Source: an uncultured Alphaproteobacteria bacterium
Lineage (GTDB): Bacteria > Pseudomonadota > Alphaproteobacteria > Methylaequorales > Methylaequoraceae
Direction: 5' to 3'
DNA length: 64,000 nucleotides
Assembly (NCBI GenBank): GCA_964484795.1
Contig: CAZAFN010000002.1
Coordinates: 8,352-72,351 of the forward strand
Part shown: in pieces, positions 1 through 64,000 of the stretch
How positions within the stretch are numbered: the first letter of the stretch is position 1
Layout: each line of letters begins with the position of its first letter
Translations under genes and position numbers: made by a program
Notes under the pieces: generated by a model
What the model was told of the DNA's origin: nothing
Databases searched by the model: none
The model's input: the letters and a program-made list of their open reading frames with translations, nothing else

Positions 1-581
1 CATCTTTGATCGAGATAGATTTGACCTTATCACAAGAAAAAAAAACTAATATGCAAAAGAATGAAGAAAAAAAGACGACTTCCATTACAAAAAAAAATGA
101 AATAATTCCGGTTGTTAAAAAAAAAGAAATTAAAAACTCTCAAAGCAAGCACAACCAAACAAAAAACATAAATTCACAAAAAAAAATAATTCCATTAAGT
201 GACAAAAACCTTTTGAAGGAAGAGATAACTAATGAATTAAAAAATATGAAATTTAATAATAATGCCAAAACTGTTACTAGAAACAATCCTGAAACTTTTT
301 CAAAGGCTTCATACAAATTTGGTGCAATTAATAATCCCCATCCCCCATATCCACTTATAGCCAGAAAAAAAGGGTGGGAAGGCAAACTTTTGCTTAATGT
401 AAAAATTAACGCTGATGGAACCGTAAAAGACATTAAAATTGAACAATCAAGTGGTTATAAAATACTTGATGACATAAGCAAGAAAACACTAAAAAAATGG
501 AGTTTCATTCCAGCTCGATTAGGCAAGAAAAATACAGAAGATAATTTAAAAATTCCCGTTAGATTCGTTCTAAACGACTGA
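1..581 (+). CDS. TonB-family protein, C-terminal domain (5' end lies outside the window)
   Basis: Lys-rich linker followed by a TonB C-terminal-like segment (PYPLIARKKGWEGKLLLNVKINADGTVKDIKIE...). No N-terminal TM anchor is present in the window. Confidence 0.5.
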   Translation, partial: SLIEIDLTLSQEKKTNMQKNEEKKTTSITKKNEIIPVVKKKEIKNSQSKHNQTKNINSQKKIIPLSDKNLLKEEITNELKNMKFNNNAKTVTRNNPETFSKASYKFGAINNPHPPYPLIARKKGWEGKLLLNVKINADGTVKDIKIEQSSGYKILDDISKKTLKKWSFIPARLGKKNTEDNLKIPVRFVLND

Positions 582-599
582 CAACAAGTTTTAACAAGA

Positions 600-947
600 T
601 CAATGTGTTTTATCTGAAAAATTATAAAATGTTGCGCTAAAACTTTTTCTATTAACTCTACATTTTGAGCACAGTTTTGTGGCTAACATTTGTCCATTTA
701 AAAAAATTCTATCAGATTCTTTTAACAGTCTTGATAATAAGTATTTTGCTAAAACCATTTTGCACTCTAGTGGCTTGGCTGAGACCCAAACTTTTTCAAC
801 CAATTGATCATAATGATTATGAATTTTTTTTCTTTTTTTAATTACATCATCAATTATTTCAAGAATGATGTGCTCGTATTCTTTGAACTCTGTCTCTGAG
901 TTATCTATTTTTCCATTAGAAGAAAATATATCTAAAATTTTTCTCAA
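600..947 (-). CDS. hypothetical protein (115 aa)
   Basis: Uninterrupted ORF between the TonB fragment and the TonB-dependent receptor; no recognisable motifs. Confidence 0.3.
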   Translation of the reverse strand: MRKILDIFSSNGKIDNSETEFKEYEHIILEIIDDVIKKRKKIHNHYDQLVEKVWVSAKPLECKMVLAKYLLSRLLKESDRIFLNGQMLATKLCSKCRVNRKSFSATFYNFSDKTH

Positions 948-1034
948 TTCTTCATCTCCCTACTAAAGAAATGGAGAGGGCCTATAATTATGTGGAGGTT
1001 ACAGACCCTATACCATTCTTTTTCTGACGAAAAA

Positions 1035-3329
1035 CTAAAAATTCGCTACAGCCTTAATATATGCCGTCAAAGGAGCACCTGCTCTAGCACCTGAAGGGTG
1101 TCTTGATGAAATATATTCCAAATCAGTTGCATTGTTTACACCAGCTTGAATTTTGTAATGATCCATGAAATCATAACCAGCATATAAATTAAGTAGAAAT
1201 GCATCATCAATTCTTCCATTTCTTGCGTCAGCTGAACCTTGAAACTCCTCAGTTTCACTTTCGTCTGCAGTACCCCATGATTCAGAGTGATAAGTCATAT
1301 TAATTCCAAAATCAAAATTGTTATATTCATAGTCAGCTCCGAATGATAAACGGTGATCTGGAATATATGGTACATTTGAACCATCCCTACCACCTGCAAA
1401 AGCTGATTCGGCATCAGTGGAAGTTGCAGCACCATCTAGATTAGCATTCGTAAAAGTATAATTTGCGTAAAATGAAATATCTCCTTTAATGGGTAAAAAG
1501 TCATCCGGAGCATACGTCGTAGCAAGCTCAAAACCCTTTGAAACAACATTACCTGCATTATCAGGAGCGCTATCAGCATTACTGTTGTCGATAACTATCA
1601 AATCTTTGAAGTCTGTATGAAATCCTGTCCATGACATAAAAAAGTTCGGAGAAGAATATCTAACACCAATTTCCTTGGCAATACTGGTTTCCTTCTCAAC
1701 AGGTGAACCATCATCTCTTGCTGAACCAGGCCCTGGAAGGTTAAAACCTTTAAATACTCCACCAAACCATTGCCAGTTATCGTCATGATTGTAGACTAAA
1801 CCACCACCAGGAGCAAATGCCCACATTTCTTCACCTAGATTACTAGTAGTACCCTCTGTTGCTGCTTTATCTCTATAATGATAATCAGCATATTCAAATC
1901 TGCCACCAAGTGAAACAACAAAGTTGTTAATTGTTGCAACTTCTTCTATATAAGCAGAATGGCCCCAGGTTTTTTCATGTCTATCGTCTTTAAACGTCAC
2001 GCCCGTAGCAGTTAATCCCCCACCAACTGCTTGAGTAAAGGCATGACGTTGTTGATCTCTATTGATATAATCGTAATGGTAACCATATCCAACCTTTAGA
2101 TCGTGTTCGATATTTTTCCCAAAATAATTAGTATTAAAATTAAAATCCGTTTCATTATTTAGACCATAAGATGTATATTGCCTGTCGTTATTTACATATC
2201 TAATAGTACATGAAGCTGTTCCTTTAGCACAATTTAGTGAAGCAGCAGTTCCGATTTTTGATGTAAATGATTGAAGTGAATCTCCATTTACGTCCGCTAA
2301 TTTAAACCAGTCCCTAGTAAAACGATTAGTAAATACTGTCAGGTTATTTGTTATATTTGAATTTAAATCAGCTCTCAATTTTGCATAATAAGTTTGCTGT
2401 TCAGAGTTCATTTCGTCAAGCTGATATGCCACATACACTTGATCAGGATCTGCATTAAAATCTGCAGTAGTTAAACCACTATAACCTTCATTATAATTCA
2501 TATCGTTATATGAAGCTTTAAGTTCTAACGTTACATTTCTTGTTGTAGGAAGTTGCCACAATAATTTAACCATTGGAGCAATATGGTTTATGCCACCTAG
2601 CTCATCACTATCGTAACCTTTTCTATGCTGCGAACTTGTTGGAGGTTCAAGGTTAAAATCTCTTCTTCCACCACTGTTACGATAATACATCTCACCTAAT
2701 ATTGCTATAGCACCATATTCACCAGACATGCCATAATTGAAGTAGTCCTGCGTTATAACGTCGTTACCAGAACCGTATGAGATGCTTCCATGATATCTTT
2801 GACCAAAATCAATTGGTGTTGTTACATAGTTAAGAGATCCACCTGTTGAGTGTGGGCCATATCTATACTGACTTGTTCCTTTTAAAATTTCTAATGCATG
2901 CATTTTTCCTGCAATAGGAGAATAATAAGCATCTGGTGCTGAATAAGGTGCTGGCATAATGTTGATCTCATCTTCCATAATATTAACTGAAGCAGACCTT
3001 AAGGTATTAACACCTCTTATACTTATGTTAGGAAATATACCCATACCAGTTTCTTCTCTAGAATATACACCGGGAGTATTTCTAAGAATCTCGTTGATAT
3101 TGTTAAAATTATATTTTCTGATTTCTTCAGCTGCAATGTAATCACCAGAACCAGGTAGTTCAAAAACCTGGTCTGGTGATTCAAAAATATTCACATCAGG
3201 TGACACATAAACGTTTTCCTGAGAATGAAGATTAAAGGCCCCTAAAAGACCTAAGAGGAATGCTAACCTTGACACTCCACGGGTATGTTGAGGAACCACC
3301 CTATTCTTATTCTTAACTTTTTTTGACAT
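1035..3329 (-). CDS. TonB-dependent outer-membrane receptor
   Basis: Signal peptide, plug-domain motifs (NISIRGVNTLRSASVNIMEDEI), long beta-barrel region, terminal aromatic residue (…AVANF). Confidence 0.85.
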   Translation of the reverse strand: MSKKVKNKNRVVPQHTRGVSRLAFLLGLLGAFNLHSQENVYVSPDVNIFESPDQVFELPGSGDYIAAEEIRKYNFNNINEILRNTPGVYSREETGMGIFPNISIRGVNTLRSASVNIMEDEINIMPAPYSAPDAYYSPIAGKMHALEILKGTSQYRYGPHSTGGSLNYVTTPIDFGQRYHGSISYGSGNDVITQDYFNYGMSGEYGAIAILGEMYYRNSGGRRDFNLEPPTSSQHRKGYDSDELGGINHIAPMVKLLWQLPTTRNVTLELKASYNDMNYNEGYSGLTTADFNADPDQVYVAYQLDEMNSEQQTYYAKLRADLNSNITNNLTVFTNRFTRDWFKLADVNGDSLQSFTSKIGTAASLNCAKGTASCTIRYVNNDRQYTSYGLNNETDFNFNTNYFGKNIEHDLKVGYGYHYDYINRDQQRHAFTQAVGGGLTATGVTFKDDRHEKTWGHSAYIEEVATINNFVVSLGGRFEYADYHYRDKAATEGTTSNLGEEMWAFAPGGGLVYNHDDNWQWFGGVFKGFNLPGPGSARDDGSPVEKETSIAKEIGVRYSSPNFFMSWTGFHTDFKDLIVIDNSNADSAPDNAGNVVSKGFELATTYAPDDFLPIKGDISFYANYTFTNANLDGAATSTDAESAFAGGRDGSNVPYIPDHRLSFGADYEYNNFDFGINMTYHSESWGTADESETEEFQGSADARNGRIDDAFLLNLYAGYDFMDHYKIQAGVNNATDLEYISSRHPSGARAGAPLTAYIKAVANF

Positions 3330-3360
3330 TATAAATTCCCATAAAATAAACTACTTAAAA

Positions 3361-3425
3361 ACAATAATCATTATCAATGAATATGATAATCATTATCGAT
3401 TATAAGGATAATAATAACCATTATC
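3361..3425. promoter_or_regulatory. Cluster of three Fur-box-like 19-mers upstream of the TonB-dependent receptor
   Basis: GAATATGATAATCATTATC (3379-3397) and GATAATAATAACCATTATC (3407-3425) each match GATAATGATAATCATTATC at 17/19. AATAATCATTATC (3363-3375) matches the half-site at 12/13. The cluster lies 30-95 nt upstream of the receptor start at 3329. Confidence 0.55.
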
Positions 3426-3517
3426 ATTAAGTCAAGTATTTTTTTTTTAAAAAATCTAGTAGTTATTAGCTTTGATTTTCAATCAACTATGTTATATCTC
3501 TTAATTGTGATTTAAAA

Positions 3518-3880
3518 ATGGAAGAAATAATTAATGAACATCTAGGCAACTCAAATCTTAAAGGGTTTGTGTTTGGGTTTATGCATTGTGCCATAACTTT
3601 GATAGGGTATTATACCGGTTTGAGTCTAAATAGATTTTTAAAGATTATGTCAAATGGCTACATTGCAGGAATTTTTGGGGCAGCTTTATCTCACGTAATA
3701 GCCGACTTAATTGCAAGTTTAATTGACCCTCACATTAGAAGTTTAGCATTAGGAATTGTCATTGGAGGAATTGTACCATTATTTTTCATTCCACTTTTAG
3801 AAAAATATGTTCAAAAAAGCACAAAACATATTGTTGTCGGTGATCACGAGGATGTAAAAAAGGACTTAAAGTCTCATTGA
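3518..3880 (+). CDS. hypothetical small membrane protein (120 aa, about 3 TM segments)
   Basis: Hydrophobic segments; divergent from the Fur-box region. Confidence 0.35.
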   Translation: MEEIINEHLGNSNLKGFVFGFMHCAITLIGYYTGLSLNRFLKIMSNGYIAGIFGAALSHVIADLIASLIDPHIRSLALGIVIGGIVPLFFIPLLEKYVQKSTKHIVVGDHEDVKKDLKSH

Positions 3881-3962
3881 TTTATGAAATTTAATTATGG
3901 AATTATTAAAATAATAGGAATGACTTAAGTCATTTGTATGAAACAGTTTTTTTATAAGTAAA

Positions 3963-4427
3963 ATGAAAAATTTAAAGCAACAGGTTGAGAATCTCCAAAA
4001 AAAATGGGCAGACTATATTATTAGCATAGGTGCAGCCTATTTCCAAAAACAAGATTTCAATAGTTTAACCAGAAAATTTGTAGATGAATTATATGCTTTT
4101 GATTATTGCAATGTTTTATTCAAACCTACTATTGCAAATAAAGTAAAATTTAGAGACAAAAAAGAAGAATTCATTTCTTATTTCCTAGGAAATAATAATA
4201 TTTGTAAAGAAGACAAAGGCTTTGCGCTTAGACCTTGGAAATCTATAAAGTTTAAAAATTTTGGAACTATAGAAAATAGGGAAATAATTTTAGTAATGGG
4301 AAATTATTTTTTTAAAGACTTTAAAAACATTACAGTGGATGCAGAATTTACTTTTGGATTGTTAAAAATTAATAATAAACTGCTTAAAATTTGCCTTCAA
4401 CATTCATCATTGTCAAAGAAAAAGTAA
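3963..4427 (+). CDS. hypothetical protein (154 aa)
   Basis: ORF with no recognisable motifs. Confidence 0.3.
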   Translation: MKNLKQQVENLQKKWADYIISIGAAYFQKQDFNSLTRKFVDELYAFDYCNVLFKPTIANKVKFRDKKEEFISYFLGNNNICKEDKGFALRPWKSIKFKNFGTIENREIILVMGNYFFKDFKNITVDAEFTFGLLKINNKLLKICLQHSSLSKKK

Positions 4428-4450
4428 AATTTTTTCCAGAGAAAAAGAGT

Positions 4451-4526
4451 GGCGTCCCCTACGGGATTCGAACCCGTGTTGCCGCCGTGAAAGGGCGGTG
4501 TCCTGAACCACTAGACGAAGGGGACT
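4451..4526 (-). tRNA. tRNA-Glu (anticodon UUC)
   Basis: Reverse complement reads GTCCCCTTCGTCTAGTGGTTCAGGACACCGCCCTTTCACGGCGG…GGTTCGAATCCCGTAGGGGACGCCA: cloverleaf with TTCGAATCC T-arm, anticodon loop CUUUCAC, 3' CCA. Confidence 0.85.
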
Positions 4527-4594
4527 TTAAGCTTGAATTATTTGAATAGAAATATATATATATCTAATTTTAAATTTAAGTAAATTATTTATTT

Positions 4595-4945
4595 ATGAAA
4601 TATTTAACTCTATTTTTCTTCATTTCATCACTAATATTTGACTCTACAAATGTTATGTCCAATCAATCTAATAACAACCTGTGTCACATAAGGGGATATG
4701 AAATTATTTTTCCTTATGAACAAGCAGTTTATAAAATAAAAAAAGGTTTTAGAAATTTACCTGAAGTTAAAAAATTAGAACTAATTAAATTTAAAAAAAG
4801 ATTCGAAAATGATTTTTATGGAATACCACTTTATAAGGCAGCTGGCTGTTCCAACGCAAGATTATCTGAATATTTAAACTGTTTGGTATCAACTGATGGT
4901 AAGGATTGCAAAATTTACTATACACAAATGAGAATTGTTGATTAA
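4595..4945 (+). CDS. hypothetical secreted protein (116 aa, signal peptide, 4 Cys)
   Basis: N-terminal hydrophobic signal-like segment; no known motifs. Confidence 0.3.
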   Translation: MKYLTLFFFISSLIFDSTNVMSNQSNNNLCHIRGYEIIFPYEQAVYKIKKGFRNLPEVKKLELIKFKKRFENDFYGIPLYKAAGCSNARLSEYLNCLVSTDGKDCKIYYTQMRIVD

Positions 4946-6729
4946 GCAATCAAAGCATCTTCGATTTGTATTTCAGCATTTTCTTCTCCGTTCCATCTAT
5001 TTAATTTAAGTGAAACGACGAGGTCTAGTTCTTTGCCCATTTCTTTTTCCAGAAATTTTCCCATATCACTATCATAAGCATTAAAGGAAACTCCTTTGAT
5101 TCTGTTTCCGTAAACATCCTCTACAAAGCAAGATAAATGATTGTTTCCAACCAATCTAACAAATTTTATCAGGCATCCTCTAATCAAAAATTTTGGCTTT
5201 GGGTTTCCAGGTCCAAATGGAGAAAGTCTATCAAGCAAAAAATAGAGTTCATTGCTTATTGACGAAAAAATTAATTCTGAATCATAAAACTTTTTTATTT
5301 CATTTTTAACTGGATCAAACTTATCATTAACAAATCCCTTTAACTGATCTACTTTGGATTTATCAATTGAAAAACCTCCAGCCATTTGGTGCCCTCCACC
5401 AGAAATAAGAATGCCTTCTTCAAGTGCAGAGAAAATTAACTTTCCAATGTCAAAATTTGATACTGACCTGCAGGAAGCTTTACAAATTTTTTTTGATTCA
5501 GAAATTACTATTGATGGTCTAGAAAATTTCTCAGTCAATTTGCTAGCAACAATCCCTATTACACCTGGATGCCAATCATCTGAACTAACGCAAATAATTC
5601 CATCTCTTGATAAATCAACCTTTTTAATAGCTTCAAGCTCAACTTTCTTTTCAATTTTTTTTCTAAGATTATTATACTCACCAAGTTTTTTGGCAATAAC
5701 ATTAGCCATTGATTTTTTAGTTGATAATAAAAGTTGGGTTCCAAGTGATGAATTTCCCACCCTTCCTCCAGCATTAATTCTTGGTCCTAAAACATATCCT
5801 AAGTGATACTCTTTTACTACTTCATTGATTTCTGAAGAATCAATTAATGAATTTAATCCCATATTGAGAGACTGATTTATTACTTTGAGTCCTTGTTTGA
5901 CAAGGGTTCTATTAATTAAGTCTAGTTTAACCACATCACAAACCGTTCCAAGTGCCACTAAATCCAAAAATTTAACTAGATTTGGAACATCTGCAGAAAA
6001 AAAATTTTTTTTTTTCAATTCTCTATTAATTGAAATTATTAAAAAAAACAAAACCCCAACTGCAGATAAATTTTTTAAATCAGATTTGTCATTTCTTTTG
6101 TTGGGATTAATAATTGCATAGGCATCAGGTAATTCTTCACCCTCTTGATGATGATCTACTACTATTACCTCAAGATTTTCTTTTTTTATTGAATTTATGG
6201 AAGATATAGAAGTGGTTCCACAATCAAGAGTAATGATTAAGTCACAATCTTTTTTCTTTAGTTCTCTAAAAGCCTTAATGTTGGGACCATAACCATCATT
6301 TAACCTATCTGGAATGTAAAAATCGTATTCAACACCTATTTCATCAAAATATCCTCCTAATAAAGCAGTGGATGTTGTTCCATCAACATCATAATCACCA
6401 AACAAACCAAATTTTTTTTTCTTTAAAATGCAGTCAACTATTTTACTTGTTGCCAATTCCATATCATCCAACGTATCGGGGTTAGGGATTAAATTTTTAA
6501 GTTTTGGATTAAAAAAATCTAAAACTGTTCGTCTATCAATACCTCTCATAGCTAAAATTTTTGCCAATATAGGTGATAATTTAAATTTATCAATCAGTTG
6601 TCTTTCGATAAATGGGTATGATTTTTTTTCTACCCAAAAGTGGTTTTTAATTGAATTAATTTTTTTTTGATTATTTTTTAATTGTTCTTCAGTCAATTTA
6701 GTTTTAATCTGCATAATCAAATTTAGCAT
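4942..6729 (-). CDS. recJ: single-stranded-DNA-specific exonuclease RecJ
   Basis: DHH motifs (GDYDVDGTTS; IIVVDHHQ), DHHA1-like GGGHQMAGG, typical length. Confidence 0.85.
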   Translation of the reverse strand: MLNLIMQIKTKLTEEQLKNNQKKINSIKNHFWVEKKSYPFIERQLIDKFKLSPILAKILAMRGIDRRTVLDFFNPKLKNLIPNPDTLDDMELATSKIVDCILKKKKFGLFGDYDVDGTTSTALLGGYFDEIGVEYDFYIPDRLNDGYGPNIKAFRELKKKDCDLIITLDCGTTSISSINSIKKENLEVIVVDHHQEGEELPDAYAIINPNKRNDKSDLKNLSAVGVLFFLIISINRELKKKNFFSADVPNLVKFLDLVALGTVCDVVKLDLINRTLVKQGLKVINQSLNMGLNSLIDSSEINEVVKEYHLGYVLGPRINAGGRVGNSSLGTQLLLSTKKSMANVIAKKLGEYNNLRKKIEKKVELEAIKKVDLSRDGIICVSSDDWHPGVIGIVASKLTEKFSRPSIVISESKKICKASCRSVSNFDIGKLIFSALEEGILISGGGHQMAGGFSIDKSKVDQLKGFVNDKFDPVKNEIKKFYDSELIFSSISNELYFLLDRLSPFGPGNPKPKFLIRGCLIKFVRLVGNNHLSCFVEDVYGNRIKGVSFNAYDSDMGKFLEKEMGKELDLVVSLKLNRWNGEENAEIQIEDALIA

Positions 6730-6736
6730 ATATTTT

Positions 6737-7930
6737 ATGACTAGTAATAATAATATCTTAATTGCTCAAGGCGGCGGTCCAACTAATGTTATAAACCAAT
6801 CATTAATTGGGATTATTCAAGAGGAAAAAAAAAATAAATCAAAAATATTTGGTTCTATTAATGGTGTTAATGGAATAATTAATAATAACTTTAAATTATT
6901 AAATAAAATTTCTTTGCCAACCTTGAAGTTAATTGGAAACTCTCCTGGAGCAGCACTTGGATCAACTAGAGACAAACCTGATCAAAAGTATTGTTTGGAA
7001 ATATTGGACATCTTAAAAAGGAAAAATATTTCAAAATTTTACTATATAGGGGGCAATGATTCGTCTGATAGTTTAAAAATAATTTCTAATCAAACAAAAA
7101 TCTTTAAGCATAAACTTCAATGCATTCATATCCCTAAGACAATTGATAATGATCTTGTAAAAAACGATCACACGCCTGGTTTTGGTTCAGCTGCAAAGTA
7201 TGTCGCAATGCTTTTTTCTGGAATTAATTTTGACGTAAAATCTTTACCAGGTGTCTATCTTGGAATTGTTATGGGAAGACACGCAGGTTTTCTTACCGCA
7301 GCTTCATCACTCCTAAGAAAAAAAAAAGATGACGGGCCTCATCTTATTTTTTTACCTGAAATTCCATTTGAAATTGACAATTTTCTTAAACTTATAAAAA
7401 AAGAATATGAAAAAAATGGGAAATGTATTGTTGCTATTTCTGAGGGAATCCAAGATAAACATAAAAAACTAATATCAGAAAGAACAAGCAAAAATCAAGA
7501 GTTTGATTCTCATGGAAATGTTCAATTATCAGGATCCAGTTCATTAGGAGATTTCCTTGCAGAACAAATTAAAAAAAAATTAAAAATTTCTAGGGTTAGA
7601 GCAGATACTTTAGGTTATCCACAACGATGTTTTCCTGGGTCTGTCTCTGAAGTTGATCAAGATGAGGCTTTTCAAATTGGCAGAACAGCTGTACATTTTT
7701 CTAAAACTGAAAAAAAATCCTTTTCAACTGGAATTTCTGAAAGAAAAAATCTAGAAAAAATTTATAAAATAACCTTTAAAATAAATTCACTAGAAGATGT
7801 TGCAGGCAAAACCAAAACAATGCCATCTAAATTCTACGATTCCAAGGCTGGAAACGTTTCAAAACTTTTTCAAAAATATGCATTACCATTAATTGGAAAA
7901 AAAATTCCTAAAACCACCTCAATTATTTAA
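6737..7930 (+). CDS. phosphofructokinase-family protein, PPi-dependent type
   Basis: PFK fold motifs: GGGPTNVIN, GGNDSSDS (compare GGDDS of PPi-PFKs), PKTIDNDL (PPi-PFK signature versus PGTIDND of ATP-PFK), MGRHAGF. Confidence 0.65.
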   Translation: MTSNNNILIAQGGGPTNVINQSLIGIIQEEKKNKSKIFGSINGVNGIINNNFKLLNKISLPTLKLIGNSPGAALGSTRDKPDQKYCLEILDILKRKNISKFYYIGGNDSSDSLKIISNQTKIFKHKLQCIHIPKTIDNDLVKNDHTPGFGSAAKYVAMLFSGINFDVKSLPGVYLGIVMGRHAGFLTAASSLLRKKKDDGPHLIFLPEIPFEIDNFLKLIKKEYEKNGKCIVAISEGIQDKHKKLISERTSKNQEFDSHGNVQLSGSSSLGDFLAEQIKKKLKISRVRADTLGYPQRCFPGSVSEVDQDEAFQIGRTAVHFSKTEKKSFSTGISERKNLEKIYKITFKINSLEDVAGKTKTMPSKFYDSKAGNVSKLFQKYALPLIGKKIPKTTSII

Positions 7931-9215
7931 AACTTTCTATTCTTAAATAAACTGTCTTTTTTAAAATAAAATCAAGTTTATCAATTTTATTTAGAGCAGT
8001 TCTCATATTCTTTTCTTTACAATTATGAGTAGTTACAACAATCGTAGCCTGGTTTATATCATCTTTAAGTGGATCTTTTTGCAACATAGATTTCATTGAA
8101 ATATCACATTTTTTGAATTGATTAGATATACCTGACACTACCCCAGGTTTGTCTAAGGTTGTAAATCTCAAATAATAACTCCCAAATCTTTCTTCAATTT
8201 TAGCAAAATCAGTATTATCTTTAGGTAACTTTAAAGTGAAAGAAGCACTTCCTGATTTCAAAATAGTTATAATGTCACTTAAAACTGAAGTGGCAGTAGG
8301 AAATGAACCAGCTCCTTCACCTTGAAAAAAACTTTTCTTACAAAAATCGGATTCCACTACAATTCCATTATAAACTCCGTCAACATTAGAAATTAAAGAT
8401 TTTTTCTCTACCAAACATGGATAGACAAAACTACCTATTTTATTTTTGTGTGTTTCTGTAATTCCAAGCAATTTAATTTTGTACCCTAGTGAATCAGCAT
8501 ATTTCAAATCAACCAGATTAATACCTCTTATACCTTCCACATTGATATACTCGATATTTGAATTAATGTTAAAAGATAATGATGAGAGTATTGAAAGCTT
8601 GTGAGCAGTATCTACACCATCTATATCAAAACTTGGATCTGATTCTGCATATCCCAATTCCTGAGCGTTAAACAAGATCTCATCAAAATTTTTGTTTGTA
8701 ATTAGCATATTGGATAAAATGTAGTTAGATGTTCCATTCAATATTCCGTATATTCTTTTAATTTTATTAGATACTAGAAAATCATCAATAACCTTAATTA
8801 TTGGTATTCCTCCAGCAACTGCTGCTTCAAATTTTATTGAACATTCATTGTCTAAAGATAATTTCTTTAATTGATCCCAATGTTTAGAAACAAGTGCTTT
8901 ATTTGCTGTAACAACATTTTTTTTCTTCTTTAATGCATCAAAAACTATCTTCTTTGCAATTCCATCTTCTCCACCAATCAATTCAACCAAAACATCATAA
9001 TCATCAAATTTTAATAATTTTTCTGCATCATCAAATATTTTGGTTTTCTTATACAATTCTCCTGTAAATTTTTTTTTTCTTCTTGAAGCTATAGCAGAAA
9101 CTTCTAGTTTTGCATTTGTTATATGCTTTAACTTGGACTTTTTAATTAAATCTAATAATCCTTGACCAACTGTCCCAATGCCAGCAATCGCAATCTTTAA
9201 AGTATTAGAGAACAC
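7923..9215 (-). CDS. hom: homoserine dehydrogenase
   Basis: N-terminal NAD-binding IAIAGIGTVGQG, conserved catalytic region, C-terminal ACT domain. Confidence 0.85.
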   Translation of the reverse strand: MFSNTLKIAIAGIGTVGQGLLDLIKKSKLKHITNAKLEVSAIASRRKKKFTGELYKKTKIFDDAEKLLKFDDYDVLVELIGGEDGIAKKIVFDALKKKKNVVTANKALVSKHWDQLKKLSLDNECSIKFEAAVAGGIPIIKVIDDFLVSNKIKRIYGILNGTSNYILSNMLITNKNFDEILFNAQELGYAESDPSFDIDGVDTAHKLSILSSLSFNINSNIEYINVEGIRGINLVDLKYADSLGYKIKLLGITETHKNKIGSFVYPCLVEKKSLISNVDGVYNGIVVESDFCKKSFFQGEGAGSFPTATSVLSDIITILKSGSASFTLKLPKDNTDFAKIEERFGSYYLRFTTLDKPGVVSGISNQFKKCDISMKSMLQKDPLKDDINQATIVVTTHNCKEKNMRTALNKIDKLDFILKKTVYLRIESFK

Positions 9216-9219
9216 ATTA

Positions 9220-9978
9220 TCAATATATTAGGAAAATTTCAGTTCTTTGATTGGCTTTTGTGCCAGCTGGCATAGTTTCTTCAAAAAGTTGTTGGGAATC
9301 CGAGACAGCTTCAGTTATTAAATTCTTGCGAGGAAAATTATATTTTTCAACAAATACTTTTGCTACAGAATGAGCTCTTTTATCGGATATTTTAAAGTTT
9401 ACAAGCTTATGTTCAGCAACAGGCATATCTTTCGTTCTTTTGCTGGCATGCCCAACAATTTTAATCTTTGCATTCCTTTGCTTTGCTATTTTAACAATTT
9501 TTCTTATTTTCTTTAATCCTTTATAATCAACTTGACTCGACCCCGTTGCAAAAGAAATTGTTGCAACTCTGTATTGTATTTTATTTTCAATTTTCAAAGG
9601 TATTGGTTCAAAGCCAATAAAATTCTTTTTCTTTTCAATAGTTGTCTTTTTTACATCATCTTTTTTAGCAATTTCTTTTGGTTTAGCAGTGACAAGGGAA
9701 CTATCATATTGTTTAGGTGGTGTTACAGGAAGTGACTCTTCCGGTATTTGAGTTTTGATTTCGTCGGATTTCGTTTCCTGAGGAGAAATAACATCTTCAC
9801 TTTTTTCAACATTTTCAAGATCTGATAATAATTCTTGATCAGAATCATCAACAATCTCAACCTCATCATCACTAGAAATACCCTTAGAAAAAGATTCTGA
9901 CCAGTTTGATACTGTCTCACATGAAACTAAAATAAAAAATAATAGGCACGGTATTAAAAAGATTTTAAAATTTTTCAT
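9220..9978 (-). CDS. OmpA/Pal-like peptidoglycan-binding lipoprotein
   Basis: Lipobox (LVSC), acidic/Pro-rich linker, C-terminal OmpA-like domain (…NQRTEIFLIY). Confidence 0.6.
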   Translation of the reverse strand: MKNFKIFLIPCLLFFILVSCETVSNWSESFSKGISSDDEVEIVDDSDQELLSDLENVEKSEDVISPQETKSDEIKTQIPEESLPVTPPKQYDSSLVTAKPKEIAKKDDVKKTTIEKKKNFIGFEPIPLKIENKIQYRVATISFATGSSQVDYKGLKKIRKIVKIAKQRNAKIKIVGHASKRTKDMPVAEHKLVNFKISDKRAHSVAKVFVEKYNFPRKNLITEAVSDSQQLFEETMPAGTKANQRTEIFLIY

Positions 9979-10004
9979 TCAACTAAAACAACTAAGAATA
10001 AAAA

Positions 10005-10574
10005 TTATAGTTTAAAAAAAAAAATCTCAAAATATTTTTTTAAAAATTCTTTACTTAGCTCAAAGTATACCTTTGGTGTATTAATTAATAATTGCTCTTC
10101 AATGTCAGATATTTGTCTTATGAATCTAGCTGGATTTCCAGCCCAAAGCTCCTTTTTTTTTATTACGGTTCCAGGAGGAACCAGTGCTCCAGCAGCTACA
10201 AATGCCATTTCTTCTACTACACACTTATCTAAAATAATTGCTCCCATACCAATCAATGAATAATTATTAATTGTACATGCGTGAATCGTAGCATTATGAC
10301 CAATTGTAACATTATCACCAATGATGGTTGGAAAGCCTTTTTTACCATTGGCAGAAAAACCATTAGATGAAACATGAATTACGCTACCATCTTGAATATT
10401 TGTATTTTCTCCAATTTTTATAAAATTCACATCTGCCCGGATAACACAATTAAACCAAATATTCGTCCCTTTCCCAACTTTTACATCACCAATTATCTGT
10501 ACTCCCTCAGCTACAAAAACGCTTTTGTCTATTTCAGGAAATTTATCCTTAAATTTAATAAATTTGTTATTCAT
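10005..10574 (-). CDS. gamma-carbonic-anhydrase-family hexapeptide-repeat protein
   Basis: Left-handed beta-helix hexapeptide repeats; gamma-CA/YrdA-like N-terminus (EIDKSVFVAEGVQIIGDVKVGKGTNIW). Confidence 0.7.
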   Translation of the reverse strand: MNNKFIKFKDKFPEIDKSVFVAEGVQIIGDVKVGKGTNIWFNCVIRADVNFIKIGENTNIQDGSVIHVSSNGFSANGKKGFPTIIGDNVTIGHNATIHACTINNYSLIGMGAIILDKCVVEEMAFVAAGALVPPGTVIKKKELWAGNPARFIRQISDIEEQLLINTPKVYFELSKEFLKKYFEIFFFKL

Positions 10575-10581
10575 AATTCAA

Positions 10582-11598
10582 TCAAATCAAAGCCTGTGTT
10601 TCATTAAAGTCAAACATTAGATTCATATTTTGTATTGCTTGACCAGCGGCACCCTTTATAAGATTGTCTATGCAACTTATTATAATAATTTTCTTTTGTG
10701 CATAATCTGTAAAAACCTTTAATGCAACATTATTGGTCCCCCTAACATCACTTAATTTAGGTATCTCTTCGTTTTTAAAAAATTTTATAAAAGGTTCTTT
10801 TTTATAAAAACTCTGCAATGCATTCAAAACATCAGATTGATCTAAATTATTTTTACTCAAGTAGATTGTTGATTGAATCCCACTAAAAACTGGAAGAAGG
10901 TTAGGTATAAATGTAAAAGAAATATTTTTTGAAAATTTTCCCAACTCTTGTTTAATCTCTGGGTAATGTTTATGTTCAAATATATTGTATGAAAAAAAAT
11001 TTTCACTTAACTCAGAAAGTAAATTTTCATTCTTTGGCTTTTTACCTGCACCACTAACTCCAGATTTTGAATCAATGACTATATGATCCTTATCAATTAT
11101 TTTTTTTTTTAGCAACGGCAACAAAGGTATTAAAACTGAAGTAGGATAACAACCTGGATTTGCAACAAACTTAGATTTGATTATTTCATTTTTATATATT
11201 TCGCTCAATCCATAAACAAATCTATTAAATTTTTTCTTTGATTTATGTTTTGTTTTATAGAAATATTCATATTCTAAAATATCATTAAGTCTAAAATCAC
11301 CTGACAAATCAATGATTGGAATTTTATCATCAAGATTAAAAATTATTTCTTGTTGAAACTCACCGTGTGGCAAACAACTAAAAATAAGATCCGTATTGCT
11401 AAAATTAAATTCCAAGTAATCACTTATTAATATATTTGGTAAATTTTTCATCTTTGGAAAAAGATTCCTCAGATTCTGACCTTTAGTTGTTTTACCAAAG
11501 ATACCATGAATATTTATATTCTTATGTCTATTTAGGAAATACAATAGCTTTGAGCCTGTATAACCAGACACACCAAAAATACATACATTTAAAGACAT
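10582..11598 (-). CDS. argC: N-acetyl-gamma-glutamyl-phosphate reductase
   Basis: VCIFGVSGYTG NAD-binding start and active-site GCYPTS; conserved rplM-rpsI-argC synteny. Confidence 0.85.
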   Translation of the reverse strand: MSLNVCIFGVSGYTGSKLLYFLNRHKNINIHGIFGKTTKGQNLRNLFPKMKNLPNILISDYLEFNFSNTDLIFSCLPHGEFQQEIIFNLDDKIPIIDLSGDFRLNDILEYEYFYKTKHKSKKKFNRFVYGLSEIYKNEIIKSKFVANPGCYPTSVLIPLLPLLKKKIIDKDHIVIDSKSGVSGAGKKPKNENLLSELSENFFSYNIFEHKHYPEIKQELGKFSKNISFTFIPNLLPVFSGIQSTIYLSKNNLDQSDVLNALQSFYKKEPFIKFFKNEEIPKLSDVRGTNNVALKVFTDYAQKKIIIISCIDNLIKGAAGQAIQNMNLMFDFNETQALI

Positions 11599-11604
11599 TA
11601 GGAA

Positions 11605-12069
11605 CTATCTTTTTGAAAATTGCGGACTTCTTCTGGCTTTATGTTTCCCAAACTTTTTTCTTTCAACTTTTCTTGCATCACGTCTAAGAAAACCTAATTT
11701 TTTTAATTTTTTTCTTAAAGACGGATCTAAGTTAACTAGTGCTCTACTAATACCATGTCTTAACGCCCCTGCTTGACCAGATAAACCACCACCAGAAACA
11801 GTTGAAAAAACATCAACTTGATCAAGTTTGTCAGTTTTACTCAAAGGTTCTTCAAGAATTGAACTATATATCTTTCTTAAAAAATATTTATTACTAGGTT
11901 TACCATTCACAGTTATTTTTCCAGCACCAAGTTTAATCCAAACTCTTGAAACTGATGTTTTTCTTCTGCCTGTAGCGTAAGCTCTGCCTAATTTATCTAA
12001 AATTGGGCCTTTATCTAAATTCTGATCAATAGGTTCGGATGATTTATGTTCAACACTTTCTTCAGCCAT
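11605..12069 (-). CDS. rpsI: 30S ribosomal protein S9
   Basis: C-terminal …[13 protein letters not shown] signature. Confidence 0.9.
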
Positions 12070-12072
12070 AAC

Positions 12073-12540
12073 TTAATTTACTTTGTTTTTTCTATTTAAA
12101 GATGAAAAGTCTATGACTTCTGGTTTTTGAGCAGATAAATTATGTTCTGCTCCTCCAAAAATTCTTAAATTTCCAAGTTGTTGTTTTGCTAAGGCATTTG
12201 AATTCATCATTCTTTCGACTGCTTTTCTTACCACAAATCCAGGGTTTTTTCCATTTACAATTTTGTTAAAAAAAGTTTCTTTGATTCCTCCAGGGTAACC
12301 AGTATGTTTGAAATAGTTCTTTTTCTTTGCTTTAGTTCCAGTTAACTTTACTTTACTAGCATTTATGATCACAACATTATCACCACAATCTAAATGTGGG
12401 GTAAAAATAGTTTTGTGTTTTCCCTTAAGCAAGCCAACTACTTTTGCAGCAAGTCTTCCTAGAACAAGACCATCTGCATCAATAAGATACCACTTTTTTT
12501 GTATATCTTTTTTCTTTAATGAATAAGTTAGCATAATCAA
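12073..12540 (-). CDS. rplM: 50S ribosomal protein L13
   Basis: KKWYLIDADGLVLGRLA… L13 N-terminal signature. Confidence 0.9.
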   Translation of the reverse strand: MIMLTYSLKKKDIQKKWYLIDADGLVLGRLAAKVVGLLKGKHKTIFTPHLDCGDNVVIINASKVKLTGTKAKKKNYFKHTGYPGGIKETFFNKIVNGKNPGFVVRKAVERMMNSNALAKQQLGNLRIFGGAEHNLSAQKPEVIDFSSLNRKNKVN

Positions 12541-12592
12541 TTATTTAAAATAAATAACTTAATATTCTAAACTGTCAACTGTTAAAAAAAGT

Positions 12593-12910
12593 TTATAAAA
12601 GATTGTCAAATGCCCAGCGTAAATATTTTTCATTCGGCTCACCTGTTTTAATTTCAACAAGAAATGGAGTGTCATAAGAATGAATAGATTTTAATAGTTT
12701 TTCAATATTACTTTTGTTAAGATCTGTTTTTATTATTAGAATTAGTTCCTTTGCAGAAGAATAAGATTCCTTATCAACAAAAAAACTTTCCACATTTTTA
12801 ATTATATTTACACATACTGCTTTTTTTTGGAGAATAAGTTTTTTTGAAATTTTTTTTGCCTCCGATAGACTTCCACAGGTTGTGTAATAGATTCTAATTT
12901 TTTTCTTCAT
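12593..12910 (-). CDS. cutA: divalent-cation tolerance protein CutA-like
   Basis: About 105 aa; CutA1-like pattern (IYYTTCGSLSEAKKISKKLI…HSYDTPFLVEI). Confidence 0.5.
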   Translation of the reverse strand: MKKKIRIYYTTCGSLSEAKKISKKLILQKKAVCVNIIKNVESFFVDKESYSSAKELILIIKTDLNKSNIEKLLKSIHSYDTPFLVEIKTGEPNEKYLRWAFDNLL

Positions 12911-12917
12911 ACATCAA

Positions 12918-12996
12918 TGGTCGGGGCGACTGGATTTGAACCGGCGACCTCCCGTCCCCCAGACGGACGCGCTAAACCAGACTGCGCTACGCCCCG
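12918..12996 (-). tRNA. tRNA-Pro (anticodon GGG)
   Basis: Reverse complement CGGGGCGTAGCGCAGTCTGGTTTAGCGCGTCCGTCTGGGGGACGG…GGTTCAAATCCAGTCGCCCCGACCA; anticodon loop CUGGGGG; acceptor stem pairs; CCA encoded. Confidence 0.8.
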
Positions 12997-13044
12997 AAGT
13001 TTTTTCATATTATTTTTTTAATTTCATTAATTAAAAACTTAAGC

Positions 13045-13317
13045 TCACCAACTATTTTTTTTTTTTTTACTCGCATATTGAAAATCTTTGTGAAGAATTT
13101 TATTGGCACCCTCAATTGAATATTTATTTACATACAAAAGTTCTTTTACTCTTTCAAGAATTAGTATTTGTTTCTCATCATAATATCTAATTCCTGTTTT
13201 TTTTTTTATTGGAACAACTAATTTAAATTTCTTTTCCCAAAATCTCAAAACATAAATTGGAACCTCAATTAACCTTGACACCTCTCCAATTGTTTTAAGA
13301 GCATTAGGATTTGTCAT
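13045..13317 (-). CDS. MerR-family HTH transcriptional regulator
   Basis: N-terminal MerR HTH (IGEVSRLIEVPIYVLRFWEKKF); lies downstream of ihfA as in other alphaproteobacteria. Confidence 0.6.
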   Translation of the reverse strand: MTNPNALKTIGEVSRLIEVPIYVLRFWEKKFKLVVPIKKKTGIRYYDEKQILILERVKELLYVNKYSIEGANKILHKDFQYASKKKKNSW

Positions 13318-13621
13318 TTGAATTTTCTATATTCGAATTAAGTAAATTAATTAGGAAATTTGAAGCCTTGAATCTAACAACATTTCTTTCTGAAATCATC
13401 ACTTCTTCTTTGGTTTTAGGGTTTCTTCCAATTCTTTCTTTCTTTCTTTTTATCTTGAAGATGCCAAAGTTTACAATTTTAACATCATTATTAGATTTCA
13501 ATTGATCACATAAAATTTCAAGAAAATTTTCAAAAAAATTCTGACACTCTCTTTTTGAAAGCCCAATGCTTTCATTAAGATGATCCACAATTAGTGCTTT
13601 TGTCAAAACTTTTTTTTTCAT
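13304..13621 (-). CDS. ihfA: integration host factor subunit alpha
   Basis: HU/IHF fold (LTKALIVDHL…GLSKRECQNFFENFLEIL…GRNPKTKEEV); synteny with fabH-plsX. Confidence 0.7.
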   Translation of the reverse strand: MKKKVLTKALIVDHLNESIGLSKRECQNFFENFLEILCDQLKSNNDVKIVNFGIFKIKRKKERIGRNPKTKEEVMISERNVVRFKASNFLINLLNSNIENSNDKS

Positions 13622-13633
13622 AAAATTATATAT

Positions 13634-14590
13634 TCAAATCTTTACAATACAACTACCCCAAGTCAATCCTCCACCTATTGCACAAAGTGCAATTATATCA
13701 CCTTTTTTTAAAATTCCAGATTTAACTGAACAAGACATAGCCAAAGGTATAGATGCTGCAGAGGTGTTTGCGTGGAACTCAACTGTACTAATGGTTTTTT
13801 TTGAATTTATACCTAGTTTCTTTGCAGTACTTGAAATAATTCTTTGATTTGCCTGGTGTGGGATAAACCAATTAATATCACCCACATTAAGTTGACATTC
13901 TTGTAGAGCTTCATTAGTAGCCTCAGTTAATTTATTTACAGCCTGTTTAAAAATATCTTTTCCATTCATTCTAATCTTCCCAACTTCTTGATTCTTTGAA
14001 GGGCCACCATCACTATAAAGACTGTCATGCCATGAACCATCTGAATATAGTTTTGTAGATAAAATTCCACCATTTCCATTATTTGAAGATAAAACAACGG
14101 CTCCAGCACCATCACCAAATAAAACGCATGTTCTCCTATCATTCCAATCAACTATCTTAGATAAAGTTTCTGCACCAATAACTAAAATATTTTTAGATTT
14201 TCCAGATCTTATGAAAGAATCAGCTACTTGCAAAGAATAAATAAAACCAGAACAAACTGCTTGAATATCAAAGGCAGGGATATTGTTCATTTTAAAATGG
14301 TTTTGAATCTTTGTGGCGGTTGAAGGAAATGTATCATCTGGTGTTGTGGTTGCAACAATAATGCAATCAATATCTTTAGTTTTAATCTTTGCAGATTTAA
14401 TTGCAGATTCAGATGCTTTAATTGCTAAATCGGAAGTTAGTTCATCTTTACTTGCAATATGTCTTTGTTTAATCCCAGTACGGGAAAATATCCATTCGTC
14501 TGAAGTATCTACAAATTTAGTAAAATCATTGTTTTTAAGTACTTTTGATGGGAGATAATGCCCAAAACCTATTATTTTTGAATTAAACAT
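13634..14590 (-). CDS. fabH: 3-oxoacyl-ACP synthase III
   Basis: KAS III signature and active-site Cys context (AFDIQAVCSGFIY), HQAN motif. Confidence 0.9.
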   Translation of the reverse strand: MFNSKIIGFGHYLPSKVLKNNDFTKFVDTSDEWIFSRTGIKQRHIASKDELTSDLAIKASESAIKSAKIKTKDIDCIIVATTTPDDTFPSTATKIQNHFKMNNIPAFDIQAVCSGFIYSLQVADSFIRSGKSKNILVIGAETLSKIVDWNDRRTCVLFGDGAGAVVLSSNNGNGGILSTKLYSDGSWHDSLYSDGGPSKNQEVGKIRMNGKDIFKQAVNKLTEATNEALQECQLNVGDINWFIPHQANQRIISSTAKKLGINSKKTISTVEFHANTSAASIPLAMSCSVKSGILKKGDIIALCAIGGGLTWGSCIVKI

Positions 14591-14609
14591 AAAAATTTTT
14601 GTTCATATT

Positions 14610-15611
14610 TTAAAAAACCATTTTTTTTTCTATTTCATTTACATAAGAGTTTTCAATCAACGAAACAGCTACACTTATAGCATTACAAAAACCAAATGCA
14701 TCAGTAGCACCATGGCTTTTAACCACAATTCCATTTAGACCCAATAGTACTGCTCCATTATATTTCCTCGGATCAATTCTTGCTTTAAATCTATTTAACG
14801 CAGGTTTTGACAAAATGTATCCAATCTTGGATATTATTGAACTTTTGTATGCATTTTGTAAAAAAGTAAATATTAATTCTGCAACACCCTCAGCGGTTTT
14901 TAAAGCAATATTTCCAGAAAAACCATCTGTAACCACAACATCAACTATCCCCTTGTTTATATCATTGCCTTCAATAAAACCAAAAAAATTTATTTTGGAA
15001 GAAATTTTTTTCAAATCATTAAATGTTTGTTTAACAATAATATTGCCCTTAATATGTTCAGAACCAACATTTAACAAACCGATCTTAGGTTTTTTTATTC
15101 CTAAAACCAATTGAGAAAATATATCACCCATTAAAGCAAACTGAACCAAGTTATCATTTGAACAATCAACATTTGCACCTAAATCAAGGACAACTGTTTG
15201 CCCCTTCATTGTGGGCATAAGCCCAGCAATTGCTGGTCTATTTACTCCTTTTATTGTTTTTAAAACAAATTTTGATATTGCCATCAAGGCTCCAGTGTTT
15301 CCAGCTGACACAAAACCATGTGAAACATTATCTGCCACATTATTAATACCTAGTCTCATACTAGATTTTTTTAATTTTCTTAAAGCATTTACTGGTTCAT
15401 CATCTGATTTAATCTTTTCATCCGTATGAATAAAATCATAATTTGTAAATTCAGAGTTTTTTTCTAACTCGACCTTTGAAAGTCTTTCATTGCCAAAGAG
15501 TTTAAAACTTACTTGCGGATAAATTTTAGAAGCCATTACAACACCTTCAATTGTTGTTTCAGGACCTAAGTCACCACCCATTACATCAATGGCTAATACT
15601 ATCTTTTTCAA
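14610..15611 (-). CDS. plsX: phosphate acyltransferase PlsX
   Basis: IAIDVMGGD… N-terminus and full-length PlsX pattern. Confidence 0.9.
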   Translation of the reverse strand: MKKIVLAIDVMGGDLGPETTIEGVVMASKIYPQVSFKLFGNERLSKVELEKNSEFTNYDFIHTDEKIKSDDEPVNALRKLKKSSMRLGINNVADNVSHGFVSAGNTGALMAISKFVLKTIKGVNRPAIAGLMPTMKGQTVVLDLGANVDCSNDNLVQFALMGDIFSQLVLGIKKPKIGLLNVGSEHIKGNIIVKQTFNDLKKISSKINFFGFIEGNDINKGIVDVVVTDGFSGNIALKTAEGVAELIFTFLQNAYKSSIISKIGYILSKPALNRFKARIDPRKYNGAVLLGLNGIVVKSHGATDAFGFCNAISVAVSLIENSYVNEIEKKMVF

Positions 15612-15628
15612 ATTGGATCTCCAAAGAA

Positions 15629-15841
15629 CTAATTTTCAGAATCTTCGTTCTTTTCTGAATCGGTTTCGATTTTTTTAACTACTTCTCTTTTATTGTAAAA
15701 ACCACATGACTTACATATGTGATGACTCAACTTGAGTTCTCCACAATTAGGACATTCAATTGAATTCACTGCAAGCACTGAGTCATGAGAACGTCTCATA
15801 TTCCTTTTTGATGGTGTCGTCTTCCTTTTTGGTACTGCCAC
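15629..15841 (-). CDS. rpmF: 50S ribosomal protein L32 (GTG start)
   Basis: [19 protein letters not shown] plus a CxxC…CxxC zinc ribbon. Confidence 0.9.
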
Positions 15842-15913
15842 TATAAATCCTTGTAAAATTGACTTTTACAAAAATTTTAAAAAAATAACAATATATTTTT
15901 TAAATAATAAATT

Positions 15914-16420
15914 TTAAAAATATGAGCTTGCAAAAGTAAATTTCAGTTTCAAAAAATCTGAGACTTTTAGTTTGCTAAAAAAAATTATATTAGAAAATAT
16001 ATATTTTTCTAGTTCGGAATAGTTTATAGAACTACATCCAAAGTTTTTTTTTAGTTTTTTTTTGAAATCTCTACATTTTCTTTTGGAAAGAATTTCATCA
16101 AAACTTGTTGAATATGAATATAACCTTCCATAAAAATTTTCAGTCATAGTCCTGACATTTTTTGCAATTCTCGAATCTGGTTCACCAAATTCTCTAATGA
16201 CATTTTCAAGATCCTTTACAAAACAACTAATAATATATTCTGAATAATTTTTTTTTAAATCAACAAGTTTCATATACCAAAGAATTATTATCAAATTTAA
16301 TTCAAATATCTCCAACCTGTGTTTAAAATTATTTTTTATGCAAATATTTTTAAAAAAAAAAATTTTTTTTGATTGATCTGCAATTTTGTTATAAATAATA
16401 TCTAAATCTCTGGTTTTCAT
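15914..16420 (-). CDS. ubiquinol-cytochrome c chaperone-family protein (putative)
   Basis: About 170 aa. Pattern …FGEPDSRIAKNVRTMTENFYGRLYSY resembles the Cbp3/PF03981 family, which sits upstream of rpmF in alphaproteobacteria. Confidence 0.4.
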   Translation of the reverse strand: MKTRDLDIIYNKIADQSKKIFFFKNICIKNNFKHRLEIFELNLIIILWYMKLVDLKKNYSEYIISCFVKDLENVIREFGEPDSRIAKNVRTMTENFYGRLYSYSTSFDEILSKRKCRDFKKKLKKNFGCSSINYSELEKYIFSNIIFFSKLKVSDFLKLKFTFASSYF

Positions 16421-16421
16421 A

Positions 16422-16904
16422 ATGCTAAAAAAAAAGAAGTTTGTTATATCATTTTATTTTGGATTGTTAATTTTTCTATTATGTTCATGCATAAATAAAA
16501 ATCTAGTTCACGGCAATCTTCCCGAAGCAGAGCTAGTTTCATTGTTGTCAATCGGAAAAGATAACAAAAAATCAATTTCAAAAATTTTAGGTGATCCAAC
16601 TTTTGAAGGAACTTTGGGTGACAATTCATTCTACTATATGGGTACCGTAAACTCAAAACTAGCCTTCCTAAAACCTAAACTTCAAGAGCAATTTATAATT
16701 GAGTTAAAATTTGACAAATCTGACACATTAAAAAAAATTTTTATATATAACAAAGAACAGGCTATGGAAGTTGCAATGTCTTCACTAAAAACTGAAAGTT
16801 CAGGTCGAAAATCAAGCTTTCTTCAAGATCTACTTGCAAACATAGGTGTCCCAGGAATGAAAAGAGGAGGCCCTATTATCGGAAGTGGAAGAGCTAATGA
16901 CTAG
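16422..16904 (+). CDS. bamE: outer-membrane assembly lipoprotein BamE (SmpA/OmlA)
   Basis: Lipobox LLCSC and BamE-like core ([26 protein letters not shown]). Confidence 0.6.
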
Positions 16905-19017
16905 AGGACAACATTGCTAGAAGAAGTATAGAGACTATATTGACAATTTTTATCATTGGATTTATTGCTGGACCAGCCGTATCCTTGTAAGGATCACCTA
17001 CAGTATCCCCTGTAACAGCCGCCTTGTGAGCATCAGAATTTTTACCACCATAGTTTCCATCCTCAATATATTTTTTTGCATTGTCCCATGCACCACCACC
17101 AGAAGTCATTGAAATAGCTAAAAACAGTCCCGTAATAATCGTTCCAAGAAGCATTGCACCAAGGGTCGTAAAAGCTGCTGATGCTTCACCACTGATAAAT
17201 AAAATTACATAATATGTGAAAAAAGGAGCTAGAACTGGAAGCAGAGAAGGTATTATCATAGCATTTATAGCTGCTTTCGTTAATATATCGACTGCTTTTC
17301 GATATTCTGGCTTAGTTCTTCCTGACATAATTCCTTTATTTTCAGCAACTTGACGCCTAACTTCTTTGACTATTCTTTCTGCAGCTCTGCCTACAGCCGT
17401 CATACCCATAGAACCAAAAAGATAAGGTAACATTCCTCCTATTAACAAACCTATCACAACATAAGGGTCATCGAGGGAAAATTTTACATCTAATGTTGGA
17501 AAATAATATTTTAAGTCCTGAGTATAGGCACCAAAAAGAACAAGTGAAGCAAGTCCAGCTGACCCAATTGCATATCCTTTAGTCACTGCCTTGGTTGTAT
17601 TACCAACTGCATCAAGAGCATCTGTTGTCTTCCTTACATTTTCAGAAAGATTTGACATTTCAGCTATTCCTCCAGCATTATCTGTGACCGGACCATAAGC
17701 ATCTAATGCCACTATCATACCTGCTAGAGCCAGCATTGTTGTTGCAGCTATGGAAATTCCATAAAGTCCAGCAAATTTAAAAGAAAAAACAATGCCTAGA
17801 ATTATTACTATTGCAGGAAGCGATGTAGATTGCATTGAAACAGCAAGACCTTGAATTATATTGGTTGCATGACCGGATTGAGAAGAACGTGCAACTGACC
17901 TTACAGGTGCAAACTCAGTACTTGTGTAATATTCTGTAATCCAAACTAGCAGACCTGTAACAGCCAAACCAACTAAAGAACAAAAAAACAAGTCAATTCC
18001 TTTAAAATCTTGAATAAATAGGTCATTGTTAATAATTACTTTTTCAAGATCAATATAAAAATGTGTTGTCAACAAAATTAATATCACAGAAGCAGCTGCA
18101 GTAATGATCAAACCTTTATACAAAGCACCCATAATGTTTTGAGAGCCCTCCCCTAACCTGACATAGTATGACCCAATCAAAGATGAAACTATACAAACAC
18201 CAGCAATCAGCAAAGGATACATCATAAAGGTGTTTTGTTGACCTGCATCAAAAAGTATTAAACCAAGTACCATTGTACCAACAATTGTTACTGCATAGGT
18301 TTCAAATAAATCTGCAGCCATACCAGCACAATCACCAACGTTATCACCAACATTATCTGCTATTACAGCTGGGTTTCTTGGATCATCTTCAGGTATACCT
18401 GCTTCAATCTTACCAACTAAATCTGCACCAACATCCGCACCCTTAGTAAAGATTCCACCACCAAGTCTTGCAAATATAGATATTAAAGAAGCTCCGAAAC
18501 TTAATGCTACCATTGGTTCAATTATTTCTCTTCCATTCTCTATTCCATAGTGATTATAAAGAAACCAATAATACCCAATAAGTCCTAATAAACCAAAACC
18601 AACAACTAGAAATCCAGTAATTGCTCCAGATTTAAAGGAAATATCCAGAGCTTTGTCAAGACTTTCTGTTGCAGCCTCTGTTGTTCTAACATTAGCTCGC
18701 ACTGCAACAAACATTCCCACGTATCCTGCAAGGCCAGAAAGAAATGCACCTAGTATGAATCCAATTGACACAAAAGGATTGTGAATCAAATAAAATAACA
18801 AAACTGCAATCAACAAACCAACAGCAGATATTGTTACATATTGCCTATTTAGATAAGCCTGTGCCCCTTCTTGAATGGCACTAGCTATTTCCCTCATTCT
18901 TTCAGAACCTTCCGGTGCTTCTAAAACTTGCTTTATCAAAAAACCACCATAGCCTAGTGATAATATTGAACATAGAAAAACAATTGAAAATTGAATTATC
19001 ATAACTTGAAATAACAA
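16894..19017 (-). CDS. hppA: membrane-bound proton/sodium-translocating pyrophosphatase
   Basis: [18 protein letters not shown] and other H+-PPase motifs; about 16 TM segments; 707 aa. Confidence 0.9.
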
Positions 19018-19065
19018 TTAAACCCGATTTTATAACACATTGAAGGACATGTTCAATATTAAAAA

Positions 19066-20034
19066 TTAAAAGTGGCTAAAACCCTCATTTTTAAATTGGA
19101 TTTTTTTTCCATTTGAATCAAAAATTTTAACACCTTTACCTTTTGAAAAAAAACCAATCTTATAAATTTTTTCTTTATTTCTTTTTTTAAGAATTTCTTC
19201 TTTTTCCTTATTAGTTGAAAAAAGCAATTCATAATCCTCTCCTCCAGCAAATATAATATTCCAAATTTTTTTTTTATTATTTGAAGATCTTAAAATGGTT
19301 TTTACAACTTTCGACAATGGTATTTTAGAAAAAAATATATTAGCTTGGAGACCAGAAAAAAAAGAAATTTTTTTCAGTTCCTTTAACAAACCATCTGAAA
19401 TATCCGTACAAAAATCAACACAACCCACAAGGGAAGATCCAAGAAGAATTCTAGGGTTTGGTATGTGTAACTTTTTAAGCAAGTATTCTTTTGATCTATC
19501 ATCTATTTCATACAAATCTTTTTTTTTTTTATTTAACAAATTGTAACCTAAAGATGCATCCCCAAGGTTTCCTGAAACAAAAATTTCAGACCCTTCTCTC
19601 GCAGTCATATTTTTGTGTATATCCTTTTTAACTATCCCAAAAATCGAAGCTGATAAAAAAATTATTGGTGATTTGCTCAAATCACCACCGAATAATTTAA
19701 GTTTAAATTTTTTATGATCTTCCCTTAAACCACTAACAAATCTTTTTATCCATTGAATTGGGCTGGAATTAGGGATAGACAAGTTTAACAAATATCCATA
19801 GGGATTTGCTCCCATCGCAGCAATATCAGATAAATTAATTCTTAAAAGTTTTTTTGCTAAAATCTTGGGATCATAATTCTTATCAAAATGCTGTCCTTCT
19901 ACCATCATATCTGTGGAAACAACCATTTTTTTTTTTAAATCCAAAAAAGCAGCATCATTTCTCAATCCTAAGGATTCTTTATTTTTGGCTAAGGGTGAAA
20001 AATATTTTCTTAAGATTTCTAGTTCTTTATCCAT
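19066..20034 (-). CDS. thiL: thiamine-monophosphate kinase
   Basis: AIR-synthase-related fold; conserved nusB-thiL adjacency. Confidence 0.7.
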   Translation of the reverse strand: MDKELEILRKYFSPLAKNKESLGLRNDAAFLDLKKKMVVSTDMMVEGQHFDKNYDPKILAKKLLRINLSDIAAMGANPYGYLLNLSIPNSSPIQWIKRFVSGLREDHKKFKLKLFGGDLSKSPIIFLSASIFGIVKKDIHKNMTAREGSEIFVSGNLGDASLGYNLLNKKKKDLYEIDDRSKEYLLKKLHIPNPRILLGSSLVGCVDFCTDISDGLLKELKKISFFSGLQANIFFSKIPLSKVVKTILRSSNNKKKIWNIIFAGGEDYELLFSTNKEKEEILKKRNKEKIYKIGFFSKGKGVKIFDSNGKKIQFKNEGFSHF

Positions 20035-20042
20035 AAATAAAA

Positions 20043-20504
20043 TTATTCTTTGAAATGAAGTTTGTTATAAATTTTCTCTAGTATTGCGTTGATAAATGCA
20101 CTCTCATTTTTTGAAAAGAATGATTCCGTCAAGATAACATATTCGCTTATTATGATGCCTATTGAAGTTTTTGGAAATACTATCATTTCCGAGATGGCAG
20201 CCTTTAAAATCGCTAATAAGACATTGGGTATTCTAGAAATTGACCAATCTTTTCCCAGATTGTCTTTAATTAATTTGTCTATAAATTCATTCTTTTCATA
20301 AAGGAGATTAAATATCTTTGAAAAAAATTTTTTGTCAAATTTTTTTTTATCTAAATGAAAATCAAAATCAAGTTGTAATTTAAAATCATTGTCATCTAAA
20401 AAATATTTCTCTATTTCTTTTTTATCACATTGTAAACTTAAATTATAGATAGCCTGAACAGCAACATATCTGGAAAAAGATTTATGAACCAAACCATTAC
20501 TCAT
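20043..20504 (-). CDS. nusB: transcription antitermination factor NusB
   Basis: AR(x)A(V)QALY-like start and all-helical length; lies downstream of ribH. Confidence 0.8.
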   Translation of the reverse strand: MSNGLVHKSFSRYVAVQAIYNLSLQCDKKEIEKYFLDDNDFKLQLDFDFHLDKKKFDKKFFSKIFNLLYEKNEFIDKLIKDNLGKDWSISRIPNVLLAILKAAISEMIVFPKTSIGIIISEYVILTESFFSKNESAFINAILEKIYNKLHFKE

Positions 20505-20907
20505 TTAATAAATTCATTAAATTAATACAGACATTCGCAGCATTTGCTCCAAGATTTTTTTTTTCAAGTTCGGACCTTTCCACTGCCTGAGAGTAATTTT
20601 TAACTGTCAGCACCGCTGAGCTAAGAGGAATTTTATTTTCATAAGCTATTTTGTAAATTTGCTTCAAAGCAATATCTCTAACCATATAATAATGATCTGT
20701 TTCTCCTTTAATCACGCAGCCAAGTATTATGAAACCTTTGAAGTTTTTTTTGTGCTTTTCTAAAACAAATGGAATTTCTAAAGTTCCATCAACAGAAATC
20801 TTTTTATAAAAAAATTTTTTTTCCTGTAAAATTAATTCTGCTCCTTCAAGAAGGTTTTCAGAAATTTCTGGGTAAAAGTTTGAGTAAATTATTAAGACTT
20901 TTTTCAT
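20497..20907 (-). CDS. ribH: 6,7-dimethyl-8-ribityllumazine synthase
   Basis: About 136 aa lumazine synthase pattern (…GCVIKGETDHY…). Confidence 0.85.
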   Translation of the reverse strand: MKKVLIIYSNFYPEISENLLEGAELILQEKKFFYKKISVDGTLEIPFVLEKHKKNFKGFIILGCVIKGETDHYYMVRDIALKQIYKIAYENKIPLSSAVLTVKNYSQAVERSELEKKNLGANAANVCINLMNLLNE

Positions 20908-21986
20908 ATGAATTTTTTTGTTCCTTTGATTTTCAAACCAAAACCATCAATTCCTACAATATTTTTTGTTGATCGCGTTAGTAAAGTTATTTTTCTAACT
21001 CCCAAATCAATCAATATTTGCGCTCCAATTCCATATTCTTTAAGTATAATGTTCTTTGAATTCGTTTTTTTTTTCTCTTTTTTTTTTAATTCTTTTTTTG
21101 GGTTTCTTATTACCACTACGATTCCATTATCTAATCTAGAAATGATTTCTATAGCCTTTTCAAGATCTTTGTTTTTTGGATCCAGTAAGTCTGAAAAAAA
21201 ATTCAAACTATGCATCCTAACAACAATTTCCTTATTTTTTAATATCTCACCTCTTACTAAGGCTAGATGCTCCGTATTATCTATTAAATTTTTGTAAATA
21301 TACATTTTGAACTTTTTTGATTTTCCTAATAATATTTCATCAATCTTGATACACTTTACAAACTTTTCCTTTTTAAGCTTGTATTCTATTAAATCCTTTA
21401 TTGATGACATTTTTAATCTATGTTTTTTACAAAATTTAACCAAATCATCATACCTTGCCATCGTCCCATCATCATTCATAATTTCACAAATCACACCATG
21501 CGGAAAATTATTTCCTAATGATAATCTTGATAAATCAACAGCAGCTTCTGTATGACCCGCCCTAACTAGAACGCCTCCCTCACTTGCTAAAAGAGGAAAA
21601 ATATGTCCTGGACTTACTAAATCAGAGGGTTTTGATTTTGAAGAAACTGCAACTTTAATGGTATGAGCTCTATCTTTTGCACTAATACCAGTGGTCACAC
21701 CTTTCTTTGCTTCAATAGAAACTGTGAAAGCAGTTCTATGACGGCTTTGATTGATTTCAGTCATTAATTTCAAATTTAATTTGTCAAATCTCTTTTTATC
21801 CAGAGCAAGACAAATCAAACCTCTTGCAAATTTTGCCATAAAGTTAATCTTCTCAGATGAAACACAAGAAGCGCAGAACATAAGGTCTCCTTCATTCTCC
21901 CTGTTTTCATCATCAACAATTACAACCATCTTTCCTTTTGAAAGATCTTTAATAATTTCTGTAATTGGAGATAAATTAGTCTTCAT
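20904..21986 (-). CDS. ribBA: 3,4-dihydroxy-2-butanone-4-phosphate synthase / GTP cyclohydrolase II-like (RibBA)
   Basis: DHBP synthase motifs (VVIVDDENRENEGDL, ARAGHTEA); the C-terminal GCH-II-like half looks divergent. Confidence 0.8.
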   Translation of the reverse strand: MKTNLSPITEIIKDLSKGKMVVIVDDENRENEGDLMFCASCVSSEKINFMAKFARGLICLALDKKRFDKLNLKLMTEINQSRHRTAFTVSIEAKKGVTTGISAKDRAHTIKVAVSSKSKPSDLVSPGHIFPLLASEGGVLVRAGHTEAAVDLSRLSLGNNFPHGVICEIMNDDGTMARYDDLVKFCKKHRLKMSSIKDLIEYKLKKEKFVKCIKIDEILLGKSKKFKMYIYKNLIDNTEHLALVRGEILKNKEIVVRMHSLNFFSDLLDPKNKDLEKAIEIISRLDNGIVVVIRNPKKELKKKEKKKTNSKNIILKEYGIGAQILIDLGVRKITLLTRSTKNIVGIDGFGLKIKGTKKFI

Positions 21987-22560
21987 ATTTTCCTAAAGCC
22001 CTAAAAACATACCTTGCCATTGCATCTATCTCAGTGTTTAGAAGGTTTCCTTCTTTAATTTTTTTGATTGTTGTCATTTGCCAAGTATAAGGAATTATAC
22101 TAACAAGAAATTTTTCTTTTATAACATCATTTATAGTTAAAGATACCCCATCCAAAGTGATGGAACCTTTCTTCATCAAAAACTTTGTAATCTCTTTTTC
22201 AGTTTTAAATGTTATCACCTTTGAATCACCAACATCACTGATTTTTTTCACAACTGAAACACCATCTATGTGGCCAAAGACCATATGACCGCTAATATCG
22301 TCCCCATATTTTAATGATCTTTCAAGATTTATCTCATCACCAACCTTCTTAATTGCTAAATTTGTTTTACCTATTGTTTCATTTGACAAATTACAAAAGA
22401 AAGTTTTTTTTTCTTTTTTTGCAACTGTTAAACAAATACCAGAACAACAAATTGATTCACCTAATCTAATCTCTTTAAAATCTGATTTTATTCCTAGAAT
22501 CTTGTTTTTTTTATCAAAACATTCAATGCTACCAATCTCTTGTATTATTCCAGAAAACAT
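21976..22560 (-). CDS. ribE: riboflavin synthase alpha chain
   Basis: MFSGIIQEIG… lumazine-binding repeats. Confidence 0.85.
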   Translation of the reverse strand: MFSGIIQEIGSIECFDKKNKILGIKSDFKEIRLGESICCSGICLTVAKKEKKTFFCNLSNETIGKTNLAIKKVGDEINLERSLKYGDDISGHMVFGHIDGVSVVKKISDVGDSKVITFKTEKEITKFLMKKGSITLDGVSLTINDVIKEKFLVSIIPYTWQMTTIKKIKEGNLLNTEIDAMARYVFRALGKYED

Positions 22561-23690
22561 TAACTACCAAAAAAAAAATTTTTATTATTAGATTTTTCAA
22601 GAATCTCAAGTTTGTTATCACCAAATTCTATGATTTTTTTAGTTTTAAATTTGAACTTTGAAAAATTACAAACACCGTTAGAATCAATTGCACTCTGACC
22701 TTTAGACCCTATAAAAAAATTACCTCTAAAAATATAAATTTCATCACACAAATTAGATTCAAGAAATGAACTAAAAATTTTTGCCCCACCTTCAACCAAC
22801 AAATTACATATTCCTAAATCTCCAAGTTTTCTAAGTATTTCATCTAGATTAAATTTTTTTTTATTCATACTTATAATCTCAACTTTCTTATCCAAATAGG
22901 GTTTTTTTTTAGTTTTTTTATCTTGTTGAGTAAAAACCAATGTTCTTATATTTTTACAGTTTTTAAAAATTTTATGGTGCATATTGAGATCTAAATTTCT
23001 ATTTAATACTATTCTTATAGGTGAAAATTTTTTTAACCCAAGCATTCTACAATTTAATACACAATCATCAATTTTAACTGTATTTGAACCCACTAAAATT
23101 CCATCGACTTCCGATCTTAAAATATGCAAATAATCTTGACACATTTTGTTGGTAATCTTACTTCTCGCACTTGGTTGAAAAGATATTTTTCCATCCAATG
23201 AAGTTGCTAATTTTAAAATTACCTTTGGTCTTTTTTTTATTCTATTAAAAAAATATCCTTCATACAATTTGTATGTTTCATCCTTCATTATTCCATTAAC
23301 CACTCTAATTCCATTTTCTTTTAATTTTTTTTCACCTCCTCCATTCACCCTATGATCAGGATCAAAAATAGAAAAAACTACACGATCAATTTTTGTTTTA
23401 AGAATTCTTGAAACACAAGATTCCGATCTTCCAATATGACAACATGGTTCAAGTGTCGAATACAAAATATATTTTTTGTTTTTTTTAAAATTAACATTTT
23501 GTATTGCTTCTGCCTCCGCGTGAGGTCTACCTGTCTTTGCAGTGAAACCAAAACTTACAATTTTGTGATCCTTTAAAGTCTTATTTGCTTCAACTAAAAC
23601 GCAAACAACTGGTGGGTTTGGAAAAGTTCTTCCTATAATCTGCTTTAATATGAAAATTGCTATTTTTATATACTTTTTGTCAAACTCCAC
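22560..23690 (-). CDS. ribD: riboflavin biosynthesis deaminase/reductase RibD
   Basis: Zinc deaminase motifs (HAEAEAI; PCCHIGRS) plus a C-terminal reductase domain. Confidence 0.85.
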   Translation of the reverse strand: MEFDKKYIKIAIFILKQIIGRTFPNPPVVCVLVEANKTLKDHKIVSFGFTAKTGRPHAEAEAIQNVNFKKNKKYILYSTLEPCCHIGRSESCVSRILKTKIDRVVFSIFDPDHRVNGGGEKKLKENGIRVVNGIMKDETYKLYEGYFFNRIKKRPKVILKLATSLDGKISFQPSARSKITNKMCQDYLHILRSEVDGILVGSNTVKIDDCVLNCRMLGLKKFSPIRIVLNRNLDLNMHHKIFKNCKNIRTLVFTQQDKKTKKKPYLDKKVEIISMNKKKFNLDEILRKLGDLGICNLLVEGGAKIFSSFLESNLCDEIYIFRGNFFIGSKGQSAIDSNGVCNFSKFKFKTKKIIEFGDNKLEILEKSNNKNFFFGS

Positions 23691-23694
23691 TTAC

Positions 23695-24156
23695 TCATTC
23701 ATTTTTTAAATTTAAATTTTTATCTATAAATTTTCTAAAATCATCCGTTTCTTGAAAATCTTTGTAAACCGATGCAAACCTCAAATAAGCAACTCTATCC
23801 AACTCTTTTAGTGCATCCATAACTAATTCTCCAATTACCTTGGTTGGAATTTCAGTCTCTCCAGAACTCTCCAATCTTCTTTGAATACTATTTGTTATTA
23901 ATTCAATTTGGTCAGGATCAACAGGCCTTTTTCTACAAGATATATTTATTGATCCTAATAATTTTTCTCTATCAAAAACAGTTCTCGAATCATCTTTCTT
24001 AATAACCATTAACTCTCTTAACTGAACTCTTTCAAAAGTTGTAAACCTTGCACCACACGCTGGACAAAGCCTTCTCCTTCTTATCGCACTGTTATCTTCA
24101 GTGGGTCTAGAATCTTTAACTTGAGTTTCTTCATGTCCACAAAAGGGGCAACGCAT
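23695..24156 (-). CDS. nrdR: transcriptional repressor NrdR
   Basis: [18 protein letters not shown] zinc ribbon plus ATP-cone. Confidence 0.9.
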
Positions 24157-24170
24157 AATTAGACCTTAAT

Positions 24171-25454
24171 TTATATTGCCGAGCCATAAATAGGAAATTT
24201 CTCGCACAATGATTTAACTTTAGACTTAACCTCTTGTTCGACCACACTATTATTCTCTGGATTATTAGAAAGACCATCCAAAACATCTCCAATCAAATTA
24301 CCTATCAATCTAAATTCATCAACACCGAAACCTCTACTCGTACCTGCAGGTGAACCAAGCCTAATGCCAGATGTAACAAACGGACTTTCTGGATCAAATG
24401 GAACACCGTTTTTATTGCAAGTTATTCCTGCATTCTCCAATGATTTTTCTGCTGCTTTACCTGTCAATTTTTTTGGTCTTAAATCTACTAAAACAAGGTG
24501 CGTATCTGTTCCACCAGAAACAACATCAAGCCCTCTTTCCAGTACAACTTCAGCAAGTGTTCTTGAATTATCAACCACAGATTTAATATAATCTTTGAAT
24601 TCTGGTTTAAGTGCTTCACCGAAAGCAACGGCTTTAGCACAAATGACGTGCATAAGCGGACCACCTTGAAGACCAGGAAAAACAGCGGAGTTTATCTTCT
24701 TAGCATAATCAGAATTATTTGTTAGAACTATCCCTCCCCTAGGCCCTCTAAGGGTTTTATGAGTAGTAGAAGTTACAACATCAGCAAAATCTAATGGGTT
24801 AGGATGATGGCCAGTAGCCACAAGACCTGCAAAATGAGCCATATCAACCAACAAAATTGCATCAGCTTTTTCAGCAATCTCTTTGAATCTCTTAAAATCA
24901 ATAACTCGTGGGTAGGCAGATCCACCAGCTATAATTAATTTAGGCTTATGTTCAATTGCAAGTTTTTCAACCTCATCATAATCAATTAATGCATCATCCT
25001 TCTTAACACCGTATTGAATTGCATTAAACCATTTTCCAGACTCATTTGGAGGTGCACCATGAGTTAAATGGCCTCCTGCTGCAAGAGACATTCCCATTAT
25101 TGTGTCTCCTGGCTTCAATAAAGCCAAGAAAACTGCCTGATTAGCTTGTGAACCAGAATGGACCTGTACATTTGCAAAATCAGCTTTAAAAAGTTTTTTT
25201 AATCTATCAATACATAAGTCTTCCACCACATCAACATGCTCGCATCCACCATAATACCTTTTACCGGAATAACCTTCAGCATATTTGTTTGTTAAGATTG
25301 TTCCTTGAGCCTCTAGAACTGCCTTTGATACAATGTTTTCAGATGCTATTAATTCTATCTGATCATTCTGCCTATTAAATTCATTTTCAATTGCATCTAA
25401 AATTGCTGGATCCGTTTGGGTTAAACTACTTTTAAAAAAAATCTGTGATGTCAT
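24171..25454 (-). CDS. glyA: serine hydroxymethyltransferase
   Basis: Full-length SHMT with PLP-Lys region ([12 protein letters not shown]). Confidence 0.95.
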
Positions 25455-25471
25455 ATTAACTCCCTAACTAA

Positions 25472-25906
25472 TTACATTTCTACATTATTAAATTTGTCAA
25501 GTCTAGCTTGGTGACGCCCACCATGATATTTTGTGACTAAAAACATATTAAAACATTTAATAGCATCTTGAAGAGAAATCAACCTTGAACCTAAAACTAA
25601 AACATTTGCATTATTATGCTCTCTTGCCAACTTAGCCATAACATCATCAACACATAAAGCAGCCCTTATATTTTTGTATCTATTAGCCACCATTGACATT
25701 CCAATTCCACTACCACAAATTAAAACACCAAAAATACATTCATCTTTTATAATTTTTTTTGATAATTTATGTGCAAACTCTGGATAATCAACTGAATCAG
25801 TACTATCAGTTCCAAGATCAAGAAAGTCACAATCCTTGAAGTGAATAATTAGATTTTTTTTTAATTCAAATCCAGCATGATCACAAGCTATGCATATTTT
25901 CTTCAT
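25472..25906 (-). CDS. rpiB: ribose-5-phosphate isomerase B
   Basis: RpiB/LacAB fold (IACDHAGFELK…ICGSGIGMS). Confidence 0.8.
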   Translation of the reverse strand: MKKICIACDHAGFELKKNLIIHFKDCDFLDLGTDSTDSVDYPEFAHKLSKKIIKDECIFGVLICGSGIGMSMVANRYKNIRAALCVDDVMAKLAREHNNANVLVLGSRLISLQDAIKCFNMFLVTKYHGGRHQARLDKFNNVEM

Positions 25907-25912
25907 AACAAA

Positions 25913-27328
25913 TTAATTTTCCAATTCTTCTATATCTTTACGTAAGTTTGATGACAAAAAATAAAGGCCAATTATGTTGGGTATTGACATAGCAAAAATC
26001 ATTGAGTCAGAAAAATTTATTACACTCCCAAGTTCCATTGAAGTACCAATAATTGTAAACATTAAAAAAATTATTTTAAATGAATGTTTACTAAAAGAAC
26101 CCATACCAAATATGTAAGTCCAACATCTCAAACCATAGTAAGACCAGGTAATCAAAGTAGAGATGGCAAAAAGAGTAATTGCTATGGCTAGAACTATTGG
26201 AAACCAACTAAAAACTGATTCAAAAGCTCTTGATGTTAATTCAACACCCTGCATTATATTATTATCTTCGTACACTCCTGTAATAATTATGACCAATGCT
26301 GTCATCGAACAAACAATAATTGTATCTACAAAAGGAGAAAGCAATGACATAAAACCTGTATTCAGGTGATTATCACTCTTAGCAGGTGCATAAGCAATTG
26401 GAGCAGACCCAATTCCAGATTCATTTGAAAAAACAGCCCTCTTAACTCCAGCAATCATTGCCCCAAGCACTCCCCCGGTTGTTGCATCTGCACTAAATGC
26501 GCTAGAAAAAATTTTGATCAAGGTTTCAGGAATCAAATTATAATTTGACAAAATAATAACCAAACAAGACACTACGTATACCAAAGCCATAAACGGCACA
26601 AGCTTTTCAGTAACTTTCCCAATAGATTTTATACCACCTATGATTATAAAGCCTACAATTGTAGCAAAGGCTATCCCTCCCAACCAACCTTTCTGGTAAA
26701 GTGGGCTTTGAGTTCCTCCTGTAGCTTCAACAATTTGCTGAAAAGCCTGATTAGCTTGAAACATATTTCCTCCACCAAAAGAACCACCAATACAACATAT
26801 TGCAAAAAAAAGTGCTAAAAACTTTCCCAACATAGGTAAACCAGTTTCACTTAACCCTGAAGAAAGGTATCTTATTGCTCCTCCAGAAACCGTCCCATCT
26901 GAATGAATTACTCGATATTTATGACCTAAGCTAACCTCCACAAATTTTAGAGTCATACCAAAAAAAGCAGTTAAAATCATCCACAACATTGCACCTGGCC
27001 CACCAATAGAAATTGCAACTGCAACACCAGCTATATTCCCCAATCCAATTGTTCCTGACATTGCAGCAGTAAAAGATTGAAAATGAGTGATTTCCCCAGG
27101 ATGATTTGGGTGATCATATCTTCCCATTGCAACTTTGATTGCTCTTGAAAAATACCTTACATTTACAAATCTGAAATAAAATGTAAAAAAGAAACTTGCA
27201 AATAAAAGCCAAATGACAATTAAGGGTATCTCTGTTTCTAAAAAAGAAAAACTACTGAAAACAAAACTTGTTACTGCATTGGAGATAGGTTCTAAATATG
27301 AATTTATATGATTGTCAATGGTGTTCAT
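25913..27328 (-). CDS. alanine/glycine:cation symporter (AGCS family)
   Basis: About 11 TM segments; AGCS-like conserved segments. Confidence 0.75.
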   Translation of the reverse strand: MNTIDNHINSYLEPISNAVTSFVFSSFSFLETEIPLIVIWLLFASFFFTFYFRFVNVRYFSRAIKVAMGRYDHPNHPGEITHFQSFTAAMSGTIGLGNIAGVAVAISIGGPGAMLWMILTAFFGMTLKFVEVSLGHKYRVIHSDGTVSGGAIRYLSSGLSETGLPMLGKFLALFFAICCIGGSFGGGNMFQANQAFQQIVEATGGTQSPLYQKGWLGGIAFATIVGFIIIGGIKSIGKVTEKLVPFMALVYVVSCLVIILSNYNLIPETLIKIFSSAFSADATTGGVLGAMIAGVKRAVFSNESGIGSAPIAYAPAKSDNHLNTGFMSLLSPFVDTIIVCSMTALVIIITGVYEDNNIMQGVELTSRAFESVFSWFPIVLAIAITLFAISTLITWSYYGLRCWTYIFGMGSFSKHSFKIIFLMFTIIGTSMELGSVINFSDSMIFAMSIPNIIGLYFLSSNLRKDIEELEN

Positions 27329-27390
27329 TTTTAATGACTCTTAATTAGAAAATAACATAATAAAAAATATTTGAAAAACTGTAATCTTTT

Positions 27391-28689
27391 TTACCTCAAT
27401 ATCTTAATTATTTTTTCATAACAATCATACAAACAATCTTCTTCAATACAATAAGGTGGCATTAAGTAAATCGTATTACCTATAGGTCTAATTAGAAGTC
27501 CATTTTCAAGGAATTTTTTTTTTAATTTTTCTCCATCATCAGAACCATAAGCTTTATCAAATTTATTTAAATCAAAAGCTGCTATGCTACCTAAACATCT
27601 GATTTTAGACACATTCAATTTTTTAGATAATTCAAGCAGACATTCTTTGTGAATCTCAGATATCTTCTTAATTTTGGAAATTGTTTTTTCTTTATCAAAC
27701 AAATTTATTGATGCAATTGCTGCTGAACACCCAACTGGGTTTGCAGTATATGAATGACCATGTAAAAAAGCTTTTTTAATATCATCATCACAAAAAGCCT
27801 GATGAATCTTCTGACTAAAAATTGTTGCAGCAAGAGGAATGTATCCTCCAGTTAAAGATTTTGCAAGACACATAATATCTGGTTTGACATCTAAATAATC
27901 AGTAGCAAACATTTTACCGGTTCGCCCAAAACCAGTCATAACTTCATCAAATATTACTAAAATACCAGCATTCTGAAATTTTTTAACTAATTCGTTAACA
28001 AAACATTTTCTAGACATCTTCATTCCACTTGCGCCCTGAACTAGTGGTTCAATTATGATGGCTGCAATGTCATCATTATTTTCTGTTAAAATTTTATCTG
28101 CCTGCTCAAATGAATAAGATTCATTCTCCTCTATTTCATTATTTCCATTCCAGAATTCTGGGTAAGGAATAAATCTTGATTCCAACAAAAAATCCTTGAA
28201 AGGTTCATAATATCCTGAAGAAAAACCCACGGACATAGACCCAAAGGTGTCTCCATGATATCCACCTTTAAGTGCAACAAATTTTTTTTTCTTTTCTCCA
28301 AGATTATACCAGTACTGGATAGCAACTTTCATAGCTATTTCAACTGCTGTTGATCCATTATCGGAATAAAAAACCTTTGAGAGATTATTGGGAAGAATAT
28401 TTAATAATTCATTAGCCAAAGTAACAGCTGGATTATGTGTTAATCCAGAAAACAAAACCTGTTCAAGTTTATTTGCCTGAAAATTAATACTTTCAACTAT
28501 TTCTTTTTTACAATGACCGTGCGTATTTACCCACCATGAAGAAATTAAATCCACGTAATCATTTCCATCAATATCAGTTAATTTTTCATTTTTTGCCGTT
28601 TCAATTACAATGGGGTCAATAAAATTTTTGGACTGGCTAAATGGATGCCAAAGATTGTTTTTGTCTAATTTTTGTATCCTTTTCTTCAT
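27391..28689 (-). CDS. bioA: adenosylmethionine-8-amino-7-oxononanoate aminotransferase
   Basis: Class-III aminotransferase with PLP-Lys (DIMCLAKSLTGG); bio operon context. Confidence 0.85.
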   Translation of the reverse strand: MKKRIQKLDKNNLWHPFSQSKNFIDPIVIETAKNEKLTDIDGNDYVDLISSWWVNTHGHCKKEIVESINFQANKLEQVLFSGLTHNPAVTLANELLNILPNNLSKVFYSDNGSTAVEIAMKVAIQYWYNLGEKKKKFVALKGGYHGDTFGSMSVGFSSGYYEPFKDFLLESRFIPYPEFWNGNNEIEENESYSFEQADKILTENNDDIAAIIIEPLVQGASGMKMSRKCFVNELVKKFQNAGILVIFDEVMTGFGRTGKMFATDYLDVKPDIMCLAKSLTGGYIPLAATIFSQKIHQAFCDDDIKKAFLHGHSYTANPVGCSAAIASINLFDKEKTISKIKKISEIHKECLLELSKKLNVSKIRCLGSIAAFDLNKFDKAYGSDDGEKLKKKFLENGLLIRPIGNTIYLMPPYCIEEDCLYDCYEKIIKILR

Positions 28690-28695
28690 ACACAG

Positions 28696-29337
28696 TTAAA
28701 TATTTGTAAACAAATTTTTTAAAGTAGAGATTTGAAGTTTATCAATTCTCTTTAAATAGGGAATTACTGCCATTACATTAATTTCTTTTCCGTAAATAAT
28801 TTTTCCAAAATTTTTGATTGTTTGAATGGTATCTGACTCTTTTTTTCCAATGAAAACTATACCAAACAATTTAATTTTTTTTTTTTTTAAAATCTCTAAT
28901 GACATTAAGGTGTGATTAATAGTTCCTAACTTTGTTCTACAAACCAAAATCAGCGGTAGATTAAAAAATTTAATTAAATCACTCATTAGAAAATTTTTGT
29001 TTATTGGAACTTGCAACCCTCCCGCTCCTTCAACCACAACTTTCTTAGAAAATTTTTTTTTTTTAATATTGTCAAAGTCTTTTAAAAAAATTTGCTTTTT
29101 TTGTTTTTTAGCTGCAATATTTGGACTTAAAGGATGTTCTAAAAAAAAAGTCTCGTCCATTATAACCTTTTTCTCACAAAGTCTCTCAACAACTTCAGAA
29201 TCTTTTTCACCATAATCATTATAACCACACTGAATAGGCTTATAGTAAATTGCATCAAGCTTATTTACTAATATTGAAGCAACTATTGTTTTTCCAACAT
29301 TCGTGTCACTTCCTGATATGAAATATCCTTTAATCAC
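28696..29337 (-). CDS. bioD: dethiobiotin synthetase
   Basis: P-loop GSDTNVGKT; about 213 aa; lies between bioA and bioC. Confidence 0.75.
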   Translation of the reverse strand: MIKGYFISGSDTNVGKTIVASILVNKLDAIYYKPIQCGYNDYGEKDSEVVERLCEKKVIMDETFFLEHPLSPNIAAKKQKKQIFLKDFDNIKKKKFSKKVVVEGAGGLQVPINKNFLMSDLIKFFNLPLILVCRTKLGTINHTLMSLEILKKKKIKLFGIVFIGKKESDTIQTIKNFGKIIYGKEINVMAVIPYLKRIDKLQISTLKNLFTNI

Positions 29338-30102
29338 TTATTTTTTAATCTTCTTAATAAATAAACAACTAACATTAAAATTAATGTTCACTCTAGATTT
29401 ATTTTTTCTGAGATCAAACAATTTGTAATGTTTGTCTTTGATACAAGTATTTGCTCCAATTTTCTTTAAATCAAGAAAGAACTTTAGAGGTCCATTGTAG
29501 CTTTTATTTACAATTATTTCTTTATGTTTTAAAACGAATTTTTTTTTATCTAATAATTTTAAAAAAACCTTTGTATCTGGAAAGTTATTAGTCATTTTTT
29601 TTTTAGAATCATTATAATTTTTAAAATATTCAAAACTTGATGAATTAGGAAAGGAAAACAACAAAATAGTATTAACTAAAATTTTTTCAGAAACATTCTT
29701 TAGGAATCCATAAAAATCGTCAGACCAGTGCAATGACATATTAGAGAAAATAAAATTAAACTTCTGAAAATCATTAAATTCCTCAAAATCAATAATTTCA
29801 AATGAAATGTTTTTGCTAGTTATTTTTTTTTTTGCCCTCTCAATCATTTGACCGGATATGTCAATCAAATGTATTTTTTTCAATTTTATAGTTTCAGATA
29901 TTCTTTCAGAAAACTCTCCCGTACCACATCCTAAATCAAGACCAAAACAATTTTCTCTGAATTTAATTAATTCTTTGTTATCTTTTAGCATCAAATGTAA
30001 ATAGTTTGAGATATTCTTTTGTATATGTGAGTTTTCATCATAATTTTTTGCACTTTTATCAAAATTTGCCTTGATATTTTTTTTAACTGATCTCATTTTC
30101 AA
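29338..30102 (-). CDS. bioC: malonyl-ACP O-methyltransferase BioC-like SAM methyltransferase
   Basis: SAM motif LDLGCGTGEF; operon position. Confidence 0.6.
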   Translation of the reverse strand: MKMRSVKKNIKANFDKSAKNYDENSHIQKNISNYLHLMLKDNKELIKFRENCFGLDLGCGTGEFSERISETIKLKKIHLIDISGQMIERAKKKITSKNISFEIIDFEEFNDFQKFNFIFSNMSLHWSDDFYGFLKNVSEKILVNTILLFSFPNSSSFEYFKNYNDSKKKMTNNFPDTKVFLKLLDKKKFVLKHKEIIVNKSYNGPLKFFLDLKKIGANTCIKDKHYKLFDLRKNKSRVNINFNVSCLFIKKIKK

Positions 30103-30766
30103 TAATTTTTATGAAATTAGTAATAATTCTCAACGTTTTTTTAGGTTCTAGGAATGGAAAACCATGGCTATATGATGAAAAAAATTTAATCTGATGATTT
30201 TTACTTTTATTCTTTTCTAACAAATATTTTGAAGGTTCAAAAATTTTATCAGATAATGAATAAATAGAACATATCTTGCAAGACAAATTTCTGAATTTTT
30301 CTTCCAGATCGTCTTCATATAAATCTTCTAGAGCTTCAAGTGAACAAGAAAAATCTAATTTATCTTTTGTTTGTTTGTAAAAAGGCAATCCACAATTTTC
30401 ATAAAAATTAACTAGCACTTTTTCTGGTGATGTGGAAAATTTTTTTATCATTTTTCTTAACATTTTTTTTTTCATCAAAGACTTTCTTTGAAAAGAAATA
30501 AAATTAGGGGCTGAGAAAAAATTTACAAGAGCATAACATTCAATTTTTTTTTTTAAAAACCAATTCAAACCATATGAATGAACTATAAAAATGTCTTTTA
30601 AATGAGACTCTTTTTGTTTACGAAAGTTTTCAATTTTTGAAAAAAAACCTAAATCCACAAGTTTTGATGCATTAAAACATTTTTCATTCTTCAACAAATC
30701 ATTAACAGGAGACCAAAAATCACTATCAAAGCCCCAACCATGAATTAAATAAAAATTATACTTCAT
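30083..30766 (-). CDS. pimeloyl-ACP methyl ester esterase-like alpha/beta hydrolase (BioH-like)
   Basis: LIHGWGFD… start, nucleophile elbow HSYGL; operon position. Confidence 0.45.
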   Translation of the reverse strand: MKYNFYLIHGWGFDSDFWSPVNDLLKNEKCFNASKLVDLGFFSKIENFRKQKESHLKDIFIVHSYGLNWFLKKKIECYALVNFFSAPNFISFQRKSLMKKKMLRKMIKKFSTSPEKVLVNFYENCGLPFYKQTKDKLDFSCSLEALEDLYEDDLEEKFRNLSCKICSIYSLSDKIFEPSKYLLEKNKSKNHQIKFFSSYSHGFPFLEPKKTLRIITNFIKIIENEIS

Positions 30767-31935
30767 AAAATTTCAGATCTGGAAATTAACTCTATTAACT
30801 TTTCTAATACTTTTTTACTCATCGTAGACGTTAGAGACAATCTTATTCTCTCTGCACCAAGAGGAACAGTTGGTGATCTAATTACCTTCGTAAAAAAACC
30901 ATTGGCATTTAAATAATTTTTAAGACTTGTACACTTATCAATATCCCCAAGTATTAAGGGAACTATTTGAGAACTTGAATTTCCCGTATTAATTTTTATT
31001 TTCTTTAATTCATTGATAAGAAAATGCGAATTACTAAGGATTTTTTTCCTCATATTTGATAATTTAGGAATTATCTTTACTGCTCCATTAATCGACCCAA
31101 GTGTTGATGGCGGCAATACAGTTGAGTATATTAAACCTCCACAAGAGTTTGTTATCTTTTCTACAATCTCTCTGGAACTAGATACAAAAGCTCCGTAACT
31201 CCCAAAAGATTTGCTAAAAGTGCCTACAATCACTTCATTGTCATTTTTGTTTTTGTCTGAAGCTATGCCGAAACCAGTATCACCAAAAACTCCTAATGCA
31301 TGAGCTTCATCTAAATATAAAATAGTACTATATTTTTTGGACAAGAACCTTAAGTCTTTAATATTAACTAAATCTCCATCCATACTAAAAACTGTCTCTG
31401 AAATTATGATCTTTTGAACGTTTTTTTGGCTTTTTTTTAATAAATATTCTAAATGGTTTAAATCTAAATGAGAATATCTAAATGTTCTTTGTTTAGTCAG
31501 TTGACAACCATAATTTATGCTAGAATGATTAAATTTATCTGAAAAAATTAGAGTTTTTTTTCTTTGTCCAAGTGAATTTCCCGTCAATGCTGGAATCATA
31601 GTTGAGTTTAGAAGAAAACCACTACCCATTATGATGGTTTTATCATTGCGTGAAAACTTGCTTATCAACTGTTCTATAGTATCTATTTTGTCTAAATTTC
31701 CTGATATTAGTCTTGATGATGACAAACTTGTACCAAATTCTTCCAACCACTTCCTTGATTCCTTAATTAGAATTGGGTTTTTTGACAAACCTAAATAATC
31801 ATTACTAGAAAGATTTATAAGTTCATTTCCATTAAAAATAATTTTGTCACCATCTTTTGGGTTTGTTCTTCCTACAAAATTAACCTTTTCTAGTTTTCTT
31901 ATGATTTTTTTTTTATTTGTATTGAGCTTTATCAC
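30763..31935 (-). CDS. bioF: 8-amino-7-oxononanoate synthase
   Basis: Class-II aminotransferase/AONS pattern, PLP-Lys region (TFSKSFGSYGA). Confidence 0.8.
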   Translation of the reverse strand: MIKLNTNKKKIIRKLEKVNFVGRTNPKDGDKIIFNGNELINLSSNDYLGLSKNPILIKESRKWLEEFGTSLSSSRLISGNLDKIDTIEQLISKFSRNDKTIIMGSGFLLNSTMIPALTGNSLGQRKKTLIFSDKFNHSSINYGCQLTKQRTFRYSHLDLNHLEYLLKKSQKNVQKIIISETVFSMDGDLVNIKDLRFLSKKYSTILYLDEAHALGVFGDTGFGIASDKNKNDNEVIVGTFSKSFGSYGAFVSSSREIVEKITNSCGGLIYSTVLPPSTLGSINGAVKIIPKLSNMRKKILSNSHFLINELKKIKINTGNSSSQIVPLILGDIDKCTSLKNYLNANGFFTKVIRSPTVPLGAERIRLSLTSTMSKKVLEKLIELISRSEIL

Positions 31936-31977
31936 AGTTTATTATTGTTTATTTGCAACATTTTGGGGAGAATTTCA

Positions 31978-33255
31978 ATGAAAGAAGAAACTATTGTTTT
32001 GCACGCTGGTCATAGAAGAGATGAAAGCACAACTTCTGTAACAGTACCAATTTATCAAACCACCTCTTATCAATTTAATAGCACTGATCATGCATCGAAA
32101 TTATTTTCTTTACAAGAATTAGGTAATATCTATACAAGAATAATGAATCCAACTAATGCCGTCTTAGAAGAAAGAATGGCAAAGTTAGAAGGAGGTGCCG
32201 CTGCTTTGGCTGTAAGTTCTGGACAGGCTGCCACTGCATTTTCCATTCAAAACATCTGTCATTCAGGTGATAATTTTATCAGTTCCACTGATCTTTACGG
32301 GGGAACCTGGAATTTATTTTCAAATACTCTAAAAGAAATGGGGATTGAATGTAGGTTCGTTGATCCAGCAAAACCTGAACAATTTGAAAATGCAATTGAT
32401 GATAAAACTAGGTGCATATATGCAGAAACCCTACCTAATCCTAAGCTCCAAGTTTTTCCTATTTCAGAGGTTGCTGCAATAGGAAAAAAAAATCAGGTAC
32501 CATTAATTGTTGATAATACTGCAGCGCCTTATATCTCAAAACCAATCTCTCATGGTGCAAATATAGTTGTATACTCCACAACTAAATATATTGGAGGACA
32601 TGGTCTTTCAATTGGAGGATTAATAATTGATGGAGGCAATTTTGATTGGGAAGCTGCTGGTTCAAGATTTCAAATGATGAACACACCCGACCCAAGTTAT
32701 CACGGAGCTGTTTGGTCCCAAGCTGCAAAACCACTAGGACCAATTGCATATATACTTAGGGCAAGAGTCATTCTTTTGCGAGATCTTGGCTCGTCTATGA
32801 GTCCATTCAATGCATTTACTTTTATTCAAGGGTTAGAAACCCTTCCACTAAGAATGCAAAGACATTGTGAAAATGCAGAAAAAGTCGCAGACTATCTATC
32901 AAAACACAAAAAAGTTGAAAAGACAATTTATCCTAGCCTTATGGATAAAACCTATTTGGAGAGAGCAAAAAAATATATGGATAAAGGTTTTGGGGCTTTA
33001 GTTGGTTTTGAACTAAAAGATGGTGAAGAAGCAGGGAAAAAATTCATAGATAATTTAAAAGTTTTGTACCATGTTGCAAATATTGGTGATGCAAGATCTT
33101 TAGCCATTCATCCTTCTTCAACTACGCACTCTCAACTTTCAGAAGATGAAAAGCTTGCATCTGGAGTTACTCCTGGTTACGTGAGATTGTCTGTTGGAAT
33201 TGAACATATTGACGATATACTTGAGGATCTTGAGCAGGCATTAGACAAATCTTAA
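31978..33255 (+). CDS. metY: O-acetylhomoserine sulfhydrylase
   Basis: Cys/Met-metabolism PLP enzyme (STTKYIGGHG). Start chosen at MKEETIV… with a GGGGAG RBS 8 nt upstream; the track ORF begins 33 nt earlier. Confidence 0.85.
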   Translation: MKEETIVLHAGHRRDESTTSVTVPIYQTTSYQFNSTDHASKLFSLQELGNIYTRIMNPTNAVLEERMAKLEGGAAALAVSSGQAATAFSIQNICHSGDNFISSTDLYGGTWNLFSNTLKEMGIECRFVDPAKPEQFENAIDDKTRCIYAETLPNPKLQVFPISEVAAIGKKNQVPLIVDNTAAPYISKPISHGANIVVYSTTKYIGGHGLSIGGLIIDGGNFDWEAAGSRFQMMNTPDPSYHGAVWSQAAKPLGPIAYILRARVILLRDLGSSMSPFNAFTFIQGLETLPLRMQRHCENAEKVADYLSKHKKVEKTIYPSLMDKTYLERAKKYMDKGFGALVGFELKDGEEAGKKFIDNLKVLYHVANIGDARSLAIHPSSTTHSQLSEDEKLASGVTPGYVRLSVGIEHIDDILEDLEQALDKS

Positions 33256-34257
33256 ATGATCTATTTTAATTCAAGAGGCTTTCCATTTCATAGAGGAAGA
33301 AGATTAAGAATTAACAGCTCATTAAGAGAAATGGTTTCTGAAACGAATCTTTCTCCTAGTGACCTCGTTATGCCATATTTTATTAGAGAAGATAATGACA
33401 ACCCAAACATTGAAATGATGCCTGGCATTAAGAGACATACAGAAACAGAACTGATGGAAGAACTAGAATCTCTGAAAGATCTAGGTATTAAAGCAATATC
33501 TATATTTCCTAAAGTTAATAAAAAAAAAAAATCTAATGATGCAAAAGAAGCTTTTAATGAAAATAATTTAGTTTGCAAAGTTTTAAGGAAAATCACCAAA
33601 AAATTTCCAGAATTAATTGTGATTTGTGATGTGGCTTTAGATGCTTACACTCTAAATGGACACGATGGTTTGACAGACTCTACTGAAAAAATTGATAATG
33701 ATTCCACGATAGAAGTGTTGTCTAAAATGTCCGTCAATTTTGCTGAAAACGGTTGCCGAGTTGTTGCTCCAAGCGATATGATGGATGGAAGAATTAGATC
33801 GATTAGAGAAAGACTAGAATCAAGAAAGTTTCCAGATGTTTGCATACTTTCTTATAGTTCTAAATTTTGTTCAAATTTTTATTCTCCATTTCGAGATGCC
33901 TTAGGCAGTAAAAATAATTTGGGTTCTTCAGATAAGAAAACTTACCAAATTGATTTTAGAAATTCAAATGAAGCTTTAAAGGAATCTCTGGAAGATATAA
34001 ATGAAGGGGCTGACATTGTTATGGTAAAGCCAGCTGGTTATTATCTTGACATAGTAAAAGAATTAAAAACCCATAGTCTAGTTCCTATTTCTGCCTATCA
34101 AGTTAGTGGTGAATATGCCATGATAAAAAAATTACAATATGATAGTATCAATGTTTACAAAGATACAGTTATAGAAAGTATCTATTGTATAAAAAGAGCT
34201 GGAGCAGATATAGTTTTTTCATATTTCTCTAAGGAAGTAGCAGAATGGTTAAGATAA
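33256..34257 (+). CDS. hemB: porphobilinogen synthase (ALA dehydratase)
   Basis: FHRGRRLR…DLVMPYFI N-terminal pattern, active-site Lys region (VMVKPA). Confidence 0.9.
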   Translation: MIYFNSRGFPFHRGRRLRINSSLREMVSETNLSPSDLVMPYFIREDNDNPNIEMMPGIKRHTETELMEELESLKDLGIKAISIFPKVNKKKKSNDAKEAFNENNLVCKVLRKITKKFPELIVICDVALDAYTLNGHDGLTDSTEKIDNDSTIEVLSKMSVNFAENGCRVVAPSDMMDGRIRSIRERLESRKFPDVCILSYSSKFCSNFYSPFRDALGSKNNLGSSDKKTYQIDFRNSNEALKESLEDINEGADIVMVKPAGYYLDIVKELKTHSLVPISAYQVSGEYAMIKKLQYDSINVYKDTVIESIYCIKRAGADIVFSYFSKEVAEWLR

Positions 34258-34338
34258 AAAATCAAAGAATAAACTTGATTTATTAGACTTATAATATTAA
34301 AAAAAATCATCAAATTAAATTATTAATCAGGAGATTTT

Positions 34339-35520
34339 ATGTCAAGAAAACACCCAGGTAGATTTCATATAGCCATTCCAGGCCCTACAAACATTCCAGA
34401 AAGAATTTTAAATGCAATGCATATTTCCTCTGAAGATCAAAGAAACCCAGAAATACCTGAATTAACAATACCACTTTACAAAGATGTGAAAAAAGTTTTT
34501 AAGTCGGAAAAAGGAACGGTTTTACTTTTTCCAGGTTCTGGAACAGGAGCATGGGAATCGGCAATAACAAACACATTGTCTCCTAATGAAAAAGTTTTAA
34601 TTTATCGTTTTGGACAATTTAGTCTTTTATGGACTGATATGTTCAAAAGACTAGGTCTAGATGTAGAGGTTGTTGATAGAGAATGGGGTACTGGAACTCC
34701 TCCTGAAGAAATTGAAAAAACATTAAAAGCTGATACTGATCACAAAATAAGAGTGGTTTGTGTTACTCAAAATGAAACTGCCACTGGTGTTTCATCTCAT
34801 GTTGATGATGTTAGAAAGGCTATGGATTCGGCAAATCATCCAGCTCTTCTTTTTGTTGATGGTGTTAGTTCTATTGCATCAATTGATTTTCGAATGGATG
34901 AATGGAAAGTAGATTGTGCAATTTCTGGTTCACAAAAAGGTTTTATGCTTCCATCGGGTATGGCCATTATGTGTGTTAGTGAAAAGGCATTAGAAGCTCA
35001 TAAAACAGCAAAATTAAAAAGATGCTATTATTCGTGGGAAGATCAAATTGCAACCAATAAAGATGGATATTTTCCATATACCCCTCAAATTCCAATGTTA
35101 AGAGCTCTTCAAGAATCTTGCAATATGTTATTTGAAGAGGGACTTGAAAATGTATTTAAACGTCACCACAGAATTGCAGAGGGAGTTAGGCAAGCAGTAC
35201 TGGAAGGGTGGAATCTTAAATTGTGTGCTAAAGAAAAATATTGGTATTCCGACACAGTTACGGCTGTGGTTGTACCTGAAGATAAGGATGCCAAAGAGGT
35301 ATTGTCAACAGCTTTTAGTAAATATCATCTTTCTTTAGGAGCAGGTTTAACCCAAGTGGCTGGAAAAGTTTTTAGAATTGGTCATCTGGGAGACTTAAAT
35401 GAACTTCAAACTTCGGCATTTATATCTGGTGCTGAGATGGCTATGATAGATTCTGGAATAAATGTTAAACCTGGAAGTGGTATGGCTGCTGCCTCAGAAT
35501 ATTGGAGAAAGAATTTATAA
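34339..35520 (+). CDS. serine-glyoxylate / alanine-glyoxylate aminotransferase (class V)
   Basis: Class-V aminotransferase pattern with PLP-Lys (SGSQKGFMLP). Confidence 0.75.
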   Translation: MSRKHPGRFHIAIPGPTNIPERILNAMHISSEDQRNPEIPELTIPLYKDVKKVFKSEKGTVLLFPGSGTGAWESAITNTLSPNEKVLIYRFGQFSLLWTDMFKRLGLDVEVVDREWGTGTPPEEIEKTLKADTDHKIRVVCVTQNETATGVSSHVDDVRKAMDSANHPALLFVDGVSSIASIDFRMDEWKVDCAISGSQKGFMLPSGMAIMCVSEKALEAHKTAKLKRCYYSWEDQIATNKDGYFPYTPQIPMLRALQESCNMLFEEGLENVFKRHHRIAEGVRQAVLEGWNLKLCAKEKYWYSDTVTAVVVPEDKDAKEVLSTAFSKYHLSLGAGLTQVAGKVFRIGHLGDLNELQTSAFISGAEMAMIDSGINVKPGSGMAAASEYWRKNL

Positions 35521-35526
35521 AGTCTT

Positions 35527-36498
35527 ATGAAAGATATAAAAGTATTAGTAACCAGAAAATGGCCTAAAAAAGTAGAAAGCAAATTATCACAAACTTTTGA
35601 TACAAAGTTGAATGTATCTGACACACCTTTAACTGAATCAGAATTAATTAAAGCAATGCAAGACTATGATGCTTTATTACCTACTGTAACTGATAAAATA
35701 AACGATAATATTATTAGTTGTGAAAATAGAAAAGTAAAAGTTATTGGTAATTTTGGTGTTGGGTTCAACAATATTGATATTGATTCTGCAAAAAAAAATG
35801 GGATTGTTGTAACTAATACTCCTGAAGTCTTAACTGATTGTACAGCTGACATTGCAATGTTATTGATGCTTGGAGTTGCCAGAAGAGCTGGAGAAGGAGA
35901 GCCTCATGTTAGAAATAGCGAATGGTCAGGTTGGAGACCTACTCATATGATGGGGACAAAAGTAACGGGAAAAGTTCTAGGCCTTGTTGGAATGGGAAGA
36001 ATTGCTCAAGCGATGGCACAAAAGTCCCATTTTGGATTTGGTATGAAAATCATTTACTTTGATCCATATTTTAAAGATGAAAAAATTAAAAATAAGTTTT
36101 CAGCTAAATCATGTGATTCAATTGATGCTTTGCTTTCAGAGGCCGATTTTGTCTCTCTTCACTGTCCATCAACATCGGAAACTCAAGGTTTAATTAATAA
36201 TGAAAAATTAAAAAAGATGAAAAATTCTGCATATTTAATCAACACTGCAAGAGGAGATATTGTAGTTGAAGATGATTTAATCTCTGCACTTAAAACTAAT
36301 TTGATTAAAGGTGCTGGTTTGGACGTTTACTTAAATGAACCAAATGTGCCTGAAACTCTAAGAAATTTATCAAATGTTTTTTTATTACCCCACCTTGGCA
36401 GTGCTACCGAGGAAACGAGAGAAGCAATGGGTATGAGAGTTTTTGAAAATGTTTCTTCATTTTTTAATAACAAAGAACCTAAAGACAGAGTAGTTTGA
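35527..36498 (+). CDS. D-2-hydroxyacid dehydrogenase (glycerate dehydrogenase / hydroxypyruvate reductase-like)
   Basis: NAD-binding GLVGMGRIAQAMA, catalytic His region (LPHLGSAT). Confidence 0.7.
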   Translation: MKDIKVLVTRKWPKKVESKLSQTFDTKLNVSDTPLTESELIKAMQDYDALLPTVTDKINDNIISCENRKVKVIGNFGVGFNNIDIDSAKKNGIVVTNTPEVLTDCTADIAMLLMLGVARRAGEGEPHVRNSEWSGWRPTHMMGTKVTGKVLGLVGMGRIAQAMAQKSHFGFGMKIIYFDPYFKDEKIKNKFSAKSCDSIDALLSEADFVSLHCPSTSETQGLINNEKLKKMKNSAYLINTARGDIVVEDDLISALKTNLIKGAGLDVYLNEPNVPETLRNLSNVFLLPHLGSATEETREAMGMRVFENVSSFFNNKEPKDRVV

Positions 36499-36502
36499 TC
36501 AA

Positions 36503-37864
36503 GTGAAAAACTCTAGAAGAGTTGACACAAAATTAGAGGATTTTACTAATCACTTAGTTGAACTTTTTGATTTTGGAGTTTCTCAAGTTAAACCACAAAA
36601 TATTCTAGGAAATTTTCTGTCATGTGACGACAGGAAAATTGTAGTTACAGAAAAAAAAAGAGAAATTATTTATCCAAACATAAATCAAGTATTTATTCTT
36701 TGTATCGGAAAAGCTTCTACTAATATGGCTAAGACTGCTAAAAAAATATTATCTAGTTCAAAATGTAAAATAAAAAATGGAGTAGTTGTTGTTAACAAGG
36801 AAAACTTCAAAAATGTAAATGGTTTCAAATGTTTTTCATCTGGTCATCCAATCCCAAATTCCAACGGTTTAAAAGCTTCAAAATTTATTAAAAAATATCT
36901 ACAAAATTCAACTAAAAAGGACCTAGTTTTAGTTTTCTTATCAGGAGGAGGATCTTCACTATTGCCATTTCCAGCTCCAGGCATAACACTCAAAGATAAA
37001 ATCAAGATGAACAAAATACTTTTAGAATCTGGAGCAAACATAAAAGAAATTAATACTGTAAGAAAACATCTTTCACTAATAAAAGGTGGAAACCTTGCAA
37101 AAATGTGTATGCCATCAAATGTACATTGTTTTGTTCTTTCAGATGTTGTAGGTGATGACTTAAGTTCAATAGCAAGTGGATTAACAACACCTGACAATTC
37201 AACTTTCTCAGACGCAGAAAAGATTATGAAGAAATACAAAATATGGAAAAAATCACCAAAACAGATTCAAAATCACATTCTGTTAGGTCTTAAAAATAAA
37301 AAATTAGAAACACCAAAGGAAAATAATTCTATTTTCTGGAAAGTCAAAAACACATTGATTGGTAGCAATAATATTTGCCTTCAGAACATACAAGAACATT
37401 CTAACAAAAATAATATTAAATCTAAAATTTGGAAAAAAAATATTGATGAAGATGTTATTGTTCTTTCAAAACAGTTCACTGAATATTTGACAAAACAAAA
37501 ACATAAAAAACCTTTCTTATTAATTTCTGGTGGTGAAACAACTGTTAAGATTAGGGGAAAGGGTAAAGGAGGTAGAAACCAAGAATTTGCACTTCAATTT
37601 TTAAAAGAAATTAAAAAGAAAAAGCCTTCTCTTAAATTTATACTTCTTTCTGCAGGAACAGATGGTCGAGATGGTCCAACAAATGCTGCGGGTGCAATGA
37701 TCAACCACAACTCTCTAAAAGAAATTAAAATAAAAAAAATAGATCTAACTAAAGAACTCAGAAACAATAACTCTTATGAGGTATTGAAAAAAATAAAATC
37801 ACTTGTAATAATAAAAGGAACGGATACAAATGTTGCTGATGTCCAACTATTGTTTCTTATTTAG
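36503..37864 (+). CDS. glycerate 2-kinase (MOFRL family), GTG start
   Basis: MOFRL-family pattern (…LLISGGETTVKIRGKGKGGRNQEFAL…). Confidence 0.7.
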   Translation: MKNSRRVDTKLEDFTNHLVELFDFGVSQVKPQNILGNFLSCDDRKIVVTEKKREIIYPNINQVFILCIGKASTNMAKTAKKILSSSKCKIKNGVVVVNKENFKNVNGFKCFSSGHPIPNSNGLKASKFIKKYLQNSTKKDLVLVFLSGGGSSLLPFPAPGITLKDKIKMNKILLESGANIKEINTVRKHLSLIKGGNLAKMCMPSNVHCFVLSDVVGDDLSSIASGLTTPDNSTFSDAEKIMKKYKIWKKSPKQIQNHILLGLKNKKLETPKENNSIFWKVKNTLIGSNNICLQNIQEHSNKNNIKSKIWKKNIDEDVIVLSKQFTEYLTKQKHKKPFLLISGGETTVKIRGKGKGGRNQEFALQFLKEIKKKKPSLKFILLSAGTDGRDGPTNAAGAMINHNSLKEIKIKKIDLTKELRNNNSYEVLKKIKSLVIIKGTDTNVADVQLLFLI

Positions 37865-37866
37865 GA

Positions 37867-38598
37867 ATGGATGTTTTAAAAAAAAATAACGTATCACTAA
37901 AAAGTTCTCTAGATTTTCCATGTTCATACATAGTTGGGAATAAGGAAAGAAGACTCTACGTCAATTTTAAGAATTCCCAAAAGAAGAAATTTCTGATCAC
38001 TGAATTTACCAAAAATGGATTCCGAAGAAATTATGATCATATGTATATTCCCGTATGTACTAATTGTCGATTATGCGTCTCATCGAGAATCGATGTTCAA
38101 AACTTTGTGCTTTCTAAAAGTAACAAAAGAAATCTCTATCTTAATAAGGATCTAGTTCTTAAAAAAAAAGTTGTGAATTTAAACAATCAACGATTTAAAT
38201 TGTTTAAAGAATATTGTCAAGCAAGACATAAAGAAGGTCAAATGAAAGAAATGAATATGCAAGAGTTTGAAAATTTTTTTTATAAAGCACCTAACAAAAT
38301 AGAAATATATGATCTCATTGACAAAAAAAAGGAATTATATGGATCAATTTTACTTGATATTTTAGAAGATGGTTATTCTGCTGTTTATAGTTTCTTCAAT
38401 CCAACATACAACACTCGTGGTCTAGGGAAAAACTTAATATTAAGAATCATCCATGAACTCAAGTTAAAAAAAAAAACTTATTTATATTTAGGTTTTTGGG
38501 TAAAAGAATCAAAAAAGATGAGTTATAAAATGTCATTTGATAGTGTTCAACTATTTGTTAACGGGAAATGGTTGAGCAAGAATCTTGTAAATTTCTGA
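37867..38598 (+). CDS. bpt: arginyl-tRNA-protein transferase-family leucyltransferase (Bpt)
   Basis: Ate1/Bpt N-terminal Cys cluster (CSYIV…CTNCRLCVSSR) and GNAT-like C-terminal domain. Confidence 0.7.
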   Translation: MDVLKKNNVSLKSSLDFPCSYIVGNKERRLYVNFKNSQKKKFLITEFTKNGFRRNYDHMYIPVCTNCRLCVSSRIDVQNFVLSKSNKRNLYLNKDLVLKKKVVNLNNQRFKLFKEYCQARHKEGQMKEMNMQEFENFFYKAPNKIEIYDLIDKKKELYGSILLDILEDGYSAVYSFFNPTYNTRGLGKNLILRIIHELKLKKKTYLYLGFWVKESKKMSYKMSFDSVQLFVNGKWLSKNLVNF

Positions 38599-39295
38599 CT
38601 TTCATTATCAATTGACTCCTGAAAATAAATTTTTTAGCATTTTGATCAAAATTTTTTTCAAAGAAGTAACTAGTTATTCTTAATGCTTCAGAAATTTGAT
38701 TAAAATTAGGTTTAGAATTATCATTTTTTAAAAAATCAGGAATCTTAAATAATTGTTTTTCATATTTTTTTCCTACTGAATAACTAACTGCATTGCCAGA
38801 TTTAGGTGATAGAAAATAAATATTTTCTCTGACACCTGTCACAGCACATTGATTAAAATTCAAGCCATAACCAATATTCTTTAAAAAATTTAACTCCCAG
38901 ATTATATAGTCATATAAAATTTTTTTTTTACTATCTTCACTTGATTCTGCCAATCTTTCTAATTCAACATAAACTTCATAATTTTTTTGCCACAAAGGAA
39001 GTAATTTTAAACATAATTCAGCAGCACTAGCTTTAATAAGTGATAAAAGAAATAATTTATTATTAACAATTGATGAATCTTTAATATCAAAATTCATAAA
39101 ACCCAATCCATCAGTTGTTCTAGATTTCCAGGTAAAAAATATTTTGTCAAGGTTTGAAACTGAGAATTTATTATTTTTGGTAGGTTTAGTAAATCCTTTG
39201 ATCAATCCATTTTGTCTTGATAAAACATACATAATCTTTGAAGTTTCCCCATATTTTTTAGATCCAAGAAAAAAACCTTCATCAACAATTTTCAT
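38558..39295 (-). CDS. recO: DNA repair protein RecO
   Basis: N-terminal OB-fold pattern (EGFFLGSKKYGETSKIMYVLSR…); conserved era-recO order. Confidence 0.75.
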   Translation of the reverse strand: MKIVDEGFFLGSKKYGETSKIMYVLSRQNGLIKGFTKPTKNNKFSVSNLDKIFFTWKSRTTDGLGFMNFDIKDSSIVNNKLFLLSLIKASAAELCLKLLPLWQKNYEVYVELERLAESSEDSKKKILYDYIIWELNFLKNIGYGLNFNQCAVTGVRENIYFLSPKSGNAVSYSVGKKYEKQLFKIPDFLKNDNSKPNFNQISEALRITSYFFEKNFDQNAKKFIFRSQLIMKVRNLQDSCSTISR

Positions 39296-39312
39296 ATTTA
39301 TTCCATCTTAAA

Positions 39313-40122
39313 TTAATTGTTTTTTTTCAACACAATCAAATCTAAATAAATCTTTTTTTTAAGTAATTTCTCAATATCAATTCTTGATCTTATTCCTATT
39401 TCTTTGATTTTTTTTCCACTTTTACCTATTATAATGGACTTTTGGGAATCCTTGTCGGTTAGAATTTTTTGGTGAATGCTAATTAATTTTCCAGCATCCT
39501 TAATTTCTGTTTCAACCTGAACTGAGTATGGCAATTCTTTGTTTAGAAGCTGGAAAATTTTTTCTCTTGTAATTTCAGAAACCTGAAATCTTATGCTTTT
39601 GTCAGTTTGAATGCTTTTTTCATAAACCCAAGATCTGGTTGGCATATGCAAACTAATTTTCTTAATTAAATATTTAACATCCTTATTTTTCTTTGCTGAA
39701 ATCATAAAAGTTTCCTTGAAGTTAAAAAACATATTTAATTTTTCAGAAATCTCTAATAAATTCTTCCTCGGAACAAGATCAATTTTATTAATAACCAAAA
39801 AATTTTTTTTGTAAAAATTAAATATCTTTGTTAAGTGGATTATTTGATTTTCTGTTATTTTTTTTAAAACATCAAAAATAAAAATATTTAAATCGATATT
39901 GTCATTATTTTTTGTTAATGATCTAGCTAAGTTTTTACTTTGATGTTTTTTTGAAAAAACAATTCCGGGTGTATCAGAAAATATCAATTGTGTATTCTTA
40001 TAATTAACAATACCCTTAATTTCATCCTTAGTAGTCTGAACTTTAGAGGATACTATGGAAATTTTCTTTTTTATAATTGCATTTAAAAGTGTTGATTTTC
40101 CTGAGTTGGGGAAACCAGACAA
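39313..40122 (-). CDS. era: GTPase Era (true start probably non-ATG, slightly upstream)
   Basis: G1 SGFPNSGKST, G3 DTPG, G4 NKID, C-terminal KH domain. The frame stays open upstream through KKKCGLILLSGF… with no in-frame ATG. Confidence 0.85.
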   Translation of the reverse strand: MSGFPNSGKSTLLNAIIKKKISIVSSKVQTTKDEIKGIVNYKNTQLIFSDTPGIVFSKKHQSKNLARSLTKNNDNIDLNIFIFDVLKKITENQIIHLTKIFNFYKKNFLVINKIDLVPRKNLLEISEKLNMFFNFKETFMISAKKNKDVKYLIKKISLHMPTRSWVYEKSIQTDKSIRFQVSEITREKIFQLLNKELPYSVQVETEIKDAGKLISIHQKILTDKDSQKSIIIGKSGKKIKEIGIRSRIDIEKLLKKKIYLDLIVLKKNN

Positions 40123-40151
40123 TAAAATTAATCCACATTTTTTTTTATATA

Positions 40152-40823
40152 TTAATAAAATTTTTTTAATAATTTTGTGGCCGCATTTATTTCTGCATCT
40201 TGTTTGCTTTTACCTTTTGCAGTTGAAAAAGACTGATCATCAATCTTAACTTTAATTGTAAAAACAGGCTTGTGATCAGGTCCAATTTTTTTAATTAATT
40301 CATAAGTTGGCAATCTTTTTTTATTTTTTAAACACCATTCTTGCAATTTAGACTTTGGATCATAGAGCGGTAAATCATCTTCATTTAAATATTTTTTCCA
40401 TAATTTCAAAATAATCTTTGATGCCACTTCTAAGTTTGAATCCAGAAAGATTGCTGCAACTAACGCTTCAAGTGAATTGGCTTTTATGGATTCAATTGAA
40501 GATTTGCTAAGATCATTTGCTAATTTAACATACTGATCCAGACTAATGTCACCTGCTACTTTTTTAAGAGTTTTTTTGCAAACCAAATATGACAATCTTT
40601 TAGCCAAGTCTCCCTCGGATTCATCTTTAAACTTTTGGTAAATTTCATTTGAAATTATCAACCCTAAAACTCTATCACCTAAAAATTCAAGCCTTTCATA
40701 ATTAAATTTTTTAGAATTTTCGTTAAAACTAGAATGGGTTATTGCAACATCTAATAAACTCAAATCTTTAAAACTGTAAGAGATTTTTTTCATTAAAGTG
40801 GTGTAATCATTCATCGCACTCAT
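40152..40823 (-). CDS. rnc: ribonuclease III
   Basis: ERLEFLGDRVLGL signature, C-terminal dsRBD. Start set at the internal Met (MSAMNDY…) whose ATG overlaps the lepB stop (TAATG); the track ORF extends 66 nt further. Confidence 0.85.
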   Translation of the reverse strand: MSAMNDYTTLMKKISYSFKDLSLLDVAITHSSFNENSKKFNYERLEFLGDRVLGLIISNEIYQKFKDESEGDLAKRLSYLVCKKTLKKVAGDISLDQYVKLANDLSKSSIESIKANSLEALVAAIFLDSNLEVASKIILKLWKKYLNEDDLPLYDPKSKLQEWCLKNKKRLPTYELIKKIGPDHKPVFTIKVKIDDQSFSTAKGKSKQDAEINAATKLLKKFY

Positions 40824-41659
40824 TAACCATTTTCTGGTAATAAACTTACAAAAAATCTGTTCTTTCTGAGAGCCGGGTACCAGGTCCAAAATTTCAGAAA
40901 ACTTCCAATTTCTGCATCAAAAGATATAAAAACAAGCTCTGCTCTACCTATAAGGTTCTTTTTGGGAACAAAACCAATAAATCTACTATCCAATGAATTA
41001 TCTCTATTATCTCCTAAGACAAAATAAGAATCACTAGGTATCACTGTTTCTTTAAAATAATCTGTTTGTTTGATTTTTTTTTTGTTTTCATAAACATTAT
41101 AAGAATTTCCATTTGGAAGAGTTTCTTTAAACTTACCTAGAAAGTATGAAGTGTTGTGTCGGGCATCATTATATTTTTCATCACCAACAAATTCTCTACT
41201 AATTTTTTCTCCATTTAGAAAAATTTGATTTGATTCTATTTTTATCTTATCTCCAGGCAGTCCTATCAATCTTTTAATGTAGTCAGTTTCGTTGTCTTGA
41301 GGTGTTTTGAAAACCACAACATCGCCTCTTTCCGGTTGACTAAAAAAAATTCTACTTGGGATCAGAGGGATGCTGAAAGGAAGTGAATGTTTAGAAAAAC
41401 CATAAGAAGATTTTGACACAAACAGATAATCTCCAACCTTTAAGGTAGGATACATTGACCCAGAAGGAATGCTAAAAGGTTCATAGAAAAAACTTCTAAT
41501 AACAAGGGCTGCCAAGATTGCATAAAAAATTGACCTAAAATTTTCTTTAACCTTGTCTTTAGACTTTAGGACTATAGGTTTTTTTTCATCCTTCTGAATT
41601 TCATCATTAAAATCTAATTTATCTTTTAACTCTTCTTTTAATTTTTTTTTCATTTGCAA
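40823..41659 (-). CDS. lepB: signal peptidase I
   Basis: Catalytic boxes SGSMYPTL, KRLIGLPGD, GDNRDNSLDSRF. Confidence 0.85.
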   Translation of the reverse strand: MQMKKKLKEELKDKLDFNDEIQKDEKKPIVLKSKDKVKENFRSIFYAILAALVIRSFFYEPFSIPSGSMYPTLKVGDYLFVSKSSYGFSKHSLPFSIPLIPSRIFFSQPERGDVVVFKTPQDNETDYIKRLIGLPGDKIKIESNQIFLNGEKISREFVGDEKYNDARHNTSYFLGKFKETLPNGNSYNVYENKKKIKQTDYFKETVIPSDSYFVLGDNRDNSLDSRFIGFVPKKNLIGRAELVFISFDAEIGSFLKFWTWYPALRKNRFFVSLLPENG

Positions 41660-41718
41660 TAAGAATCTAATATTATGGTTTTATATACCAATTCAAATAT
41701 CTTATCATTAAAAATAAT

Positions 41719-42453
41719 CTAAGAATTCTTGTGTCCTATTATTTTCATAAAGTTCTTTATGGTGGATTCCAGCCCATCAAATAAAGACTGAGAGATTAAA
41801 AAATGTCCTACATTTAACTCAACAACTTCTGGAATAGATGAAATGTTACTAACATTTTTAAAATCCAGCCCATGGCCTGCATGACATTCCAAACCAATTT
41901 CAGAACAAAAAGTGGCAGCATCAAAAATTTTTTTCAATTCATCATCAAAATTTTTGTGCTTGAATAATCTTGAATACTTTCCCGTATGCAACTCTACAGC
42001 ATAAACCCCAAGTTCCTTGGCAGCTTTAATCTGGTTTAAATCAGGATCAATAAACAATGAAGTTCTTATTCCACTTTCTATTATTTCTGGTAAAAAACTG
42101 CTTAAATAATGCTTTTGATTTTTAACATCTAATCCTCCTTCAGTCGTCAATTCTTCCCTTCTTTCAGGTACTATACAACATGCAAAAGGAAAAGTTTTGA
42201 GGCAAATTTTTTTCATTTCATTTGTCGCTGCCATTTCTAAATTCAATGGCAGAAGATTAGATGATTTCAAATCCATCACATCTTGGTCTCTGATATGCCT
42301 TCTATCTTCACGCAAATGGACCGTTATACTATCAACTTTTATTTCTCTTAATTTTTTTGCCACTCTAATTATGTTTGGAAAGTCTTCGTCTCTAGCATTG
42401 CGAAGAGTTGCAACATGATCAATATTAATCCCTAGTTTTATTTTTTCTTTCAT
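41719..42453 (-). CDS. pdxJ: pyridoxine 5'-phosphate synthase
   Basis: LGINIDHVATLRNAR start and TIM-barrel length. Confidence 0.9.
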   Translation of the reverse strand: MKEKIKLGINIDHVATLRNARDEDFPNIIRVAKKLREIKVDSITVHLREDRRHIRDQDVMDLKSSNLLPLNLEMAATNEMKKICLKTFPFACCIVPERREELTTEGGLDVKNQKHYLSSFLPEIIESGIRTSLFIDPDLNQIKAAKELGVYAVELHTGKYSRLFKHKNFDDELKKIFDAATFCSEIGLECHAGHGLDFKNVSNISSIPEVVELNVGHFLISQSLFDGLESTIKNFMKIIGHKNS

Positions 42454-42877
42454 AATTTGTTTTTTCTAAAAAATGTTTGCTCACCTTATAAGTAATCAAC
42501 CAGATTATAATTGCAATAGGAATACTACCAAGTAAGGTTGGATAGAAAAGCTTTTCAAAATTATTAATGAAAAAAAGTATCCGAAACTCATAATTTTCTA
42601 ATGGTTGAAAATAAGACAACACTCCGATTTTATATGCAAAATAAAAAAAGAACGGGAATGTCCATGGGTTTCCAATGATTGTTCCAACTGTTGCTGCAAT
42701 TAAATTACCCCTCATCAACCATGTTCCGGAATAACAAATTATCAAGTGAAGACCTAAGAGAGGAGTAAAGGAAACTGAGACTCCCCAAGCAAGGCCTATG
42801 GCAACAGCCTCTGGAAAATCTTTAATACTATATATCTTTTTTCTTTGTAATTTAAAAAATCTTAAAAACTTTTTCAT
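42425..42877 (-). CDS. DUF2062-family membrane protein
   Basis: About 150 aa, 3-4 TM segments; GNPWTFP motif; position between rsh and pdxJ typical for alphaproteobacteria. Confidence 0.45.
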   Translation of the reverse strand: MKKFLRFFKLQRKKIYSIKDFPEAVAIGLAWGVSVSFTPLLGLHLIICYSGTWLMRGNLIAATVGTIIGNPWTFPFFFYFAYKIGVLSYFQPLENYEFRILFFINNFEKLFYPTLLGSIPIAIIIWLITYKVSKHFLEKTNYERKNKTRD

Positions 42878-42909
42878 TAATTGATATTTAATTTTGGGCT
42901 AAAATCCAT

Positions 42910-45048
42910 TTACAATCTAGAGACATTATCTACAAAATCAGAAGTCCTTAAAGAGACAATCACTTTCCTTAAATGGTTAAGATCTTTAACATCTATTTCT
43001 AAATTTATTTTAAAGAAATCGCTATTTCGATCAGTTATTTTTAAATTCCTAATGTTACTCATTGATCTCCCCACTATCGATGACAAAACTCCTAAAGCCC
43101 CTATTTTGTTTTTTATGGTTACATTGATCTTGGCAACAAATGAAGATTTTTTTGGCACAAATCTCTCCCAAGTAACATTGATTATTTTGGATTTATTAAT
43201 CTCAATCTTTTTTAATTCCTCGCATGCATCAAGATGAACAATCAAACCTTTACCTTCCAAAATATAAGCCACAACTGAGTCACCTAATATAGGGTTGCAA
43301 CAATTTGCATAATGAATGCTCATCCCTGGAGTTAATCCTTTTAATAATAATGGAGAATTTGATTCTTTTCTTTTTTCCTTCACTTCATTTAATAAAACAA
43401 TTTTGTCATTTTGTTTTAATAGTTTTTGACCTGGAAACATTGAATATATAATCTTTGACGCAGAGATGCTTCCATCACCAATTTTCTTGAAAAGATCATT
43501 AATGTCTTTCAATTTAAACTTTTCCAACACACTCTTTATATTTCTCTCTGAATATCTTATCTTCTCATTTTTAAATTGATTAATTAAAATCTCTTTTCCT
43601 AATTTTCTAAAATCATCATCTTCTTTATTATGAAGAAATCTTTTTATGCATACTCTAGCTTTACCAGTTATTGACAAATCTAGCCACTCAGGGCAAATTA
43701 CATTTTCTTTTCCACAGATTATCTCAACCTGATCACCATTCTTCAGTTTGGTATATAAAGGCTTGACAGAATTATTTATTTTTACGCCATTGCAACTCGA
43801 ACCAATGTCTGTATGAACAGAGAAAGCAAAATCTAATGGCATAGCTCCCTTAGGCAATGATATTAAATCACCTTTTGGAGTGAATACAAAAACTTGGTCT
43901 GAATACATCTGTAACTTCGTATATTCAAGAAATTCTTCAGGTTCTCTAGATTGATCAAGAATATCTAAAATCTGTCTTATCCATTTATACTGTTTTCCCT
44001 CTTTTTGATTTATCTTGTCTTTGTAAAGCCAGTGTGCTGCAACCCCAAATTCTGCCAGATCATTCATTGCAAAAGATCTAATTTGTATCTCAATTCTTTG
44101 ATTAACTGGGCCAATTAGTGTTGTATGAATTGATTGATAACCATTGGGTTTAGGAGTTGAAATATAGTCTTTGAATCTGCCTGGAACATAGGAATATTTT
44201 CTGTGAAGAAGACCTAAAACCTTATAACATTCTTCAACATCATCAACCAAAATTGTAAAAGCCATAATATCTGATAACTGGGAAAAATTTACGGACTTTA
44301 CATTCATTTTTTTCCAGATTGAAAATGGTTTCTTTTCTCTTCCAAAAATCTTACCTTTAATCTTATTTTCAAGGAGTAAAACTCTAATTCTCTTTATTGT
44401 TTTTTCCAAAACATCTTCATCTTGCTGTCTCAGCATATTTAATCTCTGAATTATGGACTCTCTAATTTCTGGTTCTATTACCTTGAAACTTAGATCATCA
44501 AGTTCAGTTCTTATTTCTTGCATACCTAACCTTTCGGCTAAAGGTGCATAGATTTCTAAAGTCTCATAGGATATTCTATTTCTTTTTTCATTGTCTTTAA
44601 TGAAATCTATAGTTCTCATATTGTGCAATCTATCTGCAAGTTTAACCAATAAAACTCTAATGTCTTTGGAGGTGGCTAATAATAATTTCCTAAAATTTTC
44701 TGCCTGACTGAATTTATCTGATCGACCTTCAAGTTTTGACAATTTTGTAACTCCATCCACCAAGTAAGAAATTTCATTGCCAAAATTCTCTTTTATGTCT
44801 TTTAAAGTGCATTTTGTATCCTCCACGACATCATGCAGCAAAGCAGTAATTATAGTCATTGAATCAAACTTATGATCAGCAAGGATTCCTGCAACCTCTA
44901 GAGGATGCAAAAAAAATGGATCTCCAGAAGCTCTTTTTTGACTCCCATGAGCCTTCATTGAAAAAACGTAAGCTTTATTTAGAAGCTGCTCTTCAACACA
45001 GGAATCATAAGATTTTACTTTCTCAATTAATTCTACTTGTCTTAACAC
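42910..45048 (-). CDS. rsh: bifunctional (p)ppGpp synthetase/hydrolase (RelA/SpoT homolog)
   Basis: HD domain (HDVVEDT), synthetase domain, TGS and ACT regions; 712 aa. Confidence 0.9.
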   Translation of the reverse strand: MLRQVELIEKVKSYDSCVEEQLLNKAYVFSMKAHGSQKRASGDPFFLHPLEVAGILADHKFDSMTIITALLHDVVEDTKCTLKDIKENFGNEISYLVDGVTKLSKLEGRSDKFSQAENFRKLLLATSKDIRVLLVKLADRLHNMRTIDFIKDNEKRNRISYETLEIYAPLAERLGMQEIRTELDDLSFKVIEPEIRESIIQRLNMLRQQDEDVLEKTIKRIRVLLLENKIKGKIFGREKKPFSIWKKMNVKSVNFSQLSDIMAFTILVDDVEECYKVLGLLHRKYSYVPGRFKDYISTPKPNGYQSIHTTLIGPVNQRIEIQIRSFAMNDLAEFGVAAHWLYKDKINQKEGKQYKWIRQILDILDQSREPEEFLEYTKLQMYSDQVFVFTPKGDLISLPKGAMPLDFAFSVHTDIGSSCNGVKINNSVKPLYTKLKNGDQVEIICGKENVICPEWLDLSITGKARVCIKRFLHNKEDDDFRKLGKEILINQFKNEKIRYSERNIKSVLEKFKLKDINDLFKKIGDGSISASKIIYSMFPGQKLLKQNDKIVLLNEVKEKRKESNSPLLLKGLTPGMSIHYANCCNPILGDSVVAYILEGKGLIVHLDACEELKKIEINKSKIINVTWERFVPKKSSFVAKINVTIKNKIGALGVLSSIVGRSMSNIRNLKITDRNSDFFKINLEIDVKDLNHLRKVIVSLRTSDFVDNVSRL

Positions 45049-45106
45049 AAGAAAATTTTAAGACAAACTGAATCAATTTTAAATATGATTTTGTTTTTTT
45101 TTTTTT

Positions 45107-45622
45107 TTAGCTGATTTTTGAATCGGGTTTTTCATCCACTGAAGATTCTAAATTCCCAGTTTCTGTTGACTCATTCACACCTTCTTCTTGAGAATTAAAT
45201 TCCTCAGAATCATCGTCAGGTGAATTAGAGTCTTTCTTCTGGTCAATTAGCTTTTGAATTTCTGTCTGAGTTAGATAAATTTTCTTTCTCTTTTTTTCCG
45301 ATGCATTTTCTTTTTCAAAATTGTCAAAAGAAACTTGTGATGCATTTTCATTCATTGGCATAGCCTGATCATCATCAATATCTGTGTCCTCGACAGGTTG
45401 ATATTTTTGAGAAGTTTTAACTACAGAATCCCATATATCAACTAAATCTACTTTCTTCTCTGCTATTTCTCTTAAGGCAACTACTGTATTTTTATCATTA
45501 TCAATCGACACATTAGAATCACTGCCTGAAGTTAACTCTCGGGCTCTTCTGCAAGCATAGATCACCAGTTGAAATCTATTAGGAATTGATGTGACGCAAT
45601 CTTCAGTAGTAACTCTAGCCAT
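45107..45622 (-). CDS. rpoZ: RNA polymerase omega subunit with a long acidic C-terminal extension
   Basis: [10 protein letters not shown]…[15 protein letters not shown] omega core, then about 90 aa of Asp/Glu/Ser-rich tail. Confidence 0.8.
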
Positions 45623-45653
45623 TATATTAATTTATAAAGAATTAATTATTTTT

Positions 45654-46178
45654 TTAGTCATTTATATAAAAAATCTTTTGTTTTGCAAGAGATTTCAACA
45701 AACTTTTTGCTTTTTTTTTTATTACTGGGTGTACCCATTCTGGATCCAAATCACAAATTGGTTGCATAACAAATCTCCTAAGATGCATTCTTGGATGAGG
45801 TAGAATTAGGTCATTATCATTTAAAATCGTATCATTGTAGGACAACAAATCTAAATCAATTATCCTAGGCTCATTTTTAAATTTTCTTATTCTCCCAAAC
45901 TTAATCTCAAGATGCAGCATCTTGCTAAGAATTTCTAAAGGTTTTAGATCTGTTTTAATACATATAACACAATTTACGTACCAAGGTTGATCAGACTTTG
46001 GCATTGGTTCTGTTTCATAAAATTTAGAAACACTAGAAACAAGAAAATATTTTTCTAAAAATTTTATAACCTCTATACAGTTATTATATGGCGAACCATA
46101 TAAGTCAGAATTCAAGTTGGATCCAATAGCTACTAAAATCATGTTTTTTTTGCAAGTCTTTCTTTTTCTCTTTTCCAA
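45654..46178 (-). CDS. folK: 2-amino-4-hydroxy-6-hydroxymethyldihydropteridine pyrophosphokinase
   Basis: HPPK pattern (ILVAIGSNL…; GRIR.F.N.PRIIDLDLL). Confidence 0.8.
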   Translation of the reverse strand: MEKRKRKTCKKNMILVAIGSNLNSDLYGSPYNNCIEVIKFLEKYFLVSSVSKFYETEPMPKSDQPWYVNCVICIKTDLKPLEILSKMLHLEIKFGRIRKFKNEPRIIDLDLLSYNDTILNDNDLILPHPRMHLRRFVMQPICDLDPEWVHPVIKKKAKSLLKSLAKQKIFYIND

Positions 46179-46603
46179 TCTTGTTGTTTCTTATATTCTC
46201 TTAAATCAGATTTTTTTCTTCCTTTTGAAACACCTAATTCAATTTTCGCAAAACCTTGACCATTAAAATGAATATTTATTGGAATCAAGGTAAAGCCGTT
46301 ATTTTTTGCCTTCAAAGAAATTTTTTTTATTTCTTTTTTTTTTAAAAGTAATTTTTTAGGTCTAGTATTATCTATGTCTTGTGGATTATTTTTGTAATTT
46401 TTCAAATCTATATAAAGATTGAAAATCCAAATCTCACCATCTTTTTCTCTTGCATATGCATTATCTAATGCAACCCCACCCTCTCTTATGGACTTTATCT
46501 CATGCCCATTTAAAACAATTCCAGCTTCAACCTTTTCAACAATCTCAAAATTATATCTAGCCTTTCTGTTTTCAATAATTTTAGTTCTTGTTTTTTTCAC
46601 CAA
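46139..46603 (-). CDS. smpB: SsrA-binding protein
   Basis: SmpB pattern (NRKARYNFEI…GHEIKSIR…), basic C-terminal tail. Confidence 0.9.
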   Translation of the reverse strand: MVKKTRTKIIENRKARYNFEIVEKVEAGIVLNGHEIKSIREGGVALDNAYAREKDGEIWIFNLYIDLKNYKNNPQDIDNTRPKKLLLKKKEIKKISLKAKNNGFTLIPINIHFNGQGFAKIELGVSKGRKKSDLREYKKQQDWKREKERLAKKT

Positions 46604-46604
46604 A

Positions 46605-47489
46605 CTATTTACAAAGTTTTAATTCTTCTAAAACTTTTTCTATCTTTTTTGCAGTTTCTTTAGATACAGAAACCATAGGAAGTCTCATTATATTTTTACA
46701 CCTCTTCAATTTACTTAGCGCATATTTTACAGGTGAAGGACTGGTTTCAATAAAAAGCACTTTGTTTAGGGGGAAAATCATATGATTTAAATTCATGGCT
46801 TCATCAATATTTCTATTTTGCCAAAACTTGAAAATATTGGAACAAATCCTAGGAATGACATTAGCCGTCACTGAAATACAACCAATTCCACCACTAATTA
46901 AAAAAGATAGAAACGTAGAGTCTTCTCCAGACAACTGAAAAAAATTCTTTCCACATTGTTCATAAACTTCTAATGGAGTATTAAGATCACCTGTAGCATC
47001 TTTAACTCCAACAATGTTATTGATTCTAGACAACCTTTTAATTGTATTAGAATTAATTTCAACGACCGATCTTCCAGGAATATTATACAAATAAATAGGT
47101 AAATTATTGGAACATTCAGCAATCTTCTCAAAATGTTTATACAGACCCTCTTGGGTTGGTTTGTTATAATATGGAGAAACTAATAGTGAAGCATTTGCTC
47201 CCACTTTTTTTGCATGTTCAACCAATTCGATTGATTCTTTTGTAGAATTTGATCCACATCCAGCCATAACAGGAACTCTAGAGTTTGCCCTTTTGATAAT
47301 AAATTCAGTTACTTTTTTGTGCTCATCATGATCTAATGTTGGTGATTCACCAGTAGTACCACAAGATACCAATCCATGGGAACCTTCAGCAATCAAAAAG
47401 TCTATATGATTACCTAAACAGTCGAAATCAATCTGAAAGTTTTTTTCAAAAGGCGTTATTACCGCCGGTATAGAACCTTTAAAGATCAT
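46605..47489 (-). CDS. dapA: 4-hydroxy-tetrahydrodipicolinate synthase
   Basis: DapA pattern (GSIPAVITPF…, CGTTGESPTL, Schiff-base Lys context). Confidence 0.9.
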   Translation of the reverse strand: MIFKGSIPAVITPFEKNFQIDFDCLGNHIDFLIAEGSHGLVSCGTTGESPTLDHDEHKKVTEFIIKRANSRVPVMAGCGSNSTKESIELVEHAKKVGANASLLVSPYYNKPTQEGLYKHFEKIAECSNNLPIYLYNIPGRSVVEINSNTIKRLSRINNIVGVKDATGDLNTPLEVYEQCGKNFFQLSGEDSTFLSFLISGGIGCISVTANVIPRICSNIFKFWQNRNIDEAMNLNHMIFPLNKVLFIETSPSPVKYALSKLKRCKNIMRLPMVSVSKETAKKIEKVLEELKLCK

Positions 47490-47567
47490 TTTTTAAATTA
47501 ACATTTTTATATATAATTAAATAATATTGTTGCCTTCTCATCCTTAGGAAATAATATATATGGTTTT

Positions 47568-49553
47568 ATGATAGCAAATTTATTTAGGATCAAGTTTTTT
47601 TTTTTACTTTGCTTTTTTGCCCCTTTGTCTCCAAATTCATTGGAATATCCCAGGCCCATAGCAAAACCAGAAATCAAGACAAGCGCATATAAGGATGTTT
47701 TTGATCAAATAAAAAAACAAAATTGGTCAATGGCTTTAGCTGTAGCAAGTGACTATCAAAATAGTACTTTAACTTCTTATATAAAGTGGTTAGACATTAC
47801 TCGACCTGGAAGCAACCATAAATTCGACTTTCTTGTGGATTTTTATCAAAACCATAAACACTGGCCAGAAAAAGAAAAAATCATCGAAAAGATAGAATCT
47901 TCTATCAATAAAAGTATTAATCCATTAGAAATAATTAATTGGTTTAAAGACAATCCACCAATGTCGAGTAAGGGAGAAATTGATTTTTTAGAGTCCAAGT
48001 TGAAGATTGGGGATAGTTCTCAAAAAACAAAGACAATAAAGGAAATCTGGGTTAATAAAAATCTAACTTTTAAACAACAAAAATATTTTACTAGAAAATA
48101 CAGCAAATATTGGTCACAAGAAGATAATTGGAATAGGTTTGAACGATTAATCTATGAAGGGAAAAACATCTCTGCAAGAAGAACTCTTAACAGAATTTAT
48201 GGTGATCTTAGAAAATTAGGAGAAGCAAGGCTAGGGCTTAGTCAAAGAAGCCCTAACGTATCTGAATTGATAAATAGAGTTCCTAATCATCTAAAAAATG
48301 ACGCAGGTTTAATTTATGAAAGAATGAGGTGGAGAAGAAAAGCAAAACTCGATACTGCAGTTGAACTTTTAGAATCACCTCCAAATGAAATCCAGAATGT
48401 CAGAAACTGGTGGATTAATTCTAGAATTGTAATAAGAAGACTTTTAAATGAAAAAAAATATTCAAAAGCATATAGAGTTTTAAAAAAGCATAATTTACCT
48501 TTAAGAGAATCATCTGGATTGGAAGCAGAATGGCTAGCAGGTTGGGTGGCATTATGTCACTTAAAAAAACCTACTATGAGCATAGTCCACTTTAAAAATG
48601 TTTTTGAAAATAGTAGTGATCAAAACATCAAATCCAAAGCTGCATATTGGTTGGCATTGGCATATGAAAAAAATGATCAAAATGAAAAATTAATTAGAAA
48701 ATGGCTATTAGAGTCTGCTAAAAATAAATTTACATTTTATGGACAGAATGCAGCCATAAGAATTGGTAGTTTCAATTTTGATGAAAATAATTCTGCTTTA
48801 AAAAAACCTTTTGGGTTTGATGATCTGTTTGAAGTAATAAAAATCATAAAAATGTCTAATCAGAATTTAGACAAAACTTTTCCTTTTTTTTCACAATTGA
48901 TAGATTTATCAAAATCGATTGATGAGAAACAATTTGTCTTAAACATTGCCAATAATGTAAACAGCCACCACCTAACATTAAGGTTGTCCAGAAAACTAGA
49001 AGTCCCATCTCTAAAGTATTCCTACCCACTAATTGAAGATTATATTCCTGAACAATTTAAAAACTCGTCAGCAACTTTAGCTTTGATTCATGCCATCACA
49101 CACCAAGAGAGTAATTTTAAAATTAATGCCTATAGCTCAGCTGGAGCCAGGGGGTTAATGCAATTAATGCCTTATACAGCAAAGAGGGTGGCAAGAGATT
49201 TGCGAATTAGATACTACAAGTCCGCATTAACTAAAAACCCGCAATATAATGTTACACTCGGTACTACCTATATTAATAAAATGCTAATAAAATTTGACCA
49301 ATCTTTACCTCTTGCTCTTGCGGCATATAATGCAGGACCAAATAGAGTGAAAATTTGGTTGAAAAGATATGGTGACCCAAGAAGTGATCAAATAGATTAT
49401 TTAGATTGGATTGAGTCAATTCCTATTTCAGAAACAAGATTTTATGTAAAAAAAGTACTATCAAACCTCAGAATATATCAAAAAAAATACGGACTAAAGC
49501 TTTATGAGGTTAAAAACATTAGATTTGGCAATAAATTTGCAATGCCATATTGA
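47568..49553 (+). CDS. soluble lytic murein transglycosylase (Slt-family)
   Basis: Signal peptide, long superhelical region, C-terminal SLT domain (ESNFKINAYSSAGARGLMQLMPYTA). Confidence 0.8.
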   Translation: MIANLFRIKFFFLLCFFAPLSPNSLEYPRPIAKPEIKTSAYKDVFDQIKKQNWSMALAVASDYQNSTLTSYIKWLDITRPGSNHKFDFLVDFYQNHKHWPEKEKIIEKIESSINKSINPLEIINWFKDNPPMSSKGEIDFLESKLKIGDSSQKTKTIKEIWVNKNLTFKQQKYFTRKYSKYWSQEDNWNRFERLIYEGKNISARRTLNRIYGDLRKLGEARLGLSQRSPNVSELINRVPNHLKNDAGLIYERMRWRRKAKLDTAVELLESPPNEIQNVRNWWINSRIVIRRLLNEKKYSKAYRVLKKHNLPLRESSGLEAEWLAGWVALCHLKKPTMSIVHFKNVFENSSDQNIKSKAAYWLALAYEKNDQNEKLIRKWLLESAKNKFTFYGQNAAIRIGSFNFDENNSALKKPFGFDDLFEVIKIIKMSNQNLDKTFPFFSQLIDLSKSIDEKQFVLNIANNVNSHHLTLRLSRKLEVPSLKYSYPLIEDYIPEQFKNSSATLALIHAITHQESNFKINAYSSAGARGLMQLMPYTAKRVARDLRIRYYKSALTKNPQYNVTLGTTYINKMLIKFDQSLPLALAAYNAGPNRVKIWLKRYGDPRSDQIDYLDWIESIPISETRFYVKKVLSNLRIYQKKYGLKLYEVKNIRFGNKFAMPY

Positions 49554-49642
49554 CATAATGACATTTTGACATTATTATGTAAAATGAGCACTGCCTTTTT
49601 GGGGTGCTAATATTAATCTTGCTTAAACTTAAGGAGATAAAA

Positions 49643-50083
49643 ATGCAAAATAATATTACAACTATAGATAAAAATAAATTTATCCCATATTCTGTCGGAT
49701 TTGATGATTTGTTTGATAGATTATTTGATCTTGACATTAATTCTTCGGGTTATCCTCCCTACAACATTAACAAAATAGACGAAAATAATTATCTAATTGA
49801 GATGGCCCTTGCTGGTTTCAGTAAAGGTGATGTTGAAATTGAAATGGCTGATAATGAATTAACTGTAAAGTCAAATAAAACTGACGATCTCGAAAAAAAC
49901 AAGACAAATGTCAATTCTACACTGATTCATCAAGGCATATCTAATAGATCATTCATCAGGAAGTTCACACTTTCTGAAGAAATACAAGTTAAAGATGCTG
50001 AGATGAAAAATGGGATGTTATACATTAGCTTAAAAAAAATAATTCCCGACCACAAAAAACCTAAATTAATCTCAATCAAGTAA
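49643..50083 (+). CDS. small heat-shock protein (Hsp20/IbpA family)
   Basis: Alpha-crystallin domain (YNINKIDENNYLIEMALAGFSKGDVEIEM…LTV). Start chosen at MQNNITT… with an AAGGAG RBS; the track ORF starts 39 nt earlier. Confidence 0.85.
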   Translation: MQNNITTIDKNKFIPYSVGFDDLFDRLFDLDINSSGYPPYNINKIDENNYLIEMALAGFSKGDVEIEMADNELTVKSNKTDDLEKNKTNVNSTLIHQGISNRSFIRKFTLSEEIQVKDAEMKNGMLYISLKKIIPDHKKPKLISIK

Positions 50084-50096
50084 TTACAAGGATGCA

Positions 50097-50133
50097 GGGG
50101 CTAGTAAAAATTACATTCTAGCCCCGCCCTTTC
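50097..50133 (+). terminator. putative rho-independent terminator after hsp20
   Basis: Perfect 8-bp GC-rich stem GGGGCTAG/CTAGCCCC with a 13-nt loop, followed by GCCCTTTC; unusually GC-rich for this genome. Confidence 0.45.
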
Positions 50134-50219
50134 AAAAATATCATTTGATTATTTATAATTGACTTATAAATAAAATATATTAATAATAGTTATCATTTTC
50201 ATTTTTAAGGAATTTTTTT

Positions 50220-50813
50220 ATGACTCCTGGTTTGGTTGGTTCGACAATAGTTTGGTTTAGAGAAGGCTTTGAAATTTGGTTGATTCTTCAAATGGCTTGG
50301 TTGATGGTACAAAATCAAAAACAAAAAATCGTACTATTTTCTTCAACTGCAATTGGAGTTTTGGTTGCCTTAACTCTTGGTGCATTTGCAAAAGATTTTG
50401 TGGAACAAGATTTTGAATTTGTTGAAGCCATTACCGCCATCTTCGCTTCATTTTTATTATTTTGGACAGCATGGTATTGCCATAGTGCTCAAAAAAATGT
50501 TGAAATCATAAAAGACAACTTAAAAAATAATGGCTCAATTCTAGCACTTGCCATAGTGGTTTTTTTAACTGTCATTCGCGAAGGAGCTGAAATTGTAGTA
50601 TTTCTGAGTGGACTTTATGTTGCAGGAAGCACATTTCTTGACATAGGTTTAGGTGCTTTTGCAGGTCTAGGTTTGCTTTTGGTCGTAGCAATATATGCAG
50701 CCAAAAAATTAAGAAAAATTCCTGTCGCTAAAATCTTTGGCTCTTCAAAATGGCTATTCACTAGTTTAGCAATTTACTTTCTTTATTATGGCATTCATGA
50801 ACTGATGGAATGA
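50220..50813 (+). CDS. FTR1-like iron-permease-family membrane protein (short form, putative)
   Basis: Two REGxE motifs in predicted TM helices (FREGFEIW; IREGAEIVV), matching the paired RExxE motifs of FTR1/EfeU; only 197 aa. Confidence 0.4.
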   Translation: MTPGLVGSTIVWFREGFEIWLILQMAWLMVQNQKQKIVLFSSTAIGVLVALTLGAFAKDFVEQDFEFVEAITAIFASFLLFWTAWYCHSAQKNVEIIKDNLKNNGSILALAIVVFLTVIREGAEIVVFLSGLYVAGSTFLDIGLGAFAGLGLLLVVAIYAAKKLRKIPVAKIFGSSKWLFTSLAIYFLYYGIHELME

Positions 50814-50814
50814 T

Positions 50815-51024
50815 ATGAATGAAGAAAAACTTAATATGTCTTTACGCAAATTTCTAAAGAACGTAGGCATTAATTCTCAAAGACTAATAGAAGACAAGGT
50901 TAGAGAAGCAGTGAAATCAGGACAAATAAATGATAGTCAAAAGATCAAAATCACCGCAAAAATACACTCAGACTCTATTCAATTGTCAGAAGAAATTTCT
51001 GGCGAGTTGGATCTTGAAATATAA
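50815..51024 (+). CDS. hypothetical small protein (69 aa)
   Basis: ORF tightly coupled to the flanking genes (2-nt gaps). Confidence 0.25.
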   Translation: MNEEKLNMSLRKFLKNVGINSQRLIEDKVREAVKSGQINDSQKIKITAKIHSDSIQLSEEISGELDLEI

Positions 51025-51026
51025 AA

Positions 51027-51254
51027 TTGGCTAAAAATCAAAACAATAATTCTAGAAACCAGCTTGAATTATGCATAAGTAAAAACAAAGATATTAATAA
51101 TGAAATAATATGTCAACAAGATTTCCTTCACAAACAAGCACTTGATAATCCTCTAGAATTTATAATATTTTATGTTTTTACTGTAATCTTCATTGCATTT
51201 CTATTCCAGTTTTCACGAAAAGGAAAAGATAAAAGAAAACTTCCTAAACAATGA
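51027..51254 (+). CDS. hypothetical tail-anchored small membrane protein (75 aa)
   Basis: C-terminal TM helix (FIIFYVFTVIFIAFLF) followed by a basic tail. Confidence 0.25.
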   Translation: MAKNQNNNSRNQLELCISKNKDINNEIICQQDFLHKQALDNPLEFIIFYVFTVIFIAFLFQFSRKGKDKRKLPKQ

Positions 51255-51311
51255 TTTAGAAAAATCACAAAATTGTTTTTTTAAATTTTATTCTCTTTTA
51301 AACGAAATTAA

Positions 51312-52007
51312 CTACAACAAGTTTCCATCTAGAAAACTTCTTATAATTTTATTTTTTGAAGTTAAAAAATCTTGTTTCAATGATTGTTCAATAATTCTTC
51401 CATTCTGCAGAAAAATCACCTCATCGGCTAATCGTTTAGCTTGAAACAAATCATGAGTTACCATTATGATTTTCTTTTTCCTTTTTTCTTGAAACAAAAA
51501 AAATTCAATTTTTTTTACAAATTCATTATCTAGGTTTGCACAGGGTTCATCTAAAATCAACAAATCTGGTTCTACGCATAAAGATCTAATGAAAGATAAA
51601 AACTGTTTGTTTCCAGCCGATAATTTCCTAGCAGATAATTTTTTTTTTTCAAAAAAATCAAAATGTTGTAGTAAAAAATTTATTCGATTATCCACAAAAT
51701 CTTGATCAAATCCAGAAATCTTCATTGGATACGCTAAATTGTCATATACACTCCTTCTAAGAAAAACAACATTCTGTGAAACATAGCCAACTTTTATTTT
51801 TTGATTGTTTAATATTACATTTCCACTGGTTGGTTTTACCAAGCCTTTAAGAATTTTTGTTAATAAAGTTTTGCCTGAACCATTAGGGCCTAATATGACA
51901 GTAATGCCTGAATCAGAAAATTGTAGTGACAAATTATTGAAAAATTTTCTTTGATTAATTGAAAAACAGATTCTTTCCAATGAAATATTAAAACCATAGT
52001 CAATCAT
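51312..52007 (-). CDS. ABC transporter ATP-binding protein (molybdate/tungstate-type, no fused TOBE)
   Basis: Walker A GPNGSGKT, signature LSAGNKQ, Walker B LLILDEP. Confidence 0.75.
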   Translation of the reverse strand: MIDYGFNISLERICFSINQRKFFNNLSLQFSDSGITVILGPNGSGKTLLTKILKGLVKPTSGNVILNNQKIKVGYVSQNVVFLRRSVYDNLAYPMKISGFDQDFVDNRINFLLQHFDFFEKKKLSARKLSAGNKQFLSFIRSLCVEPDLLILDEPCANLDNEFVKKIEFFLFQEKRKKKIIMVTHDLFQAKRLADEVIFLQNGRIIEQSLKQDFLTSKNKIIRSFLDGNLL

Positions 52008-52695
52008 AAGAAAACTTCTTAGCCATTAATTTTACAATCATTACAAGTGAATTTAATATAATTGCTATGAAGATAAGAATTATCCCTAGTGACATTGCTA
52101 AAGTTAAGTTTCCCCTTGAAGTTTCCAAAGCAATTGTTGTTGTCATCACTCGTGTAAAATGAATTATGTTGCCTCCAACTATTATTATGGCACCAACCTC
52201 TGATAAAGCTCTTCCCAAACCAGTAAGTATGCATGTAAACATTAGAAATCTAGCATCCCACAAAATGGTTTTAATTTTATCTAACAGACTAGCATTTACT
52301 ACAAGCATTAATTCCTCATATTCATTAGATATTTGCTCTAATGTCTCAGTAGTTACTGATATTATAATAGGCAAAATTATGATTATCTGTGCCAAAACCA
52401 TTATTTTGGGTGTATATAAAATCTCAAAGAAACCTAAAGGTCCACTATTTGAAAACAAAATATACAGCACCAATCCTACGAACACTGGTGGAAGGGCCAT
52501 CATAGAATTGAAAAAGACCACTAGAAATTTTTTTCCGAAAAAGTTAATCGTTGCTAAGAATGCACTAACAGGTAAACCAATTGTCGTAGAAATCAACAGT
52601 GCAAGAAACGAGACCTTTAGAGACAAAAAAATTATTTCGTATAAATCGGGATCAAATGAATATATTAGTTCAAATGATTTAAAAAAAACTTCCAC
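52000..52695 (-). CDS. ABC transporter permease, ModB-like
   Basis: MALPPVFVGLVLYIL resembles the ModB LPLVLPPTVVGF segment; EAA-like loop; 5-6 TM segments. Confidence 0.65.
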   Translation of the reverse strand: MEVFFKSFELIYSFDPDLYEIIFLSLKVSFLALLISTTIGLPVSAFLATINFFGKKFLVVFFNSMMALPPVFVGLVLYILFSNSGPLGFFEILYTPKIMVLAQIIIILPIIISVTTETLEQISNEYEELMLVVNASLLDKIKTILWDARFLMFTCILTGLGRALSEVGAIIIVGGNIIHFTRVMTTTIALETSRGNLTLAMSLGIILIFIAIILNSLVMIVKLMAKKFSYD

Positions 52696-52727
52696 AAGTA
52701 TGAATTATTTAGTTTTGCTTAACAAAA

Positions 52728-52955
52728 TCAATGTTTAGCTAGTATAACAGTCGCTGCAGGAAAAATACACGTAACGTGATTACCTTTTGACAATTCCATT
52801 TTCTTACAAATATCCACTGGTATTGCAGCATGAATGAAACTGCCTGTTACAACTCCATCAGCATCTGTTTGTTCAACAGCAATTTGTGAATAACTAGATC
52901 CGTGAATTATAGATGTTACTATGCCTCTTATTTGATTTTTTGCACTTATTTGCAT
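52728..52955 (-). CDS. Mop/TOBE-domain molybdopterin-binding protein
   Basis: MQISAKNQIRGIVTSI… Mop pattern; 75 aa. Confidence 0.7.
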   Translation of the reverse strand: MQISAKNQIRGIVTSIIHGSSYSQIAVEQTDADGVVTGSFIHAAIPVDICKKMELSKGNHVTCIFPAATVILAKH

Positions 52956-52987
52956 TTTTTTTACCTTTCTTGATATAAACTAATAAT

Positions 52988-53836
52988 CTATTTTTTTTTC
53001 CAAAAATAAACAAGCCCTACTGCAGAAATATTATGCCACAAACTAAAAATAGCGGAAGGTAGGGCAGAAATTTTGCTAAAATGAATTAACGCTAATGCCA
53101 TTCCAAAACCAGAATTTTGCATTCCAACTTCAATTGAAATGGTTTTTTTTACATCTACTGGATATCCAAACATAGATGAGATGAAATACCCTAAAAACAA
53201 ACCTAATGCATTATGAAAGATGACACCAAAAATTACATTTGATGAAATGCTTATAAAGTTTTCAAAATTTAAAGAAAAAATAATTGCAATTATGAAAGCA
53301 ATTATTATTTCTGAAATTTTGGGGAAACAGTTAAGTAATTCCTTTTTGTCCTTTTGCATAAAGCTTTTAATTAGAAGACCTAAAACGACGGGAAAAAAAA
53401 CAATCAAAAAAGTTGACTTCATTAATTTGAAGAAATCAACTTCAATGTTTTCATTAGCCAAAACCAAAATTAAAAAAGGAGTTATTATTACTGCCAGGAG
53501 AGTCGATACCAAGGTGCACATTACTGAAAGTGCTACATTTCCATTGCAAAGATAGGTTATAACATTGGAAGCTGTGCCACCCGGACATGATCCAAGTATT
53601 ATAAAACCAAGTGCCAGTTCAAAATCAATGTTTAATAACTTTATAAGAAAAAATGCAATTAATGGCATTATTGTAAACTGAAGAACAACTGTAATGACAA
53701 TCCAAATTGGTTGAGATAGGACTCTTTTAATATCTTTGAAATCTATCGTCATTCCCATTCCAAACATTACAAGGCCAAGAAAAAGCGGAATGTAATCCTT
53801 GAAAAAAGAGAAAAAACTAGAAAATGTAAAACTCAA
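52988..53836 (-). CDS. bile acid:sodium symporter (BASS) family transporter
   Basis: GSCPGGTASNV signature; about 9 TM segments. Confidence 0.7.
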   Translation of the reverse strand: MSFTFSSFFSFFKDYIPLFLGLVMFGMGMTIDFKDIKRVLSQPIWIVITVVLQFTIMPLIAFFLIKLLNIDFELALGFIILGSCPGGTASNVITYLCNGNVALSVMCTLVSTLLAVIITPFLILVLANENIEVDFFKLMKSTFLIVFFPVVLGLLIKSFMQKDKKELLNCFPKISEIIIAFIIAIIFSLNFENFISISSNVIFGVIFHNALGLFLGYFISSMFGYPVDVKKTISIEVGMQNSGFGMALALIHFSKISALPSAIFSLWHNISAVGLVYFWKKK

Positions 53837-53900
53837 TAATAAAAAAAGGGATATATAAAAAAGAAATCCAAATCGAAAAATCCAGTTCGTATTAAGAAAA

Positions 53901-54338
53901 TTACTGATCGTAATCTCTCAACATTTTTTTTATTTCGATACCATGTATTTCCTCAGTTTTAATCATCTCTCTAGCATATTCTTCAATATAAACACTTTCA
54001 TTTTCAGAATAAGATAAAAGCTCTTTATATAAAGATATTGCTTTTTCTTCATGAGAAAGACTTTCTACTAAAAGGTCCTTAACCGAATGTTTGTTTGTCT
54101 CTTCAATCTCAGGAATCGCTTGCGAAGGATGACCACCCAATCCTGTCAACAATTCACCAGCTTGTTGTGCATGCTCAAGTGATTCAGATGCCTGCGCTTT
54201 AAAAAATTTGTCCAAAAACAATCTATTGGGCCCCGTAACCATCAAAGCAAAATGAGTGTATTTCACTACACCCGCCAATTCATATTTGAGTATATCATTC
54301 AGTATTGATACAGCCTTATCTACATTTAAACCCGTCAT
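53901..54338 (-). CDS. ferritin-like / bacterioferritin-family protein (putative)
   Basis: Four-helix-bundle pattern with Glu/His ligand spacing (…ELAGVVKY…ESLEHAQQ…EEKAISLY…EEIHGIE). Confidence 0.45.
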   Translation of the reverse strand: MTGLNVDKAVSILNDILKYELAGVVKYTHFALMVTGPNRLFLDKFFKAQASESLEHAQQAGELLTGLGGHPSQAIPEIEETNKHSVKDLLVESLSHEEKAISLYKELLSYSENESVYIEEYAREMIKTEEIHGIEIKKMLRDYDQ

Positions 54339-54437
54339 TATTCCTCCACAAAAAAATTAATTACATCATTATCCAAAAAACCAGAATCCAATGCTACAAA
54401 AAAAAATTAAAAAACTTCATTTCAAGAGTTCTTCCAC

Positions 54438-54453
54438 TGGCACAGTGTTTGCA
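54438..54453 (+). promoter_or_regulatory. sigma-54 (RpoN) -24/-12 promoter upstream of flgG
   Basis: TGGCACagtgtTTGCA is an exact match to TGGCAC-N5-TTGCW. The -12 element ends 38 nt before the flgG ATG, which has an AGAGGA RBS. Confidence 0.6.
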
Positions 54454-54491
54454 GAAAAAACATTAAACCTAGCTAAGAAAGAGGATTAAAA

Positions 54492-55280
54492 ATGAGTACT
54501 AATGCAATGCACGTTGCTAAAACCGGATTAAATGCGCAACAAGTTCGAATGCAAATAATTTCAAACAATCTTGCAAACGTTAACACAAATGGATTTAAGA
54601 GAGATCGAGCAAATTTTGAATCATTACTTTATCAAATAATAAGAAGTAGTGGTGCCCAAACTTCAGTAGACACCGAATTAACTTCAGGTTTTTCTGTAGG
54701 TACAGGTGTGAATGTAGTTAACTCAAATAAACTTCATTCTCAAGGAAGTATAGTTTCAACCGATAATTCTCTAGACTTAGCAATTGACGGTGGAGGTTTT
54801 TTCCAAGTTTTACTTCCTGATGGTCAGATTGTGTATACAAGAAATGGAGCTTTTGCCAGAAATAACGAAGGAATATTGACAACTAACAGTGGTTTTATAA
54901 TTCAACCAGAAACTGCAATACCTGCAGAAGCAACTAAAATTAATGTTTCAGCAGACGGCATAGTTTCCGTTCAAGTTCCTGAACAGGTTGAAGCACAGGA
55001 AATTGGACAGCTTCAATTGGCAGACTTTCAAAATAGGACCGGTCTTCAACCAATTGGAGAAAACTTTTATGTAGAAACCACGGCAAGTGGGGCTCCAGTA
55101 TTAGAAAACCCTTTTGCAGCCGGGTTTGGTAAAATAGTCCAAGGTGCTTTAGAGAGTTCTAACGTAAATGTTGTTCAAGAATTAGTAGATATGATTGAAA
55201 CTCAAAGAGCTTACGAGGTTAATTCCAAGGCAATAACTTCCGTGGATGAAATGTTAAGATTTGTTAGCAACAACTTGTAG
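54492..55280 (+). CDS. flgG: flagellar basal-body distal rod protein FlgG
   Basis: MHVAKTGLNAQQVRMQIISNNLANVNTNGFKRDRANFESLLYQ is near-consensus; C-terminal rod motif (IETQRAYEVNSKAI). Confidence 0.9.
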   Translation: MSTNAMHVAKTGLNAQQVRMQIISNNLANVNTNGFKRDRANFESLLYQIIRSSGAQTSVDTELTSGFSVGTGVNVVNSNKLHSQGSIVSTDNSLDLAIDGGGFFQVLLPDGQIVYTRNGAFARNNEGILTTNSGFIIQPETAIPAEATKINVSADGIVSVQVPEQVEAQEIGQLQLADFQNRTGLQPIGENFYVETTASGAPVLENPFAAGFGKIVQGALESSNVNVVQELVDMIETQRAYEVNSKAITSVDEMLRFVSNNL

Positions 55281-55288
55281 GGTTTAAA

Positions 55289-55981
55289 ATGAGATTTTTA
55301 CTTTTATCAATGATCCTACTTTTGAGTAGTTGTTCACACTATATGGAGAATAAAATTGGCGAAGAATTTAAAAGTATTCAACCTGATTTTACCAATATAG
55401 AAACGACTCAAACATCTACAGAAGGTGCTGTTTACGAAGGTAGCGGTGGGCTGTTTGCATCAGACAGAAGAGCAAACAATATTGGTGACATAATCACCAT
55501 TACTTTAGAAGAATCTTTGACTGCAGCAAACTCTGGCTCTGAAACAACAACAAAATCAGATGCTTATACATTTGATCTTCCGGAAGCACTTTTTGGCCCA
55601 TCTTCCTTAATTGGAAAGTTGTTTTTTCCTGGAGGTGTCAAAGAAGACAACTTGCGAGCTGGAACTACTCAAGCATTTACTGGAAGTGGAACCGCAGCTC
55701 AAGCCAACAGTTTGGCTGGCACGATATCCGTCACGGTTGTCAGAGTATATCCTAATGGAAATTTGGAAGTTAAAGGGGAAAGAAAACTATCTTATAATAG
55801 TGGGACTGAGTACATTAGATTGGCAGGCGTAATTAGACCTGAAGACATTTCTTCCAGCAATACTGTATCATCAACAAAAGTAGCAGACGCACAAATATCT
55901 TACACTGGAGTTGGGGATATGAATGACAGTGTAACCAAAGGATGGTTGAGCAGATATTTTGCTTATGTATCACCTTTTTAG
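55289..55981 (+). CDS. flgH: flagellar L-ring lipoprotein FlgH
   Basis: Lipobox LLSSCS; FlgH core (…[12 protein letters not shown]…[19 protein letters not shown]…). Confidence 0.8.
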
Positions 55982-55988
55982 GTCAACT

Positions 55989-57116
55989 ATGAAAAAAAAA
56001 CACATCTATTTCTTATTTTTACTTATTTTTTGTTTTACAAGTTCTGTTGCTTATTCTGACAGAATTAAAGACATGGCTTCTCTTGCAGGAGTTAGGTCCA
56101 ATCAGCTTGTTGGCTACGGCTTGGTCATAGGCTTATCTAAGACTGGTGACGGAAGTGTTAATCTTACCAAACAAAGTATTGCTGCAATGGTTTCTCAGTT
56201 TGGCGTCATTGCCAGCACTGCAGACATAGATGCAACCAATTCAGCAAATGTTATGGTTACTGCAAACTTACCACCGTTTGCAAAACCTGGACAAACCATA
56301 GACATAACTGTTTCAACCATCGGCAAGGCTAAGTCCTTAAAGGGTGGAACATTGTTGATGACTGCTTTAAAAGGTGCAGATGGAGATGTTTATGCAATTG
56401 CTCAAGGAAATCTAGTTGTAGGTGGCCTAGGAGTTGAAGGTGCTGATGGCTCAAGTACAATTCAAGGCACTCCTACTGTCGGAAGAATTCCAGGAGGAGC
56501 AACGGTTGAAAAAATAGTTGAAAACACTTTCTTAGAAAAAGATAATGTTGTCTTAAACCTTCACCAATCAGATTTTTCACAAGCAGATAAGATAGCTGAA
56601 ACCATAAATGACACATTTGGACCAGAAGTTGCCATACCATTGGATTCAACATCCATAAAGGTGAGAACTCCAGCAGACCCATCTCAAAAAGTTTCATTTA
56701 TTGGATTGTTAGAAAACATAAATTTTGAACCAGTTAGTCCAAAGGCTAAAGTTGTCATTAACTCAAGAACTGGCACCGTAGTAATAGGAGGTGACGTAAG
56801 AATTTCACCTGCTGCAGTTGCTCATGGAAGTTTGTCAGTAAAAATTCAAGAGGATACAAAACTTCTATCAGAAGGAACAGGAACCGTTGTTGGAACATCT
56901 GCAACGGTAGCAGGAACAACTGCCACAACTACGGCAGATACTCAAATTTCAGTTGACGAACAACCAGCAAGAGCATTTGTTTTTGACCCTGGAATTGAAT
57001 TACAAACACTTGTGGATGCTTTAAATGAAACTGGAACCACTGCAACAGATATGGTTGCCATTCTTGAAGCGCTAAGAGAGGCTGGCTCCTTAAGGGCAGA
57101 GTTAATCATTATCTAA
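55989..57116 (+). CDS. flgI: flagellar P-ring protein FlgI
   Basis: Signal peptide then [26 protein letters not shown], the FlgI mature N-terminus. Start chosen at MKKKHIYF…; the track ORF starts 30 nt earlier. Confidence 0.9.
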
Positions 57117-57127
57117 AAGGTTGAAAG

Positions 57128-57439
57128 ATGAAAAACAATTCAATTAGCAATATGAAAATGAATCTAGAAGATCATATTTCAACCATCAACACAAAAAAGA
57201 TTGGTCAAAAAAATTCGCTAGAAGAGGTCGCTCAAGAGTTTGAATCCTTATTTGTTTTTCAAATGCTTAAAAGCGCAAGAAAAGCAAAGCTAGCTGAAGG
57301 CATATTAACCAACGAAGCTTTTGATACTTATCAATCAATCCTAGATCAAGAATACGCCAAGACGATTGCAAAAAATCAAAGCTTTGGAATAGCAGAAGCA
57401 CTAATAAGACAGTTTGGCAAATATGAGGATGTTAAGTAG
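57128..57439 (+). CDS. flagellar rod-binding protein (FlgJ N-terminal-domain-like)
   Basis: Rod-binding domain pattern (AQEFESLFVFQMLKSARKA…); the stop overlaps the flgK GTG start (TAGTG). Confidence 0.6.
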   Translation: MKNNSISNMKMNLEDHISTINTKKIGQKNSLEEVAQEFESLFVFQMLKSARKAKLAEGILTNEAFDTYQSILDQEYAKTIAKNQSFGIAEALIRQFGKYEDVK

Positions 57440-60400
57440 TGCCAAGTTTATTTGACATAGGAAAAAGTGGTCTTCAATCTTACAGGCAATCTTTAGCTGT
57501 AACTGGTCAGAACATTGCAAACATAAATACTGATGGATACAAAAAAAGAGAAGCGGCTCTTGAAGAAGTATCTGGTGGTGGTGGTGGTGTAACGGAAATT
57601 TCTGATCAAACGGGGTTAGGAGTTAGAGTTGGTGAAATTAGACGTGCATTTGATCAATTCTTGGTTGATAAGGCTAGACAGACATCTTCCATATATAAAA
57701 AGGCCGACACATATCTTGATGAAGTTAAAGATTTAGAAAACCTTTTATTACCTAGTGACTCAAACTTAAGCACTTCAATCGGAGATTTTTTTAATTCATT
57801 ACAAGAAATTGCAGCTGCTCCAGATGATCAAGCTCCAAGAATAATCGCCGTTGAAAAAGGGAAGGATCTTGCTGGTCAATTCAATCTATATTCAGATAGA
57901 ATTGAAAGTTTGAAAAAAAAAATAGTTGATAAATCAAAAAACTCGGTAACCTCAATTAATCTTCTGTCAACACAAATTAACAGTATAAATGGAAAATTGT
58001 TGGCATCAAGTTCAGGTAGTGGTGCAAATGCGCTCCTTGATCAAAGGGACATTCTAATAGATCAACTTTCAGAAGTTTCTCAGATAACTGTTTCTTACGG
58101 AAGCAAAGGTGAAGCTGAGATTAGACTTGGTAACACAGGTTCAGGACCAATAATTGTTGAAGCAGATTCATCATCTTCAAAAGGAAACAATTCTACTACT
58201 AATGTTGATGTTATTATTCAAGGTTCAAGATTGCAAACTGTTGTGGGGATAACTAAAACTGCCACCAATCAAGTGCAAGCTGGAATTCTAGCTGGTTTAG
58301 TCGATTCATATGCTTTGGCAAATGACACAATGAATGAGGTTGACGCCCTGGCAGTGATGATCTCCAAAAAATTCAATGAAATCAATATGTCAGGAATTAA
58401 TCTAGATGGAAAAAATGGAAAACAAATGTTCTCTGTTTCAAGTCTTGAGGCCGTAGAAAACCCAACTAATAGATCAAGTGTAGGTGTGGCCCTTTTTGTA
58501 ACTGATCCAGAAAAAATCCAAGAAAGTGCGTATAACGTTATCTTTCATGAAAAAACCGGTGAATGGAATTTAACTTCAGAAAAAATCAAAACTGCAATAA
58601 CAGGAACTGAAACAATTGAAGCTCCAGGATTCAGAATTTCATTTTTTGGTCAACCACTCGATGGAGATGAATTTAACATCACTCCTACTAGTGCATCCAA
58701 AGGAATGAATTTTCTTCTAGAGAGACCTCAAGATTTTGCTGCCGCCTCTACTTCCATGATTAGCTCAAGTTCAACCAACTTAGGGTCAGCAAAACTAGAT
58801 GAAATTTCACCAATTAAAGAAAAAGATAAAACTACATTGTTGAATTTGAATTCTGTTTTTTCAAATGGTCTTAGTCCAGTCACAGCAGGAGAGTTTACGT
58901 CTGATGGAGGAGCAGCCATCATTCCAACAGGAACTTCATTTGTAAACTTAAGTTCATACAAATCTCAACCACAGATAAAATTTGGCTTATCAGCATCTGA
59001 CATCCCAAAACTTACAAGTTTTACGGTCACATTGTCTGATTCAAGTACTGTGACAGTAGATTTAACCGGAGTAACTTCAATCCAGGAAGCTGCAGATGTA
59101 CTTAACAGGAGTAGAGACGTTCAAGGAAATTCTCACAATTTTAGATCAAAAGGGCTTTTTGCTTCAGGAGGTGGATCAACTTTGACTGTAGCAAGCAATA
59201 ACCTTACTTTTTCTTCTGGATCTTTAACCGCTGGAACTGCTATTAATGGTGTTGCAAACAATCCATCAATAACAGCAGCAAGCCAAGTTCAAATTTTCAC
59301 TAGAGAAGGAAGACATTTAGCTGGCACGGTTCTTACAACATCTGAAATAGCAAAATATTTGTCAGAGGAAAATGGTTTCTCAAAACATGCTGAATATAGA
59401 GCTGACTATCTCAATGGAACCGGAAGCGAAAATTATAGAGACATTGACATCTCAAGATCAACAATATCCGGAAACCACACTATAAGTTACGGTGCCAATG
59501 GTACGGCAGCGAGTGCACAAAGAGCCGCATCAACCGTTCCTTCAAGCCATGTTTCTTCAGCTTTTACATTGACCTTAAATTCAACAACCACGGGAAAGTC
59601 TGAAAACATTAGCGTCCCTGTAGAATCTTCATCTGGTTATGTTGCAGGATTGATAAATGCCAATACAAAAAGTCTAGGTTTAGAAGCATCAGCAAACACA
59701 AGAGTTAAAATCCCTGCACCAGCTTTTGATGGAACAATATCTTTTACACTTAAAAGCAAACAAGGGGTTGATAATAGTGCAGCAATTAGTGCTTCGATAT
59801 TAACGAATGATTTGACAAACCTTGCGACTACAATAAATAACTATTCCGGAAGAACAGGTGTTATTTCTCACTTGTCCAGTGACAAAAAACATATAATTCT
59901 TGAAAATAGTAATGGAGACGACATTCAAATAAGTTCTTTCTCAAGTTCCAACACGGCAAACAATCTAACAATCAACACTACAAGTTTGGGTTCCAGTGCC
60001 TCAGCAACCATATCAAAAAATGGACATGGACTTGAAACTGGTGACAAGGTTATTTACACCGCTGGTGGAACTCAATTAGGCAACCTTACAAATGGTGGAA
60101 CATATTATGTAATAAAGGTAAATGACAACAGTTTCAAGGTTGCGTCATCAAGCAGCAATGCTTATGGAGGGACGGCAATTACCGTTGGTGGTAGTGGTGG
60201 AAACGCAAATGACAAATTTACAATACCAATGAGTCTGGAAATTCTTAAGAATGACTTCAATGGGTTTTCCAGTGCTCAATCAATTGATTTAGATGGCAAC
60301 AGCTATAAAGCTGGAAGATTTAGTGGAGAACTGCATATTGAATCATCTTCAGCATTTACTACATCTAATGATGGTGGATCCACAACAGTCTCAAGTTCAC

Positions 60401-62847
60401 AAAATTCTCTAAAAGATGGATTTATGAGTGTAACCTCATCTTCTACGGGAGAAACAAAAACAGTTAGTCCACTTGTTTTGGATGCTGACTTCTCATCTGG
60501 ACATCCAGACGGAGTTAATTCTGCAAGTTCCGTATTAAGTTATGGGCTAACATTAGCTGCAAGCGGAACGGGAAGTGCTTTTACTACAACCGTAGATGTT
60601 TCAAAAAACGATAAATTAAGTACGGCAGAGGTATCCAAGAAAATTGCCGAAGGATTGAGAGCTAATAGCCCTTCAACTGAAATGACAGGCACTTCGGTTG
60701 CATCAATTCCTGCAGATGGTTCAAGTTTTAAAGTAGATCATGATGGCTTAACCTACACCTTAACAATGGAAAATGGTGAAGTAATTGTTTCAGGTGGAGA
60801 AAAGGATCTTTTAACGGCTTATTTTGATGACCCAGACGCAATCACAGTTAACACCACATCACTCAATGGAGCCACAACGATAACTTCTAATGAACACGAT
60901 CTCGAAACTGGAGATGCCATTGTTTACAATGCTGCCGAAAAAGTTAATGTTGATACCACTAATTTTACTTCAGTAACCACCATAACTGCAAAAAACCATG
61001 GTTTTGCTACTCAGGACCCCATAATTTATAAAGCTGGGGGATCTATGCCAATTTCAGGTTTAACGGATGGAACCACTTATTACGCAATTAGAGTTAATGA
61101 TGATAGTTTTAAATTAGCAACCTCTTCAGTAAACGCTGGTTCTGGTACGGCTATAACAATAGCAGGAGGAATAGGTGGGAGTGTTTCTGACAAATTTTCC
61201 AGTCCACGAGCAGGCTTGTTAGACGGAGAAACTTATTATGTCGTAAAAACTGATGATCACAATTTTAGGTTGGCTCAAACATATACTCTTGCAACAAATG
61301 CTAGTCCTTCCGTAATTACAATTGGAACTGGAAACGTTGGTGGTAACAGTGCAGACACATTTGACCCTGGAAAAAGATTATACATTTCCGCTGGAAAAAC
61401 CATATCTGGATCTCAGTTTTCATTTCCAACGGACAGCTCAAACGACACCAATTCATTAGACTTTGGAATGGATAAAACCAACGTAGAAACATCTATCACA
61501 GGTAGTGAAATCACTACTCCAACATATACAAAAGGCGGCTCTCCAACGGTCACACAGACTCATTTTCACTTTACATTTGGGCGCGAACAGCCATATTGTG
61601 TAGCTTATACGGACAATACAAAAACTGTAAACACAACGTCAGCAGTTTCTTCAAGTGAAATAACCTCTAGTTCTCACGGTTTCAAAACGGGAGACAAGAT
61701 TGAATATAATAAGGCAGGAACCGTATTGAATGGTCTTACAGATAACACCTCATATTTTGCCGTTGTCACTGGTCCAAACACCTTCAAACTTGCAAGCACT
61801 TGGGCAAATGCAACAGCAGAAACTCCGACCACAATGTCAATTGGAGGAAGTGGTGGAAATGCAGGTGATACATTTACAAGCATAGTTGCAGGCATTTATA
61901 ATGATGATTTTCCAGGTGGAACGGCATTAACAAATCTTGGAATTTCTATGGAGTTGACTCAATCAAGTGACACTAAAGCACAATTATCATTTGTTAAGGA
62001 AGCCGACAAAAATCAGATTGTCATAAGCAATGCTAAATATGATTATTTGGCTACAACTAGTGATAGAGAAGCTGAAAATTTTGGCTTTAAAACAAATCAA
62101 ATGAACGTAAATGTAATAAATGATGATATAAAAATTCAGTCATTTACGTCAGATTCTCGAGGGGCAAAGGCAGTTGATCTAGAAATTCCTTCTAATAGTA
62201 TTAAATCTTTAGTTGGAAACAATTTGTCAATCAAAAATTTACCCCCTGAGGACTTGATAATGATCATGACCGGCAACGGAACAAGAAAAATTGGTTCAAG
62301 TTATGGGGAAGTTCTTCCACCCCCTCCTCCATCTGAATATAAGGTAGTAGTTGACTCAACTAACAACAAAAAAATTGAGATTTTTGATGCATCAACCAAT
62401 CATTCAATTGCGTCAAGATTGATTCCTGACAATGGAATAATCTCTGCAGTGGACAAATCTCTAAGATTTACTGGAGAAACATCCACAAAAGACATTTTCA
62501 ACATTACAAATAATACTGAGGGAATTGGAGACAACAGAAACATTTTAAAAATGATTGACTTGCAAGAGTCAGATGTGAATGGTTTAAATTCTGGAAGTTT
62601 CCAGGATATTTTTAATCAAACTGTTGCAGAAATTGGTTCGACGGTGAGAAGTGGGCAATTAACCCTTCAAGATGCCGAATCAACAAAAAATGAAGCAAAG
62701 GCAGCTGAAGATGAAATGGCTGGTGTATCATTAGATGAAGAAGCATCGTCTCTAATTCAATTTCAACAAGCTTTCTCAGCAAATGCTAGAATCATTCAAA
62801 CTGCTCGAGAGCTATTCCAGTCATTGATGATGGTTGTTTCCAAATAG
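57439..62847 (+). CDS. flgK: giant flagellar hook-associated protein 1 (FlgK), 1802 aa
   Basis: FlgK N-terminal domain (LFDIGKSGLQSYRQSLAVTGQNIANINTDGYKKREA) and C-terminal helices (VSLDEEASSLIQFQQAFSANARIIQTARELFQSL). They flank a central insert of about 1400 aa that is Ser/Thr/Gly/Asn-rich and contains internal repeats. Confidence 0.8.
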   Translation: MPSLFDIGKSGLQSYRQSLAVTGQNIANINTDGYKKREAALEEVSGGGGGVTEISDQTGLGVRVGEIRRAFDQFLVDKARQTSSIYKKADTYLDEVKDLENLLLPSDSNLSTSIGDFFNSLQEIAAAPDDQAPRIIAVEKGKDLAGQFNLYSDRIESLKKKIVDKSKNSVTSINLLSTQINSINGKLLASSSGSGANALLDQRDILIDQLSEVSQITVSYGSKGEAEIRLGNTGSGPIIVEADSSSSKGNNSTTNVDVIIQGSRLQTVVGITKTATNQVQAGILAGLVDSYALANDTMNEVDALAVMISKKFNEINMSGINLDGKNGKQMFSVSSLEAVENPTNRSSVGVALFVTDPEKIQESAYNVIFHEKTGEWNLTSEKIKTAITGTETIEAPGFRISFFGQPLDGDEFNITPTSASKGMNFLLERPQDFAAASTSMISSSSTNLGSAKLDEISPIKEKDKTTLLNLNSVFSNGLSPVTAGEFTSDGGAAIIPTGTSFVNLSSYKSQPQIKFGLSASDIPKLTSFTVTLSDSSTVTVDLTGVTSIQEAADVLNRSRDVQGNSHNFRSKGLFASGGGSTLTVASNNLTFSSGSLTAGTAINGVANNPSITAASQVQIFTREGRHLAGTVLTTSEIAKYLSEENGFSKHAEYRADYLNGTGSENYRDIDISRSTISGNHTISYGANGTAASAQRAASTVPSSHVSSAFTLTLNSTTTGKSENISVPVESSSGYVAGLINANTKSLGLEASANTRVKIPAPAFDGTISFTLKSKQGVDNSAAISASILTNDLTNLATTINNYSGRTGVISHLSSDKKHIILENSNGDDIQISSFSSSNTANNLTINTTSLGSSASATISKNGHGLETGDKVIYTAGGTQLGNLTNGGTYYVIKVNDNSFKVASSSSNAYGGTAITVGGSGGNANDKFTIPMSLEILKNDFNGFSSAQSIDLDGNSYKAGRFSGELHIESSSAFTTSNDGGSTTVSSSQNSLKDGFMSVTSSSTGETKTVSPLVLDADFSSGHPDGVNSASSVLSYGLTLAASGTGSAFTTTVDVSKNDKLSTAEVSKKIAEGLRANSPSTEMTGTSVASIPADGSSFKVDHDGLTYTLTMENGEVIVSGGEKDLLTAYFDDPDAITVNTTSLNGATTITSNEHDLETGDAIVYNAAEKVNVDTTNFTSVTTITAKNHGFATQDPIIYKAGGSMPISGLTDGTTYYAIRVNDDSFKLATSSVNAGSGTAITIAGGIGGSVSDKFSSPRAGLLDGETYYVVKTDDHNFRLAQTYTLATNASPSVITIGTGNVGGNSADTFDPGKRLYISAGKTISGSQFSFPTDSSNDTNSLDFGMDKTNVETSITGSEITTPTYTKGGSPTVTQTHFHFTFGREQPYCVAYTDNTKTVNTTSAVSSSEITSSSHGFKTGDKIEYNKAGTVLNGLTDNTSYFAVVTGPNTFKLASTWANATAETPTTMSIGGSGGNAGDTFTSIVAGIYNDDFPGGTALTNLGISMELTQSSDTKAQLSFVKEADKNQIVISNAKYDYLATTSDREAENFGFKTNQMNVNVINDDIKIQSFTSDSRGAKAVDLEIPSNSIKSLVGNNLSIKNLPPEDLIMIMTGNGTRKIGSSYGEVLPPPPPSEYKVVVDSTNNKKIEIFDASTNHSIASRLIPDNGIISAVDKSLRFTGETSTKDIFNITNNTEGIGDNRNILKMIDLQESDVNGLNSGSFQDIFNQTVAEIGSTVRSGQLTLQDAESTKNEAKAAEDEMAGVSLDEEASSLIQFQQAFSANARIIQTARELFQSLMMVVSK
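60022..61880 (+). repeat. Degenerate ~65-aa intragenic protein repeats in the FlgK central insert (at least 3.5 copies)
   Basis: Copies at nt 60022-60228, 60995-61206, 61214-61367 (partial), 61672-61880, plus a partial copy at about 60892. They share [GS]HG[LF]xTGDxIxY…GLTDGTTYY.I.V.D.SFKLA.S…GTAIT..GG.GGN..D.F. Identity is at the amino-acid level only (about 40%). Confidence 0.5.
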
Positions 62848-62855
62848 GAGAATGC

Positions 62856-63785
62856 ATGAAAAAAACATTTAATCAGGAAATTAATTTAAAAATAACTTCT
62901 AAAAATCCTAACAAGAACGTTCTCTTCAATAAATCAGATGAATTCATCAATGAAATTATAAATGCTATAAACAAAAAACATCCAGATAGTTTTGAATTTG
63001 AAACCACCCAAAAGGTTGGGATAGATTTCTTCACCAAAAAGATGGAAAAGAATGAAAACTTTTCCTTTGTAAAATATGGTGATGGAGAATTACTTTGTAT
63101 GATCGGTCGTAAAGGAAAAAATAGTATAGATGACCACCCATATTCAGAAAAATTAGGAAAACTTCTTGAAGAATCATTTGTTAATTTATTCAGATTTCAC
63201 GATGATGTTTACTTAGCGGATTGGACTGACAATTTAACAAATACCAGAGATAGTTATATTTCCATCAATGGCTTAAACCCAAAATTTGCCGAATACGAAT
63301 GTTTTTTGACTCTCGAAGAAAACATAAAAAACAATAAACTGCTAAATTTTTATAAACTTCTTAAAAGGTCCAAAAGAAAAAAAATTTTTATTGGCCCAAA
63401 AAAACTTGCAAAAGTTCAAGAAATGCTAAATGTTGACAAATTCATAGACGTACCGATTGTTGATGCTTTCTCGGAATACGATAGAATCAAATCTCAACTA
63501 TTTGACTATGGAATAAATGACGATAACGTTTACATTTTATGTTGTTCCATGATGTCTTGCGTGATTTGCAGTGATTTAAAAGAAATGAATTCAAAAATCA
63601 CTTTACTTGATGTTGGGAGTGGTTTTGATCCTATATTTAGTCAAAAAACAAGACCAAAACAACCCACCAGCGCAAATTGTTTTAACTATTTCAGAGAAGT
63701 ACTCCCTGATGGATACGTCTTCAGTAAAACTAGCGATGCAGTGAACAGTATAAACAATAGGAAAATGCATGAAAAAAACATTTAA
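62856..63785 (+). CDS. GT-D (DUF1792)-like putative glycosyltransferase, copy 1; 3' end reads into the duplicated segment
   Basis: …FVKYGDGELLCMIG… resembles the N-terminal [RK]xGDGE motif of GT-D-fold glycosyltransferases. Begins 8 nt after the flgK stop. The last ~10 codons (…NNRKMHEKNI) are encoded by the repeated upstream/start region of copy 2. Confidence 0.35.
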   Translation: MKKTFNQEINLKITSKNPNKNVLFNKSDEFINEIINAINKKHPDSFEFETTQKVGIDFFTKKMEKNENFSFVKYGDGELLCMIGRKGKNSIDDHPYSEKLGKLLEESFVNLFRFHDDVYLADWTDNLTNTRDSYISINGLNPKFAEYECFLTLEENIKNNKLLNFYKLLKRSKRKKIFIGPKKLAKVQEMLNVDKFIDVPIVDAFSEYDRIKSQLFDYGINDDNVYILCCSMMSCVICSDLKEMNSKITLLDVGSGFDPIFSQKTRPKQPTSANCFNYFREVLPDGYVFSKTSDAVNSINNRKMHEKNI

Positions 63786-64000
63786 TCACGAAATTAATTT
63801 AAAAATAACTTCTAAAAATCCTAACAAGAACGTTCTCTTCAATAAATCAGATGAATTCATCAATGAAATTATAAATGCTATAAACAAAAAACATCCAGAT
63901 AGTTTTGAATTTGAAACCACCCAAAAGGTTGGGATAGATTTCTTCACCAAAAAGATGGAAAAGAATGAAAACTTTTCCTTTGTAAAATATGGTGATGGAG
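63769..64000 (+). CDS. GT-D (DUF1792)-like putative glycosyltransferase, copy 2 (3' end outside the window)
   Basis: All 232 nt visible are identical to 62856-63087 apart from one substitution (Q7H). Confidence 0.35.
   Translation, partial: MKKTFNHEINLKITSKNPNKNVLFNKSDEFINEIINAINKKHPDSFEFETTQKVGIDFFTKKMEKNENFSFVKYGDG

Follow-up and report, generated by a model that had tools for sequence, protein, structure and literature searches.

The window analysed here is a 64-kb stretch of gene-dense DNA with a GC content of about 30%. A flagellar gene cluster occupies its right-hand end, with all genes on the forward strand. The distal rod protein FlgG (262 aa; 54492..55280) scored 362 bits against TIGR02488 (cut-off 253) and matched the Pfam families PF00460, PF22692 and PF06429. 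It is followed by flgH, which encodes the L-ring lipoprotein (230 aa; 55289..55981; PF02107, 6.4e-54) with a lipobox read from the N-terminus of its translation, and by flgI, which encodes the P-ring protein (375 aa; 55989..57116; PF02119, 2.6e-122; NF003676, 404 bits, cut-off 300) with an N-terminal signal peptide. The flgI reading frame opens at TTG 55959, where the first-pass annotation of this DNA had placed the start; the identity of the gene stands, and the start was corrected to ATG 55989, which is used by the gene callers and gives the 375-aa form on most contigs. The next gene, flgJ (103 aa; 57128..57439; PF10135, 6.4e-13), is single-domain: its product matches only positions 20–90 of the 294-position two-domain model TIGR02541 and consists of the rod-binding/scaffold domain without the muramidase domain. 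Then come flgK, which has a GTG start and encodes the hook-associated protein HAP1 (1,802 aa; 57439..62847; TIGR02492, 267 bits, cut-off 171; further matches to PF22638 at 1e-44, PF00460 and PF06429), and a GT-D-fold glycosyltransferase gene (309 aa; 62856..63785) called by profile and fold searches. A tandem second copy of the latter (63768..64000) starts inside the first and runs off the end of the window.

For comparison, GTDB species genomes were scanned with FlgI, which yielded 33 loci; in the 32 closest species genomes with the locus (SAGs and MAGs) FlgI is 85–93% identical. These relatives belong to the GTDB order TMED127. The short flgJ is found at the same place in all TMED127 loci. 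Within the operon, genes are separated by gaps of 7–11 nt or overlap, the flgJ stop and the flgK GTG sharing base 57439, and terminator-like sites are no commoner than in shuffled sequence. With this spacing, and with flg genes above curated cut-offs, the coupled run from flgG through flgK to the glycosyltransferase is as first annotated. The remark that neither flgF nor flgE is in view is also true: in every TMED127 locus the cluster begins at flgG beside unrelated genes. The stretch from flgG to flgL contains no SLT-domain gene; a Slt70-like gene is located at 47568–49553, 5 kb upstream.

A sigma-54 (RpoN) type -24/-12 promoter is predicted on the forward strand at 54438..54453, its end 38 nt before the flgG ATG (54492). 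The element TGGCACAGTGTTTGCA, of the form TGGCAC-N5-TTGCA, agrees at 16 of 16 positions with TGGCAC-N5-TTGCW, with GG at -24 and GC at -12 exactly 10 nt apart, and is the sole perfect match to TGGCAY-N5-TTGCW in the window. The motif count alone is weak evidence, because at least one match was reached in 12 of 100 shuffled windows (0.13 matches expected). Position and conservation are decisive for the call, which is made from sequence. All 33 related species loci have the motif TGGCA[CT]-N5-[TA]TGCA at 34–43 nt ahead of flgG, and among 32 distinct sequences the motif carries 1.92 bits of information per position versus 0.55–0.57 bits in the flanks. It could be argued that the match is a chance event in AT-rich DNA and that the operon is read from a sigma-70 promoter. 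Besides the frequency of perfect matches in shuffles of 64 kb, this reading can draw on a second sigma-54-like site at 49526 before hsp20 (TGGCAATAAATTTGCA, one mismatch), which was treated as chance because its -12 element has been lost in the orthologue at locus L016. The flgG motif, however, keeps its equivalent position in all 33 loci although the flanks diverge, flgL and the large flagellin gene are preceded by conserved sister motifs, and sigma-70-like matches are no commoner than in shuffles, so that a chance match is very improbable. The consensus-perfect RpoN promoter noted in the first-pass annotation is therefore retained, and we infer sigma-54 dependence of the flgG operon. From standard spacing, transcription is predicted to start at about 54464–54466, leaving a leader of about 27 nt. 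A Shine–Dalgarno sequence, AGAGGA (54480..54485, forward strand), was read 6 nt before the flgG ATG; the block AGAAAGAGG at this site is kept in most related loci.

At 1,802 aa, FlgK is about three times the usual size. The first-pass annotation had left this size unremarked. The gene is intact, encoding 1,689–1,802 aa, in every TMED127 locus with the whole gene. The N- and C-terminal axial-protein segments and the D1 helical domain of FlgK are conserved, and the two terminal regions are separated by a Ser/Thr-rich insert of about 1,200 aa. This insert (aa 441–1640; 58759..62358, forward strand) contains 27% Ser+Thr and appears in the AlphaFold model (pLDDT 80.4, pTM 0.75) as a chain of beta-rich domains. 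In Foldseek searches the model matched the D2/D3 domains of Pseudomonas aeruginosa FliC (8erm; E 1e-5, TM-score on the target 0.69) and also the flagellins of Helicobacter pylori and Campylobacter jejuni; as modelled, the insert would consist of flagellin D2/D3-like outer domains. Giant FlgKs that are 35–43% identical, with alignable inserts, were found in Paracoccaceae, the PS1 clade and TMED87; the Paracoccaceae proteins are 38% identical over half of the protein. Even distantly related giant FlgKs have invariant residues in the insert, and FlgK homologues carry PF07196. No off-diagonal matches were listed when FlgK was compared with itself by BLASTP; a pattern search alone picked up three copies of a G-x-YY[AV][IV] motif, and more was learned from the fold model. 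The FlgK of the Rhodobacter sphaeroides (Cereibacter) Fla1 flagellum, which has 1,363 aa and forms a bulky hook–filament junction (PMC7277832), likewise has conserved ends and a long central region, the latter with flagellin-IN-type domains.

The glycosyltransferase is weakly matched by family models: copy 1 scored 21.9 bits against PF22882 (cut-off 27) and 21.7 bits against NF040628 (cut-off 75), and some homologues carry precomputed PF08759 matches. A profile search against solved structures retrieved 4PFX/4PHR (DUF1792; E 5.2e-7) with the GDGE motif aligned. With the structural model (pLDDT 91.3) as the query, Foldseek returned only 4pfx, 4phr and 5v4a as significant matches (E 2e-8 to 2e-7, probability 1.00), the next best match having an E value of 0.1; TM-scores against the GT-D structures are only 0.47–0.56. 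A DXE motif (D76-G77-E78) shows no variation among 26 homologues and is aligned with the GDGE of 4PFX. The GT-D-like nature claimed for the last operon gene, weak by Pfam, is thus confirmed by the profile search against structures and the fold search, with a GT-D fold and DXE motif in the modelled protein. Its fold would be the same as that of the GT-D enzymes of Streptococcus parasanguinis (dGT1/GalT1; 4PFX, 4PHR) and S. sanguinis (5V4A), with which the metal-binding DXE motif of DUF1792 aligns at an overall sequence identity of 15–19%. Unlike these enzymes, the window protein has an extra N-terminal helix region of about 55 aa and is encoded in a Gram-negative flagellar operon. The full second copy encodes 306 aa (locus L011, 10914–11834), and one or two copies are present within the population. 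Most TMED127 genera lack GT-D genes, which are therefore accessory. Known GT-D substrates are serine-rich surface proteins, to which the Ser/Thr content of the FlgK insert may be compared. Most likely the window enzymes add O-linked glycans to a flagellar protein that is rich in Ser/Thr and exposed at the surface; our guess at the substrate is flagellin or the insert of FlgK. To our knowledge, the GT-D fold has so far been known only from the glycosylation of Gram-positive serine-rich adhesins, and a literature search found no paper linking DUF1792 to flagella.

Past the end of the window, the second GT-D copy, flgL, three flagellin genes, fliD and fliS follow within 7 kb. That no fliC is in view is thus an effect of the window edge. 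Across TMED127 loci the filament set comprises FlgL, 3–4 flagellins, FliD and 1–3 FliS. A sigma-54 motif precedes flgL in 26 of the 26 loci holding this gene and the large flagellin gene (514 aa) in 13 loci, whereas a sigma-28-like motif precedes the small flagellin gene (264 aa) in eight loci and is also found before fliS. These motifs imply a tiered hierarchy in which sigma-54 would act before sigma-28. Beyond fliS lies a gene for a TPR protein; in one relative (locus L048) an extra flagellin gene and two more fliS genes come next, ahead of a CLC-channel gene and genes of unrelated function. Two conserved open reading frames of the cluster (169 aa, 249 aa, minus strand) have no Pfam or NCBIfam match. 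Neither rpoN, an enhancer-binding activator nor fliA/flgM was found in about 95 kb around the locus, and the same contiguous sequence contains no flgBCDEF, fli/flh export, motAB or chemotaxis genes. No flagellar genes occur in the 54 kb upstream in the window or in the 10 kb before it; past fliS there is no regulator, export or motor gene, only the few extra flagellin and fliS genes and then unrelated genes.

The first-pass annotation rightly described the source as a streamlined marine alphaproteobacterium with about 30% GC, but took it to be of the SAR11 type and considered a flagellar locus unexpected there. From orthologue identity and gene order common to GTDB-assigned genomes, the window is placed in the order TMED127 ("Methylaequorales"), marine methylotrophs, and not in SAR11. 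This order of XoxF methylotrophs stands apart from SAR11 and branches deeply, and its genomes are streamlined to about 1.5 Mb. Two TonB-dependent receptors, a phosphofructokinase and a serine-cycle-like gene set are present in the window and are atypical for SAR11. Relatives bearing the locus include MED657, MED652, MED715, SAT45, SP101, TMED13, AG-343-F10, AG-907-I19, AG-911-L17, AG-901-J22 and AG-349-G10, and named relatives are entered as o__TMED127 in the supplement tables of PMC12542740. The flanking set of ABC permease, mop, SBF and ferritin genes is syntenic in TMED13, MED715, MED657 and others, and at locus L016 the synteny extends to dapA-SLT-hsp20-FTR1. The flg locus lies about 65 kb from secE-nusG-rplKAJ on the same contigs, and the latter genes are within the 10 kb preceding the window. 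An Rfam search of the window returned two tRNAs only and no rRNA for direct placement. The window does encode the ribosomal proteins L13, S9 and L32. HIMB59/AEGEAN-169 and low-GC SAR116 were considered as hosts and dropped, the genome names of the relatives having matched TMED127.

The view that a sigma-54 apparatus, flagellar or derived from a flagellum, is unexpectedly carried by a SAR11-type genome, perhaps as a recent acquisition, takes its appeal from the low GC content, the gene density and the marine origin, from the submitters' label 'Pelagibacteraceae bacterium' on the MAGs TMED13, REMEI136 and TMED195, and from the abrupt start of the cluster next to unrelated genes. We give it hardly any credence: GTDB puts the related genomes in a separate order, third-codon-position GC is native, the flanks are syntenic housekeeping genes, and the TonB receptors, phosphofructokinase and serine-cycle-like genes fit TMED127 methylotrophs. 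The comparison with sister genomes that had been proposed shows the locus to be present, in 33 loci and 32 species, with the flgGHIJK(L) order kept in at least seven TMED127 genera. With the SAR11 attribution wrong, the claimed surprise falls, and the locus appears to be, in essence, conserved core genome of TMED127.

The flg region has a GC content of 37–39%, compared with about 30% elsewhere in the window. At third codon positions the values are 0.22–0.26 in flg genes and 0.17–0.27 elsewhere, so the composition is native; the excess is limited to positions 1 and 2, because the proteins are rich in Gly, Ala, Ser and Thr. Recent horizontal transfer, of which the matching GC3 gives no sign, was ruled out on these grounds.

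Several known systems resemble the locus. In the polar flagella of Vibrio/Pseudomonas and Campylobacter/Helicobacter, rod, ring and hook-associated genes have sigma-54 promoters, and sigma-54 controls a single flagellin gene (flaA in V. cholerae; flaB in C. jejuni and H. pylori), the others being under sigma-28. Here the 514-aa flagellin gene has the sigma-54 motif and the 264-aa flagellin gene the sigma-28-like one. The operon in those hierarchies starts at flgB, whereas the present one starts at flgG and belongs to an alphaproteobacterium, and its sigma-28-like -10 element is GTCGTTWA instead of GCCGATAA. The Fla1 genes of R. sphaeroides are sigma-54-dependent and its late genes sigma-28-dependent (PMC7277832), like the motifs found here, and Fla1 and TMED127 also share an FlgJ with the rod-scaffold domain only. 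R. sphaeroides has sltF in its flgG operon, whereas the TMED127 operon is without an sltF-like lytic transglycosylase. Unlike Fla1, the TMED127 cluster has one or two GT-D genes between flgK and flgL and lies apart from flgBCDEF and the fli/flh genes; the FleQ/FleT, rpoN2, flgT/flgP and motF of Fla1 were not seen in about 95 kb around the TMED127 locus. The host genomes also differ (about 1.5 Mb and 30% GC in TMED127; about 4.5 Mb and 69% GC in R. sphaeroides). In the PS1 clade (Parvibaculales/'Rhodobiaceae'), locus L049 has the order flgG-H-I-J-K-L-flagellins-fliD-fliS followed by a CLC channel, as in TMED127, and a giant FlgK (1,432 aa) with an insert alignable with that of the window protein. 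It differs in that flgG is directly preceded by flgF and a gene for a protein of 1,096 aa or more, in the absence of a GT-D gene and in flagellins of about 700 aa.

Fla1 itself is considered to be gamma-derived (PMC7277832). A Fla1-type, gammaproteobacteria-like system may have been transferred before TMED127 diversified and since been fully ameliorated, and we regard such an ancient transfer as possible, though rather doubtful. The contiguous flgG-H-I-J-K-L order, the sigma-54 and sigma-28-like control, the single-domain FlgJ and a giant FlgK with flagellin-IN-type domains as in Fla1 point in this direction, as do the related giant FlgKs of Paracoccaceae, the PS1 clade and TMED87 and the PS1 locus, which matches in gene order and even in its CLC-channel neighbour. 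On the other hand, composition bears no trace of transfer, flgT, flgP and motF are missing from the surroundings searched, and vertical inheritance within Alphaproteobacteria could explain the features shared with PS1 equally well.

The window locus is probably the start of the native late-stage flagellar cluster of a TMED127 bacterium, transcribed by sigma-54 RNA polymerase within a tiered sigma-54/sigma-28 scheme. The polymerase would bind the -24/-12 element at 54438–54453 and, with a putative ATP-dependent enhancer-binding activator, would produce one polycistronic, translationally coupled mRNA. It would encode FlgG for the distal rod, FlgH for the L ring of the outer membrane, FlgI for the P ring of the periplasm, FlgJ as the scaffold of the rod cap, FlgK as the first protein of the hook–filament junction, and one or two GT-D glycosyltransferases. 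Beyond the window, flgL, the flagellin genes, fliD and fliS, with their own sigma-54-like and sigma-28-like motifs, would form the later steps of a hierarchy of a known kind, sigma-54 followed by sigma-28 tiers being found in R. sphaeroides Fla1 and in the polar flagella of Vibrio, Pseudomonas and Campylobacter. With its 1,802 aa, FlgK would give rise to a bulky junction bearing outer domains like those of flagellin, and these or the flagellins would be the probable targets of O-glycosylation by the GT-D enzymes.

No mention of flagella or motility in TMED127 was found in the papers searched, and the main text and supplements of PMC12542740 are without flagellar terms. According to PMC11996626, TMED127 ("Clade X") was recently found to lead the lanthanide-dependent methylotrophs of oligotrophic surface water in transcriptional activity, and its "mode of life requires further investigation". 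That a genome of about 1.5 Mb devotes more than 20 kb to conserved flagellar genes suggests that TMED127 cells swim. The structure might instead be flagellum-derived and serve secretion or attachment, as in some reduced genomes; the small genome, the lack of motor, stator and chemotaxis genes in the 95 kb of contiguous sequence, the bulky junction protein and the possible glycosylation of flagellar proteins are compatible with this. We consider a non-swimming role unlikely, given that the filament set is full and conserved, that FlgG is 89–95% identical across TMED127 loci and genera, above neighbouring housekeeping genes, and that normal swimming of R. sphaeroides needs the large FlgK insert (PMC7277832). 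The fuller picture, in which TMED127, abundant methanol oxidisers of the surface ocean, are motile by a sigma-54/sigma-28 flagellum with an 1,800-aa FlgK junction and operon-encoded GT-D enzymes glycosylate a surface-exposed flagellar protein in some genera, is put forward only tentatively.

The locus is an ordinary flagellar late-gene cluster; the interest that depended on SAR11 is gone and what remains is modest. The order-wide occurrence of FlgKs of 1.7–1.8 kaa extends the "bulky HAP" phenomenon of R. sphaeroides to several marine alphaproteobacterial clades, and finding a GT-D gene within a flagellar operon offers a testable lead towards a new enzyme of flagellar glycosylation; if the fuller picture is true, GT-D enzymes would form a new flagellar glycosyltransferase class. 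In that case TMED127 would also rank among the free-living swimmers with the smallest genomes. Swimming would bear on how these bacteria find patchy or diel methanol sources and would run against the generalisation that streamlined oligotrophs are non-motile.

The flagellar genes in the window lie on the forward strand in the order flgG (54492–55280), flgH (55289–55981, with a lipobox), flgI (55989–57116, with a signal peptide), flgJ (57128–57439; 103 residues, rod-binding domain only) and flgK (57439–62847). They are followed by a glycosyltransferase (GT) gene encoding 309 residues (62856–63785) and by a near-identical tandem copy on the same strand, of which 233 bases (63768 to the window end) fall inside the window. 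All flgG–flgK calls were above the curated thresholds of the Pfam and NCBIfam profiles. Neighbouring genes overlap or are separated by 7–11 nt, and terminator-like sites were not commoner than in shuffled sequences. Only one perfect match to TGGCAY-N5-TTGCW was found in the 64 kb window (0.13 expected from shuffling), the sigma-54-type 16-mer TGGCACAGTGTTTGCA (54438–54453, plus strand), which is located in the 153 nt gap between flgG and a divergent ferritin-like gene (53901–54338, minus strand). The first-pass annotation of a sigma-54-type promoter preceding a tightly packed flgG–flgK–GT run is borne out by this motif, the profile calls and the gene spacing. A second site, TGGCAATAAATTTGCA (49526–49541, one mismatch), upstream of an HSP20 gene was attributed to chance, its −12 element not being conserved in the orthologue from a relative with a syntenic flank (L016); an adjoining TGACA-rich block, unlike the −12 element, is conserved there.

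FlgI was used to scan one genome per GTDB species, giving 33 loci. The motif TGGCA[CT]-N5-[TA]TGCA is present 34–43 nt upstream of the flgG start in all of them, and a motif-anchored alignment of the 32 distinct sequences has 1.92 bits per position at the eleven specified positions, compared with 0.55–0.57 in the flanks. As the motif is present at every locus and its information content is high relative to the diverged flanks, it constitutes a clear phylogenetic footprint. The flgG operon is probably RpoN-dependent. Neither rpoN nor an activator gene was found in the sequence examined around the locus. In many related genera the flgG promoter is immediately preceded by a conserved ORF of ∼106 residues (L012 8106–8426, L026 8109–8426, L036 2135–2455 and others); it is absent from the window, where the ferritin–flgG gap occupies this position. 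In the genus GCA-2691245 a gene for a 601-residue sulfotransferase-domain protein is found just upstream of flgG (L015 6024–7840; also L013 7617, L030 6095 and L044 6033) with a TGGCAT-N5-TTGC[AT] motif of its own, and may belong to the same regulon.

By exact-protein look-up, the locus was found on many contigs from marine metagenomes, up to 253 kb in length. The related species are represented by single-amplified and metagenome-assembled genomes labelled 'uncultured Alphaproteobacteria', 'Rickettsiales bacterium MED657/MED652/MED715/SAT45/SP101' and 'Pelagibacteraceae bacterium TMED13'. According to the GTDB strings of Glass et al. (2025; PMC12542740), they belong to order TMED127, family TMED127 (genera GCA-2691245, GCA-2691145, GCA-2710765, TMED13, MED-G10, GCA-002690875 and GCA-2711625), a deep-branching order with genomes of ∼1.5 Mb, whose members are described as probably obligate XoxF/serine-cycle methylotrophs inhabiting subtropical surface water. 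The window shares the flank ABC-permease–mop–SBF–ferritin with TMED127 genomes, extending to dapA in L016, and secE–nusG–rplKAJ lies ∼65 kb upstream of the locus on the same contigs. The window also carries a phosphofructokinase gene, glyA (24171–25454) and an Aminotran_5/2-hydroxyacid dehydrogenase/DUF4147-MOFRL trio (34339–37864) resembling serine–glyoxylate aminotransferase, hydroxypyruvate reductase and glycerate kinase. Together with glyA, the trio resembles a serine-cycle set, which would fit the methylotrophy reported for TMED127. Two TonB-dependent receptor genes and a TonB gene (1035–3329 in the window and 13433–15460 on contig L050, just upstream of it) are present despite the streamlined genome of ∼1.5 Mb; they may have to do with uptake of lanthanides or metals, which has been described for TMED127. 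The GTDB placement of the relatives, the shared flank and the serine-cycle-like, TonB and phosphofructokinase genes argue that the host is a member of TMED127 and not of SAR11, and the surprise that the first-pass annotation drew from a SAR11-type genome falls away.

The flagellar region has a GC content of 37–39%, compared with ∼30% elsewhere in the window. The excess lies in the first two codon positions and comes from proteins rich in Gly, Ala, Ser and Thr; at the third position the flagellar genes (0.22–0.26) lie within the range of the other genes (0.17–0.27). Comparison with sister genomes recovered the same cluster in at least seven TMED127 genera, so that the locus is not unexpected in this genome. 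Because of this distribution and the matching third-position GC, the cluster is taken to be native core genome; a transfer early enough to precede the diversification of TMED127 is possible. Every TMED127 cluster starts at flgG, next to unrelated neighbours that vary between genera, and the abrupt start lacking flgE and flgF was correctly noted. The apparent lack of fliC was an effect of the window edge. L011, a matching contig that extends past the window end, continues after the second GT copy with flgL (TIGR02550, 229 bits; cutoff 127), a 169-residue ORF (13148–13657, minus strand), flagellin genes of 264, 264 and 514 residues, fliD, a 249-residue ORF (18854–19603, minus strand), fliS and a TPR-repeat protein gene (20019–20930, minus strand). 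The 169-residue ORF is conserved across TMED127 loci, and on L048, a relative's contig, the place of the 249-residue ORF is taken by one of 251 residues; neither minus-strand ORF has a Pfam or NCBIfam match. The TPR-repeat protein (homologue P0162 in L048) matches heptosyltransferase (GT9) weakly at its C-terminus, with PF01075 in some homologues, an architecture reminiscent of flagellin modifiers of the TPR-glycosyltransferase type, for example Caulobacter FlmG. Beyond the TPR gene, L048 carries one more flagellin, two further fliS copies and a CLC channel, after which the genes are unrelated. The rest of the flagellar, motor and regulatory set was not found in the sequence examined around the locus.

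Further promoter-like elements accompany the filament genes. A sigma-54-type AGGCAY-N5-TTGCT motif (L011 11840–11855, just past the window end) is conserved before the flgL ATG in all 26 loci holding flgL, at a spacing of 11–12 nt (21–22 nt in four loci), whether the upstream neighbour is flgK or the GT gene. With standard spacing, transcription of flgL is predicted to start ∼2 nt upstream of the ATG, giving a near-leaderless mRNA, despite a Shine–Dalgarno sequence between the motif and the ATG. The large flagellin gene (∼500 residues) is preceded by TGGCAY-N5-TTGCA at 36–49 nt in 13 loci; upstream of the 514-residue flagellin gene on L011 (15495–15546) a hairpin and T-run precede TGGCAT-N5-TTGCA. 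A sigma-28-like element, CTAAAC-N-GTCGTTWA, lies upstream of the small flagellin (eight loci) and fliS. On L011 the 264-residue flagellin (13740–13770) and fliS (19604–19632) have in common CTAAACAATTTT-N3-ATAAGTCGTT, likewise sigma-28-like. Judged from these motifs, the 514- and 264-residue flagellins appear to be under differing control.

FlgK has 1802 residues in the window and is intact, with 1689–1802 residues, in every TMED127 locus containing the whole gene; that of a more distant UBA4588 MAG has 1541. Other giant FlgKs from a database search (1411–2030 residues, 35–43% identical) carried, where sources were named, the labels PS1 clade/Rhodobiaceae, Paracoccaceae or TMED87. The insert (27% Ser + Thr) is alignable across the giant FlgKs and contains invariant residues. 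An AlphaFold model of residues 441–1640 (pLDDT 80, pTM 0.75) is a chain of β-rich domains, and structural comparison gave significant matches to the outer domains of flagellins alone, namely D2/D3 of Pseudomonas aeruginosa FliC (E = 1 × 10−5, TM on target 0.69) and the flagellins of Helicobacter pylori and Campylobacter jejuni. The TMED127 FlgK resembles the Fla1 FlgK of Rhodobacter sphaeroides (1363 residues), in which flagellin-IN motifs occur within a central stretch of 860 residues. There the protein gives rise to a bulky hook-associated region, and swimming is impaired by deletions within the central stretch (PMC7277832). The TMED127 protein is a larger FlgK of this kind.

The GT gene gave only below-threshold matches in Pfam and NCBIfam. 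In an alignment of 26 homologues, a K-x-G-D-G-E block (holding the DXE motif) and an L-D-x-G-S-G-x-D block are invariant. A profile search against solved structures retrieved the founding GT-D structures 4PFX and 4PHR (E = 5 × 10−7, GDGE aligned), and a model (pLDDT 91) matched just three GT-D structures (E = 2 × 10−8 to 2 × 10−7; next match E = 0.1), upholding the earlier reading of the last gene as GT-D-like. The gene is confined to MED-G10, GCA-002690875, GCA-2711625 and the window's own lineage, and its copy number varies within the window's population (L002 and L004 carry one copy; the window, L001, L003 and L006 carry two in tandem). Copy 2 begins within the 3′ end of its predecessor, an overlap of the sort that unequal crossing-over would produce. 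A literature search found no link between DUF1792 and flagella. Its location within the operon, adjacent to the gene for a Ser/Thr-rich surface protein and with the flagellin genes shortly downstream, points to a possible role in flagellar O-glycosylation.

In the proposed mechanism, sigma-54 holoenzyme and an unseen activator would produce a single message from flgG through the GT genes, and the encoded proteins would finish the distal rod, both the L and the P ring, and the hook–filament junction. Activation of the filament genes would then be tiered, given the sigma-54 motifs of flgL and the large flagellin and the sigma-28-like motifs before the small flagellin and fliS. Among described systems, R. 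sphaeroides Fla1 is the nearest. It shares sigma-54 and then sigma-28 control, a single-domain FlgJ and a giant FlgK, although the TMED127 operon lacks sltF; none of FleQ/FleT, FlgT/FlgP and MotF was seen in the stretch covered around the locus. A PS1-clade contig (L049 1–21409) has the order flgG–H–I–J–K(giant)–L–flagellin–fliD–fliS and a neighbouring CLC chloride-channel gene, as in L048, but differs in having flgF directly upstream of flgG and, ahead of flgF at the start of the locus, an ORF of at least 1096 residues, possibly a giant hook protein. The gene order and CLC neighbour common to both hint at an old locus shared across marine alphaproteobacterial orders.

The flagellar operon is an ordinary, conserved late operon of TMED127. 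Its residual interest is that flagella go unmentioned in the literature searched on this ecologically prominent, streamlined methylotroph clade, that its FlgK is exceptionally large and that a GT-D gene is embedded in its flagellar operon.

Follow-up and report, generated by a model that had tools for sequence, protein, structure and literature searches.

An 1802-residue FlgK with a large insertion at the exit of domain D2 in an uncultured marine alphaproteobacterium

FlgK proteins and flagellins with enlarged outer regions

FlgK (hook-associated protein 1) is commonly regarded as an adaptor of 450-700 aa. In Salmonella, 11 FlgK subunits are assembled between the hook and FlgL (PMC12221982), and domain D2 faces the outside of the FlgK ring (PMC5691160). 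An extra D3 domain is present in the FlgKs of B. pseudomallei (673 aa, PDB 4ut1) and C. crescentus (702 aa) (PMC5691160). A larger example is R. sphaeroides FlgK1, which comprises 1363 aa, carries an 860-aa insert and gives a visibly bulky HAP region; with 100-aa deletions in this insert, flagella were still assembled and swimming was impaired or abolished (PMC7277832). Among flagellins, the published giant proteins of Oceanospirillales are built from DE and DX regions (PMC6248924). A literature search for 'giant' in combination with FlgK retrieved no description of the proteins analysed here.

We analysed an 1802-aa FlgK encoded in a 64,000-nucleotide stretch of DNA (the window) that comes from an uncultured marine alphaproteobacterium with low GC and a small genome, a host unlike R. 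sphaeroides. Like R. sphaeroides FlgK1, with which it was compared by description, it possesses conserved ends and one very large central insertion, and at about 1250 aa this insertion exceeds the 800 aa that we took to mark the R. sphaeroides FlgK1 type. Both inserts contain internal repeats, and the Flagellin_IN-type motifs of R. sphaeroides FlgK1 have putative, sub-threshold counterparts in the window protein. Possible homology with the R. sphaeroides insert was assessed through the FlgK of a Rhodobacter sp. MAG (P0111, 1387 aa), which is colinear with the window FlgK (P0001) over aa 1-841 (E 1e-59), 960-1133 and 1590-1797. Since a gammaproteobacterial origin is reported for the Fla1 system of R. 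sphaeroides, the R. sphaeroides and window inserts may have had partly separate histories. The window FlgK is about 440 aa longer than R. sphaeroides FlgK1 and differs in having four FCCH-like modules and two further lineage-specific domains, none of which was seen in the sampled Rhodobacter-type proteins. As these sampled proteins are devoid of the beta-barrel modules, the experimental precedent of R. sphaeroides does not extend to what the modules contribute.

The extra D3 domain of B. pseudomallei and C. crescentus FlgK enters at the same point as the window insertion, where the chain has left D2 but not yet re-entered D1. Segments of 4ut1 (residues 58-468 and 531-669) pair with window aa 55-457 and 1657-1797. 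These two FlgKs add one domain of about 60-150 aa, whereas in the window FlgK the addition amounts to about 1250 aa in at least ten domains. Giant flagellins (PMC6248924; P0130, P0131 and P0133) share with it conserved ends and a huge exposed insert grown by internal duplication. However, they are present in thousands of copies along the filament, compared with presumably 11 copies of the window FlgK at the junction, and the units of the Oceanospirillales giants differ from the ~80-aa module of the window.

A single insertion in a genuine FlgK

The window ORF is a genuine FlgK. The initial annotation had described a giant FlgK with intact ends, and this was confirmed by the FlgK model TIGR02492 (267.2 bits against a cut-off of 170.75, E 3.5e-79) and by the Pfam domains Flg_bb_rod (PF00460, aa 6-35), FlgK_D1 (PF22638, aa 97-331, E 1e-44) and Flg_bbr_C (PF06429, aa 1759-1796, E 1.6e-10). 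The N-terminus, MPSLFDIGKSGL, is common to all orthologues. Salmonella FlgK (553 aa) pairs with the window protein through residues 1-442 (aa 1-441) and 449-551 (aa 1695-1798), indicating that the extra material is one insertion of ~1250 aa (aa 442-1694) located where the chain leaves D2; the same alignment corrects an earlier estimate of ~1400 aa. The middle region is rich in Ser, Thr, Gly and Asn, as had been proposed (S 14.2, T 12.3, G 9.6, A 8.0 and N 7.2 %). Features of the locus are listed in Table 1.

Table 1. Features of the flgK locus, with positions in the window
Feature	Residues (aa)	Position	Strand	Remark
flgJ, short form	103 aa	57128..57439	+	rod-binding domain only; upstream neighbour of flgK
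Ribosome-binding site GAGGA		57425..57429	+	9 nt 5' of flgK GTG; read straight from sequence
flgK	1802 aa plus stop codon	57439..62847	+	GTG start
D0(N), D1a/D1b, D2, canonical FlgK	1-441	57439..58761	+	pairs with Salmonella FlgK residues 1-442
Scaffold A, flagellin-outer-domain-like beta/alpha domains	442-841	58762..59961	+	colinear with Rhodobacter-type large FlgK P0111
Module R1, FCCH-like beta-barrel	852-932	59992..60234	+	missing in 1685-1703-aa subclade
Scaffold B, beta domain + helix	948-1133	60280..60837	+	common to P0111, 30 % identity
Split module, N-terminal half, strands 1-2	1142-1169	60862..60945	+	
Module R2	1176-1257	60964..61209	+	nested in split module
Split module, C-terminal half, strands 3-5 + helix	1258-1318	61210..61392	+	
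Linker domain, helix + strands	1319-1401	61393..61641	+	lineage-specific; no family match
Module R4	1402-1481	61642..61881	+	
Beta/alpha domain	1482-1589	61882..62205	+	lineage-specific; no family match
Return segment (NLPPEDLI...)	1590-1694	62206..62520	+	conserved across all large FlgKs
D1(C) + D0(C), canonical FlgK	1695-1802	62521..62844	+	pairs with Salmonella FlgK residues 449-551
309-aa ORF, sub-threshold GT-D-like		62856..63785	+	YGDGE motif; neighbour of flgK
Second tandem copy of 309-aa ORF		63769..64000	+	start only; runs off window

The stop codon of flgJ and the GTG start of flgK overlap by one base (TAGTG), and the pair is translationally coupled. In the related locus L001 the order is flgG-H-I-J-K-(305-aa ORF)-flgL-flagellins-fliD-fliS, so that flgL follows flgK only after the 305-aa ORF, whereas in L002 it follows directly. 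The flagellins near the flgK of the window are small proteins of 264, 264 and 514 aa, all three free of the repeat module.

The insert consists of some ten to twelve small, mainly beta domains, strung one after another and arranged in two layers. The older layer (aa 442-841, 948-1133 and 1590-1694) is a flagellin-outer-domain-like, Flagellin_IN-type scaffold, which also occurs in the FlgKs of 1100-1830 aa from many marine Alphaproteobacteria, a Rhodobacter-type FlgK among them. Flagellin_IN (PF07196) motifs at about aa 527-560 and 710-754 stayed below the cut-off of 22.7 bits (15.5-19.1 bits, E 0.0015-0.02); the model exceeded it in the relative P0093 (38.6 bits) and appears in the precomputed annotation of many orthologues. 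A predicted structure of aa 384-1140, one of several models of pieces of a monomer, had a pLDDT of 78 and a pTM of 0.70. It matched domains D2/D3 of P. aeruginosa FliC (8sug, E 3e-7; 8erm, probability 1.0, TM 0.68) as well as H. pylori and C. jejuni flagellins, and FliD D2-D3 more weakly. The return segment pairs with B. pseudomallei FlgK from aa 1657 on. The younger layer (aa 852-932 and 1142-1589) is lineage-specific and holds four ~80-aa beta-barrel modules. Neither of its two remaining domains (aa 1319-1401 and 1482-1589) matched a family, and the second is the least conserved stretch of the protein (44-52 % identity in distant orthologues). The possibility that the central region is a known type of inserted flagellar domain applies to about half of the insert, which is flagellin-outer-domain-like and so of a type in common use among flagellar outer domains.

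Giant length is a shared property of the lineage, which is abundant. Colinear orthologues of 1685-1805 aa were found in more than 100 protein clusters and in 11 species-level genomes; those of full length measure 1703-1794 aa in ten species-level genomes, with single-cell genomes and long contigs among the sources. Each of the 121 matches to the insert that is long enough to reach a terminus bears FlgK end domains. Conservation of the insert scaffold is close to that of the core in four of five orthologues (59-76 % identity for the N-core, 61-79 % for scaffold A and 63-76 % for scaffold B), and very few indels interrupt the insert down to 56-60 % identity. FlgKs of 1100-1830 aa are the rule among the 45 marine alphaproteobacterial species genomes retrieved that have an alphaproteobacterial-type FlgK. 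Their carriers include the small-genome lineage of the window, SAR116, and MAGs labelled Rhodobacteraceae and Rhodobiaceae; large FlgKs are thus no oddity of R. sphaeroides among marine Alphaproteobacteria. Insert content differs between clades: P0104 contains different repeats, and the modules of the window are absent from SAR116 and Rhodobacter types. FlgKs of more than 2000 aa, incomplete or larger, also exist. Apparent FlgKs of about 2600 aa, suggested by 7.8-kb tblastn spans, were rejected because the ORFs encode 1555-1563 aa and the span had entered the downstream gene.

The repeat module and its relatives

Self-BLAST of the whole protein yielded nothing useful on repeats, and the modules were recovered by motif searches, BLAST of segments and shuffle tests. 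Repeat pairs share 44-53 % identity over about 80 aa, with local scores 17-28 standard deviations above those of 500 shuffles. When the two halves of the split module (aa 1142-1169 and 1258-1318) were spliced, they matched R1 end to end (z = 17.5). The halves therefore constitute one module around the nested R2, a clean case of domain-in-domain insertion, and the protein contains four full modules. At least 3.5 copies had been counted previously; the repeats indeed lie far beyond chance, and the count now stands at four complete modules, one of them split by R2. The nested layout is kept in every full-length orthologue scanned. Tandem Repeats Finder detected 0 tandem repeats in flgK at the DNA level, implying that the module duplications are old.

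The module is a predicted small beta-barrel of the E1-FCCH / endosialidase-barrel type, with fold matches to the FCCH domains of UBA1/UBA6 and to phage endosialidase. Pfam E1_FCCH (PF16190) scored 14.9 bits on R1 (E 0.029) and at best 26.4 bits on an orthologue (P0057), both below the gathering threshold of 29.5, and the scans run here brought up no dedicated Pfam model for the module. Unlike the FCCH of E1, the FCCH-like module of the window FlgK has no E1 enzyme context. Clear matches came from PHROG, where the whole protein hit phrog_2885 (E 1.2e-18) and phrog_38233 (E 2.2e-13), and each module hit them individually (about 3e-10 to 1e-9 and 1e-9 to 8e-8, respectively). The matched families (phrog_2885, phrog_38233 and phrog_32294) are phage tail-fibre / baseplate-wedge families. 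By tblastn, cyanomyovirus tail-fibre and gp7 genes matched the modules at 40-45 % identity, among them those of P-HM2, MED4-213 and S-SM2 gp7.

The spread of the module emerged from an exhaustive HMM search, which gave about 7300 matching representative proteins; a word-indexed search with a three-module alignment returned six short fragments only. Giant flagellins P0130, P0131 and P0133 carry 7-10 copies each, located in their exposed region. The weak E1_FCCH similarity, the PHROG matches and the presence in giant flagellins show that the module, which the initial annotation did not recognise from any named domain, can be recognised, and its occurrence in non-flagellar proteins, which had been raised as a check, is borne out by the cyanomyovirus genes. 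The likeness to the phage tail-fibre/baseplate-wedge repeat lies in profile and gene matches of this one domain. In contrast to the phage proteins, the window FlgK is a cellular flagellar protein encoded in a chromosomal flagellar operon; its FlgK ends and this operon do not fit a virion component. One small beta-barrel is thus found in three settings: 1) FlgK; 2) giant flagellins; and 3) thousands of proteins that resemble phage tail fibres or are giant in other respects. It is conceivable, although we doubt it, that the module moves as a surface-decoration cassette, passing between the tail fibres or baseplates of marine phages on one side and the exposed inserts of FlgK and giant flagellins on the other; this would give the junction collar a ligand-related rather than a purely mechanical role. 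If so, the collar may bind polysaccharide, or mask or mimic the receptor of flagellum-dependent phages.

Role of the enlarged junction

We propose that the ~1250-aa insert at the D2 exit of this FlgK probably forms an ordered outer collar of the junction, with a mechanical role as its most likely function. Both collar and role are suggested by analogy with described FlgKs. Given an 11-subunit ring with D2 outside, the inserts should together contribute about 1.5 MDa in the form of an ordered collar surrounding the hook-filament junction, which would be an enlarged form of the R. sphaeroides 'bulky HAP region'. Such a collar may stiffen or buffer the junction and so help keep the filament form under motor load. 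The mechanical role is favoured because deletions in the R. sphaeroides insert leave flagella assembled yet harm swimming. Two earlier suggestions agree with this proposal: a large surface-facing insert is what a single insertion at the outward-facing D2 provides, and an enlarged junction is the best reading of a scaffold homologous to Rhodobacter-type large FlgKs, given the bulky HAP region of R. sphaeroides (PMC7277832). That a ~1.5-Mb genome keeps a 5.4-kb gene under constraint is an argument that the enlarged junction matters for open-ocean swimming. The findings extend a known theme and leave current views of the flagellum in place.

Could the collar instead bind a ligand (polysaccharide, particles or the surface of another cell) through its phage-fibre-like modules, the junction doubling as adhesin or sensor? 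The matches to phrog_2885, phrog_38233 and the cyanomyovirus tail-fibre and gp7 genes point in this direction, as does the same module on the exposed region of giant flagellins. We nevertheless consider binding unlikely. Only 11 copies per flagellum, located close to the cell surface where a rotating filament starts, would be poorly suited to adhesion, and the conserved HGxxTGD, GTxYY, FKLA and GGxGG motifs resemble fold-defining turns and core rather than a binding pocket. Moreover, the phage proteins bear these repeats without a demonstrated ligand, and an entire subclade (1685-1703 aa) dispenses with R1.

Slightly less likely still is that the insert is tolerated ballast, an antigenically variable spacer that accumulated passively and has no specific role. 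Variability is the general pattern in the outer domains of flagellar axial proteins, and the clade-to-clade differences described above, including gain or loss of R1, would suit such a spacer. Against it, scaffold and core are conserved to a similar degree within the clade, hardly any indels occur in the insert, and the nested layout persists throughout the full-length orthologues. A useless 3.7 kb would also be unlikely to last in streamlined genomes of ~1.5-1.6 Mb (a size taken from the largest contigs), and in R. sphaeroides swimming suffers when parts of the insert are deleted (PMC7277832).

The initial annotation had also pointed to a putative glycosyltransferase gene behind flgK and to a sheath-like structure. 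Ser plus Thr make up 26 % of the insert, which could serve the adjacent GT-D-like enzyme as substrate and form a glycan-coated, sheath-like cuff. A DxE metal-binding motif defines the GT-D family, and the 309-aa ORF has a DxE-type YGDGE (aa 74-78) that is invariant in 8 orthologues, 7 of which give a weak GT-D-like match; 8 related loci have a homologue between flgK and flgL. However, every match is below its curated cut-off (PF22882, 21.9 against 27 bits; NF040628, 21.7 against 75 bits), and the pairing of aa 64-120 with residues 22-80 of the GalT1 DUF1792 structure (4phr) is weak (E 0.7). The ORF is missing beside the giant flgK in L002, L004, L009 and L010, where flgK is equally large and has the same modules, so the putative glycosyltransferase cannot explain the insert. 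Flagellins would be an equally likely target if the ORF is a glycosyltransferase, and no sheath genes or other signs of a sheath were seen. We thus regard a glycan cuff as improbable.

An assembly or annotation artefact, either two fused genes or a chimeric contig, has nothing but the unusual length in its favour and can be safely dismissed: the ORF is a single stop-free frame with FlgK N- and C-terminal domains solely at its two ends, its colinear orthologues, which exclude a fusion, come from independent assemblies, among them single-cell genomes and contigs as long as 1.48 Mb, and a second contig is 99.93 % identical to the window over 16.3 kb.

A single insertion in a complete FlgK

The flgK ORF (57439-62847, + strand) comprises 1802 codons with a GTG start and no internal stops. 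This GTG overlaps the flgJ stop by one base and is preceded by a GAGGA box 9 nt upstream. The upstream flgJ is a short form encoding only the rod-binding domain, and the gene order in the window is flgG-flgH-flgI-flgJ-flgK. The predicted N-terminus, MPSLFDIGKSGL, is common to all orthologues. A Pfam scan placed the three FlgK hallmarks exclusively at both ends of the protein, and the NCBIfam FlgK equivalog model gave 267 bits (cut-off 170.75). We are therefore practically certain that the protein is a genuine FlgK; ORF, Pfam and NCBIfam results all agree with the initial annotation of an 1802-aa FlgK with intact ends. The middle region is enriched in Ser, Thr, Gly, Ala and Asn.

Features of the window FlgK and selected proteins carrying its repeat module
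Feature	Position or length	Remarks
Flg_bb_rod	aa 6-35	Pfam
FlgK_D1	aa 97-331	Pfam, E 1e-44
Scaffold block A	aa 442-841	insert
Module R1	aa 852-932	full copy, ~80 aa
Scaffold block B	aa 948-1133	insert
Module R2	aa 1176-1257	full copy, ~80 aa
Module R4	aa 1402-1481	full copy, ~80 aa
Flg_bbr_C	aa 1759-1796	Pfam
P0130	1133 aa	flagellin; 10 module copies
P0133	961 aa	flagellin; 7 module copies
P0131	1771 aa	flagellin; 7 module copies
P0127	2987 aa	27 module copies; flagellin N-terminus by phmmer only

An assembly fusion of two genes, which would have undone the initial annotation, was refuted by a search with the central 1257 aa as query. It retrieved 121 proteins, and FlgK end domains were present in every one long enough to reach a terminus; about 80 of them are colinear orthologues of 1685-1805 aa with 55-78% identity. 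Ten species-level genomes also contain a complete flgK orthologue (1703-1794 aa); at one further locus, the eleventh, the gene is cut by a contig end. As the genomes bearing these colinear full-size orthologues are independent, and include single-cell genomes and long contigs (one orthologue lies on a 1.48-Mb contig), the fusion was dismissed. Orthologues have already been deposited and named FlgK in public databases.

Salmonella FlgK (553 aa), whose structure is solved, aligns over residues 1-442 with query aa 1-441 and over residues 449-551 with aa 1695-1798. The blocks aligned with B. pseudomallei FlgK are query aa 55-457 and 1657-1797. Both alignments indicate that an ordinary FlgK is complete and that all extra sequence forms a single insertion of ~1250 aa; a large central insert was thus correctly recognized at first, with its size of ~1400 aa put somewhat too high. 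The insertion point is where the chain exits from D2 before returning to D1. In the FlgK ring D2 is on the outside, and the B. pseudomallei and C. crescentus proteins bear an additional D3 at the D2 exit (PMC5691160).

Scaffold and lineage-specific layers of the insert

Two layers make up the insert. One is a flagellin-like scaffold with a wide distribution; the other consists of lineage-specific additions (aa 852-932 and 1142-1589). A model of aa 384-1140 (pLDDT 78, pTM 0.70) resembles the outer D2/D3 of P. aeruginosa flagellin (8sug, E 3e-7; 8erm, probability 1.0, TM 0.68). It also resembles H. pylori and C. jejuni flagellins and, more weakly, FliD D2-D3. Flagellin_IN motifs are below threshold in the window FlgK and above it in a relative, P0093. 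The 1387-aa FlgK of a Rhodobacter sp. MAG (P0111) is colinear with the window protein in three blocks, aa 1-841 (E 1e-59 at 27% identity), 960-1133 and 1590-1797, and insert-level matches reach FlgKs labelled Marivita, Rhodospirillaceae and Paracoccaceae. Judged from the colinearity with P0111, the insert scaffold is old.

For orthologues in the 56-78% identity range, identity amounts to 59-76% in the N-terminal core and to 56-79% in the two scaffold blocks, with gaps nearly absent. Only aa 1319-1401 and 1482-1589 fall clearly below core conservation in every distant orthologue; conservation of R4 is also lower in some of them. This pattern does not resemble that of a free-running hypervariable region and argues for specific packing.

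ORFs called at related loci showed FlgK to be 1120-1833 aa long across marine Alphaproteobacteria (45 species-level genomes). These genomes include SAR116/Puniceispirillales and MAGs labelled Rhodobacteraceae, Paracoccaceae and Rhodobiaceae, and some clades are built on other repeat units, such as the different ~100-aa repeat of P0104. The protein collection holds larger FlgKs of about 1990-2030 aa and one, N-terminally incomplete, of 2127 aa. As for the window itself, its housekeeping genes at 39313-47489 (era, rnc, lepB, pdxJ, spoT, rpoZ, folK, smpB and dapA) and its GC content of about 29-40% across 52000-64000, together with the size of related contigs (1.48-1.65 Mb), point to a marine alphaproteobacterium, uncultured and abundant, with a streamlined genome.

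A repeat module shared with phage tail proteins

The full module copies R1, R2 and R4 are 44-53% identical to one another, and their local alignment scores are 17-28 standard deviations over shuffled controls, which provides statistical support for the repeats. Segments aa 1142-1169 and 1258-1318, which flank R2, aligned with R1 over its whole length once joined (z = 17.5). These two 'half' copies therefore make up a fourth module inside which R2 is nested. In an AlphaFold2 model of aa 1100-1720 (mean pLDDT 80, mostly >90 across the split-module stretch), strands 1 and 2 come from the first half, and the second half contributes the remaining strands and helix, following the R2/R4 pattern, from which we infer that the split module closes in three dimensions. 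The initial annotation of at least 3.5 copies of a ~65-aa module was right that the repeats are real; the count is four, two halves making one, and the length is ~80 aa. With a module HMM, the same five matches, three of them full and two half, were obtained in every full-length member of the close clade but P0017, whose weak N-half match was missed; a subclade with FlgKs of 1685-1703 aa is without R1. No DNA-level repeat was found in flgK, implying that the duplications are old.

This module, at first matched to no named domain, is related to phage tail families. Each copy matches phrog_2885 (E 3e-10 to 1e-9; PHROG annotations tail fibre and baseplate wedge subunit), and the whole FlgK matches tail-fibre/baseplate-wedge PHROG families at E 1e-18 and 2e-13. 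In tblastn, the module hit tail-fibre and gp7 genes of Prochlorococcus/Synechococcus myoviruses at 40-45% identity. This sequence evidence is stronger than that for E1_FCCH, to which Pfam matches are weak (R1, E 0.029; best orthologue 26.4 bits, below the 29.5-bit cut-off). Foldseek on the model adds UBA1/UBA6 E1 enzymes among its top-ranked hits, with the highest probabilities (0.8-0.95) and modest E-values. As a fold class a small beta-barrel is clear, and its assignment to the FCCH family is tentative.

An exhaustive profile search covering 1.84 billion representative proteins recovered 7341 of them at E <= 1e-3, of which 1484 reached E <= 1e-10, with up to 27 copies per protein and sizes up to about 8000 aa. 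The module is accordingly widespread outside FlgK: among the best 150 proteins, nine have flagellin ends, two are FlgK and 139 are neither, seven of eight sampled from the latter matching phage tail PHROGs. FlgK modules are 45-55% similar to flagellin or phage-like copies, about as similar as they are to each other. In the more distant genome-derived FlgKs the barrel was not found; among FlgKs it is confined to the window's clade and a ~2027-aa clade. The module constitutes a very large family, which seems to have no dedicated Pfam model. Pfam scans of it brought up E1_FCCH, End_beta_barrel, FeoA and DnaJ_C, which are distant or unrelated models, mostly without an individually significant stretch. 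Five flagellins of 961-1771 aa (P0130, P0131, P0133, P0147 and P0271) carry 7-11 copies of the ~80-aa module; such module-built giant flagellins are unlike the published Oceanospirillales ones.

A proposed collar and the genes downstream of flgK

The window FlgK is complete, with a single multi-domain, beta-rich insertion at the outward-facing D2 exit. Among known cases it most resembles R. sphaeroides FlgK1 (1363 aa), whose 860-aa insert contains Flagellin_IN motifs and internal repeats and leads to a visibly bulky HAP region (PMC7277832). Deletions of 100 aa in that insert impair swimming, and with two of them flagella look normal yet fail to propel the cell (PMC7277832). Judged from P0111, the window protein probably shares this kind of scaffold, and it would work alike; it differs in being larger and in adding phage-fibre-like barrels, including a nested pair. 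By this analogy the insert probably forms an external collar, in which eleven inserts of about 137 kDa each, together some 1.5 MDa, would be ordered around the junction. The FlgK layer of Salmonella, by comparison, measures ~19 nm. That such a collar serves mainly a mechanical role is a more tentative proposal, with slightly less than even chances. We found no description in the literature of these FlgKs or of how widely marine Alphaproteobacteria carry giant ones.

Beyond flgK, a near-identical contig (L001, 99.93% identical) extends further and encodes a 305-aa ORF, flgL, three flagellins, fliD and fliS. Its stretch 16369-21637, downstream of the window, contains two minimal flagellins, each of 264 aa and comprising only D0/D1, a 514-aa flagellin and a 427-aa FlgL, and the module is absent from all four. 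With this gene set, a very bulky junction would bear a thin filament.

The putative glycosyltransferase reported next to flgK is indeed an adjacent ORF (62856-63785, 309 aa); its GT-D-like matches remain below threshold (21.9 against 27 bits). Orthologues match equally weakly in seven of eight cases, with YGDGE invariant, and the comparison with GalT1, a GT-D enzyme in PDB, gave only E 0.7. The label is fair, not established, and the product may belong to a flagellar glycosyltransferase subfamily that has yet to be described. Eight related loci (including L005-L008 and L011-L013) have a conserved ~306-aa version of the ORF between flgK and flgL. It is absent from L002, L004, L009 and L010, all with the same giant flgK, and the giant FlgK is therefore independent of this gene.

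A 245-nt direct repeat (62843-63087 and 63756-64000; 99% identity, 913-nt spacing) was also observed, together with a second tandem GT-D-like copy whose ATG start is at 63769 and which is cut off by the window end. The repeat junction alters the C-terminus of the first copy (309 against 305 aa). As the JGI contig L001 carries a single copy followed by flgL and is otherwise 99.93% identical, the tandem arrangement is either a copy-number variant or an assembly difference.

Follow-up and report, generated by a model that had tools for sequence, protein, structure and literature searches.

A single gene of the flagellar operon, encoding a putative GT-D glycosyltransferase, has in all likelihood undergone a real and inherited tandem duplication, which is seen in many ocean samples. 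The locus lies at the end of the 64,000-nt stretch of DNA analysed here (the window), which itself lies in the 92.7-kb ENA contig SUTE22-1_SAMN10231916_METAG-scaffold_198 (the parent contig), with an identical overlap of 11,145 nt. The features that define the duplication are as follows.

57439–62847, forward strand: flgK, hook-associated protein 1 (Pfam FlgK_D1 1.1e-44, Flg_bbr_C 1.6e-10, Flg_bb_rod 1.5e-5)
62843–63755, forward strand: duplication unit 1, a 913-bp segment that begins 13 nt ahead of the ATG of the GT-D gene and ends 21 nt short of its native stop
63754–63757, no strand: novel junction, ...ATAAAC joined to AATAGGAAAATG..., with a 2-nt AA microhomology between the gene 3' end and the flgK stop region
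63756–64668, forward strand: duplication unit 2, of which the window shows 63756–64000 and the parent contig the remainder (L001 10901–11813)

Structure of the duplicated locus

A repeat search of the window returned one direct-repeat family, in which 62843–63087 matches 63756–64000 over 245 nt at a spacing of 913. Base-by-base comparison found two mismatches (62850 G against 63763 A, and 62876 G against 63789 C), and a match of this length with only two mismatches rules out chance. The head-to-tail arrangement, the 913-bp period and the mismatch count given in a preliminary description of this DNA were thus re-derived. Its statement that the repeat takes in the ribosome-binding site and 5' end of a GT-D-type gene also holds, as the Shine-Dalgarno sequence, the ATG and the first 77 codons are all covered. 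No similarity was found between the 80 nt upstream of 62843 and the 80 nt upstream of 63756, and the left edge of the repeat is therefore sharp. The flgK stop codon (TAG, 62845–62847) falls within the left end of the duplicated unit; the flgK product, at 1802 aa, is unusually long.

The preliminary description had left open whether copy 2 continues past the window. On the parent contig, which holds two copies of the unit, unit 2 is complete to 64668 with no divergence after 64000, and is followed by unique sequence and then by flgL, which starts at 64723. Over their full length the two units differ at 3 of 913 positions, the third being 63724 G against 64637 A. The locus therefore has the layout of a tandem duplication: adjacent, direct, whole-unit copies with flgK on the 5' side, the native 3' end and flgL on the 3' side, and unique flanks. 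The junction in the SAMN10231916 contig reads ...ATAAACAATAGGAAAATGCATG..., and the AA microhomology leaves an uncertainty of 2 nt in the position of the unit edges. The unit measures 913 bp here, as against 910 bp in sister strains.

We propose that the segment was duplicated once, by illegitimate recombination at the 2-nt AA microhomology. The host would have been the ancestor from which a species-level population of an uncultured marine alphaproteobacterium of low GC content descends. The outcome is two complete genes, in the same orientation, that separate flgK from flgL.

The two gene copies

The genes and their translation signals are arranged as follows.

62846–62850, forward strand: Shine-Dalgarno sequence AGGAG of copy 1, read from the sequence, 5 nt before the ATG and overlapping the flgK stop
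62856–63785, forward strand: GT-D-like glycosyltransferase copy 1, a 309-aa open reading frame with Gln7 and the DXE motif G75-D76-G77-E78
63756–63785, forward strand: rewritten tail of copy 1, codons 301–309 (NRKMHEKNI) and stop, derived from the Shine-Dalgarno sequence, ATG and first codons of unit 2 in another frame
63759–63763, forward strand: Shine-Dalgarno sequence of copy 2, AGGAA, weakened (63763 A against 62850 G)
63769–64689, forward strand: GT-D-like glycosyltransferase copy 2, 306 aa, with His7 and the native KMCSSF end (gene call L001 10914–11834)

The C-terminus of copy 1 is rewritten, as had been noted earlier: its reading frame ends in ...NNRKMHEKNI inside the ribosome-binding and start region of copy 2, and the native last six residues (KMCSSF) are replaced. 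An identical protein entry is on record (P0103). The native family tail, seen in about 20 homologues, reads ...LNKMCSSF, KMCGSF or KSCSSY. The single-copy outgroup L005 (84% at the nucleotide level) has the same AGGAG as copy 1, and the copy-2-specific base of AGGAA is present in 5/5 assemblies that contain the whole of copy 2 and in the three that contain part of it.

The two genes overlap by 17 nt. As copy 2 starts this far before the copy 1 stop, and behind a weakened Shine-Dalgarno sequence, its translation is probably coupled to that of copy 1. Both copies retain an intact catalytic core with its DXE motif, and the C-terminal tail is wholly absent from distant family members (P0096–P0101). 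Both copies are therefore probably active, providing a double dosage and/or two slightly different enzymes.

Phase variation had been suggested for this locus. The sole candidate tract is the A7 run after the ATG, which a fixed-sequence pattern match found to be identical in 16/16 unit copies, whether full or partial. Every gene copy is intact, and the suggestion does not survive this result.

Assignment to the GT-D family and flagellar context

Sequence and structural modelling together predict that the protein encoded after flgK is a GT-D (DUF1792-like) glycosyltransferase. With PF22882 the window protein itself reaches 21.9 bits, short of the Pfam gathering score of 27 bits, while 17/23 aligned homologues match PF22882 and 10/23 match PF08759 (best E 1.6e-10). 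A family profile search retrieved the DUF1792 protein GalT1 (4PFX/4PHR, E 1.1e-6) with the GDGE motif aligned (vKYGDGE against vRFGDGE). K73, G75, D76 and E78 are invariant in 23/23 sequences, and the DXE metal-binding motif lies in the N-terminal part. The AF2 model has a pLDDT of 89.8 and a pTM of 0.86, with low confidence in the tail helix. Its only significant Foldseek matches in the PDB are 4PHR (E 1.2e-7, probability 1.0, TM 0.48/0.53) and 5V4A (7.1e-7), so that the predicted model has a GT-D fold, at moderate TM scores.

The protein thus resembles dGT1/GalT1 of Streptococcus parasanguinis (4PFX/4PHR/4PHS) and 5V4A of S. sanguinis in profile match, GDGE (DXE) motif and predicted fold, although identity between the flgK–flgL family and the known GT-D structures is just 16–18%, with TM about 0.5. 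Unlike the known enzymes, it carries an extra N-terminal helix region of about 55 residues and a C-terminal tail. The settings also differ: the known GT-D enzymes extend O-glycans on serine-rich-repeat adhesins of Gram-positive cocci, whereas the genes of the putative family described here lie in marine alphaproteobacteria, with flgK on one side and flgL on the other. No paper connecting DUF1792/GT-D with flagella was found in the literature searched.

Nine related marine alphaproteobacterial species representatives carry flgK, one GT-D gene and flgL. This order is kept in 10 related lineages, linking the glycosyltransferase gene to flagellar structural genes, and flagellins, fliD and fliS lie downstream of the locus on the parent contig. 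In the flanks examined, no sugar-biosynthesis or other glycosylation genes were seen near the GT-D locus. Going by conserved position alone, the GT-D copies presumably glycosylate a flagellar component.

Distribution of the junction

The identical junction was found in L002, L003, L004, L006, L018, L019 and L020. With the same copy-specific bases, it occurs in at least eight assemblies from several projects and oceans (three SUTE22-1 samples, two Tara, one MEGAHIT-style, one JGI and one SANC23-1). L006, L018 and L019 hold complete duplicated loci. The junction is approached from both sides: L002, L003 and L004 reach it from flgK and include the copy-2 A (Shine-Dalgarno) and C (His7) before breaking 89–95 nt into copy 2, and L020 runs from within copy 1 into flgL. 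The flanks fall into two haplotype groups, A (L001, L006, L019, L007, L022) and B (L018, L021, L023), with 0 differences among the members of a group and 21+11 separating one group from the other (32 sites over 5 kb; 0.6–0.7%). Duplicated forms are present in both groups. The outgroup L005 is single-copy, which, with the one GT-D gene of the nine species representatives, marks a single gene as the ancestral state. The presence of the junction in at least eight assemblies, and with both flank haplotypes, means that it is not an artefact and is not confined to this sample.

An assembly artefact, in which the assembler would have expanded a gene present once or strung two strain haplotypes together, is accordingly scarcely credible. 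In its favour, all sequence data are short-read metagenome assemblies, three assemblies show one copy with identical flanks, and copy interiors are identical within each assembly. However, the junction joins the gene 3' end to the flgK stop and Shine-Dalgarno region, a sequence that a single-copy genome lacks and that graph assemblers cannot create. It recurs, reached from either side, in assemblies of at least two naming styles (metaSPAdes-like ‘scaffold_’ and MEGAHIT ‘k119_’, assembler identities deduced from contig names alone), and the copy-specific bases beside it are consistent everywhere. Several assemblers could not independently have invented the same sequence, and the artefact raised in the preliminary description can be set aside.

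The same distribution bears on age. The near-identity of the units had been taken to indicate that the duplication was very recent, or that amplification was still under way, which would make it private to the sample population. The few differences between the units on the parent contig would fit this, as would the general behaviour of bacterial tandem duplications, which form and collapse frequently. Such a recent origin is nonetheless very improbable, because the junction and the copy-specific bases at unit offsets 8, 34 and 882 are shared by at least eight independent assemblies with two flank haplotypes, and 4–6 differences fall within the roughly 130 nt of unit edge that can be phased. 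The identical interior adds no separate evidence of recency, as a collapsed repeat yields it.

Copy number

Single-copy contigs with flanks identical to those of the duplicated forms were also recovered: L007 (253 kb), L021 and L022, of which L021 (k119-named) runs unbroken from flgK through a single gene into flgL. These forms have a 5' end of copy-1 type (Gln7) and a 3' end of copy-2 type (native tail). A copy-number polymorphism (one versus two copies) in the population is plausible, and loop-skipping by the assembler may be another source of such contigs. Unequal homologous recombination between two direct repeats of this length should yield single-copy (Gln7 plus native tail) and higher-copy segregants, which would account for the single-copy contigs with identical flanks.

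Variation within the units

Copy-specific sites lie at unit offsets 8, 34, 882 and 902, to which L018 adds 815 and 859. Every resolved copy difference belongs to a chain of SNPs that starts at a unit end, with gaps of under about 55 nt; for site 815 the copies are told apart only in L018, in which SNP 859 forms the bridge to 882. In each of four duplicated assemblies the two interiors (offsets 35–814) are the same, and between assemblies they show up to 12 differing sites and an indel. Even where about 5 kb of flanks show 0 differences, the units of different assemblies can differ by as many as 10 substitutions plus a 3-nt indel.

With differences confined to the unit ends and an interior that varies between assemblies, the 99.7% identity of the units is no proof of recency. 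Short-read assembly has probably raised this figure, gene conversion being the alternative, and the three mismatches over 913 nt are a lower bound on divergence between the units. The interior would have been made uniform either by gene conversion or by an assembler that passed twice through a collapsed repeat. One contig, L003 (k119), runs unbroken from flgK through the whole unit to the junction, which goes against a strict unitig model with identical interiors and leaves the assembly-graph reasoning incomplete.

True concerted evolution, in which RecA-dependent gene conversion homogenises the interiors of an old duplication and the rarely converted edges diverge, is a possible but doubtful explanation of this pattern. 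Identical interiors with diverging edges are what conversion between tandem paralogues classically leaves behind, as in tufA/tufB and Campylobacter flaA/flaB, and the interiors here are indeed closer between paralogues within an assembly than between orthologues of different assemblies. This signal is confounded, however, as repeat collapse in short-read graphs gives the same picture. Site 815 is heterogeneous only where the SNP 859 k-mer bridge exists, as an assembler limit predicts, and the five interior mosaics that share identical flanks, among which block A and site 502 show all four gametes, look more like a consensus choice made bubble by bubble.

The substitutions themselves are mostly nonsynonymous (16/18 substituted unit sites). 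A 108-nt block at offsets 198–305 has 7 changes, all of them nonsynonymous, and affects C90, an almost invariant residue that lies 12 positions from the DXE motif; each block type has its own derived residues relative to the outgroup P0002. Together with the divergence seen on identical flanks, these features would fit a pair whose interiors truly differ (for example, canonical N-C-D-x-H-P-Y against N-S-I-D-D-H-P-Y) and which has been sub- or neo-functionalised rather than kept as a dosage duplicate. We regard such hidden divergence as unlikely: the block type is not strictly tied to the copy, since W-type blocks are found with Gln7 and with His7 and P-type blocks likewise, apparent single-copy contigs carry only P-type blocks, and strain-level alleles under diversifying selection fit the same data.

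That the assembly mosaics are random consensus picks between two diverged paralogues, one with the canonical motif next to the DXE site and the other with that motif remodelled, and of which copy 1 has also gained a new tail, seems quite unlikely. If true, the locus would offer a natural snapshot of innovation, amplification and divergence, with a standing one- or two-copy polymorphism in an abundant ocean bacterium, and the divergence would be acting on a GT-D-fold enzyme of a family not earlier tied to flagella.

Comparison with known systems

Flagellar glycosylation loci can contain families of paralogues, such as the Campylobacter maf genes with their phase-variable homopolymers, and tandem flaA/flaB undergo concerted evolution. 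The present locus is similar in having a duplicated modification-type gene inside a flagellar locus, and in the high nonsynonymous diversity of that gene relative to the neighbouring structural genes. Unlike maf, the GT-D gene is not Maf/MptE-like, has no variable homopolymer and has no sugar-biosynthesis genes visible at its locus.

Bacterial duplication-amplification involves RecA-independent formation at microhomology and RecA-dependent loss or expansion, and is treated together with the innovation-amplification-divergence model in the literature of Roth, Andersson and Hughes. The head-to-tail units, the 2-nt microhomology at the junction and the chimeric 3' end of the upstream copy all resemble this process, as do the co-occurring single-copy forms, whose 5' copy-1 and 3' copy-2 types are those that unequal crossover predicts. 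Laboratory duplications usually span tens of kb, are unstable and are lost without selection. In contrast, the GT-D unit is a single gene with fixed copy-specific substitutions, common to ocean samples and two flank haplotypes, and the duplication thus appears to be stably maintained.

A tandem duplication between flgK and flgL

The interval between flgK and flgL carries a real, inherited tandem duplication of a single gene, which encodes a GT-D-like glycosyltransferase of the flagellar operon of an uncultured marine alphaproteobacterium and in which the C-terminus of the upstream copy is rewritten. A repeat search of the window returned a single long direct repeat (62843–63087 and 63756–64000, 245 nt, spacing 913), and base-by-base comparison of its halves gave 2 mismatches (62850 G / 63763 A and 62876 G / 63789 C). 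The preliminary description was thus correct on the repeat, its mismatches and the altered copy 1 C-terminus. The left boundary is sharp, the 80 nt 5' of either half being unrelated to each other. Tandem Repeats Finder did not report the duplication because the 913-nt unit exceeds its longest period of 500. The features at the locus are as follows, the first three taken from the ORF list and the last from the parent contig described below:

57439–62847, flgK, 1802 aa
62856–63785, copy 1 ORF, 309 aa, C-terminus ...NSINNRKMHEKNI
63769, second ATG, at which the same protein sequence opens anew
63769–64689, copy 2 gene, 306 aa, C-terminus ...NSINKMCSSF

The 309-aa copy 1 protein is recorded on ENA contig SUTE22-1_SAMN10231916_METAG-scaffold_198 (92.7 kb; hereafter L001), which is the parent contig of the window and agrees with it without differences across the 11,145 nt they have in common (L001 coordinate = window coordinate − 52855). 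On this contig the second unit is complete (window-equivalent 63756–64668 against 62843–63755, 3 mismatches in 913), the third mismatch being 63724 G / 64637 A, a Ser to Asn change. Copy 2, whose continuation had been left in question, therefore runs full length past 64000 with no immediate divergence. The contig holds exactly two units. flgL lies 34 nt 3' of copy 2, followed by an opposite-strand 169-aa ORF, three flagellin genes, fliD and fliS.

The left breakpoint reads ...GTTTCC/AAATAGGAG, the right breakpoint ...ATAAAC/AAAATGTGC and the novel junction ...ATAAAC/AATAGGAAA. The breakpoint sequences have only AA in common, so the join is illegitimate, at the level of microhomology.

The same junction recurs in other assemblies

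The window protein belongs to a 90%-identity cluster of 28 members, which come in three forms: Gln7 with the tail NRKMHEKNI (copy 1), His7 with KMCSSF (copy 2) and Gln7 with KMCSSF (single-copy-like). The duplicated locus was found, in whole or in part, in the following contigs. One extra partial locus of the gene (L023) came from a protein scan of metagenome contigs. An exact junction pattern matched nothing in the genome contigs or in the metagenome contigs; neither collection includes the contigs listed here (the JGI contig L004, for one, carries the junction), and these zeros say nothing about absence.

Contigs from other assemblies that carry the duplicated locus
L006, SAMN10231915 (132 kb): complete duplicated locus
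L019, SAMN10231917: complete duplicated locus
L018, Tara SAMEA2622733: complete duplicated locus
L002, Tara SAMEA2622837: flgK, copy 1 and junction, ending 89–95 nt into copy 2
L003, ERZ27286493 (k119 naming): flgK, copy 1 and junction, ending 89–95 nt into copy 2
L004, JGI 3300020477: flgK, copy 1 and junction, ending 89–95 nt into copy 2
L020, SANC23-1: begins in the copy 1 3' end, crosses the junction and copy 2 and reaches flgL

One junction sequence and one set of copy-specific bases are common to all seven, which contradicts an assembly artefact, one of the explanations first offered for so similar a pair. The flanks fall into two haplotype groups, A (L001, L006, L019, L007, L022) and B (L018, L021, L023). 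Within either group there are zero differences over 2987 nt upstream and 2000 nt downstream, and between the groups there are 21 and 11, respectively. Both groups include duplicated forms, so the duplication either is older than their split or has spread by recombination, and we are not seeing an amplification as it happens. The initial view of a very recent event, or of an amplification in progress, finds no support in this distribution. Phase variation by a simple repeat also finds no footing, as the A7 tract that follows the start codon never varies and the copies are all intact.

Divergence between the copies may be partly hidden

In every duplicated assembly, copy 1 differs from copy 2 at unit offsets 8, 34 and 882. 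At offset 902 the copies are unlike in L006 and L018 (copy 1 has G, as it does in L002–L004), and both copies of L001 and L019 have A; L018 alone shows further copy differences at 815 and 859. All copy-differing sites fall in a chain of SNPs spaced < 55 nt apart that starts from a unit end, and L018 is the one assembly that resolves offset 815, through the bridge that 859 forms to 882. Across offsets 35–814 the two copies are identical inside every assembly, and between assemblies this same interval has up to 12 differing sites and a 3-nt indel. In group A the flanks are identical but the interior takes five mosaic forms, among which the block at 198–305 and site 502 occur in all four combinations of alleles.

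This interior pattern is that of repeat collapse with a per-bubble consensus, and equally the signature of gene conversion; the assemblies do not separate the two. Under either, the tally of 3 differences in 913 nt sets only a minimum for copy divergence, and the phaseable ~130 nt hold 4–6 differences between the copies. That the locus combines two paralogues of hidden divergence with a standing copy-number polymorphism is, in our estimation, rather unlikely. For genome scans the case is a caution: inferring ‘very recent’ from 99.7% identity does not work here, since a collapsed repeat is written out twice by short-read assemblers, with only its edges phased.

Another cluster of changes, at unit offsets 386–402, turns TDNLTNT into TYNLRNI (3 amino-acid changes in 7 residues) and is carried by L021 (3001–3918) and by the proteins P0107, P0108, P0110, P0112 and P0113. 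It occurs with either block type and either tail type in free combination, which is another sign of mosaicism in the GT-D gene.

Substitution pattern within the unit

Substitutions were classed by codon position and checked against protein variants. Sixteen of the 18 substituted unit sites are nonsynonymous and 2 synonymous, with one in-frame indel in addition. Change in the flanking genes is mixed or mainly synonymous (synonymous/nonsynonymous: flgK 9/12, flgL 4/2, flagellin 4/2). In the 108-nt block at offsets 198–305 (window 63040–63147; repeated in unit 2), the form in the window (W type) differs from that in sister assemblies (P type), on identical flanks, by 7 nonsynonymous and 0 synonymous changes and a 3-nt insertion. 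The W type turns the nearly invariant N-C-D-x-H-P-Y motif, 12 residues past the DXE motif, into N-S-I-D-D-H-P-Y, altering Cys90 (NC-DDHPY to NSIDDHPY). Compared with the outgroup protein P0002, each type has its own separate set of derived residues.

In our reading, selection on the unit has probably been relaxed or diversifying since the duplication. The count of 16 to 2 is not significantly above neutrality (binomial estimate, p about 0.2, with 78% nonsynonymous sites assumed) and, because of this, we do not claim positive selection; our claim is that visible purifying selection appears to be absent from the unit.

Single-copy contigs

Three contigs carry one copy: L007 (JGI 3300009104, 253 kb) and L022 (JGI 3300007514), with the group-A flanks of the window, and L021 (ERZ27286492, k119 naming), with the group-B flanks of the duplicated L018. 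All have Gln7, the native tail and A at base 882, which is how an unduplicated allele, or a segregant of unequal crossover, would have to look. A short-read assembler can skip a repeat loop, and single-copy contigs are therefore no proof of single-copy genomes. The best hint of such genomes is L021, which runs unbroken from flgK through the gene to flgL, since a plain unitig assembler is expected to break at a well-covered repeat. Copy-number variation, another of the explanations first offered, is plausible.

Taken alone, tandem duplication of a single gene is well known and routine. This one is a clean natural case of a small, persistent duplication, with one junction and fixed copy-specific bases in different ocean samples and on two haplotype backgrounds, beside apparent single-copy segregants. 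Archived reads could yield copy-number dynamics in a wild, streamlined bacterium.

The two gene copies and their expression

Approximately 100 homologues of the glycosyltransferase were retrieved. The close ones end in ...LNKMCGSF, ...LNKSCSSY or ...LNKMLSTF, and the native tail is accordingly that of copy 2. In copy 1 the last six native residues are swapped for nine, encoded out-of-frame by the Shine-Dalgarno (SD) sequence, ATG and first codons of copy 2, and the stop sits 17 nt within copy 2. The copy-1-specific changes K268E, N290S and N297D adjoin the new tail and are derived relative to L005, the closest outgroup contig.

Copy 2 has a weakened SD (AGGAA in place of AGGAG) and an ATG inside copy 1, so it is likely to be translationally coupled to copy 1. 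Consensus scans gave 21 promoter-like sites against 16.9±4.4 expected and 4 terminator-like sites against 2.1±1.5, both at chance level, with neither type of site on the + strand in the short intergenic gaps from flgK to flgL. On these grounds a promoter or terminator internal to this set of genes was rejected, and the pair was therefore treated as a presumed part of the flgK–flgL transcription unit.

Enzyme family and predicted structure

The window protein alone matches the Pfam GT-D-like family PF22882 at 21.9 bits, below the cut-off of 27. Among aligned family members, 17/23 match PF22882 and 10/23 match PF08759 (GT-D), with a best E of 1.6e-10. Searched against structures, the alignment profile recovered the DUF1792 protein GalT1 (4PFX and 4PHR, E 1.1e-6), with the invariant vKYGDGE aligned to vRFGDGE, the DXE metal site of GalT1. 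Only two PDB entries, both DUF1792, are significant neighbours of the AlphaFold2 model (pLDDT 89.8, pTM 0.86): 4PHR (E 1.2e-7) and 5V4A (7.1e-7), at a TM of about 0.5.

In this model the replaced copy 1 tail closes a C-terminal helix that is modelled at low confidence (pLDDT 54–60), and the most distant family members lack the whole C-terminal tail; for these reasons we infer that the catalytic core of copy 1 would be intact. A Bac_DnaA Pfam match on the N-terminal helix was dismissed as spurious (weak, E 3e-4 to 6e-3, below cut-off).

A distant homologue (L017, 57–587), 38% identical along the C-terminal half, is present in a MAG of Flavobacteriia, a group without flagella, and the wider family is thus not confined to flagellar loci.

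Conservation of the locus and a putative flagellar role

Nine species representatives of uncultured marine Alphaproteobacteria, namely GORG single-cell genomes, ‘Rickettsiales bacterium’ MAGs and LRMED-289, all have the order flgK, one GT-D gene, flgL, and L005 (82% amino-acid identity) has the same arrangement. This conserved position points to a putative role in flagellar glycosylation. Among related lineages the GT-D protein is conserved at 55–65%, against 80–86% for FlgL, and such rapid evolution would fit a role in surface modification exposed to diversifying pressure. Across ten related lineages (L008–L016, L005), the GT-D gene is the fastest-evolving of the trio.

Housekeeping genes (spoT, era, recO, lepB, pdxJ, dapA) lie 5' of the flagellar genes in the window, and we saw none for sugar biosynthesis there or in the flanks examined. 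In the literature searched, no paper tied DUF1792 or GT-D to flagella or flagellin, only reviews naming both in passing. The duplication points to a GT-D-like glycosyltransferase, uncharacterised and fast-evolving, that a whole marine alphaproteobacterial clade has between flgK and flgL; this suggests what may be a type of flagellar glycosylation enzyme without description in that literature.

Beyond the window, 3' of flgL, the parent contig carries the following:

L001 13855–17136 (window-equivalent 66710–69991), three flagellin paralogues, 264, 264 and 514 aa
L001 13148–13657, minus strand, 169-aa ORF without Pfam family
L001 18854–19603, minus strand, 249-aa ORF without Pfam family
L001 20019–20930, minus strand, TPR-repeat protein

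The last three lie among the flagellin, fliD and fliS genes, and the TPR-repeat protein is a possible flagellin-modification or chaperone factor. The window contig shows 0 differences from L006/L007 over the first 2 kb downstream, with none in flgL or the 169-aa ORF, and six downstream differences sit in the first 264-aa flagellin gene; the caveat of repeat collapse and mosaicism may extend to the flagellin genes too.

FlgK, at 1802 aa, is far above the usual length and contains at least 3 internal modules of ~65 aa (near 60094, 61069 and 61225) with the pattern G-x-TYY...(N/D)D-x-F(K/R)LA...GG-x-GG-N-x-x-D-x-F, which are mirrored at the DNA level in the repeat families D3 and D4.

Follow-up and report, generated by a model that had tools for sequence, protein, structure and literature searches.

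The gene that directly follows flgK in a 64,000 bp stretch of genomic DNA (hereafter, the window) from an uncultured alphaproteobacterium raises two questions: what kind of protein it encodes, and which molecule this protein acts upon. The original prediction, made from the sequence itself, was that the gene encodes a possible GT-D (DUF1792) glycosyltransferase coupled to a giant FlgK, and that the target of O-glycosylation is this hook-junction protein rather than flagellin. The features at the junction of the two genes are as follows.

57439–62847, plus strand: flgK, encoding the giant hook-associated protein 1 (1802 aa), with the stop codon TAG at 62845–62847.
62846–62855, plus strand: the junction between flgK and the GT-D gene, with AGGAG at 62846–62850 overlapping the flgK stop codon, and a gap of 8 nt.
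62856–63785, plus strand: copy 1 of the GT-D gene, an ORF of 309 aa with an ATG start.

Direct reading of the sequence confirmed that the ORF starts 8 nt past the flgK stop codon (gap at 62848–62855), and the AGGAG is Shine-Dalgarno-like. The upstream ORF is a true, if giant, FlgK, as demonstrated by its Pfam domains: PF22638 FlgK_D1 (E-value 1.1e-44), Flg_bbr_C (1.6e-10), and an N-terminal Flg_bb_rod (1.5e-5). No terminator-like site was found on the plus strand between the flgK stop codon and the start of flgL. The region beyond the window end (10 kb) was read from the identical ENA scaffold SUTE22-1_SAMN10231916 scaffold_198 (92.8 kb), which we refer to as locus L001. The GC content of the GT-D gene (29.9%) matches the window average (31.4%) and is typical of the genome; hence, horizontal acquisition, as judged by composition, was rejected. 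The higher GC content of the adjoining flagellar genes probably reflects the amino-acid composition of their products.

The family assignment depends on whether the protein is considered by itself or together with its homologues. The window protein alone scores below every curated cut-off: 21.9 bits against PF22882 (GT-D-like; cut-off 27), 21.7 against NF040628 (GT-D_rel; cut-off 75), and 20.5 against TIGR03728 (cut-off 290.75). All three weak matches indicate one superfamily. For the single sequence, PF08759 was not reported, and a search of the PDB with it yielded noise only. A search of 5.8 billion proteins produced 101 homologues, nearly all of them unnamed proteins from ocean metagenomes. 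In an alignment of 30 sequences (A1), PF08759 was matched by 17 homologues (best E-value 1.6e-10) and PF22882 by 19. The A1 profile, compared with 177,635 PDB sequences, retrieved only 4PHR/4PFX (8.3e-7) and 5V4A (1.6e-3), all of which are GT-D enzymes, with the GDGE tetrapeptide aligned residue for residue. An AlphaFold2 model built on A1 (pLDDT 90.3, pTM 0.87) had exactly three significant Foldseek matches in the PDB, namely, 4PFX (7e-9), 4PHR (3e-8), and 5V4A (3e-7). Domains of the TPR, GT-B, and Maf types had no match in the GT-D ORF among Pfam/NCBIfam-type profiles. The assignment to GT-D/DUF1792 was thus upheld by the homologue profile, which retrieves the dGT1 structures, by the predicted structure, and by the motif, and failed at the level of the protein's own scores, PF08759 included. 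Judging from the alignment and the structural model, the product is very probably a divergent GT-D-fold glycosyltransferase with putative activity.

Two conserved segments of the protein are listed here; the former lies within the segment FVKYGDGELLCMIG (residues 71–84 of the GT-D protein).

63072–63089, plus strand: K73-Y-G-D76-G-E78, the DXE metal motif of GT-D, aligned to the GDGE of 4PHR/4PFX and 5V4A.
63120–63143, plus strand: the conserved loop N-C-D-x-H-P-Y, which in the window strain reads N89-S-I-D-D-H94-P-Y, with C90 replaced by Ser and an Ile inserted.

The GT-D fold is defined by a DXE motif binding Mn2+ that is needed for catalysis (PMC9804384). The YGDGE motif, likened in the original prediction to the N-terminal motif of GT-D enzymes, is not a chance resemblance: the DXE triad is formed by D76-G77-E78, and K73, G75, D76, and E78 are invariant, with G77 nearly so, in 30 homologues down to 37% identity. 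Altogether, 25 columns of A1 are invariant, including D76, E78, N89, D92, H94, W123, K176, and T249-L-D-x-G-S-G-x-D258. The same columns hold in virus-encoded relatives that have no flagellar context, which indicates a conserved catalytic site. Within the loop, N89, D92, and H94 are invariant in the 30 homologues, and C90 is conserved in at least 90% of them. The gene of locus L023, 98.4% identical to that of the window, retains the canonical loop, relative to which the window gene carries a 3-nt insertion. The replacement of C90 together with the inserted Ile could impair the activity in the window strain.

Among 1.84 billion cluster representatives searched exhaustively with the profile, 2073 matched this GT-D subfamily at E ≤ 1e-3. 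The subfamily is large and divergent, and it is poorly covered by Pfam. Its wider members share only the catalytic core (profile positions from about 40–60 to 280), and many of them are fused to GT2, GT1-like, Caps_synth (capsule-synthesis), methyltransferase, or TPR modules; the distant relatives P0320, P0321, and P0324 score above the PF08759 cut-off. Two extensions are confined to the clade found in flagellar loci: ~55 residues at the N-terminus, which include a helix at 22–41, and ~25 residues at the C-terminus, which include a helix at 290–307. The virus-encoded relatives (L006/L007 and L026, uncultured phage-like contigs) are 38–42% identical over the catalytic core and retain the same invariant residues, but have neither the first ~55 aa nor the C-terminal helix. 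They are located among genes for GT1, GT2, GT10, GT11, and GT25 enzymes, methyltransferases, and replication proteins, with no flagellar genes, whereas a tblastn search against 50,697 GenBank phage records produced no match. Since the nearest non-flagellar homologues reside in such virus-like glycosylation clusters, the family is not intrinsically flagellar.

In the bacterial loci recovered, on the contrary, the setting is flagellar. In L001, the GT-D gene is followed by flgL (427 aa), p169 (a conserved orphan), two genes for 264-aa flagellins and one for a 514-aa flagellin, fliD, p252 (an orphan of ~250 aa), fliS, and a gene for a 542-aa TPR protein; p169 and p252 are on the strand opposite to the flagellar genes. 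The order flgJ, giant flgK, GT-D, flgL, p169, three flagellins, fliD, p252, fliS, judged as far as each contig reaches, is kept in 13 related loci from metagenome-assembled and single-cell genomes (L002, L004, L005, L008–L016), and the same order holds in L020 as well. These loci are labelled as uncultured Alphaproteobacteria or "Rickettsiales"; one homologue from the protein search is labelled "Pelagibacteraceae bacterium TMED195." The GT-D gene is situated between flgK and flgL in every bacterial locus recovered, while the identity of its product across loci is 53–65%, compared with 75–86% for FlgL. The FlgK orthologues encoded upstream of it are about 1630–1800 aa long in the loci reaching that far. 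As in flagellar glycosylation clusters, a glycosyltransferase gene is conserved here inside the late flagellar cluster. At that, the GT-D gene adjoins flgL as closely as it adjoins flgK, and the three flagellin genes are ~2 kb from copy 2 and ~3 kb from copy 1 of it.

Two other loci contain a giant flgK in a different arrangement. The FlgK of L021 (about 1550 aa, in frameshifted pieces) has an N-terminal domain 42–48% identical to that of the window FlgK and an insert 31–33% identical to residues 465–1130 of the latter, and the FlgK of L022 is about 1200 aa long. In both, flgL directly follows flgK, and the genes for GT-D, p252, and the TPR protein with a family 9 glycosyltransferase domain (TPR-GT9; see below) are absent within 10 kb. 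Thus, the giant insert of FlgK is independent of an adjacent GT-D gene. In the compared loci, these three genes are present or missing together. A giant FlgE is also encoded in both L021 and L022.

In the window strain, the GT-D gene is tandemly duplicated, which the original prediction overlooked. The repeat units are as follows.

62843–63755, plus strand: duplication unit 1 (913 nt), starting with the flgK stop codon and ribosome-binding site and ending 27 nt short of the original gene end.
63756–64000, plus strand: duplication unit 2, with the ATG of copy 2 at 63769; copy 2 has a 17-nt overlap with copy 1 and is cut off by the window end.

The repeat search gave a spacing of 913 nt and an identity of 99%. 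Copy 2 is complete in L001 (10914–11834), where it forms an intact ORF of 306 aa and is followed by flgL, and its coding sequence differs from that of copy 1 at two positions in the first 902 nt. The junction contains the CAAA microhomology and exchanges the original C-terminus (...INKMCSSF) for ...INNRKMHEKNI, so that the last ~9 residues of copy 1 are NRKMHEKNI. An assembly artefact was considered and rejected, as the same junction, together with the same CAG>CAC change at codon 8 of copy 2, recurs in three independent assemblies (loci L023, L024, and L025; assemblies TARA SAMEA2622837, ERZ27286493, and JGI 3300020477). Hence, the duplication is real and present in the population. The contigs of these assemblies break 76–82 nt into copy 2, as expected when a short-read assembler encounters a real repeat. 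On the other hand, the two positions at which the window copies differ are close to the junctions (within 21 and 34 nt), and the identical interiors may therefore result from the collapse of the repeat during assembly. In all other related loci, the GT-D gene is single-copy.

Two more genes of the cluster may encode transferases. At its C-terminus, the TPR protein has a domain of glycosyltransferase family 9, as indicated by PF01075 matches in its homologues, one of which is named "glycosyltransferase family 9 protein." This gene was confirmed in three loci only, most contigs ending before its position. The combination of TPR and GT-B domains is the same as in FlmG, the flagellin O-glycosyltransferase of Caulobacter, whose TPR domain binds flagellins (PMC7591256). 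The p252 and p169 proteins of the window contig had no match in Pfam, NCBIfam, or PDB sequences; p252 orthologues gave sub-threshold matches to Glycos_transf_2 (E-values 2.7e-4 and 6e-4), and by this similarity p252 is a probable GT2-like (GT-A) protein. Accordingly, three putative transferases, each with a different fold (GT-D, GT-A, and GT-B), seem to be encoded in the flagellar cluster. As for the sugar supply, the original prediction proposed to look for nucleotide-sugar synthesis genes near the flagellin genes; none were found in positions 1–54000 of the window, in the 10 kb downstream of it, or past the flagellar cluster of one relative. Their absence would fit the use of a common UDP-sugar donor.

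These observations make it likely that the GT-D enzyme participates in flagellar glycosylation. Our full proposal, to which we assign a probability of roughly 0.55, is that it extends an O-glycan on flagellar export substrates, mainly flagellins. The protein would be a cytoplasmic, metal-dependent (DXE) Leloir glycosyltransferase. Presumably co-transcribed with flgK and flgL, it would be made at hook completion, ahead of the flagellar type III export of the proteins that form the junction, cap, and filament. In concert with TPR-GT9 and p252, it would build an O-linked glycan on flagellar axial proteins prior to export. TPR-GT9 is a candidate for protein recognition and priming, p252 a possible further transferase of the same pathway, and the GT-D enzyme would act in glycan extension, not initiation, by transferring a hexose from UDP-Glc or UDP-Gal onto a sugar that Ser/Thr already carries. 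The donor and the elongating role are suggested by analogy with characterized GT-D enzymes. Thus, in the cytoplasmic pathway that precedes Fap1 export, the third step is the addition of Glc from UDP-Glc to Glc-GlcNAc-Fap1 by the DUF1792 domain of dGT1 (PMC5063993), and a pneumococcal relative transfers either Glc or Gal (PMC6291802). Docking to a partner or a substrate may be the role of the terminal helices peculiar to the clade, and the tandem duplication would double the gene dosage. Flagellins are the most probable acceptors, FlgK, FlgL, and FliD being possible additional ones; gene order does not discriminate between flagellin and the other three.

The main alternative concerns the acceptor and requires a closer look at FlgK. 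Its insert of ~1300 aa (about residues 340–1650) contains repeated modules of ~85 aa, three full and two partial, that are predicted to fold as a small beta-rich domain (pLDDT 80). No match was found for the insert in PDB sequences, and the module had neither a significant fold match nor a sequence relative. The relatives found with the FlgK N-terminal domain were all fragments, none longer than 570 aa, which came from contig ends and from long-read assemblies with frameshifts and gave no length distribution. The combined Ser and Thr content of FlgK and other proteins is as follows.

FlgK insert (340–1650): 26% (13.9% Ser, 12.2% Thr; ~340 residues).
FlgK N-terminal domain: 17%.
FliD centre: 26.5%.
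FlgL centre: 21.9%.
Centre of the 514-aa flagellin: 20%.
Housekeeping proteins of the window: 12.4%.

The description of the insert as Ser/Thr-rich is accordingly accurate only in part, in terms of its composition; it does not extend to a low-complexity serine-rich repeat, as the insert consists of foldable modules, nor does it single out FlgK, since FliD is enriched to the same extent and FlgL and the long flagellin to a similar one.

If the GT-D enzyme were dedicated to O-glycosylating this insert, coupled translation would ensure that the enzyme and its substrate are made together. This would agree with the 8-nt spacing and the ribosome-binding site overlapping the flgK stop codon, with the presence of a giant FlgK in every GT-D locus reaching upstream, and with the ~340 potential acceptor residues, and a non-flagellin axial protein, FlgE of Helicobacter pylori, is known to be glycosylated (bioRxiv 10.1101/2025.07.13.664564). 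We nevertheless consider such a dedicated role unlikely. The loci L021 and L022 encode a giant FlgK without the three putative transferases nearby, the Ser/Thr enrichment and the modular structure of the insert do not point to FlgK specifically, and characterized GT-D enzymes extend glycans rather than recognize naked protein (PMC5063993). Gene dosage provides an additional argument against a dedicated role. A flagellum contains only about 11 FlgK subunits and thousands of flagellins, which is a poor fit with a dosage-raising duplication. The claim that FlgK, and not flagellin, is glycosylated therefore reduces to adjacency of the genes and was not retained, although, given the FlgE precedent, FlgK stays a possible acceptor, perhaps one of several. 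Were the enzyme indeed dedicated to the giant FlgK, and perhaps FlgL, no earlier enzyme of flagellar glycosylation would have shown specificity for an axial protein other than flagellin, and no earlier GT-D enzyme would have worked beyond the serine-rich adhesin pathways of Gram-positive bacteria, an outcome that we regard as distinctly improbable.

Two further explanations dispense with flagellar glycosylation altogether. Most relatives from the subfamily are fused to, or neighbour, polysaccharide-type glycosyltransferases and methyltransferases, and the flagellar cluster is not accompanied by sugar-synthesis genes, as would be the case if the substrate of the enzyme were LPS, capsule, or some other surface glycoconjugate unrelated to flagella, with the placement of the gene in a flagellar operon being incidental. 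An incidental position is difficult to reconcile with its retention between flgK and flgL in every bacterial locus recovered, despite the GT-D identity being as low as 53–65%, with the tight, operon-like spacing, and with the restriction of the N-terminal (~55 aa) and C-terminal (~25 aa) extensions to the flagellar-locus clade, and the probability of this scenario is low. It is lower still for a protein that has kept the GT-D fold and lost the transferase activity, be it a scaffold or chaperone-like factor for FlgK/FlgL export or a decaying duplicate in the window strain. The replaced C90 and the inserted residue of the loop could be interpreted in this way, as could the sub-threshold family scores, but the 25 invariant columns, with the DXE motif and T249-L-D-x-G-S-G-x-D258 among them, extend down to 37% identity and to the virus-encoded relatives, and both gene copies are intact ORFs. 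Extension of an O-glycan on flagellar export substrates, mainly flagellins, hence is the reading that we prefer.

Comparison with known systems shows that the locus combines features of two of them. The founding GT-D enzymes, that is, the DUF1792 domain of dGT1 (GalT1) from Streptococcus parasanguinis (4PFX/4PHR/4PHS) and the S. sanguinis protein 5V4A, are 15–18% identical to the window protein. In contrast to them, the latter consists of a single domain with additional helices at both termini, the source organism is a Gram-negative alphaproteobacterium, and the gene is in a flagellar operon rather than in a SecA2/Y2 locus for a serine-rich-repeat adhesin. Neither a serine-rich repeat substrate nor accessory Sec genes, which characterize the SecA2/Y2 pathway, are seen here; the neighbours are flagellar genes only. 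Like the flagellin glycosylation systems (Caulobacter FlmG, Maf-type enzymes, Pseudomonas islands), the locus has glycosyltransferase genes among flgK/flgL, flagellins, fliD, and fliS, and here, too, the modification presumably takes place in the cytoplasm and precedes type III export. It differs from these systems in the GT-D fold, in the position between flgK and flgL, and in having no pseudaminic or legionaminic acid synthesis genes nearby, and the GT-D protein has no similarity to Maf or FlmG. Full-text search of the open literature yielded no paper linking GT-D/DUF1792 to flagella and no paper describing glycosylation of FlgK.

It is already well known that flagella are glycosylated and that glycosyltransferase genes cluster with late flagellar ones. 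No new principle is involved here; the novelty lies in bringing together GT-D enzymes and flagellar glycosylation genes, each of a known kind. The GT-D enzymes that we found characterized in the literature act only on serine-rich adhesins of Gram-positive cocci, and a conserved GT-D enzyme in the flgK–flgL operon of abundant uncultured marine alphaproteobacteria would extend this fold to flagellar glycosylation. The neighbouring probable GT-A and TPR-GT-B enzymes suggest that three enzymes act in one pathway and assemble an oligosaccharide from ordinary UDP-sugars, and such a glycan would contrast with the single nonulosonic acids of the best-studied flagellar systems. In this way, a function is proposed for more than 100 "hypothetical proteins" from ocean metagenomes, and the cluster provides candidate genes for heterologous reconstitution.

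The GT-D gene is present as a tandem duplication: a 913-nt unit (window 62843-63755) is followed by a second one (63756-64000), which extends past the window end, to position 11834 of L001, a locus on an ENA scaffold part of which is identical to the window. The copies are 99% identical, and the junction between them, which features a CAAA microhomology, changes the C-terminal residues of copy 1. The identical junction was observed in three further assemblies (L023-L025), whose contigs end within the repeat. In the window strain, Cys90, a nearly invariant position of the conserved N-C-D-x-H-P-Y loop, is replaced by Ser with an inserted Ile (window 63123-63128). The GT-D gene of L023, 98.4% identical to that of the window, retains N-C-D, and the differences between the two genes are concentrated at gene nucleotides 235-292.

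Two additional putative glycosyltransferases are encoded in the same flagellar cluster, which also contains a conserved orphan gene:

L001 18854-19612, minus strand: putative glycosyltransferase of ~250 aa, between fliD and fliS
L001 20019-end, minus strand: 542-aa TPR + GT9 protein, adjoining fliS
L001 13148-13657, minus (opposite) strand: conserved 169-aa orphan, lying between flgL and the first of the flagellin genes

Orthologues of the ~250-aa protein show sub-threshold GT2 matches, and the 542-aa protein has its domain architecture in common with the flagellin glycosyltransferase FlmG. The flagellar loci of two related lineages, L021 and L022, contain neither of these genes nor GT-D. For the 169-aa orphan, no family match was found; it is present in those loci of the clade that reach far enough, as well as in the distant locus L022 (37% identity), and might act as a regulator or chaperone of flagellin.

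The closest non-flagellar homologues of GT-D (38-42% identity) are encoded on virus-like contigs, namely, L006/L007 (L006 10001-10762) and L026 (10001-10717), and have no N-terminal extension. Their neighbours include many glycosyltransferases (GT1, GT2, GT10, GT11, GT25) and methyltransferases, along with ribonucleotide reductase, PhoH, and dUTPase. A comparison of GT-D with 50,697 GenBank phage records yielded no match.

The insert of the giant FlgK contains a repeated module of ~85 aa, in three full and two partial copies, with the consensus ...HGxxTGDxIxY...GLTDGxTYY...FKLA...GGxGGN..DxF:

window 59974-60228: module region, FlgK residues 846-930
window 60850-61371: module region, residues 1138-1311
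window 61630-61881: module region, residues 1398-1481

The module is predicted to form a small beta-rich domain (pLDDT 80); its fold has no significant match in PDB, and its sequence has none in Pfam or PDB. Another part of the insert, residues 719-841 (window about 59593-59961), is ~33% identical to the central domain (L001 16234-16626) of a 514-aa flagellin encoded 6 kb downstream, a similarity which suggests that axial proteins have shared surface domains.

In L020, a relative with the same flagellar gene order, the cluster continues past the TPR-GT9 gene: positions 5914-9703 contain a fourth short flagellin gene together with two more fliS paralogues, interspersed with a CLC channel gene and situated near a Wzy_C-type gene. 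The loci L021 (2401-6230) and L022 (2100-6164), from related marine lineages, have no glycosyltransferase genes and encode giant versions of both the hook protein FlgE (about 1270-1354 aa) and FlgK (about 1200-1550 aa). The enlargement of axial proteins seems to be a broader trait of these marine bacteria.
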